Below, in pieces: positions 1 to 46,443 of a DNA stretch of 46,443 nucleotides (positions are counted from its first letter, which is position 1; each line of letters begins with the position of its first letter). Source of the stretch: Halorhabdus amylolytica. Lineage in GTDB: Archaea > Halobacteriota > Halobacteria > Halobacteriales > Haloarculaceae. A program made the position numbers and the translations under genes. The stretch covers positions 162,671-209,113 of the forward strand of contig NZ_SPQG01000001.1 of the NCBI RefSeq assembly GCF_004944975.1, written 5' to 3'. The notes below the pieces were generated by a model. That model was not told the origin of the DNA and searched no databases. It saw only the letters and a list, made by a program, of their open reading frames with translations.

Positions 1-51
1 GTAGGATTTCTCCAAATAAACCCGCAGACAGTGCAGCGACACAACCGCGTA

Positions 52-95
52 GTCGGCGAAGCCGCCACCCCCTTCGGGGGCGGCGACTTCGCCTC
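52..95. other. Long GC-rich hairpin (about 17-bp stem, 1 mismatch, 4-nt loop)
   Basis: ggcgaagccgccaccccc-ttcg-ggggcggcgacttcgcc. In a non-coding 255-nt stretch at the window start. Function unknown (terminator or structured RNA). Confidence 0.25.
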
Positions 96-255
96 GGCCA
101 CCGACAGCATTTTAAGCTAACTGAACCGCTTTCTTTGTGAAGCGGGAGATCTTCGACATAGGCATCGACGGTTTCCCGCTTCATCTCCCTAGTTCTGACG
201 GTCGAAGCCGACGCTGTCTAGTGATTCACCAGAGCCAATTAGTTTACAAGATGAA

Positions 256-1269
256 ATGGTTAGATTTTTATATCATTCGTATGAACATCCATTTGTGAAA
301 TCAAATAACAATTTTAGCAGACGGGAATTGCTCGAAAAAGGTATCGCTACTTCCGCACTGGCTGCGCTTGGATTTGTTGGAGCGGTTCCCGCATCGGCGT
401 CGGAAGATTCTGATGAAATCAAACCCCTCCTCGAATCTATGGAAGTAAAGGCGATCAAACGTGTGGACCCCAGCTTGGAATGCAGACCGGACGACGCGGT
501 ACTGATCGCTACTGGGGAAGATCCCTCGTCCGCTTCTGTGCAACAGGATACCAGTGGTCATCCTGCCGGAGCGGCAATTCCAACGAATCATGGCACACTG
601 ACGGTCGTAACCACGGGTGGCGAGCATACAGCTATTCTTGATTTCGACGAGCGGGTTCCGGAGGTCGAGATCGACTGGCCAGAGGGCACGACAGCACGGC
701 TAAAATCCAATGAAAACGAGACAACATTCCAGCGATCCGCAACAAAGAAAGAAACTCATCGAATATTACGGAAGATAAGTCGAAACGATCTTGCAACGGC
801 AGATAACGTCGAGGTGAGTATAGCACCCAAAGAACAAGAGTTCTATATCCACCATATGAATGCGGAGGATCACGAGATCGAGCGAATTCGAGGCCATGAT
901 CCGTCGATCGGCAAAGCACATGGGAGAGACAATAAAGGTCAACGGACGCAGAAACCAGTCCAAGGAGGGTTCCAGGTGCTCGAAGAGAAAACGTTTGCCG
1001 CCGGAAATGATCAAATATCAACTGCATCATCTTGTGACTGTGACAAGGCGATGGCCGATCTGATATTTTGCGTCTACCAGGCCGGTGGGTGTTTCACGTG
1101 TTTCCTAGGATCACCTGTACCGCCAGTTCTTGTGGCGTGTCTGATTCTCGTCTGTGCCGGAGGAACTGGTGGTGTTATGCTATCATTCTTCGGGAATCTT
1201 GGGTGTGTCCCACCATCGAGCAGAGTCAGCAAAGGATGTCTAACGGACTGTGTTGACGAGTGGGTATAG
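256..1269 (+). CDS. Hypothetical secreted protein with a Tat-like signal peptide, an acidic domain and a Cys-rich hydrophobic C-terminus
   Basis: Long ORF in a locally AT-rich region. The N-terminus SRRELLEKGIATSALAALGFVGAVPASA is twin-arginine-like. The C-terminus has many Cys residues (CDCD..C..C..C). No recognisable family from sequence alone. Confidence 0.35.
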   Translation: MVRFLYHSYEHPFVKSNNNFSRRELLEKGIATSALAALGFVGAVPASASEDSDEIKPLLESMEVKAIKRVDPSLECRPDDAVLIATGEDPSSASVQQDTSGHPAGAAIPTNHGTLTVVTTGGEHTAILDFDERVPEVEIDWPEGTTARLKSNENETTFQRSATKKETHRILRKISRNDLATADNVEVSIAPKEQEFYIHHMNAEDHEIERIRGHDPSIGKAHGRDNKGQRTQKPVQGGFQVLEEKTFAAGNDQISTASSCDCDKAMADLIFCVYQAGGCFTCFLGSPVPPVLVACLILVCAGGTGGVMLSFFGNLGCVPPSSRVSKGCLTDCVDEWV

Positions 1270-1384
1270 GTAGCTATGGGGAACGATTAGACCCAACCCA
1301 CGTTCGAGCAAGATAGACGACGCTCCTGAACCGCCATTCAAGAGAAAATGTAGTTACGGAATTATCGGTATTGCGGCGCTTCGA

Positions 1385-1570
1385 ATGTTCGTCTTCAACC
1401 TCTCAAGTACCATGATCATCGCCGTGGACATCGGAACGGTGATCGTCTTTTCGCTGTTCATCCTCTATGACGTCAGCAAGATCCAAAAAGAGGACTACGG
1501 GCCAGTTGGCGATGCAATATCTCTCTACCTGGATTTCTTCTTGATTTTTCATCCACGTCCCCGAACTGCT
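1385..1570 (+). pseudogene. 3' remnant of a Bax-inhibitor-1/YccA (TMBIM) family membrane protein gene, truncated at its 5' side
   Basis: The translation ...IAVDIGTVIVFSLFILYDVSKIQKEDYGPVGDAISLYLDFFLIF matches the conserved C-terminal TM7 and LYLDFINIF motif of BI-1-family proteins. There is no N-terminal part upstream. The ORF reads through past the expected end into unrelated sequence. Confidence 0.45.
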
Positions 1571-1717
1571 CGGGGAAGCAAATTGACCATCTCGCAAAAC
1601 CCGTTCGGCGTCCATCCGGTGAACACCTACCACCGAATCGACGTGATCCCGGAGTGTCCGCGCCTTTGGAAGAAAAACGAGGAATGTATATCTGATGCGA
1701 CTGCCGGTGAACTGCTA

Positions 1718-2313
1718 TCAGCCGGCGGGTTCCGCATCTGCGTTGGTGTTCTCGCTCTCCTCGTCTGAAGGATCGCCTTTACGCTGGGCGTTGATCTGGT
1801 CGACGATCGTTTCGACGGTCGCTTCGGTGGCGTAGACCTGTAGCGTTGTCCGTGACGTCTGGACGGCCAGATAGTGGTACGTTTCCCCCGCCTCGTCATC
1901 GTCACGGAGCCGAGCGGTGACCACACTCAGGGCGAAGGTAACCACCCCGACTCCGAAAGGTGCTGCCGTTAGCAGTGGCGAAAACGACATGAACAGCCAC
2001 AGCGCGATCGTCGCGAGGATGCCGATCGCCAGGCTGAGCACACCGAGTCGAAGGATCGCCGACCCCGTTCCGGACTGCATCGTCTCGGTTTTGATCGCTT
2101 CGACGTCCTCGAACTCCACTGTTTCGAGGTCCTCGTCCAGCCAGAGGAGTCGTCGATCGGTCAGGCCTAGCGTCTCGGTCGGCCCCATCCCCGGTGGCGA
2201 CAGTTCGAACCCGCGAATGATCGTATCGACTGTCCAGGTCTCGACCAACTCCTCGTCATCGCCGAGAAACGATGCCAGCGCACGTTCGGTTCGATCCATG
2301 GATGCAATCTCCC

Positions 2314-2329
<16 letters not shown>
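1718..2329 (-). CDS. PH-domain-like membrane protein (hypothetical)
   Basis: 203-aa ORF with a cytoplasmic domain followed by two predicted TM helices (LGVLSLAIGILATIALWLFM, GVGVVTFALSVV) and an acidic tail. It overlaps the carB stop by 16 nt. An alternative start at MDRTER (2299) removes the overlap. Confidence 0.5.
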
Positions 2330-5553
<3,224 letters not shown>

Positions 5554-5813
5554 TGTGCGTCTGGAGTTCGTTCGTCGTAATAAGCCCGGCGAAAGGTTAC
5601 GATACTCGCAAGTGAATTTCGAAAATCGTATCGACCCTGGTCACTCGGCCCGTCGTAACGAGCCTCGGCAACGGTGCCCCGGTCGTCGCGGTTCACACAA
5701 CTGATAGCATTTGAAACCACCATCCACGAATTCCGGACGAAAAAACAACGGAACTGCTTTACGAGAGTCCGAAATAGGACGGAAGTCGACCGGCACTCCC
5801 GTCCCGACCGTGA

Positions 5814-6068
5814 TCACTGTCCGCGGTCGTCGAACCGATATCGGTAGGGCCGGTCGCGGATCACCTCAACCTCGCCGGTCTCGGCGTGACGACCCAGGAC
5901 GGTTGCCACCTGATGGGCGCTGTCAAAGGACTCGCCGTGCTCCTCCAGCAGGGCGAGGATTTCTCTGGCAGTCAGGGGTTCCTCGTGATCCGCCTCCCGC
6001 AACACGGCGCGGATCCGCTCGAACTCGCCGTGGCGTAACATAGTCTGACAATTGTTCCCGAACACCAT
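5814..6068 (-). CDS. Small hypothetical protein, possibly a winged-helix DNA-binding protein
   Basis: 84-aa ORF. A shorter start at MLRHGEF (6041) is possible. A perfect 9-bp inverted repeat lies immediately upstream. Call is tentative. Confidence 0.4.
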   Translation of the reverse strand: MVFGNNCQTMLRHGEFERIRAVLREADHEEPLTAREILALLEEHGESFDSAHQVATVLGRHAETGEVEVIRDRPYRYRFDDRGQ

Positions 6069-6074
6069 TAATTA

Positions 6075-6096
6075 CCGTCAGACTACCGTCTGACGG
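6075..6096. promoter_or_regulatory. Perfect 9-bp inverted repeat (ccgtcagac-tacc-gtctgacgg), candidate operator
   Basis: Seen directly in the sequence, 7 nt upstream of the start of the small putative wHTH gene 5814..6068. Confidence 0.3.
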
Positions 6097-6177
6097 ACGA
6101 TCGGACAGTTTCGATAGACGACGGCGCGATCGACTGTCACACGAAGCGAACGATTCGCGGAAACGTCACACGCCTGG

Positions 6178-6711
6178 TCAGACAGCCGTGTCGTGCTCGC
6201 CTTCGAGGTCGCGTTCGGCCCGGTAGACGTCGACGAACTCGCTCACGTCGAACTCACGCATCTCGGCCTCGAATTCCGTGATCGTGTCCTCGTCGTTCGC
6301 GTGACTGACGGCGTGTTCCATCAAATCGACGATAAGTTCGACGACGATTTCGTGGAGGCGTCGGGCGTCGAAGTCAGTAATCCAGACGAGTCCACAGCCG
6401 ATGTCGCCGTCCTCGGAGACGTCCTCGGCGACGACAGCGTCCGGGAACTCCTCTAAGACGATGCCCATGAGGTGAACGGTTCCGAGTTCCTCGGCCTCGT
6501 CGGTCGTCTCGACCGTCTCGCGGAGCACGTCGACCAGAAACTCGGGCAGGAAGCGGGCCGGCGGATGGACGTCCATGACGAGTGCGTGTGTCGACCCACA
6601 CGCACAGTCGAACTCCCGCATACCCATGTCGAGTTCGGAGAGGCCGATTGACTCGCCACAGGGGAGTTCGATGCGGTCGCCCGCTCCAGGGACGCGAGGT
6701 GTACTCATCGG
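6178..6711 (-). CDS. Conserved hypothetical acidic protein with a Cys cluster (possible metal-binding)
   Basis: ORF 6178..6759. Internal start MSTPRVPG at 6711 preferred. Motif CGESIGLSELDMGMREFDCACGSTH. Confidence 0.5.
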   Translation of the reverse strand, partial: PMSTPRVPGAGDRIELPCGESIGLSELDMGMREFDCACGSTHALVMDVHPPARFLPEFLVDVLRETVETTDEAEELGTVHLMGIVLEEFPDAVVAEDVSEDGDIGCGLVWITDFDARRLHEIVVELIVDLMEHAVSHANDEDTITEFEAEMREFDVSEFVDVYRAERDLEGEHDTAV

Positions 6712-6798
6712 CCTGGATTGCGCCCGCGGGCGGTTAAACGCCCCGATGGGCGACGTCACTTCCGCGTCCCAACGTGTCGTCTTGCCGACCCCGGCAGG

Positions 6799-7191
6799 TC
6801 AGGGCCAGTCGTCGCGTGTCTCTTCCTGTTCGGCCTGAGCCGGCGGTTCGGGTTCGCCGAGTTCCCACTCGGCGGCCTCGGCCGCATCAGTGACGTCCAG
6901 AAACTCCCAGCCGGCTTCTTCGGCCAGTGCCGCCGCCTCGTCGTCGGTACCGACATAGACGTAGCGTGGCGTCTCGAACTGGCCCATGACGTTCTCCAGA
7001 CTCTCCGTGCGGCCGCGGGGTCCGGAGAAGAAGTCCTGGCGGACGCGGTGTTTCCGCGCGAAGTTGGTGACGACGTACGTCGGTTCGTCGGAGACGATGC
7101 CGACGTACTCGCTCCACTGGCGTGCGTCAGTGAACACTGCATCGGGGTGGGCCAGTTGTCGCAGCGCGTCGAGGTCGAAAGCGAGAGTCAT
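6799..7191 (-). CDS. Hypothetical acidic protein
   Basis: ORF 6799..7242. Internal start MTLAFDL preferred over the Arg-rich upstream extension. Haloarchaeal-type acidic composition. Confidence 0.45.
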   Translation of the reverse strand: MTLAFDLDALRQLAHPDAVFTDARQWSEYVGIVSDEPTYVVTNFARKHRVRQDFFSGPRGRTESLENVMGQFETPRYVYVGTDDEAAALAEEAGWEFLDVTDAAEAAEWELGEPEPPAQAEQEETRDDWP

Positions 7192-7276
7192 CTCACCGCC
7201 CGTATCGCCGTGCATGTGTCTCAACATCCGACTGACGCGCAAAACCGTGTCGATCCGGGACGGACCAGGCGGTCAG

Positions 7277-8521
7277 TCACCGTTCGAGGGGGGACGGAGC
7301 CAGCGCTTCGAGATCGACCTCGGGCGCAAGCAGTGCCTCCTTCTGGTCGGCGACGGGTCGTTCCTCGCGGATGATCCGCTTGAACGCGCTCTGCTGGGAG
7401 AGATCGCCGATCAGAACGCCGCCGATCAGCTTACCGTCCTTGAACGTGAGGCGACGCCACTCCTCGTCATCGTACTTGCGTTCGGCTGCGTCGTCGCCGA
7501 TCGTCGGATGGCCAAAGGAGAGAAACGGGAAGTCGAAGTGCGTGATCGAGTACGTCGGCACGTATCGGAAGGTCTCGACGGGTTCGTCGGCGACCATGTT
7601 CGCGCCGGCGACTGCCCCCTGCTCCTTGGCACTCCCCCAGGAGCCGTTCTGTGCCCCCTCGTCGAGGATCACGTCGTGGTAGCGTGTCAGGTCGCCGGCG
7701 GCATAGACGCCTTCGACGTTCGTTTGCATGTGTTCGTCGACGACGACGCCGTCGTCGAGTTCGACCGGTGTCCCCTGAAGGAATTCCGTGTTGTAGTCCA
7801 GGCCGACAGCGACTGCGGCGAACTCGGCCTCGTGGAACTCGCCGTTGGAGTCGATGGCACCGCTGACGTGACCGTCCTCGTCGACCTCGAAGTGGTCGAG
7901 GCCACTCTCGAAGACCAGATCAACCCCTAGATCCCGGAGCGCCTCATGGACGATTTCTGCACCGTCGAGCGTCAGCGCGTAGCGCCACCACCGGTTTCCG
8001 CGCATCAGGTAGTCCGCGTCGACGCCCTGGGCGCCACAGATCGCCGCGAGGTCGATACCGAGCAGGCCCGCGCCGACGATGACGCCCGTCTCGGCCTCGC
8101 TGGCGTGCTGGCGGATCCGCCTGGCGTCTTCGAACGTCCAGAAGTGGTGGATCCCATCGGCGTCGCTGTTCTCGACGGGCAGCTCGATCGGCGTGCCGCC
8201 AGTCGCGACCAAGAGATTGTCGTACTCGTAAGTGGAGCCGTCGTGGGCCTCGATGACCTTCGCGTCAGTGTCGACGTCCGTGACGTGAGTGTTGAGTTCG
8301 AGGGCGATGTCGCGCTCGTCGTACCACTCCTCCTCGTGGATCGCGATGGGATCCTCGGGGAGTTTCCCTTTGGCGAACTCCTTGATCAGGATCCGGTTGT
8401 AGAGAGGTTCGCCCTCCTCGGTGATGACGGTCACCTCGGCGTCTGGATCCGCCTCGCGGATCGTCTCCGCGGCGGAACTGCCCGCGATCCCGTCGCCGAG
8501 GATCACGTGCGACGTGGTCAT
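7277..8521 (-). CDS. NAD(P)/FAD-dependent oxidoreductase (pyridine nucleotide-disulfide oxidoreductase fold, ferredoxin/rubredoxin-reductase-like)
   Basis: N-terminal FAD-binding GxGxxG (VILGDGIAGSSAA). Second dinucleotide-binding motif (VIVGAGLLGIDLA). Conserved GD motif (VYAAGDL). 414 aa. Confidence 0.8.
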   Translation of the reverse strand: MTTSHVILGDGIAGSSAAETIREADPDAEVTVITEEGEPLYNRILIKEFAKGKLPEDPIAIHEEEWYDERDIALELNTHVTDVDTDAKVIEAHDGSTYEYDNLLVATGGTPIELPVENSDADGIHHFWTFEDARRIRQHASEAETGVIVGAGLLGIDLAAICGAQGVDADYLMRGNRWWRYALTLDGAEIVHEALRDLGVDLVFESGLDHFEVDEDGHVSGAIDSNGEFHEAEFAAVAVGLDYNTEFLQGTPVELDDGVVVDEHMQTNVEGVYAAGDLTRYHDVILDEGAQNGSWGSAKEQGAVAGANMVADEPVETFRYVPTYSITHFDFPFLSFGHPTIGDDAAERKYDDEEWRRLTFKDGKLIGGVLIGDLSQQSAFKRIIREERPVADQKEALLAPEVDLEALAPSPLER

Positions 8522-8669
8522 GATACCGTCCTTCGACCCGGGGCCTAATGTGGATTGCTATCGGCGAAATCATATCACTCGATCCGGGAACCCGCGTGTC
8601 CGAACGTCGCTCGTTACCGGATGCCGACTTCCCTGAGTTGATGGGGCTCGACCGAGTATTCCGACCCAC

Positions 8670-9278
8670 ATGAAGATCAAACAAAGCGTCAAACACTGGG
8701 CGGCCAAACAGAGCCTGACTGCACCGGTCGTCGGCGAGATGGTAGCCGACAGACTGGTCAACCTGCATACCGGTGTCTTCCTCGACTGGGCACAAGAGGA
8801 GTACCAGGAGGAGCGACGCGAACGCCTGGAAGCGTTCTTCGATGCGACGATGGATACCTACGTCGCCGCCTTGAAGGAGGGATACCCCGAGGCCGAGGCC
8901 CGCGAGATAACCCACGCTCAGGCCAACTTCGACTTCTACAACCACGGCTGGACCGAAATGATGGAGTTCCCCGTCGAGGAGGTCGAGATCCACTACGATC
9001 GCTACGCCGACTTCTTCGAATCTCACGGTATCACGATCGACGATCCGTTAGGGGAGTTCGCACCCGCCGGTGGACTACCCGATGCTCCCTCGACGCCGGA
9101 GAAACTCGACGACCCCGAACATCCCCACGCGATCGGCGGCTTTGCCGACGACGTCTACGTCGAAACCGAGGACGGCGAGGTCGTGATCGGCGGAGAAGAG
9201 GAACCCGACGAAGTCGACGTCGAGGAAGCACCCGGCGTCGACCGCGATGTTGTCGAGGGCAGGGAAATCGAGTCCTGA
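8670..9278 (+). CDS. Hypothetical acidic cytoplasmic protein
   Basis: 202-aa ORF with typical haloarchaeal acidic composition. No recognisable catalytic motif. Confidence 0.55.
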   Translation: MKIKQSVKHWAAKQSLTAPVVGEMVADRLVNLHTGVFLDWAQEEYQEERRERLEAFFDATMDTYVAALKEGYPEAEAREITHAQANFDFYNHGWTEMMEFPVEEVEIHYDRYADFFESHGITIDDPLGEFAPAGGLPDAPSTPEKLDDPEHPHAIGGFADDVYVETEDGEVVIGGEEEPDEVDVEEAPGVDRDVVEGREIES

Positions 9279-9363
9279 TCGGCAGCGCAGTCCCGATCGC
9301 GTTTTCCTGAACGTGCGGCCGACGGAGTAAGCCCTGAGTGAGTCTGCATACAACCGTATGCAC

Positions 9364-9432
9364 ATGTCGAAAAGTATCCGACTCTCCGAGGAGGCCTACG
9401 AGCGCCTCGACGTTGCGATCGAAACGTACTAA
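9364..9432 (+). CDS. Candidate 22-aa micro-ORF (MSKSIRLSEEAYERLDVAIETY)
   Basis: ATG..TAA ORF below the six-frame track cutoff, found by reading the sequence. It sits in the 160-bp gap between two convergent genes. Highly speculative. Confidence 0.2.
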   Translation: MSKSIRLSEEAYERLDVAIETY

Positions 9433-9439
9433 CGTTCGA

Positions 9440-10753
9440 CTACTCAGCCTCGCCGATCCGTTCGGCACACGCCTCGCCGGCGACGATCGCCCCGTTGATC
9501 GAACGTTCGGGGTACTGCGCCCGTGAGGCCATCCCCGCGTAGTAGACGCCCGAAGCTACGTCCTCGCTCAGATCGTAGGGCACCACCATATCGAGGTAGC
9601 CCCGCTCGTAGATGGGCGCAGTCTTGGGGCTGCGTGCCGTCTCGATCCAGTTGACGGACTCCCGATCGAAGTCGGGGAACAGATCTTCGATACCGGATAG
9701 CCAGGTCTCTTCGACGCCTTCGTCCTCCTTCTGCCAGAGTTCGTCCCCCAGATCCTGAACGTACTTGACGGCGTACAACAAGTGTTCACCGCCGTATCGT
9801 TCCGCCGACACATAATTAGTGTGTTCGATCAGCGCGCCGAAGGGCGCCTCGTCGGCGATGTTGAGCCAGTAGGTGTCCGTCAGGGCTTGCTCCATACTGA
9901 TGACCGAGCAGACGGTCCCCTGGAAGTCGATGCCACACTCGTAGCCCGTCAGGTGTTCGAGAACGTCCGGCATCGTGGCGACGACCACCGCGTCGACGTC
10001 GTGGGTCTCGGTTCCGTCGCCGGTCTCGACGGTGAGGGAGCCCACGGCGCCGTCCTCGATCCCGAGATCGGCCACGCGAGCGCCCGTGACGACGTTCTCA
10101 CGGCCGACCGATTCGAGCATGGCGTCGATGAGTCTGCCGAACCCCCCTTCGAGATAGCCAAGCAGTTCGCCTTTGAGGATGTCCCGCTCGCCGCGGAACT
10201 TCACCCGCCCGAGAAGCCAGGCGGCACTGACCGACTCCCAGCGGTCGCCGAACTTCGCCTCCAACAGCGGTTTGAAAAACCGCTCGAAACAACCCCGCGA
10301 GGTGTGATCGAGGATAAACTCCCTGACCGGCACGTCCTCGAAGTCCTCCAGTCGTTCGTAGGTGTCGAAGGAAGGAACCCCGCCGCGAACGTCGACATCC
10401 AGCACGAGCATTCCCAGGCGAAACTTGTCGTAAAGCGAAAGGTGCGGATAGGCGAGGATCTCCCATGGTTTGTCCATGGGGTGGACGACGCCGTCGACGT
10501 AGTAGGCGTCGCTACCGTAGCGCCACTCCAGATTGTCACCAAGCCCCAGTTCCTCGATCCACTCGACGATGGTCTCCTCGGACTTCGAGAGGTGGTGGTA
10601 GAACTTCTCGACGGGATCGCCGGCGGTTTCGTATGTCGCCGCCAGTCCGCCGAGGTCGTCGCTCGCCTCGAACACTGTCACGTCGTACCCTCGTTCTTGA
10701 AGGCGACGGGCCCCAGCAAGCCCGGCGACCCCGCCGCCGACGACACCGATCAT
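9440..10753 (-). CDS. NAD(P)/FAD-dependent oxidoreductase (amine-oxidase/phytoene-desaturase-like family)
   Basis: N-terminal GVVGGGVAGLAGARRL...VTVFEASDDLGGLAAT dinucleotide-binding signature. 437 aa. Confidence 0.8.
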   Translation of the reverse strand: MIGVVGGGVAGLAGARRLQERGYDVTVFEASDDLGGLAATYETAGDPVEKFYHHLSKSEETIVEWIEELGLGDNLEWRYGSDAYYVDGVVHPMDKPWEILAYPHLSLYDKFRLGMLVLDVDVRGGVPSFDTYERLEDFEDVPVREFILDHTSRGCFERFFKPLLEAKFGDRWESVSAAWLLGRVKFRGERDILKGELLGYLEGGFGRLIDAMLESVGRENVVTGARVADLGIEDGAVGSLTVETGDGTETHDVDAVVVATMPDVLEHLTGYECGIDFQGTVCSVISMEQALTDTYWLNIADEAPFGALIEHTNYVSAERYGGEHLLYAVKYVQDLGDELWQKEDEGVEETWLSGIEDLFPDFDRESVNWIETARSPKTAPIYERGYLDMVVPYDLSEDVASGVYYAGMASRAQYPERSINGAIVAGEACAERIGEAE

Positions 10754-10839
10754 GGGCCGGCTTCGGCGGGTCCGCGAATAGGCCTTTCCGTTACGAACGG
10801 GCGGAGGCTAGTCGTGTGGTCCGACGATCCGAACGGCGT

Positions 10840-13029
10840 TCACTCTTCGGCGGACGGGCGCTGAAACTCCAGAACTGCGATCGCACCGGTCGGATCGTTG
10901 TCCTCGAACCAGACGTCCCCGCCGTAGAGGTCCATCATCACCGCGACGAAGTACAGCCCAAACCCATGAGCGGTCTGGCTGACGCTCACGTCCCGCTCGA
11001 ACAGCGACTCCTTGAGGTGATCCGAGACGCCTGGCCCCTCGTCGGCGATCCGTACCTGGAGCCACTCGCCCATCGGTCGTATTTCGATTTCGACGGTCGC
11101 CGAAGCGTCGTCGCCGTGTTCAGCCGCGTTCCGAACGACAGCCTCGAAGACGTCGGCAAGCAGGCCGTTCGCCAGCACTGTCTGATCGTCGTCGACGTCA
11201 CCCTTGACAGTGAGGGTGTGTTCGGCCTCGACGCGTTCGAGGGCGGCAGAGAGGGGCGCACCCACGTCGACGGCCCAGACCCGATCACCGTCGGATGTGA
11301 GTGTCTCGGTGATCGAACGGATCTTCCCGGTGAGTTCCGAGAGTTCCGCCGACCGCTCCCTGATGCGATCGACGCGTTCCTTGTCGTCTCCCTGGAGATC
11401 CCTGGCCAACAACTGCGCGTTGCTGTCGATGACCTGGACCCCATTGCGGATGTTGTGTCTGAGCACGCCGTTGAGGAATTCGAGTTGCTCCGTCCGGTGG
11501 CGGACGACGCGACGGCTCTCCCGGAGTTGCTGTTCACGGGCAACCCGATCCAGCGCGGTCTCGGTCGCCCCGGCGAGGATCGTCGCGAACTGCCGATCCT
11601 CGGCCGAGTACGCCGTGCCCTCCCGGGAGGCGATACACAGCAACCCGTGTTCCCCGAGCGACAGCGCGAGTACGCCGTCCACGTCGAGCGTTTCGAACGG
11701 GCTCCACCCCCAGTCCGATCCCGTCAGAACGCCTGTCTCCTCCGCGTCGTACTGTTCGAACAGGACCGCCGTCTCCGCCGTCACGTCCGGCGGACGTCCG
11801 TCGATCGCGTCCTCGACAGACGAGGAAACTGCCGCCGTACGGAGTCGGCCCTCGTCGGCCAGAAAGACGACCGCGATCTCCTGACCAAGGACCCGTTCGA
11901 CGAACGAGACGGCGACATCCGCAACCTCGTCGTCGATCCGTGCCTCGATGAGTCGCTCGGTGGTCGCCTGTAGCGCCTCGATCCGATCCATGCGGCGCTG
12001 TTGGACGGTGACGTCCCGGAGCACGATCAAACGACCGCGGCAGTCGCCACGCGAGTCCGTTATCTCGGTGTCCCGGGGATCGAACAGCGCAGTCTCACCT
12101 GGATCGTTCGGGTTCGTTGCCCGGACCAGATCCCCGGATGCCACGCGATCGAGCAAGTTCGGCGCGACAGCCTCGACGTTCCGACCGGTCAGTTGCCCCC
12201 CGTCGAACGCGTCGATCGCCGCGTCGTTGTGATCGACGATTCGGTCGTCGATGTCGAGGACGAGGACGGGATCGGGGAGTTCGTCGAGAAGCAGGTCGCT
12301 CGCGAGCGGGGTGACCGACAGGAAATCGTAGCGAAACAGCGCCCAGCCGGCGATCACTCCACCGAGTGCGAAAGTCAACGGCGTCGGATCGAGTCCTGTC
12401 CGTGAGCCGATCCCGACGACGAACAGAGCGTTCCCGACCACGGGAAAGAGGCTGCCGCCGACGATGGCGCTTCCCTGGCGCCGGTACACCGGACTGGCTG
12501 ACAGCAGGAAACGAACGAGGATCGCGTATCCGACGAACACGAGCAGGTACGCCACGCTGACGCTCGCCCAGTACGGGACGCCCCGCACGAGCGTCGGTAC
12601 AGTCACGCCGGCGACGGTCCGGAACTCGACGGCGATATCGACCAGGCCGTGCAAGGGGGCGGTCACTGCCAATCCAGCATAGGCGATCGGAATCGCCCAA
12701 AGGACAGCGTATACCGCCGGCCGACGATATCTGTCGAGCCCAGTGTACGCGAGCGTGAACGCGACCCACAACGGCGGGATTCCCGCGGCTGCGATGTCTG
12801 CAGTCACCAGTAACGCAGCGATGATCTCGGCGTCCCCGGCCAGCAGAGCGCCGGCGTAGGCGACCGACCAGAGACCAGCGGCGACCATGAATCCGCCAAA
12901 GGGCTTGGCGGCCGGGACGTCCCGCCGATGCCAGGCGAAGGCAGCCAGCCAGGCACAGACCACACCGCCGGCGAGGCTCCCGCCGATCAGCAGGAGATCG
13001 ATGGAGGGGGCGGGCATGGAATAGTTCAT
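10840..13029 (-). CDS. Sensor histidine kinase with an N-terminal 7-TM domain plus PAS, GAF, HisKA and HATPase domains
   Basis: ORF 10840..13341. Start MNYSMPAP at 13029 verified in sequence (rc atgaactat). The upstream extension is Arg/Ser-rich and overlaps the divergent thrB promoter. About seven TM helices at the N-terminus. HRxxQLEFLNGVLRHNIRN (H-box). C-terminal ATPase G-boxes (DEGPGV, GFGLYFV). Confidence 0.85.
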   Translation of the reverse strand: MNYSMPAPSIDLLLIGGSLAGGVVCAWLAAFAWHRRDVPAAKPFGGFMVAAGLWSVAYAGALLAGDAEIIAALLVTADIAAAGIPPLWVAFTLAYTGLDRYRRPAVYAVLWAIPIAYAGLAVTAPLHGLVDIAVEFRTVAGVTVPTLVRGVPYWASVSVAYLLVFVGYAILVRFLLSASPVYRRQGSAIVGGSLFPVVGNALFVVGIGSRTGLDPTPLTFALGGVIAGWALFRYDFLSVTPLASDLLLDELPDPVLVLDIDDRIVDHNDAAIDAFDGGQLTGRNVEAVAPNLLDRVASGDLVRATNPNDPGETALFDPRDTEITDSRGDCRGRLIVLRDVTVQQRRMDRIEALQATTERLIEARIDDEVADVAVSFVERVLGQEIAVVFLADEGRLRTAAVSSSVEDAIDGRPPDVTAETAVLFEQYDAEETGVLTGSDWGWSPFETLDVDGVLALSLGEHGLLCIASREGTAYSAEDRQFATILAGATETALDRVAREQQLRESRRVVRHRTEQLEFLNGVLRHNIRNGVQVIDSNAQLLARDLQGDDKERVDRIRERSAELSELTGKIRSITETLTSDGDRVWAVDVGAPLSAALERVEAEHTLTVKGDVDDDQTVLANGLLADVFEAVVRNAAEHGDDASATVEIEIRPMGEWLQVRIADEGPGVSDHLKESLFERDVSVSQTAHGFGLYFVAVMMDLYGGDVWFEDNDPTGAIAVLEFQRPSAEE

Positions 13030-13120
13030 ACGGCGGTTCGCGTGACGGGGGCTTATGTTTGGGGGTGATCTGAGGCCCGCATTCGCTACCTTTTTGCCCG
13101 CTGTCGGGGAAAGCCGGGGT

Positions 13121-13996
13121 ATGCTGACGGCGCGGGCGCCGGCCACGAGCGCGAACCTCGGCAGCGGCTTCGATGTCTTCGGGATCGCACTCGAACGGCC
13201 AGCCGATGTCGTCCGCGTCGAGCGCGCCGAGAAGACGACCATCGAGGTTACCGGGGCCGGCAGCCAGTACATCCCCGAGGATCCCGAGAAGAACACCGTG
13301 GGGGCCGTCGTCGACGCGCTCGACGCACCCGCCCACATCAAGATCGATAAGGGAATCCGGCCCGCGTCCGGCCTCGGTTCTTCAGCTGCTAGCGCCGCTG
13401 CCGCGGCGGTCGCGCTGAATGAACTCTACGATCGCGGGAAGTCCCGGAAGGAACTCGTTCCGATCGCCGCCGAGGGAGAGGCAGTCGTCTCCGGGGACGC
13501 ACACGACGACAACGTCGCCCCGGCGATCCTCGGAGGGTTCACGATCGCGACGCCGGGCGGCGTCACACAGATCGATGCTTCGGTCTCGCTGGTCGCCTGT
13601 CTCCCCGAGATCGTCGTCTCGACGCGCGATGCTCGACGGGTGGTGCCCAGCGAGACATCTGTCGACCAGCTCGTCGAGACCGTCGGGAACGCCGCAACGC
13701 TCACCAGCGGGATGCATCGCGATGATCCCGACCTCGTGGGGAGAGGGATGGAAGACAGCGTTGTCACACCTGCCCGAGCGAAGCTGATCGATGGATACGA
13801 CGCCGTCCGCGAACGGGCGCTTGATGCGGGTGCGACGGGCGTCACGATCAGCGGTGCCGGCCCGGCCGTACTGGCCGTCTGTCGACCGGGCGATCAGCGC
13901 GGCGTCGCTTCGGCCATGCTCGACGCCTTCGAGGAAGCAGATGTCGACGCACGGACCTACCAGACGCGGATCGGCGACGGCGCGACACTGTACTGA
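13121..13996 (+). CDS. thrB: Homoserine kinase
   Basis: GHMP kinase. MLTARAPATSANLGSGFDVFG N-terminus. PASGLGSSAASAAAAA ATP-binding motif. Internal ATG at 13121 chosen over the ORF start at 13055. Confidence 0.9.
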   Translation: MLTARAPATSANLGSGFDVFGIALERPADVVRVERAEKTTIEVTGAGSQYIPEDPEKNTVGAVVDALDAPAHIKIDKGIRPASGLGSSAASAAAAAVALNELYDRGKSRKELVPIAAEGEAVVSGDAHDDNVAPAILGGFTIATPGGVTQIDASVSLVACLPEIVVSTRDARRVVPSETSVDQLVETVGNAATLTSGMHRDDPDLVGRGMEDSVVTPARAKLIDGYDAVRERALDAGATGVTISGAGPAVLAVCRPGDQRGVASAMLDAFEEADVDARTYQTRIGDGATLY

Positions 13997-14048
13997 ACGA
14001 GTGACTCGAGACGAAAAGACATCTTACTGGACGGCGATAGGGCCCGGA

Positions 14049-15254
14049 TCAGGCGTCCGGATCGTCACTGCGTGACGTGACCGTTTCGCCAGTCGTCTCC
14101 TTGACCTGGAATCCCCCGGTTTCGGCCCGTCCGGAGAGTTCCCGCTGTGGGAACGGGATCTTGATCCCCTCCCGTTCGAAAGCTGCCTTCACCCCGGTAA
14201 CGACGCCGGAGACTGCGTTCCACTTCCGCGGCGGAGTGGGGTGATCTATCCAGAAACGCATTTCGAGGACGACCGCCGAGTCGCCGAATTTTTTCGGCAC
14301 GATCTGTGGCGGCGGCCCGTCGGCGACCGAATCTACCTCCTTGATCGCTTCCAGGGCGACGGCTTTGGCGCGTTCAGGATCGCTCTCGTAATCGATACCC
14401 ACGTCGACTTTGAGACGAAGGACGCCACGCCGGCTCCGGTTGACGATCGCCTCGTTGCTGACCTTGTCGTTGGGTATGACGACCACCTCGCCATCGAAGT
14501 TCTCCAGACGGGTATTGATGATCGTAATATCGGTGACAACGCCCTCTTCGCCGCCGATCTCGACCCAGTCGCCGATCGTGAACGGCCGGGAGAACATCAA
14601 CACGAACCCGGCGATCAGCGAGCCGAGCGTCTGGCGAGCGGCAAGCCCGACGACGATCCCGAGAAAGCCCGCGCCGACGAGCAGCCCCTGAAGTTCGACA
14701 CCCCAGAGACCAAGCGCGAGCAGCCCGCCAAACAGCAGGATAACTATCTGGCCCATCCGGACGACGATCTCCTGTTGGTGGTCGGTCATCCAGGACGCCT
14801 GTTTCCCGATCCGGCCGATGGCCTGTTTGTACTGATCGGCGATGACGTAGATCGCGCCCGCCAGTACCGCGGTTAGCAACAATTGAAAGACGAGGTCCAT
14901 CGAGAGACCGCTCGATCTTATCAGTGACTCGACCGGAGTGAGAAGGTTCCAGATGATCAACAGGGCGAGTACCTCCAGGATCACCACCGCGAACTGCATG
15001 GTCCGAACGGCGAACCGTCCGATCGTCGTCGGGAGGTACTCCTCGACGACGTCGACGGCATCCGCGAGCCATCCGCCGAGCAGTCGTCGCCTCACTGTCC
15101 GACGAAGCTGTCGAACGACGAACGGAACGATCACCACCCCGACGAGGAGTGCGAGGGCGATCACGCCTGCACTGACCGCCACGCGCCACTCGACAGTCGA
15201 GAGACTCGACAGGAACTCCCCTATCTGGGAGAGTGTCGAGGCGACACTGGCCAT
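14049..15254 (-). CDS. Mechanosensitive ion channel (MscS family)
   Basis: N-terminal TM helices, then the MscS pore/beta-domain motif (FTIGDWVEIGGEEGVVTDITIINTRLENFDGEVVVIPN). Confidence 0.85.
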   Translation of the reverse strand: MASVASTLSQIGEFLSSLSTVEWRVAVSAGVIALALLVGVVIVPFVVRQLRRTVRRRLLGGWLADAVDVVEEYLPTTIGRFAVRTMQFAVVILEVLALLIIWNLLTPVESLIRSSGLSMDLVFQLLLTAVLAGAIYVIADQYKQAIGRIGKQASWMTDHQQEIVVRMGQIVILLFGGLLALGLWGVELQGLLVGAGFLGIVVGLAARQTLGSLIAGFVLMFSRPFTIGDWVEIGGEEGVVTDITIINTRLENFDGEVVVIPNDKVSNEAIVNRSRRGVLRLKVDVGIDYESDPERAKAVALEAIKEVDSVADGPPPQIVPKKFGDSAVVLEMRFWIDHPTPPRKWNAVSGVVTGVKAAFEREGIKIPFPQRELSGRAETGGFQVKETTGETVTSRSDDPDA

Positions 15255-15408
15255 AGTATCCCATGATACGGGGGCTCCCTTGACGGTTGCCTTCGTCGCT
15301 CGGGCAGTCCATCTTTACGACACGTCTATCAGTATCCCGGGACTGAAAATAGGGCGATTGGGGCCGACTTCGGGGATTCGACGTTCCGGTCCGCAAACGA
15401 CACGACTC

Positions 15409-16314
15409 TCAGACGCCCCGGTCCTGCAGCTGTTCCTCTTCGGGCAGGTCGACGTTGGCGTCGCCTTTCATCCCGCCACCGATGTCCGAGGCGATCTCGG
15501 CCAGCCGCTCGGGGTCGTCGTAGTTGTTGACGGCCTCGACGATCGCTTCGCCCATGGCCTGGGGATCCTCCGCACCGAAGATACCAGACCCGACGAAGAT
15601 GCCGTCACACTCGTGATACATCATCAGCGCGGCGTCGGCGGGGGTCGCGATCCCGCCCGCGGCGAAGTTGACGACCGGCAGCCGACCCATCTCGGCGGTT
15701 TCGTGGACCAGGTCGGCGGGCGCTTCGTGCTCGCGTGCCCAGGCCTCGCGTTCCTCGTGGCTCATGCCCTCCAGCTTCCGGATGGCGCCCTTGATCGTCC
15801 GCTGGTGGTGGACGGCCTGGTTGACGTCGCCCGTTCCGGCCTCGCCTTTCGTCCGGATCATCGCCGCGCCCTCGTCGATTCGTCGCAAGGCCTCACCGAG
15901 ATTGCGCGCGCCACAGACGAACGGCGTCGTGAACTCCCGCTTTTCGATGTGATAGGCGTCGTCGGCGGGGGTCAACACCTCGCTCTCGTCGACCATGTCG
16001 ACGCCGATGGCCTCCAGAATTTCGGCCTCCTTTGTGTGGCCGATCCGGGACTTGCCCATCACCGGAATCGAAACTTCCTCGATGATCTCCGTTACGTCCG
16101 CGGGGTCGGCCATCCGCGCAACACCACCGCGCTTGCGGATGTCCGCCGGGACGGCCTCCAGGGCCATGACGGCGACCGCACCCGCGTCCTCGGCGATACG
16201 GGCCTGTTCCGGGCTGACGACGTCCATGATGACGCCGCCTTTCTGCATCTTCGCGAAGCCGCGCTTGACGAGTTCGGTACCCCGACGCAGGTCTTCGAGA
16301 TCGGTTTCCGTCAT
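15409..16314 (-). CDS. pdxS: Pyridoxal 5'-phosphate synthase lyase subunit
   Basis: Highly conserved Pdx1/PdxS sequence (GGVIMDVV...ALE..PADIR..GGVARM..P). 301 aa. Confidence 0.95.
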
Positions 16315-16401
16315 TGTTTCCGGGTTGGCTATGGATTCACTTAACGAGTCGCTTTCGCGCGTCGGAAGGTGAGTCAGAGTGATCTGTCCAGCAGCACCCG
16401 A

Positions 16402-16614
16402 TCACTCGTCGCTGTCGGACTCCGACTCGCGCCAGAAGAGCTCCTCAACAGTCGTATCGAAGAACTCGGCGAGATCGAAGGCGAGTTCGAGCCGTGGGTC
16501 GTACCGTCCCTGTTCGATTGCGCCGATAGTCTGTCGCGTCACGTCGAGGGCCTCGGCGAGATCCTCCTGGGTCAGATTGCGTTTGACCCGTCGAACTTCG
16601 ATGTCGTTATCCAT
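16402..16614 (-). CDS. XRE-family helix-turn-helix transcriptional regulator
   Basis: 70 aa. [26 protein letters not shown]_3 signature. Immediately downstream of the DUF2178-like membrane gene, a known pairing. Confidence 0.85.
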
Positions 16615-16626
16615 GCGTTCAGACCG

Positions 16627-17190
16627 TCAATTGTGCATCTGCAAGTAGCGGAACGCCCCGTACCAGCCGAACAGACCGATGCCAGTGACCGCCGCCAGGG
16701 TCGCCTCTCCCGAGAACGTGTACACACCGAACTCTCGGGCCCATAGCAGCGCACCGCCGAGTACCACAATCGCCATCAGAACCCAAAACGCGGCCTTGTA
16801 CGCTAGCAACTGCATCCGCTCGTCGGTCTGAGTGACTGTCGTCTCCGTCTCCCGGCGATGGATCCAGTAGACGACAGCCGGAATCAAAAACACCAGAAAC
16901 GCCATCTGGGCGGTGTCACCTGTTCCGAGAAAAGGTGTGATCCCGACCGAGCCCAGGCCAACACCCAGAAACGTCGCCACGAGCGCCAGTGTCCGTCGCC
17001 GCGAAACGTAACCTGCCTGCCAGCGGAATGCGACCGCTCCTGACAGCCCGACGAGGACACCGCCCACGAGCGTCAGGCCGACTCCCGGCAGATAGCTGAG
17101 GCTCGATTCCAGTACCAGCGCGTAGCCGGCACCGAACGCTGACACCCCGACCGCGAACAGCCCAATTGCCACCCATGTGTCGCGCTTCAT
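16627..17190 (-). CDS. DUF2178-like four-TM membrane protein
   Basis: 187 aa with four predicted TM helices. Classic partner of the small XRE regulator encoded 12 nt downstream. Confidence 0.7.
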   Translation of the reverse strand: MKRDTWVAIGLFAVGVSAFGAGYALVLESSLSYLPGVGLTLVGGVLVGLSGAVAFRWQAGYVSRRRTLALVATFLGVGLGSVGITPFLGTGDTAQMAFLVFLIPAVVYWIHRRETETTVTQTDERMQLLAYKAAFWVLMAIVVLGGALLWAREFGVYTFSGEATLAAVTGIGLFGWYGAFRYLQMHN

Positions 17191-17287
17191 ATGTGAAGGT
17201 TGTTTTCCGCTATGTTAATGAAGCTTTCCATTGCCGGACCACGTGTGATCCTCGGTTTTATCCAGCGGAACGTGACCAGATGCAGGC

Positions 17288-18529
17288 GTGTTCGATCTCG
17301 GCATCAGAATCGCTTTCGCCCCGGAAGCCACCTTGCTCGCCGTTAGCGCCATCGCGGGCGGGATCTGCCTGGGGACGATCAGTGGGCTGACGCCCGGCTT
17401 GCACGCCAACAACTTCGCGCTGTTACTGGCGGGGGTCGCCCCAAGCGTGCCGCTTCCACCGCGATTGATCGGCGCAGCGATGCTCGCCGCGGGCGTCGTC
17501 CACACGTTCCTGGATTTCGTGCCCGCGCTGGCACTCGGCGTCCCGGACCCGGCCATGGCCGCCTCGGCGCTTCCCAGTCATCGCCTCGTCCTCGGCGGTC
17601 GCGGCCGTGAAGCGCTCCGACTGTCAGCGCTCGGAAGTGGACTGGCAGTCGTCTTCGCGCTGCCGCTTGCGATCCCGGTGACGCTCGCGATGCTCGAAAT
17701 CTATCCCGTACTCGCCGAGCGGCTGCCCGTCGTCCTGACGATCATTGCCGCGGCGGTGATCGCAACCGAGCCGACGAATCACGCTCGCAAGGCCGCGCTG
17801 CTGTCGTTCGTCGTCAGTGCACTCCTCGGGGTAATGACACTGAACGTGCCTGCCGATGGCATCCTCTCGGTCGGCAGCATGCTCGCGCCGCTGTTCGGCG
17901 GACTGTTCGGTGCGCCAGTACTGATCGACGCGATGCGTGGATCCGGCGTCCCGAGACAGGACGATCCGGCCGTCCGGACGACGCGGACGTCGGTCGGTGG
18001 TCTCGCATTACTGGGCACCGTCTCGGGGGCGATCGTCGGCTACCTTCCGGGCGTCTCCAGCGCCATCGCGGCAACGCTGGCACTGGTCAGTGCCCCGTCG
18101 AAGTACGGCAGCCGCGGGTTCGTCGTGACCACGAGCGGCGTCAATACGTCGAACACCCTCTTTGCGCTCTGTGCATTGCTCGCCTTCGGCAACCCACGGA
18201 CCGGGGTGCTGGTCGCGCTCGATCGCTCAGGTGCGCCGCTGGCCTGGCCGCTTCTCGTGGCGGCCGTTCTCATCGCCGCGGCAGTCGGATTCGTCCTCGT
18301 CGTCGTGGTCGGCGACTGGTACATCGGGGCTGTCCGACGACTCGATCACGTCCGGCTGTCTGCCGGCGTGCTCGTCGTGCTGGCAGTGCTCTCGGGGCTG
18401 TTCGCCGGTCTGATCGGCGTCGCCGTCTACGGTGTCAGTACCCTGATTGGCCTGATCCCTGCCAGATTGGGTGCTCGGCGTGTCTCGCTGATGGGAGTGT
18501 TGATCGGGCCGTTGATCCTGGGTGTGTGA
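17288..18529 (+). CDS. TctA-like (DUF112) multi-pass membrane permease, tripartite tricarboxylate transporter family
   Basis: 413-aa highly hydrophobic ORF with the typical G-rich helices and PGL motif of the TctA family. Confidence 0.65.
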   Translation: MFDLGIRIAFAPEATLLAVSAIAGGICLGTISGLTPGLHANNFALLLAGVAPSVPLPPRLIGAAMLAAGVVHTFLDFVPALALGVPDPAMAASALPSHRLVLGGRGREALRLSALGSGLAVVFALPLAIPVTLAMLEIYPVLAERLPVVLTIIAAAVIATEPTNHARKAALLSFVVSALLGVMTLNVPADGILSVGSMLAPLFGGLFGAPVLIDAMRGSGVPRQDDPAVRTTRTSVGGLALLGTVSGAIVGYLPGVSSAIAATLALVSAPSKYGSRGFVVTTSGVNTSNTLFALCALLAFGNPRTGVLVALDRSGAPLAWPLLVAAVLIAAAVGFVLVVVVGDWYIGAVRRLDHVRLSAGVLVVLAVLSGLFAGLIGVAVYGVSTLIGLIPARLGARRVSLMGVLIGPLILGV

Positions 18530-18722
18530 GCGTGTCGACGATCGGTTTTCGACTGGAGGTCAGTAATCGACCGATTTCCCTTCCGATTTCAATTTTTCAT
18601 ACGTTCGATGGTGATCTGGATAAGCTATCGCATCGAACTACCGACGATCCGGGCCATCAATCCGAGAAGAAAATGACGCTGATTGCTGTTAGCAAGTATA
18701 TTGTCAGGTCAGGAAGAGGGGC

Positions 18723-20033
18723 CTACCGTAGTCCGTTGATAGCTGCGTTCATGACCCGATCATCAGTGTCGATGCGGCGACCCCGAAGAATCTCGTCCGC
18801 ACGTTCATCGTCGATCTCGGCACAGACTTCACAGACTGCAAGTCTGATCTCGGCATCGTCAGCGGCGGCGTGGCGCTCAAGAAGTGTGAACGCTTGATCA
18901 GGGACGCCATCGGACTGAAGGTCGTCACCCAGTTCACGGATCTCGGCCGCTGTCAGGTCGTCATTTTCGAGATCTGTGAGCCGTGCTTCGAGAGACGCCG
19001 CTTCTCGTTCGTTTTTCGGTTGATCAGCGCCCGATGAACGCTCTTCCGAGGGATCTGTCTCCGATAGTTCTTCGTCCTCTGGCGGCGATTCCGTTGCCGT
19101 TGCTGTATCTGTTGACGCCTGGGCTGCCGTCGTTTCGTCCACCGACGTATCCGGATCTACCGCCCCCTTCGATGGAGAGCCGGCTGTAGAAACTGTATCC
19201 GTTGCAGATGGAGTCTCAGTGGAAGCGGTGGTTTTCTCGTCATTCACCGAACGGGGTTCGGGGGAAGATGTTGTCTCCGTTGGATCCACGGACGCCGTCG
19301 ATTCTTCTGCCCGAGCAACGTCATCGACTGATCCCGGGTTGAAAACGGCGTGGCGCCCTTTCCATCCGGCACGGAGAATCCCACCGAGCAGTGCGAATTG
19401 ACCGAGAGTAATGAGAAACAGCAGTGGCTGGTCGAATCCCGGAGATTCTCCCACGAAAACGCCAAACGTAGGAAGGATTCCGATAAACGAAACGAACGAG
19501 CCGAGTGTGAAGATCAGTGCGAACGCGAACGCGATGCCCCATGTGACTTTCCTCCGAACGCGGGCGACCACCGCAAAGAGACCGGGCAAGAGTGCGACCT
19601 GGAAGGAACCCACCAACAGATCCCCGATGGAGATGTACTCCAATGCACCGACACTCAGGACGATCAGAATTGGGATGAAGAATGAATACCCGGTGTATGC
19701 CGCGTAAAAAGTCTTGAAACGACCAAATTGACGTTCAACATCGGCATCCGGAAGCGCTTGCTCCGGCTCCTCGGAATCGTGTCGTGTTTCCTCCAAAGGA
19801 GGTTGCTCCCTGTTTACTTCCTGTTGATGGGTTGGTGACTCCGACCGGTCGTTGGCCGCTGCTTCGGCAGTCTCTCTGGCAGTACTCGTGGCACCAGCAG
19901 CTGCGTTTGCAGCCTTGCGCGAGCCACCGACGAGTTTGAGGATCGCTGTTTTGATTTTCCGAAACACTGACAACGCGATGAAGAGGGGTGCGAGGGCGCT
20001 CTTGATCGGCGCCATCAACAATCGTTTGAGCAT
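18723..20033 (-). CDS. Membrane protein with an S/T/E-rich linker and C-terminal HEAT-like repeats (operon gene D)
   Basis: 436 aa. N-terminal amphipathic segment, about four TM helices, then a long low-complexity acidic S/T-rich region and terminal HEAT-like repeats (DAEIRLAVCEVCAEIDDERADEIL). Its start overlaps the stop of the bactofilin-like gene. Confidence 0.6.
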   Translation of the reverse strand: MLKRLLMAPIKSALAPLFIALSVFRKIKTAILKLVGGSRKAANAAAGATSTARETAEAAANDRSESPTHQQEVNREQPPLEETRHDSEEPEQALPDADVERQFGRFKTFYAAYTGYSFFIPILIVLSVGALEYISIGDLLVGSFQVALLPGLFAVVARVRRKVTWGIAFAFALIFTLGSFVSFIGILPTFGVFVGESPGFDQPLLFLITLGQFALLGGILRAGWKGRHAVFNPGSVDDVARAEESTASVDPTETTSSPEPRSVNDEKTTASTETPSATDTVSTAGSPSKGAVDPDTSVDETTAAQASTDTATATESPPEDEELSETDPSEERSSGADQPKNEREAASLEARLTDLENDDLTAAEIRELGDDLQSDGVPDQAFTLLERHAAADDAEIRLAVCEVCAEIDDERADEILRGRRIDTDDRVMNAAINGLR

Positions 20034-20036
20034 GGT

Positions 20037-20822
20037 TTAGATGACTTCGGGATATTGTGATTCGTCCACACCCAGCGTCTCTAGCAGGGCCCCTGCCGGC
20101 GGAACCTCCTCTGCCGATGTGGCGGTGGCGACTTCCTGAAGCACACCTTCGAGTTCGTCCAGTCGGTCGGTGACTTTCTCGAGGTTGAGAATCCGCGGAG
20201 TGAGAGACAGATACGTCGACTCCTCGACTTCGATGAGGTCCTCTCCATCCATGGTTGGCATCGACCCGTCGCCGAGTTCCAATCGACCAAGGCCAGTGAC
20301 AGTGACTGGCGTGACCAGTTCGAGTTCACCTTCCACGATGGCCTGTGGTAACACTGTCGAGAGTTGCTCTAGTTTCGTCTCACCATATGACTTGAACGTA
20401 TAACAGAGTGAATCCTGTGCAGTTAGTTTCCGTTCAGCGGTGACGACGCCGATGACCGCACAGTTTTCGAGAATGACGTCCATCCCGACGACGTTTCCGT
20501 AGACGATTGCGTTTTTGAGCCGGATCCGAGTACCAGTTACCGTGCCATGCACAGTCATTCCGGATCCGACGACTTTTCCGTCGGTTCCGACTTCCCCCTG
20601 AACGGTCCCACCCTCGAATTCGACGCTCTCGGATCCCATCACGGATCCTTCGACAGTCCCACTTTCAATAGCGACAGTTTCCCCGTAAACGCTTCCCTGA
20701 ACAGTCGCCCCGTCGTAAATCCTGACCGGCCGCCCGATCTCCGCTTTGGTAGTTGGGACGATCTTGCCGTCGTATGTCTCTCCCGCTTCGACGACAGCAC
20801 GCGTTTTTTCTATCGAAGCCAT
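20037..20822 (-). CDS. Bactofilin-like polymer-forming cytoskeletal protein (operon gene C)
   Basis: Repetitive beta-helix sequence (VQGSVYGETVAIESGTVEGSVMGSESVEFEGGTVQGEVGTDGKVVGSGMTVHGTVTGT...IVYGNVVGMDVILENCAVIGVV) typical of the bactofilin/DUF583 fold, plus an acidic C-terminal extension. Start and stop are directly abutted to the neighbouring genes. Confidence 0.7.
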   Translation of the reverse strand: MASIEKTRAVVEAGETYDGKIVPTTKAEIGRPVRIYDGATVQGSVYGETVAIESGTVEGSVMGSESVEFEGGTVQGEVGTDGKVVGSGMTVHGTVTGTRIRLKNAIVYGNVVGMDVILENCAVIGVVTAERKLTAQDSLCYTFKSYGETKLEQLSTVLPQAIVEGELELVTPVTVTGLGRLELGDGSMPTMDGEDLIEVEESTYLSLTPRILNLEKVTDRLDELEGVLQEVATATSAEEVPPAGALLETLGVDESQYPEVI

Positions 20823-21749
20823 TCAGGACCCCCCTTCCGTCGCGACGGTGATTTGCTCCCCTACCGCATCGTTTACCGTCTCATCGTACGAGAGAAGGGG
20901 TCGACCGTCTTCGATGTGTGATTCGAGGGAGTTTGTGATCGTCGATCCGTCGACGGTTTTGGTATCCGTATGCTGGAGGTCTGTCCGTCCGGTCAGTTGA
21001 TCCATTCCGGGAAGAGGATCGAGTGAGACCGACACAGGACCGTCTTGGGAAGTCGTTTGGGAGGGCGCAACGACGTGTTGCTCGGTACCGTCTCCTGTCT
21101 CGACAGTAACGACGTAGTAAGGTACCTGGATCGTCACCGGTTCCGAGCGTGGGAGGTCGAAGTCCGTTCGAGTCTGTCGAATGCGATCGACGAGTTCGTT
21201 CTGCTGGCTGACGAAATCGTGAATATCCGCGATCACTTCACCCGTCGTCGACTCGATCTGGTCGTGGCGTTGCCTTTCTGTCACTTGATTCTGTGACTGG
21301 AGGTTCCGCCACGTCGTCGTAACGTGCTCGACGAAGGGTTCCTCGATACCGTCCTCGAACTCGTCTTCGTCGATTTCGAAGATATGCGCACCGAGATCTC
21401 TGATGCGCTTTGCGGCCTTATCGTCGAGTTCCTCGTGCTTTCGTTCGTACCGCTCACCGATCCGTTCCAGTTGACGCTCCAGTTCGTCCCGTTCGGCCTC
21501 GATTCGATCCTGTTCCGCAGTAATCTGGGGCTTTATTTCCCGCACCTCCGCGACACGTTCCATCATTTTGATTTCGGCCTGTGCCTGGATCGTGTCGCCG
21601 ATCGCTTCAATGATCTCTTCGACGCCGTTAGTGATGGCCGTATGGACCTTCTCTACCTCGCCCCTGACTTCTTTAATCGACTTGAGAATGTCCCCAGCCG
21701 TTCTGTGGATCTTCTTCAGGATCGGATGCAGATCGTCGTTTCCAGCCAT
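20823..21749 (-). CDS. Coiled-coil protein (operon gene B)
   Basis: 308 aa. The N-terminal 120 aa are strongly helical and charged heptads, followed by a globular acidic C-terminus. Start ATG is 1 nt from the stop of the upstream gene. Confidence 0.55.
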   Translation of the reverse strand: MAGNDDLHPILKKIHRTAGDILKSIKEVRGEVEKVHTAITNGVEEIIEAIGDTIQAQAEIKMMERVAEVREIKPQITAEQDRIEAERDELERQLERIGERYERKHEELDDKAAKRIRDLGAHIFEIDEDEFEDGIEEPFVEHVTTTWRNLQSQNQVTERQRHDQIESTTGEVIADIHDFVSQQNELVDRIRQTRTDFDLPRSEPVTIQVPYYVVTVETGDGTEQHVVAPSQTTSQDGPVSVSLDPLPGMDQLTGRTDLQHTDTKTVDGSTITNSLESHIEDGRPLLSYDETVNDAVGEQITVATEGGS

Positions 21750-21750
21750 C

Positions 21751-23331
21751 TCAGGCTCCCCTCCGTTCGGGCCGGTTCTCGTTGTTCCGTTCGATTGCGT
21801 TGACGACTCTTGCGGTGTTGACGTTTTCCGCTACCTGTTTTCGAGCTGCTCGATTCTCCTGAAGTGCCTGTTGAGCGGCGAGGAACTCACGCTGTCGCTG
21901 TCGTTCCTCCTCACGCATCATCTCGGCTTTCTTTTCAGCCTGCTTTTCTGCCTCTTCGATCCGATCTTCCACGATACCTTCTGTTTCTTCCAGCACGCGC
22001 TCGGTTTCTGCATCGATCTCTTCGAACGCTTCAGCGACGTCCCGTTCGAACTGATCTAATCTCTGTTCGTTTATCCGTTCGTATTTGTCCATGAGATCAC
22101 TCATGACCTCGACGGTGCCTTGCTTTGCACGGGCCTCCGTCTGTAGATCCCGAATCTTCGATCGAATGTCCTTGATCCGTTCCTCGACGGTCCGAATCTC
22201 CTCTCGTTGTTGTTCGTACTCCCGTTCTTTCAACTCGGCTTTTTGATCCTCGATCGATTCGTAAATCTGCCGGCGCTCGTCGTCTTTTTCGATCCAGAGT
22301 TGCTCCCAGACATCGAGAACGATATCGTCCCGAATCCGGTGGCGGGGAATCCCTTCCGATGGTGCGAACGACGACCGGCACGTCTGACAGTACCATTCAC
22401 CGTCGTCACGCACTTCGAGACGTGATTCGATCTCGTCTCTCATACAGTCCGGACAATAGAAGTGATGAGAAACGAGTCCGAACATATCCCCTGCCGTTTG
22501 AATGTGTTCGTTGAGCAATTCTGTCGCCGTCTCCTGGAGGCCAGACAGATCGTTTGCGATGCGACGGCTCTGCTCACTCACGTTGAGCAGCACTGATTCG
22601 CCGTGATCTTCGTTGGCCATCGACTCGAATTCGTCAAACGTCTGCACCTGTTGTGCCGCCTCTTGGCGTGACAATGAGACGCCGCCGGCATCGACAACAC
22701 CCTCGTCGGCTACAGATGCTAGCCGCGAAAGTGATTCGACAGCCGGATCGTCGTTTTGCAGGACTGGTGAGGTGACTTCGTGTGTCTGACTGTTCTCGAT
22801 CTCGGCCTTGATCGAGTTGAGAGTCTCAACGAACTCACTTTCGACGTCCGTTTCCTCAGTCATCACGACGGGAAAATCCTGGATCGAATCGAGCGTCTGT
22901 TCGACGTTCTGAGCACGTTCGGGTTCTTCGAGGAGATTCAATTGAAACTGTTCTGACTTGATCGATTCGGTAGCATCGAAAACGACTGTCCCATCATCGT
23001 CTGGCACCAGATGACCTGTCCAATATCCCGTTTCGACTGACGAAACGGTCACGTCAGGACTTCGAGTGCGGACGTAAGCGCTGGCGCCGACTCCCGCGAC
23101 GATTCCACCCCCAGCTATCAGTAATCCTATCCCCGCTTGGCCAGTCCCAACGAGCGCGATCCCCACGATAGTTGCAACAGTGGCAATCGCGAGAGCGATC
23201 TTTAAATACGACCACTGTTGTTCGTAGTGCTCTTCGAGATCGTTTCCGATCACCTCGTGGATCGCGAGCGCACGGGCTTGTTGTTCGTCCAAACGGTTTG
23301 CATCACTAAATACAACAGACGGTATCCGCAT
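21751..23331 (-). CDS. Membrane-anchored zinc-ribbon and long coiled-coil protein (operon gene A)
   Basis: ORF 21751..23487. Start MRIPSVVF at 23331 preferred (rc verified). Two TM helices (IALAIATVATIVGIALVGTG, IGLLIAGGGIVAGVGASAYV). C4 zinc ribbon (YCPDC...YCQTC). About 170-aa E/R/K-rich coiled-coil tail. Confidence 0.6.
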   Translation of the reverse strand: MRIPSVVFSDANRLDEQQARALAIHEVIGNDLEEHYEQQWSYLKIALAIATVATIVGIALVGTGQAGIGLLIAGGGIVAGVGASAYVRTRSPDVTVSSVETGYWTGHLVPDDDGTVVFDATESIKSEQFQLNLLEEPERAQNVEQTLDSIQDFPVVMTEETDVESEFVETLNSIKAEIENSQTHEVTSPVLQNDDPAVESLSRLASVADEGVVDAGGVSLSRQEAAQQVQTFDEFESMANEDHGESVLLNVSEQSRRIANDLSGLQETATELLNEHIQTAGDMFGLVSHHFYCPDCMRDEIESRLEVRDDGEWYCQTCRSSFAPSEGIPRHRIRDDIVLDVWEQLWIEKDDERRQIYESIEDQKAELKEREYEQQREEIRTVEERIKDIRSKIRDLQTEARAKQGTVEVMSDLMDKYERINEQRLDQFERDVAEAFEEIDAETERVLEETEGIVEDRIEEAEKQAEKKAEMMREEERQRQREFLAAQQALQENRAARKQVAENVNTARVVNAIERNNENRPERRGA

Positions 23332-23633
23332 ATCTGTTAGCCCCTGTCTGAACTTACATAAGTTATTCCCCGATCCATTCACTCCAATTATAGGTATATA
23401 GTAATGTAATAAATCTAATTTAAGGACATATGTAGATAGCCAGATCGGCGATATAATCTGTTGTACTCGATGAAACGTTCTGGTCATATAGTAGATGAGA
23501 AGTAATATAAAATCCGTAGATATATAGAAGAGAACATTTCACTCATCCATATTTTTGATATAAAATATTGCGGCCAAGATCATCCTTCAACTGGAGTGGA
23601 GTCGCCGAGTTGTTGAACGGGGAGTGAAAATAT
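23332..23633 (-). promoter_or_regulatory. Strongly AT-rich intergenic region carrying the presumptive promoter of the four-gene bactofilin operon
   Basis: About 300 bp at roughly 30% GC in a high-GC genome, with multiple TATA-like runs (tatatagtaatgtaataaatctaatttaagg, tatataaaatcc, ttttgatataaaatattg). Lies between the kinase stop and the gene A start. Confidence 0.4.
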
Positions 23634-24953
23634 TCACCCGAACAGCTGTTTCAGCAATGAACTGAGAAGTTCGAGCGAACTTCGATTCGACGAATCAGGA
23701 TCATTTGCGGAGATCGTTGATTTAGTTGTCTGAGAGCGCTGTACTCCTGTCGTCTCATCCGAGACATACTCTCGCTTTAGAGTCCCGGCTGTTTCCCCCT
23801 CGAGCCCGGGTGCACGTGTTCGTCGCTGCCAGGGGAATTCTTGTGAGTTGGAAGTTTGTGACTGCTCACGAATGGTATTCAGAACCCCTGGATCACTCGG
23901 ATCACTGCCGAAGTTACTGCCATCGGTAAAGTCTGCGTGACCGGATCGAGTTTTGGAAGAACCACCAACTGACGTCGTATATTCGTCTTCCGGGCTACAG
24001 ATCAGTGATACCGATTCGTCGAGAGCGACTGCTCGAAACAACGACGTCAAGTCACGTCGAAAGTCGAGCATCGACTCGTACCGATCATCCTTGTGAGTGG
24101 CAAGTGCCGTTCCGAGCACGCCATCGACCGCTGCCGGTAGAGTCGGATCGATCGCAGTCGGTTTCTCGGGCGCGTCTGTCAGATGGCGATCCATCATCGT
24201 CTTCGGAGATCCGGAAAACGGTGGATCTCCAGTCAACAGTTCATAGATGACGGTCCCAAGCTGATAGATGTCAGTCCGTTCATCCGGCGACCCGAGCGTC
24301 TCCGGATCGAACTGCTCCGGCGCTGAATAGCGGGGAGAAAGCCCATCGACCTCTCGGGAGTGATGGAGAAGTTGCTTGGCAAGGCCCCAATCGCTGACTT
24401 TCGGAACATCCCACGTTCGTGGCGTGGTCGTTCTGAACAGAATGTTCGCCGGTTTGAGATCAAGATGTGCGACCCCATGCCGGTGTGCGTTCCGGACGGC
24501 GTCGGCGACGCGTGCACCGATCCAGAGGGACTCACCGATCCCGGTGTTGCCGATACGATCGGTAAGATCCCTTGAATCCATATATTCGAGTGCGATCCAA
24601 GGGACTGGCGTCGTATCCCAGTCGATGACACCGACAATGCCGTCGTGATCATCGAGTTTTTCCCACGTTTCAGCTTCGGATACGACGGTCTGAAGGATCC
24701 GCTCATCGAGAGTCCCCTGAACACGAGGTTGTTTGATTGCGATCACCGTATCCGATTGTGGGTCCTCCATTTTCGTCACGTCGGCGGTCCCACCGCTTCC
24801 GATTTGGCCGCGTTCCTGTAGGGACGAAAAATCGATGTCGACTGTCGGTTTCGTTGGGATCTGTTCCGGGATCGTCGCGTATTCCGATGGGTTTAGATCC
24901 ATGAATTCGAAATCACTTTCAGGAGTCAGCCGATTTGCTCGGAACCATCTCAC
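23634..24953 (-). CDS. Hanks-type Ser/Thr protein kinase
   Basis: Glycine loop and Lys (GQIGSGGTADV...IAIKQ). Catalytic loop HLDLKPANILF. DFG-equivalent (SDWG). APE (SAPEQ). S/T-rich disordered C-terminus. Alternative start MDLNPSEY at 24902. Confidence 0.85.
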   Translation of the reverse strand: MRWFRANRLTPESDFEFMDLNPSEYATIPEQIPTKPTVDIDFSSLQERGQIGSGGTADVTKMEDPQSDTVIAIKQPRVQGTLDERILQTVVSEAETWEKLDDHDGIVGVIDWDTTPVPWIALEYMDSRDLTDRIGNTGIGESLWIGARVADAVRNAHRHGVAHLDLKPANILFRTTTPRTWDVPKVSDWGLAKQLLHHSREVDGLSPRYSAPEQFDPETLGSPDERTDIYQLGTVIYELLTGDPPFSGSPKTMMDRHLTDAPEKPTAIDPTLPAAVDGVLGTALATHKDDRYESMLDFRRDLTSLFRAVALDESVSLICSPEDEYTTSVGGSSKTRSGHADFTDGSNFGSDPSDPGVLNTIREQSQTSNSQEFPWQRRTRAPGLEGETAGTLKREYVSDETTGVQRSQTTKSTISANDPDSSNRSSLELLSSLLKQLFG

Positions 24954-25506
24954 CTGTCATTCTCCGCTCCGATGTCGAGCCAGGAATCGAATGTGGGTTC
25001 GTCTTGATGCCAACTGCCACGGGCACAGTGGCCCGCGGCTTGTCAGTGGACTCGCCGCGTCGTGCCGAACGTCCTGTTCGGTGTTCACGGGTCTGCATTC
25101 CTGACTTCGGGGCCGGTTGACTGCGGCCCGTGATCGACGACAACTGTAGGCCGACGACTACTATCAGAATGATTGGATTCCAGGATGATACAAATTGTGG
25201 ATAGTTCGGCCAGTGTCGGCCTCCTCCCCGCCCACGGTGGGGCGAGGAATCCGTCTTGCTACCTAGTTTGAAACGATGCGAACTTGTGATCATGTGTGTG
25301 ATACAGTCTCGCCGTAAATAGTATTTCTCCCAGCGATTTCTCTGGATTGGACGAGACTGCACTGACAAGTGAAAAATGACCCGTATCTGGTTCACCGCCG
25401 GTGGATTTCGGTTGTTGACCGATCGCGACACTGCTGTATCGCTAGCACTGTTTCCGAGGCGGTTCACCCTTTGGTTCCAATCGCAGACTGAACGAGAGCG
25501 TTGCCC

Positions 25507-26280
25507 TCACTCCATATCCGGAAATCCCTTTCCACATTCGGGACACGATCGAGCTGATTCCGGGACGGGTTCACCACAGTAGAGACAGTACTTGGTGCTT
25601 GGGCGATCGTTCTGTGTCGTGTCTTTCTCCGCACAGTCGGGACATACCGGTCCGGTGTAGATCCCATGCTCCTCACAGATGTTCTGTGTGTCGCCGCTTC
25701 GATCGCCACCGACGTGCATCTCGTTGGCGACAGTATCCTGCACATCGCCAGAGGTCTCACCATCGACTTCGAGTTCCTTGGCGACCACGTCCTCGACAGT
25801 GGTCCGCTCATCGACGTTCCGTTGATCGCCCATCACAACGTCACCATCGGCATCGACGTCGCCGTCGATAATATACTCCTCACGGGCTTCCCGTTCGACA
25901 GTCAATCTGAATTCCGTCTGATAGCCGACCTTCAGCACGGCATCTCGTCTGATTCGTGCGCTGAATCCTTTCTCAAGTTCCTTCTGGTCGCCCTCTGTCC
26001 GGATGTGAACTCCATTCGTGTTCCCCTCATTTCGGACCTCGATACATTCCGACTCTGGCTTGATGACTATCGGGGCTTCGTCACCGCTCTCCCTGGAGAC
26101 CGTGACATCTGCAATGCCGAGTGTAACCGTCCGTCCGTCAGTGTTGACCGTGATCTGTTGACCGTTATCCGGATCACGGTAGATCTCTGTGCGTGTCTCG
26201 ATCGGAATCCGCCCCATATTTGTCTCTTCAGTTGATAAGTATCCGTTCATGCCGTCCTTTGTAATCAGTAGCTGATTCAC
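25507..26280 (-). CDS. FHA-like domain protein with a C-terminal double zinc ribbon
   Basis: N-terminal segment GRTVTLGIADVTVSRESG...NEGNTNGVHI resembles the FHA GR...SR(xH)...NGT core. C-terminal CPDC...C.YCGEPVPESARSCPECG zinc ribbons. Start codon ambiguous (26280, 26250 or 26217). Confidence 0.5.
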   Translation of the reverse strand: MNQLLITKDGMNGYLSTEETNMGRIPIETRTEIYRDPDNGQQITVNTDGRTVTLGIADVTVSRESGDEAPIVIKPESECIEVRNEGNTNGVHIRTEGDQKELEKGFSARIRRDAVLKVGYQTEFRLTVEREAREEYIIDGDVDADGDVVMGDQRNVDERTTVEDVVAKELEVDGETSGDVQDTVANEMHVGGDRSGDTQNICEEHGIYTGPVCPDCAEKDTTQNDRPSTKYCLYCGEPVPESARSCPECGKGFPDME

Positions 26281-26636
26281 GTATAAGAAACTGTAGGACT
26301 ATGTTAACTCAGGTGATACAGAATCCGCTCTTCGAGTTGCGATCGAGCGATACGCTGGAACGTGGGATGGTCTGACGACGTCTACCGTCAGTGAAACATT
26401 GTCGGTAGGAAACTGTCCAAGCGTATACAATCGTTACTCGAACGCGACCAGCAATGCGGACGATGTGGCTGAAGAATTTGATAGTGACTTAGATATGTCA
26501 GAACCATCCATCGAGACAGCACCATCCAATCAAACGAGTTTGGAAGGGGTTAGTTGGGGCTTCCATAGCCATCCCTGCCTGGCCTCGCCGTCCCAAACCT
26601 TGTTGAATTAGAATCGTTTCTCGAAAATCCTCCACG

Positions 26637-28793
26637 TCAGGAGAAATCCAACGCTAATCCAAAGTCTTCGAGGTATAACTGCTCTCCCTTGCCGTTCGCC
26701 TCTATCTGATCGAAGGCTTCCCGCGCTACACGCACGTCGAAGCCCTCGTCCTCGACGACTTCCTCCAACAGCACGCTGTCGACACCCGCCTCCGCAAGAT
26801 AGCCCGATCGAATTGCGTCCACACAGGCCTCGACCCGCTCGGCGTCGACAGGAAGTTCATAGAGTCCACGATTGTGAGCCGCAACGCCGTCGCTCTCGTC
26901 GTAGACCAATTCGCCCGTCGAGAGGTCGACCAGCACCAGACTCAGATTGCGACTGTACCGCGTCCGGGCAATCTCACCGGCCTCAACCTGCTGGATCACC
27001 CGGTCGGTCCACCCCGTCGGCGAAGCCACGCCCAGAAGGTAGTGGTAGTCGTTCTGCTGGGCCTCGTAGACAGCGCTGTTGACGACCGATAGCAGATCGT
27101 CCAGATCGGCAGGCGAAGCGTCGAAGCCATTGGTTACGAAGGCTTCGAGATGGGACAGCGTCGCCGCTTCGATGACCATCTCTCGACTGCGCGAGAGACC
27201 CAACAATTTGGAACTCGTAACGAAATACCTGGCTCGTCGATTGAGCGGGTATTCCTCGGGTGCACCGTCAGCGGGCAGGAGTCGATCGAGTCGACCCCGT
27301 TCGTTGAGATGTTCGCTCCGATCGTCCCAGTAACCAGCCGGCACCTCGAAAGAACCATCAGGAGTTTCCACGACAGTAGCGTCGTAGACCGACGTATCGA
27401 AGCGGCCGATATAATCCATCTCCAACAGACGCGCCAGCGATGTTCCAACCGCGTTCTCGGGCAACTCGGCTTCATCGCCAGCCAGCGATTCCCGGACGTT
27501 CTCGACGTCCGATTCGAGGTCTCGCTGACGATCTTCGAGTTCGTCGCTGGCTTGTTCGAGACCCTTGCGTTCGTCGGCCAAGTCATCGACTTCCGAATCG
27601 AGTTCCTGCTGTGTCGCGGACAACTCACCACGCGCCTCTTCGATCCCTTTACGTTCCCCCGCGAGCTCGTCGATCTCGGCTTCGAGATCGTCCTGACGTT
27701 TTTCGAGCCGATCCCGAGCAACTCGGATCCCCTGCCGTTCGCGTTCGAGACTGTCGATCTCGCTCCGGAGTTGTTCGCGTTGTTCACGGAGTGCTTCCAA
27801 CTCTTCTTCGACGACGGCCGTCGTTTCCTCGCGGGCGGAAGCCCGGGCCTGCTCTTTGGTCTCCGCTTTGACCTGCTCCAGTTGCTCGATCTTTCGTTCG
27901 AGCCGTTCCTCTAACTCCGATGTCCGGTCGATTCTGCGAGTGAACGCTTCGAGCATCGCCTCCTGCTCGGCGGAGATATCCTCGCGTTGCTCCTCAAGCT
28001 GGTTGATCTCGCTTCGTATCTCCGACCGATCGACGGTTTCGCTGGTGACTGTCCGCTCCAATCGCTGGAGTTCAGCTTCGAACGTCCGCTGCTGGCTACG
28101 GATGTCCGACTCGATCTCGGCCGAGAGGGACTCGAACTCGGCCTGGATCTCTTCGCGGATCATCGCGCGTTCATCAGCCGATTCCGAGACAGCTTGGACG
28201 GCTGCCTCGATCGACTCAACCATATGCTCGAGTCCGTGGGTCTCGACGTAGACGAAAAAGCCCTGGCGGATCTTCTCTCGGCGCTCCTGGTAGCGATCCA
28301 GAAGCTTTCGCATGACGTCGCTCTGAACGTCTGGCTCGTCCATCAACTCGTCCATATTGGCGATCTGCGTCGAAGTGTACTCGGTGACAAGTTCGTACAC
28401 CTCTCCTTCCATCCGGCGGATCTTCTCCTCGATCTCGTCCTCCGAGAGCACGTCGAAGCGCTTGTACCGCTCGAACTCCAGAACGGCCTGTAGTTCGGTG
28501 TCGACAAAGTCCTCGGTCATCGCCCGCGGGATTGACCCTTCGTCGTAGAAACTCGCCGCGAGGAGAAGTCGTGCCAGCCGGAAGTCCCCGCGAACGTCCT
28601 CGCGCTCGCTGTCGGTCAGTCGGTCATACTCCTTGGAAAACTCCCAGACGAACTCCTCTTCGTCGGCTTTGATACTGTTGTACCGTTCGATGCGATCGCG
28701 GTCGGGCAACTTCTGTAAGGCGGCCAGATCTTCCTCCAGGACGACCGCCGACTCGTGGGTCAACTCCTCGAAACGCTGTTGGAACTCGCTCAT
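26637..28793 (-). CDS. Large coiled-coil protein with internal tandem about 28-aa repeats and a globular C-terminal domain (hypothetical)
   Basis: 718 aa. Central region has repeated LExERxGIExARxELxxxQxxLxxEIDxL units. No Walker motifs. ATG overlaps the stop of the upstream small gene (ATGA). Confidence 0.6.
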   Translation of the reverse strand: MSEFQQRFEELTHESAVVLEEDLAALQKLPDRDRIERYNSIKADEEEFVWEFSKEYDRLTDSEREDVRGDFRLARLLLAASFYDEGSIPRAMTEDFVDTELQAVLEFERYKRFDVLSEDEIEEKIRRMEGEVYELVTEYTSTQIANMDELMDEPDVQSDVMRKLLDRYQERREKIRQGFFVYVETHGLEHMVESIEAAVQAVSESADERAMIREEIQAEFESLSAEIESDIRSQQRTFEAELQRLERTVTSETVDRSEIRSEINQLEEQREDISAEQEAMLEAFTRRIDRTSELEERLERKIEQLEQVKAETKEQARASAREETTAVVEEELEALREQREQLRSEIDSLERERQGIRVARDRLEKRQDDLEAEIDELAGERKGIEEARGELSATQQELDSEVDDLADERKGLEQASDELEDRQRDLESDVENVRESLAGDEAELPENAVGTSLARLLEMDYIGRFDTSVYDATVVETPDGSFEVPAGYWDDRSEHLNERGRLDRLLPADGAPEEYPLNRRARYFVTSSKLLGLSRSREMVIEAATLSHLEAFVTNGFDASPADLDDLLSVVNSAVYEAQQNDYHYLLGVASPTGWTDRVIQQVEAGEIARTRYSRNLSLVLVDLSTGELVYDESDGVAAHNRGLYELPVDAERVEACVDAIRSGYLAEAGVDSVLLEEVVEDEGFDVRVAREAFDQIEANGKGEQLYLEDFGLALDFS

Positions 28794-29332
28794 GGTTGTT
28801 GGCTCTTCGCGTAATCGCTCAGTTCTCGTTCGAAGTACTCCCCGAGGAACGCCGGTGCCGGTGGATATCCCTCGACCTGTATCTCTACCGCCGTCTCGCC
28901 ACCGTCCTCCTCGAGTGCGTAGCTGATGTCGGCCCGTCCCTTCTTCGTGTAGACCTCGTATTCGTTGTGTGCGGCCGACTGGAGGACCGCCTTCTTCTTC
29001 GAGAGCATGTACTCGACGAACGGTTCGACGGTTTCGGCCGGCGCACTCACCCGTTCCGTGACAGTCGTCCGCTCGGGTTCGGCCGTGACGTCGACTGGCT
29101 CGAGGCGGTAAGCCCGGACTTGCTCTTCGGGGACCTTCGAGACGAGCTGTTCGTACATCTCCTCGAGGTCGACGCCTTCCGCGATCCGGGATAGTCCCGA
29201 CAGCGTCGACACTTCCCCTTCGGCGTTGTCGAAGAGATATTCGACACGCTTGCGCTCGGCATCGGAGTCGTAGTCAACCACGAACAGGAACTCGCCGTTG
29301 CTGTCACTGGCCATTGTCACTGAACTCGTCAC
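28790..29332 (-). CDS. Small acidic hypothetical protein, translationally coupled to the coiled-coil gene
   Basis: 180-aa ORF with a 4-nt overlap to the downstream gene. The N-terminal beta-alpha pattern (EFLFVVDYDSDAERKRVEYLF) is not confidently assignable. Confidence 0.5.
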   Translation of the reverse strand: MTSSVTMASDSNGEFLFVVDYDSDAERKRVEYLFDNAEGEVSTLSGLSRIAEGVDLEEMYEQLVSKVPEEQVRAYRLEPVDVTAEPERTTVTERVSAPAETVEPFVEYMLSKKKAVLQSAAHNEYEVYTKKGRADISYALEEDGGETAVEIQVEGYPPAPAFLGEYFERELSDYAKSQQP

Positions 29333-29644
29333 GTATGGGAAGGCTAGTCGACACCGGTCGTTGTGAACAGCCGGCCGGAACAGCTGACATGCCGATCGAT
29401 ATCATCGCTGTCTAACACCTCCAACGCTATATACAAAAGCTTTTCTCCAATCTGGAGGGGAGTGGTTGGGACGAAACGGTTATCGAGCCCATTAAGAGCG
29501 CATATAGCACCAATACCCGGAATAGCTTGCGAGAGAATTACGTGTCCCAGGTATCTCCAAAAAGGAGACTAAGCGTATCGGCCAGACAGTAGATAAATTT
29601 AAGTGGGTCTATATGGATGTGTGTGATGTGGAGACAGACAGACC
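29333..29644. promoter_or_regulatory. Divergent promoter region between the two island gene arrays
   Basis: 312-bp gap that is AT-richer than the flanks. A TATA-like tctatat lies about 30 nt upstream of the ATG at 29645, consistent with a leaderless transcript. ttttgtatatag is on the opposite strand for the minus-strand array. Confidence 0.35.
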
Positions 29645-29923
29645 ATGTCAATCATGCTTTGGACGGGGATCGTCTTTGCGGTGAACGTCGTGATGGGGGC
29701 GGCCCTCATAGCGGGTGTGTTCACACTGATGGAACGTCGAATCACGGTTGGGGCATTCGGCGGGATCGCAGTCGGTGCCGGGATGATCTACGCAGAGGCG
29801 ACGGTCGGCGAAGACATCTTCAGTCCGACGATCACCGAGATGAAGTTCTTGGTCATTGCAGCGGCGGCAGGTGCGGTGCTCGGTGTAACCGCTGTCTTGC
29901 TGGCAATCGAGCCGGAGTTGTAG
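29645..29923 (+). CDS. Small three-TM membrane protein (first gene of plus-strand operon)
   Basis: 92 aa with three hydrophobic helices rich in G/A/V. Confidence 0.5.
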   Translation: MSIMLWTGIVFAVNVVMGAALIAGVFTLMERRITVGAFGGIAVGAGMIYAEATVGEDIFSPTITEMKFLVIAAAAGAVLGVTAVLLAIEPEL

Positions 29924-29986
29924 CCTATCGAGTACAAACTACTAAGAACAAACCGACTGACACAGATTCATAGGGTATCACAAACC

Positions 29987-30661
29987 ATGCAAGTACGCGA
30001 CTGGGTTCAGGATTATTTCGGCGAATCGGCCAACTCACTGCTTGATGAGGGCGTCTACAGCGACGAAGACCTGCGACGTGACAAGATCAAACTCCGAAAG
30101 CAGCGCAACCGTATCGAAGAGGAGATGAACCAATATTCAAGCGAGTACAAGGAACTCCTCCAGAAGGGGGCACAGGCCAACGAACTCAAACGGGAAACCT
30201 ACGCGAAAAAGGCCCAAATCGCCAAGAAGAAGTACAAACTCAAGAAAAAGCAGTACCAGAAAAACAGTGTCATCCTCGGGACCGTCGTTAGCGTCGAAGG
30301 CGCTCGCGAACTCCAGGACATGCACGACGGCGACTCGACGGAAATCGAGTCGCTCATCAGCGAGCGCGATATCGACGTCGAGTCCGTCCAGGAGGACATG
30401 ATGAACCAGATGGTCGAGTTCGATCTGGACATGGAGTTGATGCAAGAAGTTCAAGATGGACTAGACATCGACATCATGACGAGCGATATCGGGACCGAGG
30501 ACAGCGAGGAGATGGAGATGATGGAAGAGATGGCAGCTGGCAAGATCACAGAAGAGGAGATCGAAGTCGAGGAGACCGTCGAGACCGGGTCAGTCGAAGA
30601 CGTCACTCTAGAGGACGACCTCGAGGAGATCGACATCGAAGACGAAGAGATAGAGATCTGA
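29987..30661 (+). CDS. ESCRT-III/Snf7/PspA-superfamily protein (Snf7-like)
   Basis: By eye, the segment LLQKGAQANELKRETYAKKAQIAKKKYKLKKKQYQKNSVILGTVVSVEGARELQD parallels the Snf7/CHMP4 alpha1-alpha2 core (FLTKGNKVMAKNALKKKKTIEQLLSKVEGTMESMEQ) and the PspA ALxkGxEDLAREAL motif. Basic N-terminal half, strongly acidic C-terminal half, ending in an amphipathic acidic Leu/Ile helix (DVTLEDDLEEIDIEDEEIEI) like a MIM. The Lys-rich stretch is atypical for haloarchaeal proteins. Confidence 0.55.
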   Translation: MQVRDWVQDYFGESANSLLDEGVYSDEDLRRDKIKLRKQRNRIEEEMNQYSSEYKELLQKGAQANELKRETYAKKAQIAKKKYKLKKKQYQKNSVILGTVVSVEGARELQDMHDGDSTEIESLISERDIDVESVQEDMMNQMVEFDLDMELMQEVQDGLDIDIMTSDIGTEDSEEMEMMEEMAAGKITEEEIEVEETVETGSVEDVTLEDDLEEIDIEDEEIEI

Positions 30662-30691
30662 TCAACGGGAGTATCCCGCGGGAGTAACTGT

Positions 30692-31831
30692 ATGATCGAA
30701 TCGGAAGCTCAGAAGGAAATCTTAGAGGACAAGTACGAACAATACCGCGGGAAGGCCGATGCTTATCGAGCAAAAGGCGAAGCCGATCGAGCGGCCCGTT
30801 TCTACCGGAAGGCTGCCGAGACGGTCGACCGTATCGCGGACGTCGAGACCAGCGATACGCTCACCGAAAAGCGCCACGACCTCGCCGAGAACCTCCGGAC
30901 AGCTTCGACTCAACTCGAAGAGACCGGCTCGTTGTCGGATGATTCGCCAGTCGAAAACGAGAACGACGAGTCCGACGACGGAAGTGCAGCTCGATCGACG
31001 GGATCAGCGTCGGAAGAGACGGATCACCCGGATGCAGAGCAATTCCTTGCGGATCCGCCGGAGATGAACTTCGGGGATGTTGGAGGGATGAGCGAACTGA
31101 AGGAGACGCTGAAGGACAAGGTGATCGACCCGCTGGAGCGACCGGAACTGTACGAACAGTACGACCTTGGTGTCGTGAACGCGATCTTGCTGTATGGGCC
31201 ACCGGGAACGGGGAAGACCTACGTTACAGAGGCACTCGCGGGCGAACTCGGTTACAACTTCGTCGATGTCAGAGCGACGGATATCACGAGTTCACTCGTC
31301 GGCGAAGCCGCCGACAACGTCGCGGATCTGTTCACGGTCGCTCGTAATCACCAGCCGTGTCTGGTCTTCATCGACGAGATCGACGCTCTGATGCCTTCCC
31401 GAGTAGGTGGATCCCAGAAGACCCAAAGCCAGCGACAGATGGTCAACCAGTTCCTGACTGAGTTGACCGAGACCCGCGGCGAGGACGTCATCGTCGTGGG
31501 GGCGACGAACCTCCCCGATGAGGTCGACGACGCTGCAGTCAGTCGTTTCCAGGAACGCATCGAGGTACCGCCACCGGGCGCATCGGCACGGGCGGCGATA
31601 CTGCGCGTCCACTTTCGGAGCCGGCCGGTCCTTCACGAAGAGATCGACTGGGACCATATCAAAGATCTGACTTCGGGGTACTCCGCTCGGGATTTGGAGA
31701 TCGTCGCCACGGAAGCTGCCCGGATCGCGCTCGAAGAGGCTCGCGAACGTGACGACCTCCAGCCGATCACCCAAAACCATCTGGCCGAAGCGGTCAACGC
31801 GACTGAACCGTCGCTGTCCGGGGGTGGGTGA
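30692..31831 (+). CDS. AAA+ ATPase with an N-terminal MIT-like three-helix domain (Vps4/CdvC-like, meiotic-clade type)
   Basis: Walker A ILLYGPPGTGKTYV. Walker B CLVFIDEIDAL. Sensor-1 VGATNLPDEVD. SRH AVSRFQERIEVPPP (cf. Vps4 RRFEKRIYIPLP). N-terminal 75 aa YRGKADAYRAKGEADRAARFYRKAAETVDRIADVE...LAENLRTASTQLEE resembles a MIT domain, joined by an acidic linker. Located 30 nt downstream of the Snf7-like gene. Confidence 0.8.
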   Translation: MIESEAQKEILEDKYEQYRGKADAYRAKGEADRAARFYRKAAETVDRIADVETSDTLTEKRHDLAENLRTASTQLEETGSLSDDSPVENENDESDDGSAARSTGSASEETDHPDAEQFLADPPEMNFGDVGGMSELKETLKDKVIDPLERPELYEQYDLGVVNAILLYGPPGTGKTYVTEALAGELGYNFVDVRATDITSSLVGEAADNVADLFTVARNHQPCLVFIDEIDALMPSRVGGSQKTQSQRQMVNQFLTELTETRGEDVIVVGATNLPDEVDDAAVSRFQERIEVPPPGASARAAILRVHFRSRPVLHEEIDWDHIKDLTSGYSARDLEIVATEAARIALEEARERDDLQPITQNHLAEAVNATEPSLSGGG

Positions 31832-31832
31832 T

Positions 31833-32621
31833 GTGCCCGCAAAGACTGGAGCATCGCACGCCGTAGCTGCGTTCGTCAGTATCCTGCTTGGCGGCCTCAT
31901 CAGCGATCTCTTGGGCACGTACGCCACGGCGTTCACCGACCTTGGACGGGTCATCGGCAGGCCCGTTGCCAGTACGATCGGGCTCGCAATACCGGCCACG
32001 ACGACCGGCCATCTCCTGATCGCAACGGTACTCGCTTTCGGCTGGGGTGTCGCCTATCATTACGCCCGACATGGAGACGACGACGGCGAAACCGAGAATG
32101 TGGGAGCTCTTTCGAAGAACAGTGGAGTCGATCACCCCTCGAATCCCGACGACAGTGATGGATCCGAGGCGTTAGCCGGTGTTGTCACGGTCGACTACAC
32201 CCCCGATTCAGCACGGACCGCCGACGCGGAAGTCGGATCGTACCTCGAATCCACACTGCGTGACGACGTTCGCCCCAAATTGGCAGCGACACACGACCTG
32301 CTCGTCGACAGAGAACGACGCGAACTCGCCGAGCGTGTGTCATCACTGGCATCGGACATCGAAACGATCGAGCGAGCAATCTCGCCGTCACTCGAGACGA
32401 CAATGCCCGATCCGGGGCGTCGAAATGGACTCAAAGACTCACACAGTGACCTTCTCGAGACAGTAACGGCTCTCCGGGCGAGCACATCTATTCTTGAATC
32501 CGCACTACGAGAGGGGCAACCCGACGTAGCTATCAAGGAGTGTCGATCCCGATACGAGGAACTGCGCGAGGCCAACGAGCGACGTCGACGACTCATCGAA
32601 CAGGCGAGTGAGACTCTATGA
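31833..32621 (+). CDS. Two-TM membrane protein with a cytoplasmic coiled-coil domain
   Basis: ORF 31749..32621. The only plausible start after the AAA stop is GTG at 31833 (GTGATGTG context), 2 nt after the AAA stop. TM helices AVAAFVSILLGGLISDLLG and HLLIATVLAFGWGVAYHYA. Acidic coiled-coil C-terminus. Confidence 0.5.
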   Translation: MPAKTGASHAVAAFVSILLGGLISDLLGTYATAFTDLGRVIGRPVASTIGLAIPATTTGHLLIATVLAFGWGVAYHYARHGDDDGETENVGALSKNSGVDHPSNPDDSDGSEALAGVVTVDYTPDSARTADAEVGSYLESTLRDDVRPKLAATHDLLVDRERRELAERVSSLASDIETIERAISPSLETTMPDPGRRNGLKDSHSDLLETVTALRASTSILESALREGQPDVAIKECRSRYEELREANERRRRLIEQASETL

Positions 32622-32682
32622 GACAGCCAGAAGCGACCAGGATCGTACAGCCAGCTAACGACCGGGCCGGGAGGAAGCGCCA

Positions 32683-34473
32683 ATGAGTACGTGCCCGAGC
32701 TGTGGGACGACGCTGCCCGACGGTGCGTCGTTTTGCAAACATTGTGGGACGGCACTCGAACAGACCTGTCCGGAATGTGGGACGAGTGTCCCCGGGACGG
32801 CGAACTTCTGTCCGAACTGCCGGGCTGAACTCGGCCACGGCGGCGGAGACAGTCGATCAGTTGACGATGGGGCATTCCGGCTCCAGCCCCACGAGTTCGG
32901 ACGCCGGTTGCTCGGCAGCGATCTCGATGCCGACGGCTTGATCGGATGGTTGACTCGGAAGAAAGAAGTCTCGATCGAGACGGGGAACGAAGCACTGTTC
33001 CTAGAGGAGGGGGAGATCGTCGAACGACTCGGTCCCGGAAAGCACGAACTCGAGTCATTGATCCAGCGGCTGAAAGAGCGCCGTCGGGAACAGGAGTCGA
33101 CGATCATCCTCTATGAGGCTCGTGATACAGTCGTCACGATCGAAGAGGAAGTACGGACGGCCGGAGAGTACCCCGTCGCCGTCCAAGCGGAACTCGTCGT
33201 GACGATCGACGATCCCGTCGAGTTCGCAAAGAGTCTCATGGCTGATCGTGGCGACGTGACTGATCAGACGTTCCAGCGTCTCCTGGGCAGTCCCATTCAG
33301 GACGAGCTCGAAGCCACCCTTGTTGAGTACGACCGCGAGGAGCTGTATGGTAACCGAGAGCTGAAGCGGACCGTCCAACAAGACGTCCGACGGGGGGCTC
33401 GCGAGGCGCTCGAACGGCACGGCCTGGGGCTGGTTTCCCTTCGGTCGCTCTCCTTTGCCGACGATCAAGAGCACATCCGCGAGGGGCGCAAGCAGGTCGA
33501 GATCCGCGAGCAGGAAGAAGACATCAGGGACGACGAGGCCCGACTCGATCGTCGGGAACGTGAACGCGAAACCGAGGACGTTGTCCACGAGGCGAACCAG
33601 CGCGTTCGCCGGGAAACCGCCGAGCAATCGGCCGACCACGAGATCGAGACCCAGGCCATCGAACAGGATCACGAAGTCGACGACAAGCAGCGCCGGCACG
33701 AACAGAAGGCCGAGCGCGAAACCGTCGAACACCAGGAAGAGACGAAGACCACCCGCAAGGAGAAGGAAGTCGAACGTCGAGATCTCGAACACGAGCAGGA
33801 CGTCTCCGAGATGGAAGATCTGATGGACCTCAAGAAGCGCAAGGACATGGACGGCCTCGATATCGAGGAACGCGAGGCCGAAATCGAGATGCGCCGGGAG
33901 GAACACGACGTCGAGATGGAGAAAGAACGGTTGGAAGCCCGTGACGAGGTCGATCTGGAGACACTGGCGAGTATGGATGGCGTCGACGAGGCGGTCGCCG
34001 AACTCGCCGAGATCGAGAAGGCCGAGGACCTCACACCGGCCCAGCTCGAAGCCCTCGGCGCAAAGGACAGCGACGAACTCGCCAAAGCTCGCCAGGAGGC
34101 TCACGACGCCGAAGCACAGCGCGAGCGCGTCGAGGACCAAAAGGAGTTCCGCGAGGAGATCAAGGACATGGCCGAGGATTCGATGGATCAAATGCAGGAA
34201 ACGACCGAGTCCGCGATGGACTCCATGGGCGAAACCGGGCGAGCAGCCGCCGAAGACACCGCTGACAACGTGATCGTCTCCGATACCGGCAGCGACGACA
34301 GCGGTGACACGACGATCGTCCAGGGGGGGTCCGGCAGTCAGGAGGATACCGGTGGGAACACTGACGAAACGGATCGCGGCTCAGGAACCGTCGCATGTCC
34401 GGACTGTGGCAGACAGGTCGACCCCGGGGATGACTTCTGTCTGGATTGCGGCCACGAACTCGGAGGTGAGTGA
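32683..34473 (+). CDS. Zinc-ribbon-flanked SPFH/band-7 (flotillin-like) protein with a long E/R-rich coiled coil
   Basis: N-terminal double zinc ribbon (CPSCG...CKHCG...CPECG...CPNC). Central region ILYEARDTVVTIEEEVRTAGEYPVAVQAELVVTIDDPVEFAK...RELKRTVQQDVRRGAREALERHGLGLVSLRSLSF matches the SPFH/prohibitin core pattern. About 200 aa of charged E/R/D helix. C-terminal zinc ribbon (CPDCG...CLDCGHE). Confidence 0.6.
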   Translation: MSTCPSCGTTLPDGASFCKHCGTALEQTCPECGTSVPGTANFCPNCRAELGHGGGDSRSVDDGAFRLQPHEFGRRLLGSDLDADGLIGWLTRKKEVSIETGNEALFLEEGEIVERLGPGKHELESLIQRLKERRREQESTIILYEARDTVVTIEEEVRTAGEYPVAVQAELVVTIDDPVEFAKSLMADRGDVTDQTFQRLLGSPIQDELEATLVEYDREELYGNRELKRTVQQDVRRGAREALERHGLGLVSLRSLSFADDQEHIREGRKQVEIREQEEDIRDDEARLDRRERERETEDVVHEANQRVRRETAEQSADHEIETQAIEQDHEVDDKQRRHEQKAERETVEHQEETKTTRKEKEVERRDLEHEQDVSEMEDLMDLKKRKDMDGLDIEEREAEIEMRREEHDVEMEKERLEARDEVDLETLASMDGVDEAVAELAEIEKAEDLTPAQLEALGAKDSDELAKARQEAHDAEAQRERVEDQKEFREEIKDMAEDSMDQMQETTESAMDSMGETGRAAAEDTADNVIVSDTGSDDSGDTTIVQGGSGSQEDTGGNTDETDRGSGTVACPDCGRQVDPGDDFCLDCGHELGGE

Positions 34474-34474
34474 C

Positions 34475-35236
34475 GTGGAAGCGATCGACCAGCATCGCAA
34501 GACAGCGTTGGACTCGCCGTACTCTCGGGATCGAGAAGAGGCTATCGAAGCACTGACAACGGCCTTTCCGAGCGCCGACGAACGCGATCAACAGCGGATC
34601 GCCGAGACGCTCCGGGAAGTCGCCCTCGAATCGGCTCATCGTGACGAACGTGAACTGGCTAAGGACCGACTGTTCGACTGTTTTGAAAACGAATCGGGGA
34701 CCATAGACACGGTCCTCGTTGGAATGGTGACCGAGATCGCGACCGAGTCGAAGTTCTCCGAGGAACGTCTCGAGGCCATCGACGCACTCCGAGAGATATA
34801 TTCCGAAATCGGCGAGCACCAACGGGATGTCGTCGGGAAGACGCTGGCAGAGATTGCCGGCAACGCGACCCGCGAAGAGGAGCGCCGAAAGGCCAGGCGT
34901 CGCCTCTCGGATGTGGCACGGACCGAACGCGAAGAGTGTGACACAAGCGACAAGGGGGCCGATGAGGCAGTCGATTATCTCGGGGAGTCGCTGGCCGAGC
35001 ACCTCGAAAACGCGGCCACAAAGTCACGCGAGGCGTGTCTACAGCGCGCTGAAGAATTGTTTGAATTCCTCGATGAACAGCCGCTGGATGACGGCAGTTA
35101 CGAGGAAGTACGGGAGGATGTAAAAGAACTGATGGAAGCGCTAGAGATCGTGGATAGTGAAACGCTGGCTGACGATCGCATCGAGCGCGTCGAGCGGATA
35201 TCCGAGAGGACAAAACGGCTCTATGCACGCGCGTGA
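34475..35236 (+). CDS. HEAT/PBS-lyase-like repeat protein
   Basis: ORF 34304..35236. GTG at 34475 lies 2 nt after the upstream stop. Repeated helical hairpins of the form DEReeAiEALtt.....ErdqqRIAEtLrEVA. Confidence 0.5.
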   Translation: MEAIDQHRKTALDSPYSRDREEAIEALTTAFPSADERDQQRIAETLREVALESAHRDERELAKDRLFDCFENESGTIDTVLVGMVTEIATESKFSEERLEAIDALREIYSEIGEHQRDVVGKTLAEIAGNATREEERRKARRRLSDVARTEREECDTSDKGADEAVDYLGESLAEHLENAATKSREACLQRAEELFEFLDEQPLDDGSYEEVREDVKELMEALEIVDSETLADDRIERVERISERTKRLYARA

Positions 35237-35555
35237 GACTCGAAACGGCTACGGCCCTGGACTTTCGCCTCACTACCGAAAGGAATCTCCGTATTGCAAC
35301 TTTGAACGCCTAGTAGCTTCCTTATACTTTCCTCCGCGATGTACATTATTACAGAAAAGTAAGAACGCATGAGCCAGGTGGGACGTTGCTGGCCACGGAT
35401 GACGATTTTCCACGGCGTTTATTGACGAACTCGGCCTTGATCGGGCTGACTCAGCAGACGTGAGCGGACAGATCCCCCCGACGGTGGGATAAGAGAAAAA
35501 CGGTGGTAGAGACCCGTTCGGGATCGAGGGCACCAACGCCCGACTCCCGTTGCGT

Positions 35556-37727
35556 TCACTCGCCGACGATCGGAAGCGTGACAACGACGTGAGTTCCACG
35601 AGCCGCGTCGGCGAATCGCAGGGACCCGCCAGCGTGACTGATGCTATATCGAGCGAGCCAGAGGCCGAGACCAGTTCCGTGTACCACGGGACTCTGCTCG
35701 ACTTGATCTGTCAGTACGGCCTGCTCTTTCGGCGGAATGCCCGGACCGTTGTCCCGGATGTCGATCCGTACCGCGTTGCCATCACGACTGACCTCGACTG
35801 TCACACGTGGCGTATCACTGTCGTTGTGGTCGATTCCGTTTTCGATAAGTTCCGTAAAGGCGTCCTCGAGGATTGGCACTGCTTTGATTTTGACGTCGAT
35901 CGAACAGTGAACGTCGATCTCCGCTTCAGGCGATGACGCTTGGACCGTTTGGATGGCCGCCGAGAGTAACGGCGTGAGAGACATGATCGTCCGTTCGGTG
36001 TTGCCGGTAAGCAGCTCAACAATGTGCCGCTCGGTGTTGATGAGATCGATCACCTCGGTGCCGGTCGTCAAGATCCGATCGGCGGCATCCGAAAGTGTGC
36101 CCTGCGTCTGTTCCCGTAGTACCTCAGCGTTCCCGGTGATGACGTTGAGATCGTTCCGAAGGTTGTGTCGCAGAACGCGACTGAGGACTTGTAGTTGGCG
36201 TTCGCGATTTTTCCGCTGGGTGATGTCCCGGCTGATTGCGACAGTCCCGACAATAGTCCCGGTCCCGTCATAATGTGGATATCGCGTCGTGACGAATGCG
36301 CGTTCTCCGCCGCCTCGAAGTGTTGGTGAGATGGTGTAGTCGATCGCATCTTCTCGTTTGAGTACACGCGTCTTCATTTGCTGGATACGCTCGGCTGTCT
36401 CGTCGTCCATGAACGCAAACTCGTCAGCGCCGAGTAGTTCCGAACGTGGGAGTCCAGCATACTCGACGACGGCATCGTTAACGATCTGGAACGCCCCGTC
36501 TCGATCTTGAAGCATGATCGGGTCCTCGACCCGCTGGACGATCTCCTCGTAGGTCGCGAGTTCGGCCGTCGCTTCTACTCGATCGGTGATGTCGATGAAG
36601 ACTGCTGCGATCCGTTTCCCGTCCAGGGGGTAGGAGGTCACCCGATGGTGCTGATCGAGTGGTTCCGAATAGGCTTCGAAATCGACCCGTTTCCCGTTCA
36701 GTGCAACATCGCCGTACCGAGTGATGAACGGATCCTCGGTCGGATCTTCTGGCAGATCGAACACATCGCTACCTCTTTTCCCCTGAATCTCCTCGGCTTT
36801 GAGTCCCGTGATTCGCTCGAAAGCAGTGTTGACGTCCTCGAACACGTAGTCCACAGCCCGTCCGTCTTCCTCGGTAATGACTCGCTGGATCGCGATCCCG
36901 TTTATGGCGTCCCGAAAGAGCTGTCGGTACGCTCCATCGTCTAGTACTCCATTGTCGCTCTCGCTTTGCCGGGAGGCCGTCGCTTTCGGTTGTGTCCTTT
37001 CACATCCAGTGAGAACGATGACCGCCGCTGGGGCGTTTTGCCAGTTGATTGCGGTCGCGACGTAATCAACCACCCACTGTTGCCCGTCTGCCGTCGTGAT
37101 CGACGCTGTTCCGGAATCGAATACACACTCGCCAGTGGTGATTCGCCGCGTCCACGTTTCAAGGTCGCTAACACCAGGGTCGAACTCGACTGACGATCTG
37201 ACGTCAGTTCCTTCGTCGGTTTCAGCCGGACCGAATTTGACTGTAGCACGACAATTGGCGTAGGTGACGTCTCCCTCTTGACAGACGAAAATCGGGTCCG
37301 GCGCACCATCCAAAATCCCGCCACGGGTCGGTACCGGAGCGGATCGGGTCCGATAGCGTCGGGCAACAGCTTCAATCAGCGACGCCACAGTTTCGATCTC
37401 GTCTTCTGGCGTCACGATATCGGTCGGTCGGGCTGCACTCACCCGATCAACGACCGCGGCGTTTTGCCCTTTGACTCGGACGAATACTGGCAGGACGGGG
37501 TCCAGTGCTCGGGTGATTTCGAGGAGAGTGACCCCATCGACATCAGGGGACGTGGTATCACAAATGAGACAATCGACTGTAGCTGTCTGAAGCTGTTCGA
37601 TCACAGTTTTGATGGTTTTTTCCGCCACGACGTGCATACCGTCCCGCCCAGTGATCTGTGCGATCAATCCATCAGTGGTCCCCGTATCCATTACTGTGAG
37701 GGTCCGAAGGGGCGAGTCCGGTACCAT
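35556..37727 (-). CDS. Multi-PAS sensor histidine kinase with an N-terminal receiver-like domain (hybrid/HTR-like)
   Basis: N-terminal CheY-like fold (VDCLICDTTSPDVDGVTLLEITRAL). Several PAS blocks. H-box VLSRVLRHNLRNDLNV. HATPase_c G-boxes (DNGPGIP, GTGLGL). Confidence 0.8.
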   Translation of the reverse strand: MVPDSPLRTLTVMDTGTTDGLIAQITGRDGMHVVAEKTIKTVIEQLQTATVDCLICDTTSPDVDGVTLLEITRALDPVLPVFVRVKGQNAAVVDRVSAARPTDIVTPEDEIETVASLIEAVARRYRTRSAPVPTRGGILDGAPDPIFVCQEGDVTYANCRATVKFGPAETDEGTDVRSSVEFDPGVSDLETWTRRITTGECVFDSGTASITTADGQQWVVDYVATAINWQNAPAAVIVLTGCERTQPKATASRQSESDNGVLDDGAYRQLFRDAINGIAIQRVITEEDGRAVDYVFEDVNTAFERITGLKAEEIQGKRGSDVFDLPEDPTEDPFITRYGDVALNGKRVDFEAYSEPLDQHHRVTSYPLDGKRIAAVFIDITDRVEATAELATYEEIVQRVEDPIMLQDRDGAFQIVNDAVVEYAGLPRSELLGADEFAFMDDETAERIQQMKTRVLKREDAIDYTISPTLRGGGERAFVTTRYPHYDGTGTIVGTVAISRDITQRKNRERQLQVLSRVLRHNLRNDLNVITGNAEVLREQTQGTLSDAADRILTTGTEVIDLINTERHIVELLTGNTERTIMSLTPLLSAAIQTVQASSPEAEIDVHCSIDVKIKAVPILEDAFTELIENGIDHNDSDTPRVTVEVSRDGNAVRIDIRDNGPGIPPKEQAVLTDQVEQSPVVHGTGLGLWLARYSISHAGGSLRFADAARGTHVVVTLPIVGE

Positions 37728-37993
37728 TCCGTATCACAACTTACGTTCGGACGATAATAGTTCATCCGCCGACTGTGAAATGACGGACGAAGTATGGCTG
37801 GTCATTAACCAGTCGCTGACTCGATTCGGCGCCACGGATCGGCGTGGGAGAGTTCGGCTGGAGGTCCAGTGTCACGACCACGGTCACGTCGACGGGCGTG
37901 AATATGTCGGTCACATTCTCGTATTTAACTCTTGTGGTGATCCGGATCTCCAGTGCTCGCGCGAGGCAGTTTAAGTAGGCTACGGGTGCCACT

Positions 37994-38389
37994 GTGAGCT
38001 ACACCATGAGTTCCGACGTGCACACGGCGACGAGCGTTCCAGAACAGACGGCGGCGAATCCACCGCGGTTCATCGATCCGAGCGATGCCTTCGATACCAT
38101 CCAGGCGGTCACTGGGCGAAAGTGGCACCTCCGGATCGTCTACCACCTGCTCGAAGACGGGCCGATGGGGTTCAGTGTACTCAAGCACTCACTGGACAGC
38201 GTCTCCTCGAAAATGCTTTCGGAGAGTCTTTCCTCGCTGGAGGAGGAACACCTCGTCGCCCGTGAAATCGTCAGCGATCAGCCTGTCCGCGTCGAGTATT
38301 CGTTGACCGACCGGGGCGCAGCACTGGAACCCGCCATCGCGGCACTCCTCAGATGGGACGCCGAGTTCGACTGCGAGGAGGACGACTGA
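37994..38389 (+). CDS. HxlR-family winged-helix transcriptional regulator
   Basis: TGRKWHLRIVYHLLEDGPMGFSVLKHSL...LSSLEEEHLVAREIVSDQPVRVEYSLTDRG is the HxlR/DUF24 signature. Its stop abuts the ATG of the next gene. Confidence 0.8.
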   Translation: MSYTMSSDVHTATSVPEQTAANPPRFIDPSDAFDTIQAVTGRKWHLRIVYHLLEDGPMGFSVLKHSLDSVSSKMLSESLSSLEEEHLVAREIVSDQPVRVEYSLTDRGAALEPAIAALLRWDAEFDCEEDD

Positions 38390-39757
38390 ATGGCTCATTA
38401 CGATGTACTTGTGATTGGCGGCGGAACAGGGAACAATGTCGCCGCGGCCGCTGCCGATGCAGGACTGGACACGGCATTGGTCGAGAAGGGCCCACTCGGT
38501 GGCACCTGTCTCAACCGTGGCTGCAATCCCTCAAAGATGCTCATCCAGGCTGCCAGTGCGGCCCAGGACATCCGGGATGCTGATCGATTCTTCCTCGACG
38601 CGTCGCTCGACGGCGTGGACTTCTCGACCATCGTCGCCGACATGGACGAAACCCTGTCCGGGCTTGCTCAGGGAATGGAAGACGCCTACCGCGAGAAAGC
38701 GAATCTCACGTTGTACAACGACGAAGCAGTCTTCGTCGATGACCGAACTGTTGTGGTGGATAGCGAACGTCTCAGCGGGGAGAAAGTCGTCGTCGCCGCC
38801 GGGAGTCGGCCGTTCGTGCCCCCGATCGAGGGGCTCGATTCTGTCGAGTACCTCACGAGTCGCGAAGCGCTGTATTTCGACGAACAACCCGAGAGCCTCG
38901 TCATCGTCGGTGGCGGATACATCGCCGTGGAATTGGGCTACTTTTTCGAAACGCTGGGGACAGAGGTTCAGATCATCGAATCCGGTGAGAACCTTCTCGG
39001 TCGGGAAGACCCTGACGTGAGCGAGACATTCACCGATATCGCCCGGGATCGTCATGGGGTCCACACTGGGTATCGGGCGACAGCCGTCGAATCAGTGAAC
39101 GGTTCTGTCCGGGTCAACGCCGAGAGCGAAGATGGCGACGCGATCACCGTCGAGGGCGAGGACGTGCTGATCGCGGCGGGCCGGCGACCGAACACGGACA
39201 CTCTCGATGTCGCAGCGGCCGGGATCGAAACGGACGATCGCGGCTTCATCGTGACGGACGAACGACTGCAGACCAGCGCGGCAAACGTCTGGGCACAGGG
39301 CGATATCGCGGGCAATGCGATGTTCAAACACTCCGGCGATTACGAAACCCGGGTCGCGATCGACAACGTGGTCCACGATGCCAACCGGCCGATCGATCTC
39401 TCGGCGATGCCCCACGCTGTCTTCACCGAACCACAGATCGCTGGCGTCGGCAAGACCGAAGACGAACTCGAAGCGGCGGGCCGTGAGTACGTCGTCGGCT
39501 GGCAGTCACTTCCCGAGACACCGATGGGTCGAGCGAAGAAACTGGACGAGGGATTCGTGAAGGTCCTGGCTGCGCCTGACGGCGAAATCCTTGGCTGTCA
39601 CATGCTCGGCGAGGAAGCCTCGACGATGATTCACGAAGTGCTCGTGGCGATGCGGGCCGGGGCTGGACAGGTCAGCGACATCACCGATACCATTCACGCC
39701 CACCCGACGCTGAACAAGGCCGTCGAGTACGCCTTCCGGGACGCTCTGGACGCCTGA
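38390..39757 (+). CDS. Class I pyridine nucleotide-disulfide oxidoreductase (dihydrolipoyl dehydrogenase / mycothione-reductase-like)
   Basis: YDVLVIGGGTGNNVAAAAA FAD motif. Redox-active GGTCLNRGCNPSKML disulfide. C-terminal HAHPTL dimer-interface His. Confidence 0.85.
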   Translation: MAHYDVLVIGGGTGNNVAAAAADAGLDTALVEKGPLGGTCLNRGCNPSKMLIQAASAAQDIRDADRFFLDASLDGVDFSTIVADMDETLSGLAQGMEDAYREKANLTLYNDEAVFVDDRTVVVDSERLSGEKVVVAAGSRPFVPPIEGLDSVEYLTSREALYFDEQPESLVIVGGGYIAVELGYFFETLGTEVQIIESGENLLGREDPDVSETFTDIARDRHGVHTGYRATAVESVNGSVRVNAESEDGDAITVEGEDVLIAAGRRPNTDTLDVAAAGIETDDRGFIVTDERLQTSAANVWAQGDIAGNAMFKHSGDYETRVAIDNVVHDANRPIDLSAMPHAVFTEPQIAGVGKTEDELEAAGREYVVGWQSLPETPMGRAKKLDEGFVKVLAAPDGEILGCHMLGEEASTMIHEVLVAMRAGAGQVSDITDTIHAHPTLNKAVEYAFRDALDA

Positions 39758-39856
39758 TCACGGAAACTGCAACTCGCGTGACCGGGCGCCGAAAAATGTA
39801 CTAACAAGTTCCTACACGTCATAACATATAACCCCCTGCGCGACGGACGCTTCAAT

Positions 39857-40183
39857 ATGAGTGGTTCGAGCTACGATACGACGATTCAGTTTCGCGCCGG
39901 GTCCGAAAAGGAGGCCGCAGAACTGCTCGACGAAGTCCATATCGGGGGTATCAACGTGAGTGAGCTCGCCCGGACGGGCCTGGTCGAGATGCTCCGCCGG
40001 TCGCTTGACGAACGGGACGAGATCGCAATTTACGAACGATATAGCCGCGACGAGATCGACGAAGACGTGGCTCGGGTTCTTCTCGGTGAAAAGATCGACC
40101 GGATGGAAGCGGAGCAAGACGCCTTCGAGTCGGCAATGGAGCGGGACACCTCGACGTTCCTCGCTGAGAGCGATGGCGAGTGA
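39857..40183 (+). CDS. Small acidic protein, candidate antitoxin-like partner
   Basis: 108 aa. Overlaps the start of the next gene by 11 nt. No clear DNA-binding motif. Confidence 0.4.
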   Translation: MSGSSYDTTIQFRAGSEKEAAELLDEVHIGGINVSELARTGLVEMLRRSLDERDEIAIYERYSRDEIDEDVARVLLGEKIDRMEAEQDAFESAMERDTSTFLAESDGE

Positions 40184-40775
40184 CCCTCGCCACCCACTCC
40201 TGGCCGATACGAGCTCCCTTATTGCCGTTGCGAACACCGACCAGTGGGACGTACTGGCGGACTCGCTCGCGTTGACCACCACGAACGTCTGCAAGCACGA
40301 ACTGCAGAACCACGTCAACTCGAACACGCACGCGCCGGAAGGAAGCCGCGAACAGTACCTGAAACGAGGTAGCCAGCGCGTACTCGATCACGTGGACGAC
40401 GATTCCTCGTCGTGGTCGTGCGTGACTGTCGTTCCGCGCCCCCACGGGCCGGATGCAGGTGAGCAATCGCTGCAGCAGGAGCTGTCCGAACACGGTGACT
40501 CCTACCAGGTCGTCTCGCTGCTCGATGGAGCCGCCCGCCGGTCGATCAGGCGACTGGTCGAGGACCACGGATACGACGTTGACGTTGTGGGGCCGCCGTA
40601 TCTACTCTACATTCTGTTTGATAACGACCTCATTTCGAAGGCTGAATTCTGCGAGGCGACGGGTGAGATGATCTGGACAGAAGGGTGGACGGGATACGAA
40701 GTCGTCAAGCACGCCTGGACAAGCATTCCCGTAGATTGTGCCGAGTTCCTCGACGACGACATTCTCCCACCCTGA
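40173..40775 (+). CDS. Hypothetical protein with a PIN-like N-terminal motif
   Basis: ATG at 40173 (MASDPRHPLLADTSSLIAVAN) is inside the longer ORF 39960..40775. The LLADTSSLIA start resembles PIN-domain strand 1 and its Asp. The remainder is not confidently assignable. Confidence 0.35.
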   Translation: MASDPRHPLLADTSSLIAVANTDQWDVLADSLALTTTNVCKHELQNHVNSNTHAPEGSREQYLKRGSQRVLDHVDDDSSSWSCVTVVPRPHGPDAGEQSLQQELSEHGDSYQVVSLLDGAARRSIRRLVEDHGYDVDVVGPPYLLYILFDNDLISKAEFCEATGEMIWTEGWTGYEVVKHAWTSIPVDCAEFLDDDILPP

Positions 40776-40912
40776 GAGTCAATCAAACGGGAAGCGACTG
40801 ATACGGATTGGTCTAAGTCATCACCATATCGACCGCCTGCAGTCGGATCGTCGTCACGGTAAACAGTTAGAGCAATCCGTATGTGAACAGATCGATCTCA
40901 CGCTCCCGTCGC

Positions 40913-41458
40913 TTAACACTCCACCAACGAACAGTCGAAGACGAACGACTCCTGGACGTCTTCAACGGTATCGATCAAATCCCCGGCGGCCGGACGATCG
41001 TCGATCGAGTCCCCGCGGTGGGTGAAGATCACGTCGGCATCGTCGCCGCGTGTATCGAGGACGGCGCTTTGGGGGAGTCGTCCGAGGAGGTCGTGGAGCT
41101 TCCCGACCGGCCCGTACCGTGTCGGCTGGTCGTACTGCTCGGCGACGCGTTTCTCGCCGTCGGCCAGCAGTGGAAACGGGAAGTCCTCGACGACGTTGTC
41201 CCGCCAGTCGGCCGCTCGCTCGCGTGGCTCGGGCAAGATCGGCAGGACGGCCGTCTTGCGTTCGTTGAACGTCCGGGCGTGCTCGCTGATTTCGGATACC
41301 TGCGCCTTGCACTTCGGGCAGTGGTAGTCCCGCAAGAAGAGCAACACGGCGAAGTCCGACGCGTCGATCACAGCCGCCAACGAGAGTGGATCGGGACCGA
41401 CGCCGACGTTCGGTAATTCGAAATCCAGGGCATCGTTGGCAAGCGTTTGTTGTGACAT
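40913..41458 (-). CDS. Redoxin/peroxiredoxin-like thioredoxin-fold protein with a CPKC motif
   Basis: VLLFLRDYHCPKCKAQV is the AhpC/TSA-redoxin active-site context. Start MSQQTL at 41458 preferred over 41488. Confidence 0.65.
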   Translation of the reverse strand: MSQQTLANDALDFELPNVGVGPDPLSLAAVIDASDFAVLLFLRDYHCPKCKAQVSEISEHARTFNERKTAVLPILPEPRERAADWRDNVVEDFPFPLLADGEKRVAEQYDQPTRYGPVGKLHDLLGRLPQSAVLDTRGDDADVIFTHRGDSIDDRPAAGDLIDTVEDVQESFVFDCSLVEC

Positions 41459-41581
41459 GTTCAACCCTTCTCCTTCAAGCGCCATCAACGACCGGTAGCG
41501 TTTCCGTGAGCGGGTGAGGGAAGCGTAACCGGGGTTCCGTCAGGCGTAGCTATTTGTGCCGCATGACCGTCCTCCACAGGT

Positions 41582-42646
41582 ATGGCCGAAACGAGTGAGC
41601 ACAACGAGTACGACGTCATCGTGGTCGGCGGCGGTCCTGCCGGCCAATCCGCTGCACTGTACACGACCCGGCTCGGCCACCGAACCGCCATTGTCGATGT
41701 TGGCGGTGGCCGAGCGGCGATGATCCAGGAGGTCCACAATCTGATCGGTGTCCCCGAAGACGAAAGCGGGATGGATTTGCTTCAGGTGGGCCGAGAACAG
41801 CTGGAGAACTACGGGTGTGATTTCTACCGCGACCGCGTCACCTCCTGCTCGCATGGCGAGGACGGGATAACCCTCGTCGGAAACTCTGACGAGTACACCG
41901 CCGAGGCCGTCGTCCTCGCCACAGGGTTCAACGACGTCCGCCCCGACCCGCCGCTGCCACGCACGGGACGAGGACTGCATTACTGTCTGCATTGTGACGC
42001 CCACATGTTCGTTGACGAACCGGTCTACGTCATGGGACACGGCGAGAGCGCGGTCCACGTCGCGGGGATCATGCTCAACTTCACCGACGAGGTGGATCTG
42101 CTGACCCGCGGGAACGACCCCGAGTGGAGCGACGAGACCGCCGAAACGCTCGACGCCCATCCGATCGACGTGATCCACGAGGACATCTCCGGCGTCCAGA
42201 ACGGCGAGGACGGCTGGCTCAAGGCGTTGGAATTCGAGGATAGCGTGGGACCACGTCACACGAGCAACCGGACGGAGTCCGGCGACGGCGAAGTCCGGGA
42301 GTACAAGGGTGGGTTTGCCATGTACGGCGCGGAGTACAACAACGGCCTTGCGCGGGAACTCGGCTGTGAAATCAACGCTGACGGGACTGTCGAGATTGAC
42401 GATCACGGCCGGACGGCTATCGAGAACGTCTATGCAGTCGGGGACCTGACCCCGGGTCACAACCAGCTACCGATCGCTCTCGGAGCAGGCGCGAAAGCGG
42501 GGATCGACATTCACTTCTCGTTGCGTGATTTCCCGCGCGACCCCGATGTGCTGGATTCCCAGGGCCCAGTTCGCGACGAGGAAGTCCCGGGGATTCCCGA
42601 CCAACTCCTCGAACAGGCCGTGGATTTCCATACCTACGGCGAATAG
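41582..42646 (+). CDS. Thioredoxin-disulfide-reductase-like NAD(P)/FAD oxidoreductase
   Basis: YDVIVVGGGPAGQSAALY FAD motif. CLHCDAHMF redox CxxC. GHGESAVHVA NAD(P) motif. AVGDL C-terminal FAD motif. Confidence 0.8.
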   Translation: MAETSEHNEYDVIVVGGGPAGQSAALYTTRLGHRTAIVDVGGGRAAMIQEVHNLIGVPEDESGMDLLQVGREQLENYGCDFYRDRVTSCSHGEDGITLVGNSDEYTAEAVVLATGFNDVRPDPPLPRTGRGLHYCLHCDAHMFVDEPVYVMGHGESAVHVAGIMLNFTDEVDLLTRGNDPEWSDETAETLDAHPIDVIHEDISGVQNGEDGWLKALEFEDSVGPRHTSNRTESGDGEVREYKGGFAMYGAEYNNGLARELGCEINADGTVEIDDHGRTAIENVYAVGDLTPGHNQLPIALGAGAKAGIDIHFSLRDFPRDPDVLDSQGPVRDEEVPGIPDQLLEQAVDFHTYGE

Positions 42647-42699
42647 GCGACTCGTCAGGTACTGAAACTCTCACGTTCGAGCGACGCGAGTACAGTCAG

Positions 42700-43575
42700 T
42701 CACCGGTTCGGTTTCCGCGTTTGTTTGGGATGATCGGCGATATACACGCTCGTGTCGTCGGGAACGTCTTCAGTCACCCACGAGTTCGCACCGATACTCA
42801 CGTGATCGCCAACCTCGACCGTTCCGAGCACGTTGCTTCCGGCACCGATGACGACGTGGTCGCCGATGTCGGGATGACGATTGTAGTCTTTTGCGAGCAT
42901 ATGACCCTCGCCTTCCTCTTCTTCCTCGAAGTGCAGCGTCCCAAGCGTGACGTTCTGGTAGATTCGGACCCAGTCACCAACTGTCGCGGTCTCGCCGATG
43001 ACGACCCCTGACCCGTGATCGACGAAAAAGTACTCGCCGATCTCAGCACCGGGGTGGATGTCGATACCTGTCTCGGTTCTCGCATACTCGGCGAGTTCCC
43101 GGGCGTAGGCGAAAATATCCTCCTCGTAGAGAGCATGCGCGACACGGTGGGTGAGGATTGCGTGAAACCCGGGATACGACCGGATGATCTCACAGTAGCT
43201 TTTCGCTGCCGGATCGCCCTTGTACGCCGCCTCGACGTCTTTTTTGAGAGCGCGTCGAATTGCCGACAACTGGTCCAGCGTCCTGTCGATGATCTCCGTT
43301 ACGGTCGCTTCGTCGTGATCCGAATAGGCGGTGATGCCCGTCTGCATGCAGCGACCGAGCTCAGTCAGGCGGCCACGAGTCGTTTCGGGATTATCTAACA
43401 ACTCCGTCGCGTTCCAGCACCTGGGGAACAGGAGCTGTTTCAGAAGGGGCGACTCCTCACGCAGGAACTCGCGACGAGGATACGTCCGTGAAGCATCCGT
43501 TGGAAACGGCGATTCATCTGTTCGATACGACTCAACGAGTGCTGTATGCACGTCGCCAGTGTACGCGTAGTTCAT
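42700..43575 (-). CDS. cysE: Serine O-acetyltransferase
   Basis: N-terminal SATase helical domain plus hexapeptide left-handed beta-helix (DIHPGAEIGEYFFVDHGSGVVIGETATVGDWVRIYQNVTLG). Confidence 0.85.
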   Translation of the reverse strand: MNYAYTGDVHTALVESYRTDESPFPTDASRTYPRREFLREESPLLKQLLFPRCWNATELLDNPETTRGRLTELGRCMQTGITAYSDHDEATVTEIIDRTLDQLSAIRRALKKDVEAAYKGDPAAKSYCEIIRSYPGFHAILTHRVAHALYEEDIFAYARELAEYARTETGIDIHPGAEIGEYFFVDHGSGVVIGETATVGDWVRIYQNVTLGTLHFEEEEEGEGHMLAKDYNRHPDIGDHVVIGAGSNVLGTVEVGDHVSIGANSWVTEDVPDDTSVYIADHPKQTRKPNR

Positions 43576-43911
43576 TCGCTTGGCCTCAAGTTATCTACCA
43601 AGGTTCGTTGCTCTGTCGGAATATATCACGGGAATCGACCCACTCCTCGAAAGGGCAATCGACATAAAGCGGCAAATAGTACATGGAATTATGCATCGAT
43701 CCGATGCAGGCCGGAACGCTCGGTCGAGCGTCCGACCGGATGTCGATCGCTCGCCCCGGCGGAAGGGGTCCCAACAGAGCGACCGTCAACGACAAAGCCA
43801 CGCTTGTTCCGTCCCGGTCTCGCGTCGGGATTGTTGTCGCTGTTGCTGACCGCTCTGTCCCCGTCTCGAGTGGCACCGAATGAACGACGACATAGTCACA
43901 CAAACTGACAC

Positions 43912-44898
43912 ATGACCACACACGATACACCGAAGGCATCGGGACTCGAAACGATCGGCAAGACACCGCTGGTCGAACTTGACGCGTCGCCGGGGGCAGT
44001 CCCGGTTTACGCCAAACTGGAGACGTTCAACCCGGGCGGAAGTGTCAAGGATCGCATCGGAAAACACATCCTCGAAGGGCTGGTCGAGCGCGGCGAAATC
44101 GAACCTGGCGGGACGATCGTCGAACCGACGGCCGGCAACACTGGCATCGGGATGGCTCTGGCGGCGACCCGTCTGGATCTCGGCGCGATTTTCGTCGTCC
44201 CCGAGGGATTCAGCGTCGAGAAGGAACGCCTGATGGACGCGCTGGGTGCTGAAATCGTCCACTTCTCGGGGGACGGCGGAATGGCTGCAGCTGCCCAGAG
44301 AGCCCACGAAATCGCCCAGGAGCACGAAAACGCCGTCGTTCCCCAGCAGTTCTCGACGCCGCTGAACGTCGAAGCGCACTACCGGACGACCGGTCCCGAG
44401 ATCGTCGAGGCACTCGACGGCGAGGTGGGCGCGGTTGTCGTCGGCGTCGGGTCGGGCGGGACGCTGACCGGGATCACCCGTGCCGTCCGCGAGCAGGTGC
44501 CGGACGTCAACGTCGTCGCCGTCGAACCGGAGGGGTCGACATTCGCCACCCTGCTCGGCCGCGAACGCGAAGAGAGCCCCTACAAGATCGAGGGGATCGG
44601 CACGCACGATCCTGCCGTGACCGACCTGCTCGAACCCGACGAGATCGACGACTTCGTGACGGTCAGCGATCGGGACGCACACAGCGAGGTACAGCGACTC
44701 GCAGCCGAGGAGGGCCACCTCGTCGGTTCAAGTTCGGGCGCGGCGAGCCTAGCAGCACGGCGTGTCGCCGAAGAGATCGCAGCCGGCCAGCGCAACGCAC
44801 CGTACGATACCGTCGTGACTGTGTTCCCGGACGGGGGCGAGCGGTACCTCTCGAAGAACATATACGGCCACTTCGACGAGTGGGAGGGCAAAACATGA
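43912..44898 (+). CDS. cysK: Cysteine synthase (O-acetylserine sulfhydrylase)
   Basis: PLP-Lys motif NPGGSVKDRIG. TAGNTGIGMALAA. GVGSGGTLTGI glycine loop. Confidence 0.9.
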   Translation: MTTHDTPKASGLETIGKTPLVELDASPGAVPVYAKLETFNPGGSVKDRIGKHILEGLVERGEIEPGGTIVEPTAGNTGIGMALAATRLDLGAIFVVPEGFSVEKERLMDALGAEIVHFSGDGGMAAAAQRAHEIAQEHENAVVPQQFSTPLNVEAHYRTTGPEIVEALDGEVGAVVVGVGSGGTLTGITRAVREQVPDVNVVAVEPEGSTFATLLGREREESPYKIEGIGTHDPAVTDLLEPDEIDDFVTVSDRDAHSEVQRLAAEEGHLVGSSSGAASLAARRVAEEIAAGQRNAPYDTVVTVFPDGGERYLSKNIYGHFDEWEGKT

Positions 44899-46070
44899 CC
44901 GACGATTTGCCCGATCACGACGACTTCGAGACGCGCGCTATTCACGCGGGTTGGGACCCCGATCCGAAGACGGGCGCGATCATGCCGCCGATCTACGCCT
45001 CCTCGACGTTTGCCCAGGACGCCCCCGGCGAGGACCGGGGCTATGAGTACTCCCGGACGGGTAACCCGACCCGAACAGCTCTCGAGGACAATCTGGCGAG
45101 CCTCGAAGGCGGCGCGCACGGCCGGGCGTTCGCCAGCGGGATGGCCGCGATCAATACCGTCCTGAATCTACTTTCCGCAGGTGGGCACGTCGTCGTCGGC
45201 CGCGACGTCTACGGCGGCACCCACCGCCTGTTCACGGACGTCTACGAAGACTACGACCTCGAATTTTCCTTTGTGGATGCGACCGATCCGGACGCCGTGG
45301 CCGAGGCGATCACCCGGAAGACCGAACTGGTCTGGATCGAGACGCCAACGAACCCTCTCATGCAGATCGTAGACATCGAGCGGGTTGCTGCGCTGGCTCA
45401 GGACGGCGATGCGCTGCTGGCCGTTGACAACACTTTCGCGACACCGTACCTCCAGCGTCCCCTCGAATACGATGCGGACATCGTCGCCCACTCGCTGACG
45501 AAGTACCTCGGCGGCCACTCCGATGTCGTCGGGGGTGCACTCATCACAGAGGACCCGGATATCGATGATCGACTCGGGTTCTACCAGAACAGCGTCGGCG
45601 CGACCCCCGACCCGTTCGCGTGTTTTCTTGTCCTCCGGGGGACGAAAACCCTGCCCGTCAGGATGGATCGACACTCCGAGAACGCCCGGACACTCGCGAC
45701 GTGGCTCGACGATCACCCCGCCGTCGAAACTGTCCACTACCCGGGACTGGGTACTCACCCCGACCACGACGTCGCGACTGCACAGATGGACGACTTCGGG
45801 GGCATGCTCAGCGTCGAGCTCGACGCGCCTCTCGAAGCTGTTCGAAGTTTCGTCTCCGAGACCGAGGTGTTCACGCTGGCCGAGAGTCTCGGTGGCGTCG
45901 AGAGTCTGATCGAACACCCAGCGACAATGACCCACGGGACCGTCCCCGCAGAAGAACGACGCGAAACGGGGATCACCGACGGGCTGGTCCGTCTCAGCGT
46001 CGGCCTCGAATCAGTCACGGACCTGCGGGCCGATCTGGCGAAGACCCTCGAGAATACGATCGACACCTGA
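44895..46070 (+). CDS. Trans-sulfuration PLP enzyme (cystathionine gamma-synthase/lyase or O-acetylhomoserine sulfhydrylase family)
   Basis: Cys/Met-metabolism PLP signature (AVDNTFATPYLQRPLEYDADIVAHSLTKYLGGHSDVVGG). Start MTDDLP at 44895 overlaps the cysK stop (ATGA). Confidence 0.85.
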   Translation: MTDDLPDHDDFETRAIHAGWDPDPKTGAIMPPIYASSTFAQDAPGEDRGYEYSRTGNPTRTALEDNLASLEGGAHGRAFASGMAAINTVLNLLSAGGHVVVGRDVYGGTHRLFTDVYEDYDLEFSFVDATDPDAVAEAITRKTELVWIETPTNPLMQIVDIERVAALAQDGDALLAVDNTFATPYLQRPLEYDADIVAHSLTKYLGGHSDVVGGALITEDPDIDDRLGFYQNSVGATPDPFACFLVLRGTKTLPVRMDRHSENARTLATWLDDHPAVETVHYPGLGTHPDHDVATAQMDDFGGMLSVELDAPLEAVRSFVSETEVFTLAESLGGVESLIEHPATMTHGTVPAEERRETGITDGLVRLSVGLESVTDLRADLAKTLENTIDT

Positions 46071-46094
46071 GACCGGCGTCTGCCTGTCTTGCAG

Positions 46095-46443
46095 TCACTC
46101 CTCGCCGTAGTCCCCGCCGTACTTCATGAAGAAGTACGCGAACCCGAGCGTCGCCGCCATGAGGAAGCCACTGCCGACGCCGAGCAACTTCGCACTCTCC
46201 GGAACGGTCGGACCTGTCGACGCGCTCACTTCGACTTCGGGATAGTCGTCACCGACGACGACGGCCCCTTTCATACCGACCGAGAGGTGCGGGTCACAGT
46301 AATACTTCGAGATGCCCGTTTCCTCGAAGGTGCGTTCGAAGGTCGTGCCGGCCTCGGCAACGGGCGGCCCCGAGGAGTACGAGTCATCGTCGGCGACGAC
46401 GTTGTGGGCGTTGCCCTGACCGGTCCACTCCCAGATAACGGTG
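46095..46443 (-). CDS. Partial (C-terminal part, truncated by window edge) halocyanin/plastocyanin-like blue copper protein
   Basis: VIWEWTGQGNAHNVV...YYCDPHLSVGMKGAVVV contains the cupredoxin His...Cys-x-x-His-x-x-x-x-Met copper-ligand pattern. C-terminal hydrophobic anchor. Confidence 0.5.
   Translation of the reverse strand, partial: TVIWEWTGQGNAHNVVADDDSYSSGPPVAEAGTTFERTFEETGISKYYCDPHLSVGMKGAVVVGDDYPEVEVSASTGPTVPESAKLLGVGSGFLMAATLGFAYFFMKYGGDYGEE

Follow-up and report, generated by a model that had tools for sequence, protein, structure and literature searches.

A probable ESCRT-type membrane-remodelling gene cluster with an additional SPFH module in Halorhabdus amylolytica

The 46,443-nt stretch of Halorhabdus amylolytica DNA analysed here (the window) contains six tightly spaced plus-strand genes at 29645-35236, g1 to g6. 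They had been proposed in an earlier note made from the sequence alone, and all were found as open reading frames at these coordinates, with the same gaps of 63, 30, 1, 61 and 1 nt. GTG starts were found for g4 and g6, and five of the six proteins are identical to RefSeq entries of this species (WP_136686780/782/784/787/789), the sixth, g6, being annotated there from an alternative GTG 9 nt upstream that overlaps the g5 stop. The six genes had been taken for a complete unit, which they are not: the conserved system runs to about 15 genes (18723-35236) and includes, beyond g1-g6, divergent arCOG09748-like and arCOG08177 genes, an FHA/zinc-ribbon protein, a Ser/Thr kinase and four more genes. 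The features are the following:

18723..20033, minus strand: 436-aa membrane protein with about five hydrophobic segments, outermost gene of the cluster (TM prediction, Pfam)
20037..20822, minus strand: 261-aa protein, WP_136686766.1, weakly resembling bactofilins (Pfam Bactofilin E=0.0021, under the cut-off)
20823..21749, minus strand: 308-aa coiled-coil protein, WP_136686768.1 (generic coiled-coil Pfam matches only)
21751..23487, minus strand: 578-aa protein with a hydrophobic segment at about 95-136 (TM prediction)
23634..24953, minus strand: Ser/Thr protein kinase, 439-aa ORF (Pfam Pkinase E=5e-31)
25507..26217, minus strand: 236-aa protein with an FHA-type N-domain and a C-terminal zinc ribbon, WP_136686774.1, arCOG13166 (accession match, Pfam zinc ribbon)
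26637..28793, minus strand: 718-aa coiled-coil protein, arCOG09748 counterpart, WP_136686776.1 (in 8 of 8 related loci at E<=1e-130)
28790..29314, minus strand: 174-aa arCOG08177-type protein with inactivated Cas2-like and TBP/DUF3568 domains, WP_136686778.1 (motifs)
29315..29644, no strand: divergent intergenic region, presumed from its sequence to contain the two operons' promoters
29645..29923, plus strand: g1, 92-aa small membrane protein with 2-3 TM helices, WP_136686780.1 (hydrophobic segments 8-26 and 68-86)
29987..30661, plus strand: g2, 224-aa ESCRT-III-like protein, WP_136686782.1 (AF2, Foldseek, charge, family)
30692..31831, plus strand: g3, 379-aa Vps4-like AAA ATPase, WP_136686784.1 (Pfam, NCBIfam, AF2, published tree)
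31833..32621, plus strand: g4, 262-aa protein with an N-terminal TM segment (10-28) and a helical C-terminal part, WP_136686787.1
32683..34473, plus strand: g5, 596-aa Zn-ribbon SPFH protein, WP_136686789.1 (Pfam)
34475..35236, plus strand: g6, 253-aa helical protein (in RefSeq from 34466, 256 aa, WP_136686791.1; BLASTP, jackhmmer)

The g1 ATG is preceded, at a distance of about 45 nt, by an A/T-rich ATAAATTTAAG, as read in the sequence. The proposal that the operon sits in a lower-GC block is true of the whole cluster (56.6% GC, with flanks of 63.6% on the left and 60.4% on the right) but not of the six genes, which at 59.3% are close to the window mean of 59.8%. Housekeeping genes immediately flank the cluster, no tRNA was found anywhere in the window, and the flank ORFs that were scanned showed neither integrase nor transposase domains.

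The g2 protein has an ESCRT-III-type architecture as predicted from its model, without a Snf7/PspA profile match. It opens with an amphipathic helix, followed by a basic helical hairpin and an acidic C-terminal half, in which a short helix at about 174-185 is conserved, and AF2 places helices at 2-11, 26-63, 66-114, 117-126, 131-159 and 171-183, which include an alpha1/alpha2 hairpin and three shorter helices besides. The best 24 Foldseek matches in the PDB are all ESCRT-III/Vipp1 proteins, with Vipp1 (7o3w) at the top, at weak E-values of 0.016 or worse. Furthermore, the N-terminal helix is aromatic, the net charge changes from +8 in the hairpin to -43 in the C-terminal half, and the counterpart in Natronomonas moolapensis, which lies in the same gene order, is annotated as arCOG07402 'ESCRT-III/Snf7 family'. 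Together these data support the ESCRT-III-like subunit that had been proposed, although the mean pLDDT of the model, only 60, counts against it. The g2 family comprises 80 representative clusters. Pfam Snf7 and PspA gave no match in g2 (E<=1) or in 55 relatives (E<=0.01), which, taken literally, is the first of the outcomes that the earlier note had named as speaking against its reading; two g2 family profiles found no ESCRT-III protein in the PDB by hmmsearch, and hhalign against five eukaryotic ESCRT-III sequences gave a probability of only 11%. As for the MIM-like acidic C-terminal helix also proposed there, the half is indeed acidic but the conserved short helix does not fit the MIM1 consensus, and g2 contains no proline and thus no MIM2.

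The identification of g3 as a Vps4-like ATPase agrees with the survey of Makarova et al. 2024 (mBio, PMC10936438), in which this exact protein (WP_136686784.1) was placed in the Vps4 tree. Its three-helix, MIT-like N-domain (2-78) is joined by an acidic, disordered linker (84-111) to an AAA domain with lid (Pfam AAA E=6e-38), and the Walker A/B motifs and Arg finger are intact. The best NCBIfam match is CdvC (residues 9-375), at 176 bits against a cut-off of 650. That the N-domain is MIT-like is indicated weakly but consistently: AF2 predicts three helices (pLDDT 83-91), the best non-repeat PDB matches are the archaeal CdvC/Vps4 MIT structures 2v6y, 2w2u and 4lcb (E = 0.004-0.05), the sole NCBIfam match of this domain alone is CdvC, and hhalign places it on MIT sequences at the same +4 offset. 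Several features argue against Vps4: the CDC48, PAN and FtsH models score nearly as high as CdvC, in the g3 lineage Ser replaces one of the two SRH arginines, there is no Vps4_C domain, and the pore loop is an invariant aliphatic 'SLVG', whereas that of Vps4 and CdvC is an aromatic 'KW(M/L)G'.

Hydrophobic or TM segments are predicted in g1 and g4, as had been supposed. The former is conserved in 6 of 8 loci, with an unnamed 'Membrane protein' at its position in N. moolapensis; g4, for which Pfam gave no match, has (nearly) full-length relatives between g3 and g5 in four loci (L007, L012, L016 and L021), with only short partial matches, or no g4 (L010, L019), in others. The g5 protein proved to be the Zn-ribbon SPFH/flotillin-like protein that was anticipated: two N-terminal zinc ribbons (E=4e-18 in Pfam) are followed by an SPFH/Band 7 domain (~97-255), a charged region of ~250 aa and a C-terminal zinc ribbon. 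Residues 90-272 match Band_7 at 40.7 bits (cut-off 23.6), and two g5 orthologs pass on their full length; no TM or hydrophobic segment was found in g5. The assignment of g6 as a HEAT-repeat protein did not survive, since profile searches gave no HEAT match. Its C-terminal ~80 residues align instead with the C-terminus of the protein that follows Vps4 in locus L001 (BLASTP 34% identity, E=3e-12), and jackhmmer ties it to this locus and to L004, L006 and L008; by sequence comparison, these residues are homologous to the 'CdvA-like' domain that arCOG13166 proteins carry.

On the minus strand, the N-terminal ~100 residues of the 236-aa protein match the N-domain of the post-Vps4 protein in the same four loci, and Pfam FHA gave no match at E<=1; this protein (WP_136686774.1) is listed as an ESCRT component of arCOG13166 in Table S1 of Makarova et al. 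2024. The 718-aa protein occupies the same position and strand as the N. moolapensis arCOG09748 protein, described as 'ESCRT system protein with C-terminal wHTH', and is of similar size (718 vs 664 aa), and we regard it as its counterpart, with a putative wH domain. The 174-aa protein, without a Pfam match, carries the motifs VVDYDSDAERKRVEY and SKKKAVLQSAAHNEYEVYTKKG, both also present in the published arCOG08177 alignment, and occurs in 7 of 8 loci. The 308-aa protein has relatives in the other long g5-carrying loci (L003, L005 and L007; jackhmmer), and among the loci fetched the bactofilin-like protein was seen only in the Halapricum cluster (L007), as was an ortholog of the 578-aa protein, which has no Pfam match. 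The 436-aa protein, whose C-terminus shows a weak HEAT_2 match (E=1.3e-4, 22.6 bits, below the cut-off of 27.7), has its ortholog at the end of this collinear Halapricum cluster.

The earlier note had named a gene order conserved in no other genome as evidence against its reading. In fact, g1-g2-g3 and the two divergent upstream genes have the same order in five of the seven distinct relatives fetched (L001/L002, L003, L004, L005 and L007), and g2-g3 with the 718-aa gene are retained in L006 and L008, which is more than expected by chance. The g2 family adjoins the ATPase in 8 of 8 related loci, and all long loci have a kinase alongside the core; PP2C phosphatases occur in sister loci, with none among the cluster genes of H. 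amylolytica. The order g3-(g4)-g5-g6 is also present in Halapricum desulfuricans, and g5 lies downstream of the core in Haloplanus. Among 14 metagenomic contigs retrieved via g5, six have the order g3-(g4)-g5, and in one further contig the g5-g6 pair is inverted; in most of the rest, too little DNA precedes g5 for the order to be read. In nine of the 14, g6 is the gene directly after g5.

The data establish which genes are present, that they recur across loci and which domains they contain. The cluster is probably a haloarchaeal ESCRT-type membrane-remodelling system, with a core that matches those of the Main and Halo_FHA systems and an extra SPFH module. Its function is most likely phospho-regulated membrane remodelling and not cell division; the kinase, the arCOG13166 FHA protein and the PP2C phosphatases of sister loci speak for phospho-regulation. 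Since Halobacteria divide by FtsZ/SepF, the output is likely to be vesicle budding, protein sorting or membrane repair and not cytokinesis. In such a system g2 would attach to the membrane by means of its amphipathic N-terminal helix and its basic hairpin, and would polymerise like ESCRT-III/PspA, while its acidic C-terminal half would keep it soluble; its conserved short helix may dock onto the MIT-like N-domain of g3, hexamers of which would extract g2 subunits at the expense of ATP, resulting in polymer turnover or constriction. The g5 protein, with g1 and g4, could mark or scaffold the membrane patch for g2 assembly, much as YdjI localises PspA in Bacillus subtilis, whereas g6, the 718-aa winged-helix-type protein and the Cas2/TBP-like protein might be adaptors or nucleators, and the kinase and the FHA/zinc-ribbon protein could make assembly or cargo choice dependent on phosphorylation. 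Functional reasoning and the SPFH-PspA precedent have been published; we found no experimental work on any haloarchaeal ESCRT system in the literature.

Other readings of the cluster have to be weighed. It could be a PspA/Vipp1-style module for envelope stress and membrane repair and not an ESCRT that sorts cargo or buds vesicles, with g2 coating and sealing damaged membrane, g5 recruiting it together with g1 and g4, and g3 recycling it; the machinery would be the same as in our preferred explanation and only the biological output would differ. Vipp1 as the best Foldseek match of g2, and the mechanosensitive channel and stress-type sensor kinases nearby, are consistent with this, but g2 has no PspA_IM30 profile match and bacterial Psp systems are not known to use an MIT-type AAA disassemblase. 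The set of PspA-like, SPFH and small membrane or zinc-ribbon proteins does parallel PspA-YdjGHI of B. subtilis, cited in Makarova et al. 2024, although the YdjI-PspA link is described there without such an ATPase, and the winged-helix, CdvA-like, FHA and kinase components are published features of archaeal ESCRT systems, so that we consider the repair module rather unlikely.

An anti-virus defence or virus-exclusion island, in which a kinase/FHA sensor would trigger the AAA ATPase and membrane-active effectors on infection, seems very improbable to us. The match of g3 to the PADLOC IetA models (118 bits) is confined to the generic AAA core, with no protease partner and no other meaningful PADLOC match; and while the patchy haloarchaeal distribution, the neighbours and arrangements that differ between Halapricum and Halorhabdus, the slightly low GC and the transposases and antitoxin adjoining the N. 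moolapensis locus would suit an island, the viral contigs scanned yielded no g2 relatives, and the immediate flanks are housekeeping genes, among which no integrase was found. Finally, that g2 merely serves a Cdc48-like unfoldase of protein quality control, as a generic coiled-coil adaptor or as its substrate, and that no membrane is remodelled, is scarcely credible: it would account for the missing Snf7/PspA profile match, for VAT/p97 D2 domains as the best PDB sequence matches of g3 and for the name 'transitional endoplasmic reticulum ATPase' of its orthologs, but not for the exclusively ESCRT-III top of the Foldseek ranking, the charge pattern and aromatic N-terminal helix of g2, an N-domain of g3 that is MIT-like and not VAT-N-like, or the tight linkage of membrane and SPFH proteins to the core.

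When the ESCRT-type system is compared with known ones, it resembles crenarchaeal CdvABC in having an ESCRT-III-like protein upstream of an MIT-AAA ATPase, in the CdvC/Vps4 MIT matches of the g3 N-domain and in a weakly CdvA-like helical domain. However, g2 is not CdvB, lacking a Snf7 profile match and, without proline, a MIM2; g3 reaches 176 of the 650 bits required for CdvC; kinase, FHA and SPFH proteins are additional; and the host, as is established, divides by FtsZ. With B. subtilis PspA-YdjGHI, in which PspA depends on the SPFH protein YdjI for its placement at the membrane (as cited by Makarova et al. 2024), it has in common an ESCRT-III-superfamily coat protein encoded with SPFH and small membrane or zinc-ribbon proteins, a likeness in possible working mode and not in family membership, as g2 has no PspA_IM30 match; unlike it, the cluster has a Vps4-like ATPase, and g5 itself lacks a membrane anchor. 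SPFH proteins were reported by Makarova et al. 2024 only for the Meth_adaptin clade of Methanobacteriales, from which the cluster differs in that no adaptin-appendage, GOLD or ProX was found among the window genes scanned and in that its Vps4 is listed among Halobacteria, near the Halo_FHA representative.

The earlier note was unsure whether a similar locus was on record; that survey in fact described the system and included g3 itself, and the cluster belongs to the larger, roughly 15-gene, kinase-linked ESCRT system of haloarchaea catalogued in 2024. With its Main and Halo_FHA systems, for whose loci kinases were reported, it shares a core, the same in gene content and order as in N. moolapensis, where it consists of arCOG09748 and arCOG08177 divergent from a membrane protein, the arCOG07402 ESCRT-III and Vps4, with Ser/Thr kinases nearby. 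In contrast to these, the H. amylolytica cluster showed no PP2C phosphatase among its genes and adds the 578-aa, 308-aa coiled-coil, bactofilin-like and TM plus HEAT-like genes. Its FHA domain is fused to a zinc ribbon and the CdvA-like domain lies on g6, whereas in L001, L004, L006 and L008 both are in one protein; we did not find in Makarova et al. 2024 a description of this separation in g5-g6 loci, nor of the g5(SPFH)-g6 pair downstream of the Vps4-like gene. In the sub-lineage of H. amylolytica g4, the SPFH/zinc-ribbon g5 and g6 are inserted after Vps4, and the g5-g6 pair is found downstream of the Vps4-like gene in this species, in two cultured relatives and in six of the 14 g5-retrieved metagenomic contigs.

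The six plus-strand ORFs are present as claimed in the earlier note, with gaps of 63, 30, 1, 61 and 1 nt, and the proteins of g1 to g5 were identified by exact sequence look-up as those of Halorhabdus amylolytica:

g1: 29645-29923, plus strand, membrane protein of 92 aa (WP_136686780)
g2: 29987-30661, plus strand, ESCRT-III-like protein of 224 aa (WP_136686782)
g3: 30692-31831, plus strand, Vps4-like AAA ATPase of 379 aa (WP_136686784.1)
g4: 31833-32621, plus strand, membrane protein of 262 aa, GTG start (WP_136686787.1)
g5: 32683-34473, plus strand, SPFH/zinc-ribbon protein of 596 aa (WP_136686789)
g6: 34475-35236, plus strand, CdvA-like-domain protein of 253 aa, GTG start

For g6, RefSeq takes an alternative GTG start 9 nt upstream, which gives a protein of 256 aa (WP_136686791.1). 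The functional reading first given to the locus, as one encoding ESCRT-III-like, Vps4-like, SPFH/zinc-ribbon and membrane proteins, was largely right. The idea that the six genes form a complete unit has to be abandoned, as the conserved unit comprises ~15 genes (18723-35236) and includes a putative kinase/FHA switch. Nor had the locus gone unnoticed, since the g3 protein (as WP_136686784_1) is already included in the Vps4 tree that Makarova et al. (2024; PMC10936438) rooted with Cdc48, where its neighbors are Halapricum, Natronomonas and a representative of Halo_FHA, one of the archaeal ESCRT systems named in that work.

g3 has a single AAA domain (Pfam AAA, E=6e-38) plus AAA_lid_3, and its Walker A (GPPGTGKT), Walker B (FIDEID) and arginine finger (R285) are intact and invariant in 30 orthologs. 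Among NCBIfam models, CdvC scores highest, with 176 bits, far under the equivalog cut-off of 650 bits, and CDC48 (173), PAN (171) and FtsH (169) score nearly the same. The assignment of g3 as Vps4-like with an MIT-like domain agrees with the published tree and with marginal matches of the N-domain, while the Pfam MIT and Vps4_C families themselves were undetected: the N-terminus matched only TPR motifs (E about 0.007) and the C-terminal 90 residues only AAA_lid_3. A database search with the N-terminal 130 residues alone gave no matches. In the AF2 model, the N-domain consists of three helices (2-27, 31-51 and 55-78, pLDDT 83-91) followed by a disordered acidic linker. When its profile was compared with the PDB, the archaeal CdvC/Vps4 MIT structures 2v6y (E=0.0042), 2w2u (0.012) and 4lcb (0.051) were aligned at the correct position, ranked behind designed TPR repeats; hhalign against MIT sequences gave the same offset (E=3e-4, 38% probability), and the sole NCBIfam match of the N-domain alone was CdvC (E=0.019). 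These lines of evidence are concordant, each of them being marginal. Foldseek with the full g3 model is dominated by the AAA core (Msp1, p97, FIGNL1) and is therefore uninformative on the MIT domain.

Canonical Vps4 and CdvC carry an aromatic residue in pore loop 1, KW(M/L)G, whereas in g3 this loop reads SSLVG (31292-31306, residues 201-205), without an aromatic, and is invariant in 30 orthologs. The SRH (31538-31546, residues 283-285) is SRF in Halorhabdus, Halapricum and Haloplanus and RRF in most other orthologs. The aliphatic pore loop, the single SRH arginine of this lineage and the lack of Vps4_C set the ATPase apart from canonical Vps4 and are modestly new.

In the case of g2, neither Snf7 (PF03357) nor PspA_IM30 (PF04012) was matched at E<=1, and 55 relatives were likewise unmatched at E<=0.01. 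No ESCRT-III protein was among the matches when two g2-family profiles were run against PDB sequences with hmmsearch, and hhalign of the family against five eukaryotic ESCRT-III sequences gave 11% probability. The family is small but real, with 34 clusters at 90% identity and 80 representative clusters in an exhaustive HMMER search. The ESCRT-III reading proposed earlier is supported by the architecture predicted for g2, by its gene context and by the arCOG assigned in the published survey, and by no profile match; g2 is probably ESCRT-III-like. The AF2 model (mean pLDDT 60, about 80 in the hairpin) shows a short N-terminal helix, a hairpin of 38 and 49 residues (26-63 and 66-114) and then three shorter helices (117-126, 131-159 and 171-183). 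Foldseek against 350,542 PDB chains returned weak matches (E 0.016-0.6), of which the best 24 all belong to the ESCRT-III superfamily and include Vipp1, CHMP1B, Snf7, Shrub, Asgard ESCRT-IIIB and CHMP2A/3. The hairpin (residues 26-114) has a net charge of +8 and the C-terminal half (115-224) of -43, and this pattern, together with the N-terminal helix, corresponds to the basic core, acidic tail and membrane-binding amphipathic helix of ESCRT-III proteins. The aromatics of the predicted helix 2-11 (QVRDWVQDYF) are conserved, a short helix at ~174-185 is nearly invariant in the family, and g2 contains no proline.

The SPFH/zinc-ribbon nature proposed for g5 was borne out. Residues 90-272 scanned alone matched Band_7 with 40.7 bits (E=3e-10), above the Pfam cut-off of 23.6, and two full-length orthologs also pass this cut-off (36.0 and 32.6 bits); the full-length scan of g5 itself gave only Band_7_1 (E=0.017), the charged repeat region having been left out in the scan that passed. 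Against the PDB, the g5 profile found marginal matches only (prohibitin, E=0.24). Of its three zinc ribbons, one is at the C-terminus and two are at the N-terminus in place of a membrane anchor beside the SPFH domain; no hydrophobic window of 19 residues reached the threshold for such an anchor. Both g1 and g4 contain hydrophobic segments, in agreement with their description as membrane proteins, and scans of g1, g2, g4 and g6 with Pfam, NCBIfam and PADLOC gave nothing usable. One source names g4 (WP_136686787.1) a ribonuclease P Rpr2/Rpp21/SNM1 subunit family protein, which looks like a misannotation because the Pfam and NCBIfam scans give no support for it. The HEAT repeats formerly attributed to g6 were not found, as no HEAT family was matched at E<=1 by g6 or its Halapricum ortholog, and a weak HEAT_2 match belongs to a separate gene at 18723-20033. 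Instead, g6 is a CdvA-like-domain protein; the published HHpred probability for the CdvA similarity is only 53%.

Divergent from g1 are the genes for a 174-aa protein with the signature motifs of arCOG08177 and for a 718-aa coiled-coil protein. The minus strand farther upstream encodes an FHA-type/zinc-ribbon protein, a Ser/Thr kinase, a 578-aa membrane protein, a 308-aa coiled-coil protein, a bactofilin-like protein and a TM plus HEAT-like protein. By accession, the gene at 25507-26217 is WP_136686774.1, listed as arCOG13166 by Makarova et al. (PMC10936438); Pfam did not detect an FHA domain in it. Judged by synteny with Natronomonas moolapensis, by the arCOG08177 motifs and by accession, the neighborhood has Vps4, ESCRT-III, arCOG09748, arCOG08177, arCOG13166 and a Ser/Thr kinase together, as do the published Halo_FHA/Main systems, and no PP2C phosphatase is present among the genes of the cluster. 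The 718-aa protein, g2 and g3 were found in all eight related loci, the arCOG08177-type protein in seven and g1 in six, and the FHA-type protein and a kinase in all loci of sufficient length. A scan of a genome collection for g2 returned only two loci, its search patterns having been narrow. In Halapricum desulfuricans, the genes from FHA/Zn-ribbon to TM plus HEAT-like come after g6, in the same orientation, as one collinear array, so the block is inverted in the window. Here this six-gene block (18723-26280, minus strand; counterpart at 14687-21209 of the Halapricum locus, L007) lies upstream of the 718-aa gene. A repeat search around the cluster gave chance-level matches only, and no flanking repeats account for the inversion.

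Of 14 metagenomic contigs retrieved through g5, six have the ATPase immediately upstream of g5, g4 being present or absent, and most of the remaining contigs extend too little beyond g5 on its upstream side for this to be assessed; g6 lies directly downstream in nine. One contig (L015, 6575 nt) has a g5 relative alone, and another (L017, 12586 nt) has g6 upstream of g5 and a 718-aa-type gene 4.5 kb off, with no ATPase directly upstream of g5 in either. Therefore, the linkage of SPFH and ESCRT genes is frequent, not absolute.

Several side observations concern the surroundings of these loci. A 182-aa ORF annotated by NCBI at 24919-25467 (minus strand) is probably not a real gene; its product has a net charge of +19, the other proteins of the organism being acidic, and no related locus has a counterpart of the ORF, which also overlaps the kinase gene. 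A receiver/PAS/histidine-kinase gene (35556-37727, minus strand) is convergent to g6, and in the uncultured A07HN63 a PAS histidine kinase (L006, 13749-14813) follows the Ser/Thr kinase; this association may be chance or recurrent. The kinase beside the ESCRT core of Haloquadratum walsbyi (L008, 12467-17047) has 1526 aa and combines a Ser/Thr kinase with a UvrD-type helicase in one fusion, and the core of a metagenomic locus (L001, 1-3236 and 12123-16699) is surrounded by four or more Ser/Thr kinases, each fused to PQQ/beta-propeller repeats. At the start of the window, positions 1-2000 have a low GC content (51-53%), and a 337-aa ORF (256-1269) without a Pfam match adjoins the carbamoyl-phosphate synthase large-subunit gene.

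Other readings of the locus were considered. The anti-phage system IetAS requires both IetA and an IetS protease; the IetA models match g3 in its AAA core only (118 bits), PADLOC found nothing else meaningful in the eight genes scanned, and this identity was rejected. The possibility of a prophage or integrative element was also discarded, as no tRNA was found in the window, scans of flank ORFs gave no integrase domain and there was no viral match in what was scanned, nor were relatives of g2 found in the viral contigs scanned. The flanks of the cluster are housekeeping genes, and GC content is 56.6% for the whole cluster, while that of the six genes (59.3%) is near the mean of the window (59.8%). 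Finally, haloarchaea rely on FtsZ-based division, and a role of the cluster in cell division was considered and rejected.

What we regard as modestly new is the tight g5-g6 module (SPFH plus CdvA-like) in this clade and the fact that the FHA and CdvA-like domains are carried by separate proteins. It is possible, if rather doubtful, that the SPFH-bearing form is a distinct, undescribed ESCRT subtype in which an SPFH assembly sites the ESCRT-III polymer; its gene set may comprise the core, g4, g5, g6 (CdvA-like, split from FHA) and the 308-aa coiled-coil protein. In such a subtype, the SPFH assembly, docked via the small membrane proteins, would mark a membrane patch at which the divergent ESCRT-III polymer would be nucleated under kinase/FHA control. 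The tight SPFH linkage adds a concrete hypothesis on the way in which the polymer is directed to the membrane. What is known of haloarchaeal ESCRT systems comes from comparative genomics alone, and we found no experimental study of any of them in the literature searched. Halorhabdus amylolytica is a named species whose genome is deposited, and the candidate components of the locus (ESCRT-III-like protein, MIT-like AAA ATPase, SPFH scaffold, CdvA-like adaptor and FHA/kinase switch) form a compact set in which interactions can be tested pair by pair.

The archaeal ESCRT systems have been surveyed by Makarova et al. (2024; PMC10936438), and the discovery of the core being already published, the value of the present work is one of refinement and not of first sighting. 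Their Natronomonas moolapensis locus has the same architecture as the core in the window, with arCOG09748 (664 aa) and arCOG08177 (179 aa) on the minus strand, a membrane protein of 92 aa, arCOG07402 ("ESCRT-III/Snf7 family", 221 aa) and Vps4 (383 aa), after which come a PP2C phosphatase and kinases (PMC10936438). The Halorhabdus and Halapricum neighborhoods are absent from the examined part of their Table S2. Kinase-linked ESCRT systems of this kind have been proposed to serve not division but vesicle formation and the sorting of phosphorylated cargo, and vesicle-producing archaea without any ESCRT genes exist, such as Halorubrum lacusprofundi (PMC10936438). SPFH proteins, along with coiled-coil and zinc-ribbon ones, are reported in that survey only for the Meth_adaptin clade, and the same authors noted the bacterial YdjI-PspA precedent (PMC10936438). 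If the proposed subtype is true, it would be a machine with SPFH, ESCRT-III and Vps4 in direct genetic linkage, in an archaeon that divides with FtsZ, and it would join the bacterial PspA-flotillin link to the Vps4-driven cycle of eukaryotic type.

Follow-up and report, generated by a model that had tools for sequence, protein, structure and literature searches.

The AAA+ ATPase encoded at positions 30692-31831 of the window (the whole 46,443-nucleotide stretch of Halorhabdus amylolytica DNA that was analyzed here) is a Vps4-like protein that is already catalogued, and there is nothing new in its identity. On balance, we favor the reading that this ATPase is the motor of a haloarchaeal ESCRT-like module; it is catalogued in the Vps4 family. 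The covariation of Ser284 and Arg333 in the active site, the pore loop SSLVG, the missing C-terminal helix and beta domain, and the placement of the AAA domain appear to be undescribed. In the literature, we found no experiment reported for any haloarchaeal ESCRT-like system of this type.

Makarova et al. 2024 (mBio 15:e00335-24) list WP_136686784.1 in their Vps4 tree, next to the Halo_FHA representative. In the same work, the haloarchaeal Vps4-family ATPases are assigned to arCOG01307, with a "Halo_FHA" clade that comprises FHA-associated loci, and WP_136686774.1, which is encoded in the locus analyzed here, belongs to arCOG13166, the FHA/CdvA-like signature of the "Halo_FHA" loci. The published loci have the same content as the present one, in which the ATPase gene is preceded by an ESCRT-III-like gene and accompanied by genes like those of arCOG09748 and arCOG08177 and by a Ser/Thr kinase gene. 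The terms "arginine", "pore loop" and "Walker" were not found in the main text of that article, so the active site and the pore loops are apparently not treated there.

Domain architecture of the ATPase

The product of the gene is 100% identical to WP_136686784.1 of H. amylolytica, which is annotated as "ATP-binding protein". The Pfam search detected an AAA domain (PF00004, E-value 5.6e-38) at residues 165-293 and AAA_lid_3 at residues 318-356; the protein contains a single classic-clade AAA cassette, complete with the Walker A, Walker B and sensor 1 motifs and the lid. The following features were mapped within the gene:

30692..31831, + strand: MIT-AAA ATPase, 379 aa, WP_136686784.1 (open reading frame from ATG to stop)
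30692..30931, + strand: MIT-like three-helix bundle, residues 1-80 (AlphaFold2 model and structural matches)
30932..31045, + strand: acidic Ser/Gly/Asp-rich linker, residues 81-118, poorly conserved (column conservation in the 117-sequence alignment)
31196..31219, + strand: Walker A, GPPGTGKT, residues 169-176 (117-sequence alignment)
31289..31303, + strand: pore loop 1, SSLVG, residues 200-204, without an aromatic residue (invariant in 117/117 sequences)
31361..31384, + strand: Walker B, LVFIDEID, residues 224-231 (117-sequence alignment)
31502..31546, + strand: sensor 1 (ATN, residues 271-273) through the finger positions Ser284 and Arg285 of the SRH (alignment)
31688..31690, + strand: Arg333, aligned with the Ala of the "GAD" motif, the sensor-2 position (alignment to VAT D2 and covariation)

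Walker A, Walker B, sensor 1 and Arg285 are invariant across the family (117 homologues aligned), and the three motifs are located exactly where a sequence-only reading of this DNA had recognized them. The same reading had likened the three predicted N-terminal helices to the MIT domain, and structure prediction bears out this comparison: in the AlphaFold2 model, residues 1-82 form helices 2-27, 31-51 and 55-78 (pLDDT 96.1), and the best natural structural matches of the N-terminal 80 residues are MIT domains. The MIT profile specifically picks out the N-termini of the crenarchaeal Vps4/CdvC proteins. In sequence searches with the N-terminus of the ATPase, TPR matches score about as well as MIT; MIT-like bundles look similar to TPR units.

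In its overall layout, the ATPase resembles CdvC and Vps4, in which an MIT domain at the N-terminus is likewise joined by a flexible linker to a single classic-clade AAA cassette and its lid. The SRH has no two-residue "xG" insertion in any of them, and the genes come directly after that of a partner with an ESCRT-III-type fold, which forms polymers or, in the present case, is proposed to do so. The AAA region, however, is just 33% identical to that of Sulfolobus acidocaldarius CdvC. Other classic-clade ATPases are built differently: Cdc48 and VAT combine an N-terminal double-psi barrel with two tandem AAA cassettes, where the present ATPase has MIT and one cassette, and PAN carries an N-terminal coiled coil and OB fold in place of MIT.

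The ESCRT-III-like neighbor and the conserved gene neighborhood

The genes around the ATPase gene are the following:

23634..24953, - strand: Ser/Thr protein kinase, 439 aa
25507..26217, - strand: protein with a C-terminal zinc ribbon
26637..28793, - strand: coiled-coil protein, 718 aa, WP_136686776.1
28790..29314, - strand: 174-aa protein, WP_136686778.1, divergently transcribed
29645..29923, + strand: small hydrophobic protein, 92 aa, WP_136686780.1 (equivalent in the Halapricum and Haloplanus loci)
29987..30661, + strand: ESCRT-III-like protein, 224 aa, WP_136686782.1 (Foldseek search with the model)
31833..32621, + strand: protein with a hydrophobic N-terminus and a coiled coil, about 262 aa
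32683..34473, + strand: Zn-ribbon/coiled-coil/Zn-ribbon protein, 596 aa, WP_136686789.1 (Halapricum counterpart)

The juxtaposition of the MIT-AAA fusion with an ESCRT-III-like gene, which had been proposed from the sequence, holds, with the gene for the 224-aa protein directly upstream; the fold match comes from the structural model, not from the sequence. The model (pLDDT only 64.6) contains helices 26-63, 66-113, 131-158 and 174-183, that is, a long hairpin of alpha1 and alpha2 with shorter helices after it, as in ESCRT-III, PspA and Vipp1. The top 16 Foldseek matches in the PDB are all members of the ESCRT-III/Vipp1/PspA superfamily, with E-values of at least 0.4, and the Foldseek probability for the Snf7 core is 0.99. 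Searches of Pfam and the PDB with single sequences and with the family profile gave no match to Snf7, CdvB or PspA, and the comparison of the family with three CdvB proteins using hhalign yielded a probability of 0.08%. The alpha1/alpha2 hairpin is basic whereas the tail is acidic and ends in a conserved C-terminal helix. This helix (residues 174-183, EEMEMMEEMAAG) is, judging from its sequence, a candidate MIT-binding (MIM) motif; the tail motif (E/D)-(M/L)-x-x-M-E-x-(M/V)-A-A-G is retained between orthologues of the 224-aa protein that are just 30% identical. The protein is also 43% identical to the 223-aa product of the gene that adjoins the ATPase gene of A07HN63, which is probably ESS09464_1, a member of arCOG07402 ("ESCRT-III/Snf7 family").

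The adjacency of the ATPase and ESCRT-III-like genes is maintained in six loci. When gene order was compared in Haloquadratum, Haloplanus, Halapricum, A07HN63 and one metagenomic relative, the succession of coiled-coil, ~174-aa, small, ESCRT-III-like, ATPase and ~250-aa genes was found to recur in related loci, with the ~174-aa gene missing from loci L005 and L006. Downstream, the gene for the protein of about 262 aa begins 1 nt past the ATPase stop codon, and each related locus examined has a gene of comparable size after that of the ATPase. Kinases are also encoded in loci L001, L004, L005 and L006. A CdvA gene was not recognized by Pfam at the locus, which encodes the FHA/CdvA-like protein instead. 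The 718-aa protein, which shows 67% identity to the 718-aa neighbor in Halapricum and 38% to the neighbor of P0317, an MIT-AAA relative discussed below, probably represents arCOG09748 (C-terminal winged helix); Table S1 of Makarova et al. 2024 includes a Halapricum arCOG09748 protein. The 174-aa protein is predicted to be, probably, a member of arCOG08177 (inactivated Cas2-like and TBP-fold domains) because its position, size and "YDSDAERKRVEYL" motif are like those in Fig. S3 of Makarova et al. 2024. An SPFH identity was considered for the 596-aa zinc-ribbon protein and dropped, as the PDB gave no support for it.

Could the cluster be an antiviral defense or stress island rather than a membrane remodeling system? 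It is located within a stretch of lower GC content, and PADLOC reported domain-level matches to IetA-type AAA (118 bits), a PD-T4-6-type kinase and JetC/LmuB-like coiled coils. These matches, however, involve a generic AAA domain, kinase and coiled coil and score below CdvC, CDC48 and PAN (169-176 bits), and PADLOC gave nothing for the ESCRT-III-like, 174-aa, FHA-type and ~262-aa proteins. Furthermore, the core gene order is constant although the chromosomal setting of the locus differs in several genera, and the cluster showed no effector domain, nuclease or otherwise. We consider a defense function highly improbable.

Arginine finger and sensor 2

The SRH of the ATPase, DDAAVSRFQERIEVPPP, includes Ser284 and Arg285, confirming the earlier observation that one of the two canonical arginine fingers is replaced by serine. 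Classic-clade AAA proteins normally have Ala at sensor 2, and in the meiotic clade of Vps4 and CdvC, an extra conserved Arg directly precedes the arginine finger, producing an "RR" in the SRH (PMC5039278). The ATPase differs from Vps4 and CdvC in both respects, with Ser at the first SRH arginine and Arg at sensor 2. The extra arginine is absent from this protein even though "RR" is present in 83/117 family members; the first position is Ser in the other 34/117. The substitution occurs in the Halorhabdus/Halapricum/Haloplanus branch and coincides there with an Arg newly acquired by the lid at sensor 2. The description of the protein as having a single arginine finger therefore captures the serine and is incomplete, as Ser284 is paired in the family with the gained sensor-2 Arg.

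Residues 284 and 333 covary perfectly in the 117-member family (34 S/R and 83 R/S, with 0 mixed states). The relatives P0288 and P0310 (D/R) obey the same rule, and the corresponding counts over 330 AAA domains are 267, 54, 8 and 1. An arginine has apparently been relocated from a trans position, acting across subunits, to a cis position within the subunit, given the alignment that places Arg333 at sensor 2. The active site is probably still functional, with a different wiring. Two layouts occur in the family, probably a trans Arg-Arg finger pair and a single finger combined with a cis sensor-2 arginine.

AAA proteins of the SpoVK/CbbX/EccA type possess one SRH arginine after Ser (…SRF…) and a sensor-2 arginine, which gives them the active-site layout of the Ser284/Arg333 form, but differ from the haloarchaeal ATPase in their N-terminal domains and genomic contexts. 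The haloarchaeal family displays both layouts among close orthologues encoded in the same type of locus.

Pore loops and the C-terminal end

Whereas Vps4 and CdvC have K-W-x-G at pore loop 1, the ATPase reads SSLVG, and none of the 117 family members has the aromatic form of this loop (X-Ar-phi-X, e.g. KWMG); the relatives P0317, P0310 and P0351 have SK(Y/W)VG. Vps4_C (PF09336) was not detected in the ATPase by the Pfam search, and the C-terminal helix that follows the lid in Vps4 is absent. The family proteins stop 3-9 residues past the "(P/S)SL" motif, in contrast to the CdvC proteins, which have Vps4_C and about 17 further residues. The lid aligns without gaps with CdvC and VAT D2, so the beta domain insert, which serves Vta1 binding in eukaryotic Vps4, is absent as well; CdvC is not known to contain this domain either, and an archaeal Vps4 could hence do without it. 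Thus, among the domains by which a Vps4 assignment was to be checked, AAA is present (PF00004 and AAA_lid_3), but Vps4_C, the Vps4 pore loop and the beta domain are not. The C-terminus (…SLSGGG; …EAWD in relatives) does not resemble a proteasome-docking motif.

The invariant SSLVG of the family, compared with SK(Y/W)VG in the relatives, and Ser284 of the ATPase would fit a weakened or non-threading switch that binds ATP and its partner but does not translocate polypeptides. We regard this as improbable. Walker A, Walker B, sensor 1 and Arg285 are all invariant, as are the pore loop 2 residues K243, S246, Q249 and M250 (117-sequence alignment), and the conservation of pore loop 2 and the Walker motifs argues for an active translocase. 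Moreover, wherever family members have lost Arg284 they have gained Arg333, a pattern that resembles compensation and not decay. Finally, p97 D1 (P0230 sequence, verified) has SKLAG at the equivalent position, and this non-aromatic loop functions in a substrate-engaging ring.

Relationships of the AAA domain

The membership of the ATPase in the meiotic clade, proposed by the sequence-only reading, is not borne out by our trees, which were built by neighbor-joining distance methods from a sample whose only euryarchaeal Vps4 clade is the haloarchaeal one. The clade of Vps4, CdvC, spastin and katanin excludes the ATPase family in 89-95% of the bootstraps; the position as sister to the meiotic clade is weakly favored as the single most common topology (32%, 38% or 59%, according to how sequences were sampled and distances measured; the alternatives received 4-29%). 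The halophile AAA group is separate from all reference proteins in 100% of the bootstraps. The closest relatives of the ATPase (47-64% identical) are halophile-type AAA proteins, among them a receiver-AAA protein, a CetZ-AAA-AAA protein and tandem AAA proteins, most with RSGRF and the aromatic K-W/Y-V-G pore loop; the SRH of the close relatives reads R-S-G-R, and they have the R-x-G-R-F-D motif in common with Cdc48, VAT, p97 and PAN. Because these relatives keep RSGRF, the Vps4-like spacing of the SRH is a two-residue deletion internal to the lineage and not inherited in common with Vps4. The closest relatives do not have the deletion, nor does one near family member (P0284, which retains RRSGRF), and the spacing was therefore rejected as a clade marker.

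Cdc48/VAT/p97 and PAN match the AAA domain about as well as CdvC: the NCBIfam scores were 176 bits for CdvC, 173 for CDC48, 171 for PAN and 169 for FtsH, nearly equal values that preclude a clade call from single-sequence searches, and the match to VAT D2 scored 154 bits. Two-domain Cdc48 proteins dominate the PDB phmmer rankings, even those obtained with genuine yeast Vps4. Likewise, the search of 1.84 billion representative proteins was swamped by multi-AAA proteins with additive domain scores, and its matches became useful only once the proteins were split into domains; an approximate crenarchaeal CdvC sequence served as a seed only, and real CdvC proteins were retrieved for comparison. In profile-profile comparison with hhalign, the ATPase family scored 438 against Cdc48 D2 and 402 against Cdc48 D1, above the 293 against CdvC.

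The hhalign scores, along with the distinctness of the halophile group, the architectures and motifs of its members and the variable SRH indel, would also be compatible with the ATPase being a Vps4 analogue, a halophile-type AAA protein derived from Cdc48-like enzymes that gained its MIT-like bundle independently; the substrate could then be a coiled-coil protein of the cluster (arCOG09748-like or CdvA-like) rather than the ESCRT-III-like protein. This we judge unlikely, given the specific recognition of crenarchaeal Vps4/CdvC N-termini by the MIT profile, the frequency of the sister-to-meiotic topology, and the Cdc48-rooted tree of Makarova et al. 2024, which keeps the haloarchaeal sequences with Vps4, albeit in a comparison in which the haloarchaeal group was not set against other AAA families. 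In addition, P0317, an MIT-AAA relative with the classic SRH, is encoded in the same type of locus, so the association of MIT-AAA with the ESCRT-III-like protein predates the SRH deletion. We are similarly doubtful of a further scenario, in which the haloarchaeal MIT-AAA proteins are not true Vps4 orthologues but a separate motor lineage that emerged from the halophile AAA radiation, serves an ESCRT-III-like polymer and has switched active-site layouts repeatedly.

A model for the haloarchaeal module

The favored reading, in which the ATPase is the motor of an ESCRT-like module, is underpinned by the domain architecture, the MIT fold, the intact ATP-binding and hydrolysis motifs, the model fold of the neighbor and the conserved gene order; against it are the pore loop 1 without the aromatic residue of Vps4, the missing C-terminal helix, the AAA domain that is not nested within Vps4/CdvC, the negative sequence searches for ESCRT-III in the neighbor together with the weak E-values and low pLDDT of its model, and the likeness of MIT-like bundles to TPR units. 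Under this model, the 224-aa protein would polymerize on the membrane via its basic helical hairpin, and the MIT domain of the ATPase would bind the conserved short helix in the acidic tail of this partner. The AAA cassette would hexamerize, with ATP driving the 224-aa protein through the central pore, and the polymer would thereby be remodeled or recycled, in the manner of Vps4 acting on ESCRT-III. The neighboring Ser/Thr kinase and FHA/CdvA-like protein suggest that recruitment may be under phosphorylation control.

The ATPase does not extend the catalogue of Vps4-family proteins, in which it is already listed; for the haloarchaeal proteins, the label "Vps4" reflects architecture and gene context more than the phylogeny of the AAA domain. 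Haloarchaea use FtsZ for division, and the question of interest is accordingly what the ESCRT-like module does in these organisms, be it vesicle formation, membrane repair or protein sorting. The candidate MIT-binding tail motif and the non-aromatic pore loop provide testable handles, as does the natural pair of layouts, R284/S333 and S284/R333, which can be swapped by mutagenesis. If the family indeed constitutes a separate lineage, it would be a natural system for the rewiring of subunit coupling in AAA rings.

A MIT-AAA ATPase encoded next to an ESCRT-III-like gene

The open reading frame at 30692-31831 (+) is intact and encodes a 379-aa protein identical to WP_136686784.1 of Halorhabdus amylolytica, in which Pfam recognizes one AAA cassette, at E 5.6e-38, plus an AAA lid. 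The family alignment comprises 117 homologues from Halorhabdus, Halapricum, Haloplanus, Haloquadratum, Halonotius and metagenomes, with 55-93% identity to the query. It places the Walker A, Walker B and sensor-1 motifs recognized in the sequence-only reading, as well as the SRH (second region of homology), where Ser occupies one of the canonical Arg positions, as that reading had also noted.

Motifs of the query ATPase in the 117-homologue alignment
Residues 169-176, Walker A
Residues 200-204, pore loop 1
Residues 224-231, Walker B
Residues 271-273, sensor 1
Residues 284 and 285, SRH arginine positions (Ser284 and Arg285 in the query)

The N-terminus, originally described as MIT-like, retains this assignment: the family profile matches the Vps4 MIT chains 2v6y, 2w2u and 4lcb in register (E 0.008-0.08), MIT is the Pfam family matched by the largest number of members (33/49), and the N-terminal profile retrieves the N-termini of dozens of CdvC proteins. 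TPR models score about as well as MIT on this domain, which is to be expected because a MIT domain is similar to one and a half TPR units. On the strength of these profile matches, we assign the N-terminal domain to MIT.

Genomic context

Six loci of different genera share a core gene order in which the ESCRT-III-like gene, initially claimed to lie next to the MIT-AAA gene, precedes it. A Ser/Thr kinase is often encoded near this core cluster, and in the window, gaps of 63, 30, 1 and 61 nt lie between successive genes of the ATPase strand.

Core gene order in the six loci
One strand, coiled-coil protein, ~660-720 aa
Same strand, ~174-aa protein, absent from the metagenomic (L005) and A07HN63 (L006) loci
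ATPase strand, small hydrophobic protein
ATPase strand, ESCRT-III-like protein, ~215-230 aa, after the small hydrophobic protein
ATPase strand, ATPase, then a coiled-coil protein of ~240-260 aa whose N-terminus is hydrophobic

The possibility that the cluster is a defence island was considered as a rival explanation; PADLOC returned generic domain matches only. The stretch that holds the whole cluster (~18000-38000) has a GC content of 0.50-0.61, compared to 0.62-0.66 in most of the upstream flank, and may have been acquired horizontally. Several other genes lie in the neighborhood.

Additional genes around the cluster in the window
20823-21749 (-), 308-aa coiled-coil protein, weak Pfam match to the CdvA-like coiled coil (PF18822, E 0.11, residues 23-111)
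32683-34473 (+), 596-aa protein with double zinc ribbons at either end, a long coiled coil of high charge between them and a weak SPFH/Band_7_1 match (E 0.017)
35556-37727 (-), PAS/HisKA/HATPase sensor kinase adjoining the cluster

The 308-aa coiled-coil gene is located just past the kinase, among other coiled-coil, bactofilin-like and HEAT-like genes. Residues 55-306 of the zinc-ribbon protein yielded no match in a PDB search, and a counterpart of this protein follows the Halapricum cluster (L004 8048-9811); Makarova et al. (2024, PMC10936438) describe SPFH, coiled-coil and Zn-ribbon proteins for methanogen-type loci only. Another sensor kinase adjoins the A07HN63 cluster (L006 8749-9813), and the presence of such kinases beside both clusters may be a coincidence.

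The survey of archaeal ESCRT systems by Makarova et al. (2024, mBio 15:e00335-24, PMC10936438) defined five mostly euryarchaeal Vps4 clades. Its Vps4 tree (Table S1) already includes WP_136686784_1 of H. amylolytica, among haloarchaeal sequences beside the Halo_FHA representative from Natronolimnobius baerhuensis, and a further sequence list, one with Cdc48 proteins in it, contains the same protein (PMC10936438). By exact-sequence look-up, the FHA/CdvA-like arCOG13166 protein listed for H. amylolytica in Table S1 (WP_136686774.1) is the 236-aa product of 25507-26217 (-) in the window. Upstream of the ATPase of the A07HN63 locus (P0066) lies a 223-aa neighbour with 43% identity to the 224-aa ESCRT-III-like protein of the window; judging from consecutive accession numbers, this neighbour is probably ESS09464_1, annotated in Table S1 as arCOG07402, 'ESCRT-III/Snf7 family' (PMC10936438). 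Given that the accession and the locus proteins are found in these tables, the haloarchaeal system is already catalogued as a published computational prediction; our literature search yielded no experimental study of such haloarchaeal systems.

Relationships of the AAA domain

Because similarity scores do not settle the clade of the query ATPase, we assembled a verified reference set consisting of yeast Vps4 (matching PDB 5uie_A over 437/437 residues), human VPS4B, spastin, katanin p60 and p97, M. jannaschii PAN and E. coli FtsH (exact look-up), and real CdvC proteins, and added the 150 nearest cluster representatives from a 1.84-billion-protein library, split into 330 AAA domains. Neither Vps4 nor CdvC is nearest to the family; its closest relatives are acidic, halophile-type AAA proteins with varied N-termini, which look like a radiation of a single AAA module specific to halophiles.

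Halophile-type relatives
P0317 and P0310, MIT-like N-termini
P0288, 404 aa, N-terminal response-regulator receiver domain
P0264, 957 aa, N-terminal CetZ/tubulin domain joined to two AAA cassettes
Many tandem AAA proteins, several with unassigned ~300-aa N-termini

In neighbor-joining (NJ) bootstraps, a distance approach in which the Vps4 family was represented by the yeast and human proteins and CdvC, Vps4, CdvC, spastin and katanin grouped to the exclusion of the family in 89-95% of the replicates, which does not support the proposed membership in the meiotic clade. The halophile group separated from all references in 100%; its placement as the sister of the meiotic clade was the most frequent NJ topology, at 32%, 38% or 59% compared to 4-29% for alternative positions, and is not well supported. 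In hhalign, the family profile scores 438 against Cdc48 D2, 402 against Cdc48 D1 and 293 against CdvC. The ATPase is Vps4-like in architecture and gene context; a rival reading is that of an analogous motor that evolved independently. The observations of the sequence-only reading are confirmed and its interpretation is partly supported.

P0317, which is 47% identical to the query over its full length, comes from an 11.9-kb metagenome contig (L005) with a locus of the same type. Its neighbour there is ESCRT-III-like (30% identity, E 2e-28), another product of the locus is homologous to the coiled-coil protein (38%), and a PP2C phosphatase and a kinase of 862 aa are encoded as well. P0317 combines a classic SRH (KRSGRFDERIEVPPP) with an aromatic pore loop, SKYVG, and its locus appears to be a less derived form of the query's system. 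P0284, a metagenomic fragment of 253 aa that is 70% identical to the AAA region of the query, has the SSLVG pore loop and keeps the classic RRSGRF SRH; therefore the SRH indel changed after the pore loop, or more than once. Together, P0317 and P0284 indicate that the family owes its Vps4-like SRH spacing to a recent deletion of two residues; on this sequence comparison, the spacing is no marker of common ancestry with the meiotic clade.

Two layouts of the active site

Position 284 is Arg in 83 and Ser in 34 of the 117 family members, and position 333 is Ser in exactly the former and Arg in exactly the latter, with no mixed states; only columns 233 and 287 divide the two forms equally cleanly, and they too lie near the active site. 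The 'single arginine finger' of the earlier reading is thus correct with respect to Ser284 of the query, but Ser284 is always paired with Arg333 (34/34). SpoVK/CbbX-type AAA proteins typically combine a single finger with a sensor-2 arginine. In the alignment, position 333 falls on the Ala of the VAT D2 'GAD' motif and accordingly is the sensor-2 position, where classic-clade AAA proteins normally have Ala and other AAA+ clades have Arg (PMC5039278). Two of the relatives, P0288 and P0310, combine Asp at 284 with Arg at 333.

Arg/Lys at finger 1 and sensor 2 in all 330 AAA domains of the representative search
Finger 1 only, 267/330
Sensor 2 only, 54/330
Neither, 8/330, apparently degenerate second cassettes
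Both, 1/330

Far outside the MIT-AAA family too, the first SRH arginine and a sensor-2 arginine are almost mutually exclusive, and giant proteins with 5-6 AAA cassettes follow this rule. The covariation probably means that one arginine that contacts phosphate comes either from across the subunit interface or from the lid of the subunit itself. The Ser284-type members do not form a clade in the NJ tree (4.5% bootstrap, with poor resolution within the family), a hint that the active site might have switched forms more than once.

Predicted function

The sequence-only reading had left the Vps4 pore loop, Vps4_C and beta domain to be checked. All 117 members have SSLVG as pore loop 1, and Pfam and the alignments detect no Vps4_C domain, C-terminal helix or beta domain in the query or the family. 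Thus, unlike Vps4, the family lacks all three elements and has a non-aromatic pore loop. Such a loop has a precedent in p97 D1, a working, substrate-engaging ring with SKLAG at the equivalent position (verified in the P0230 sequence). The reading with the best support is a Vps4-like motor that disassembles the neighbouring ESCRT-III-like polymer; a non-threading switch is a rival to it.

To the catalogued system, the present analysis makes modest additions, namely that two arginine positions covary, that pore loop 1 is non-aromatic and that the 'Vps4' label has a weak basis in phylogeny. As a Vps4-like disassembly motor, the ATPase would be recruited to the ESCRT-III-like polymer by MIT-tail binding and would thread its ESCRT-III-like partner, taking the polymer apart, probably under the control of the kinase and the FHA protein.
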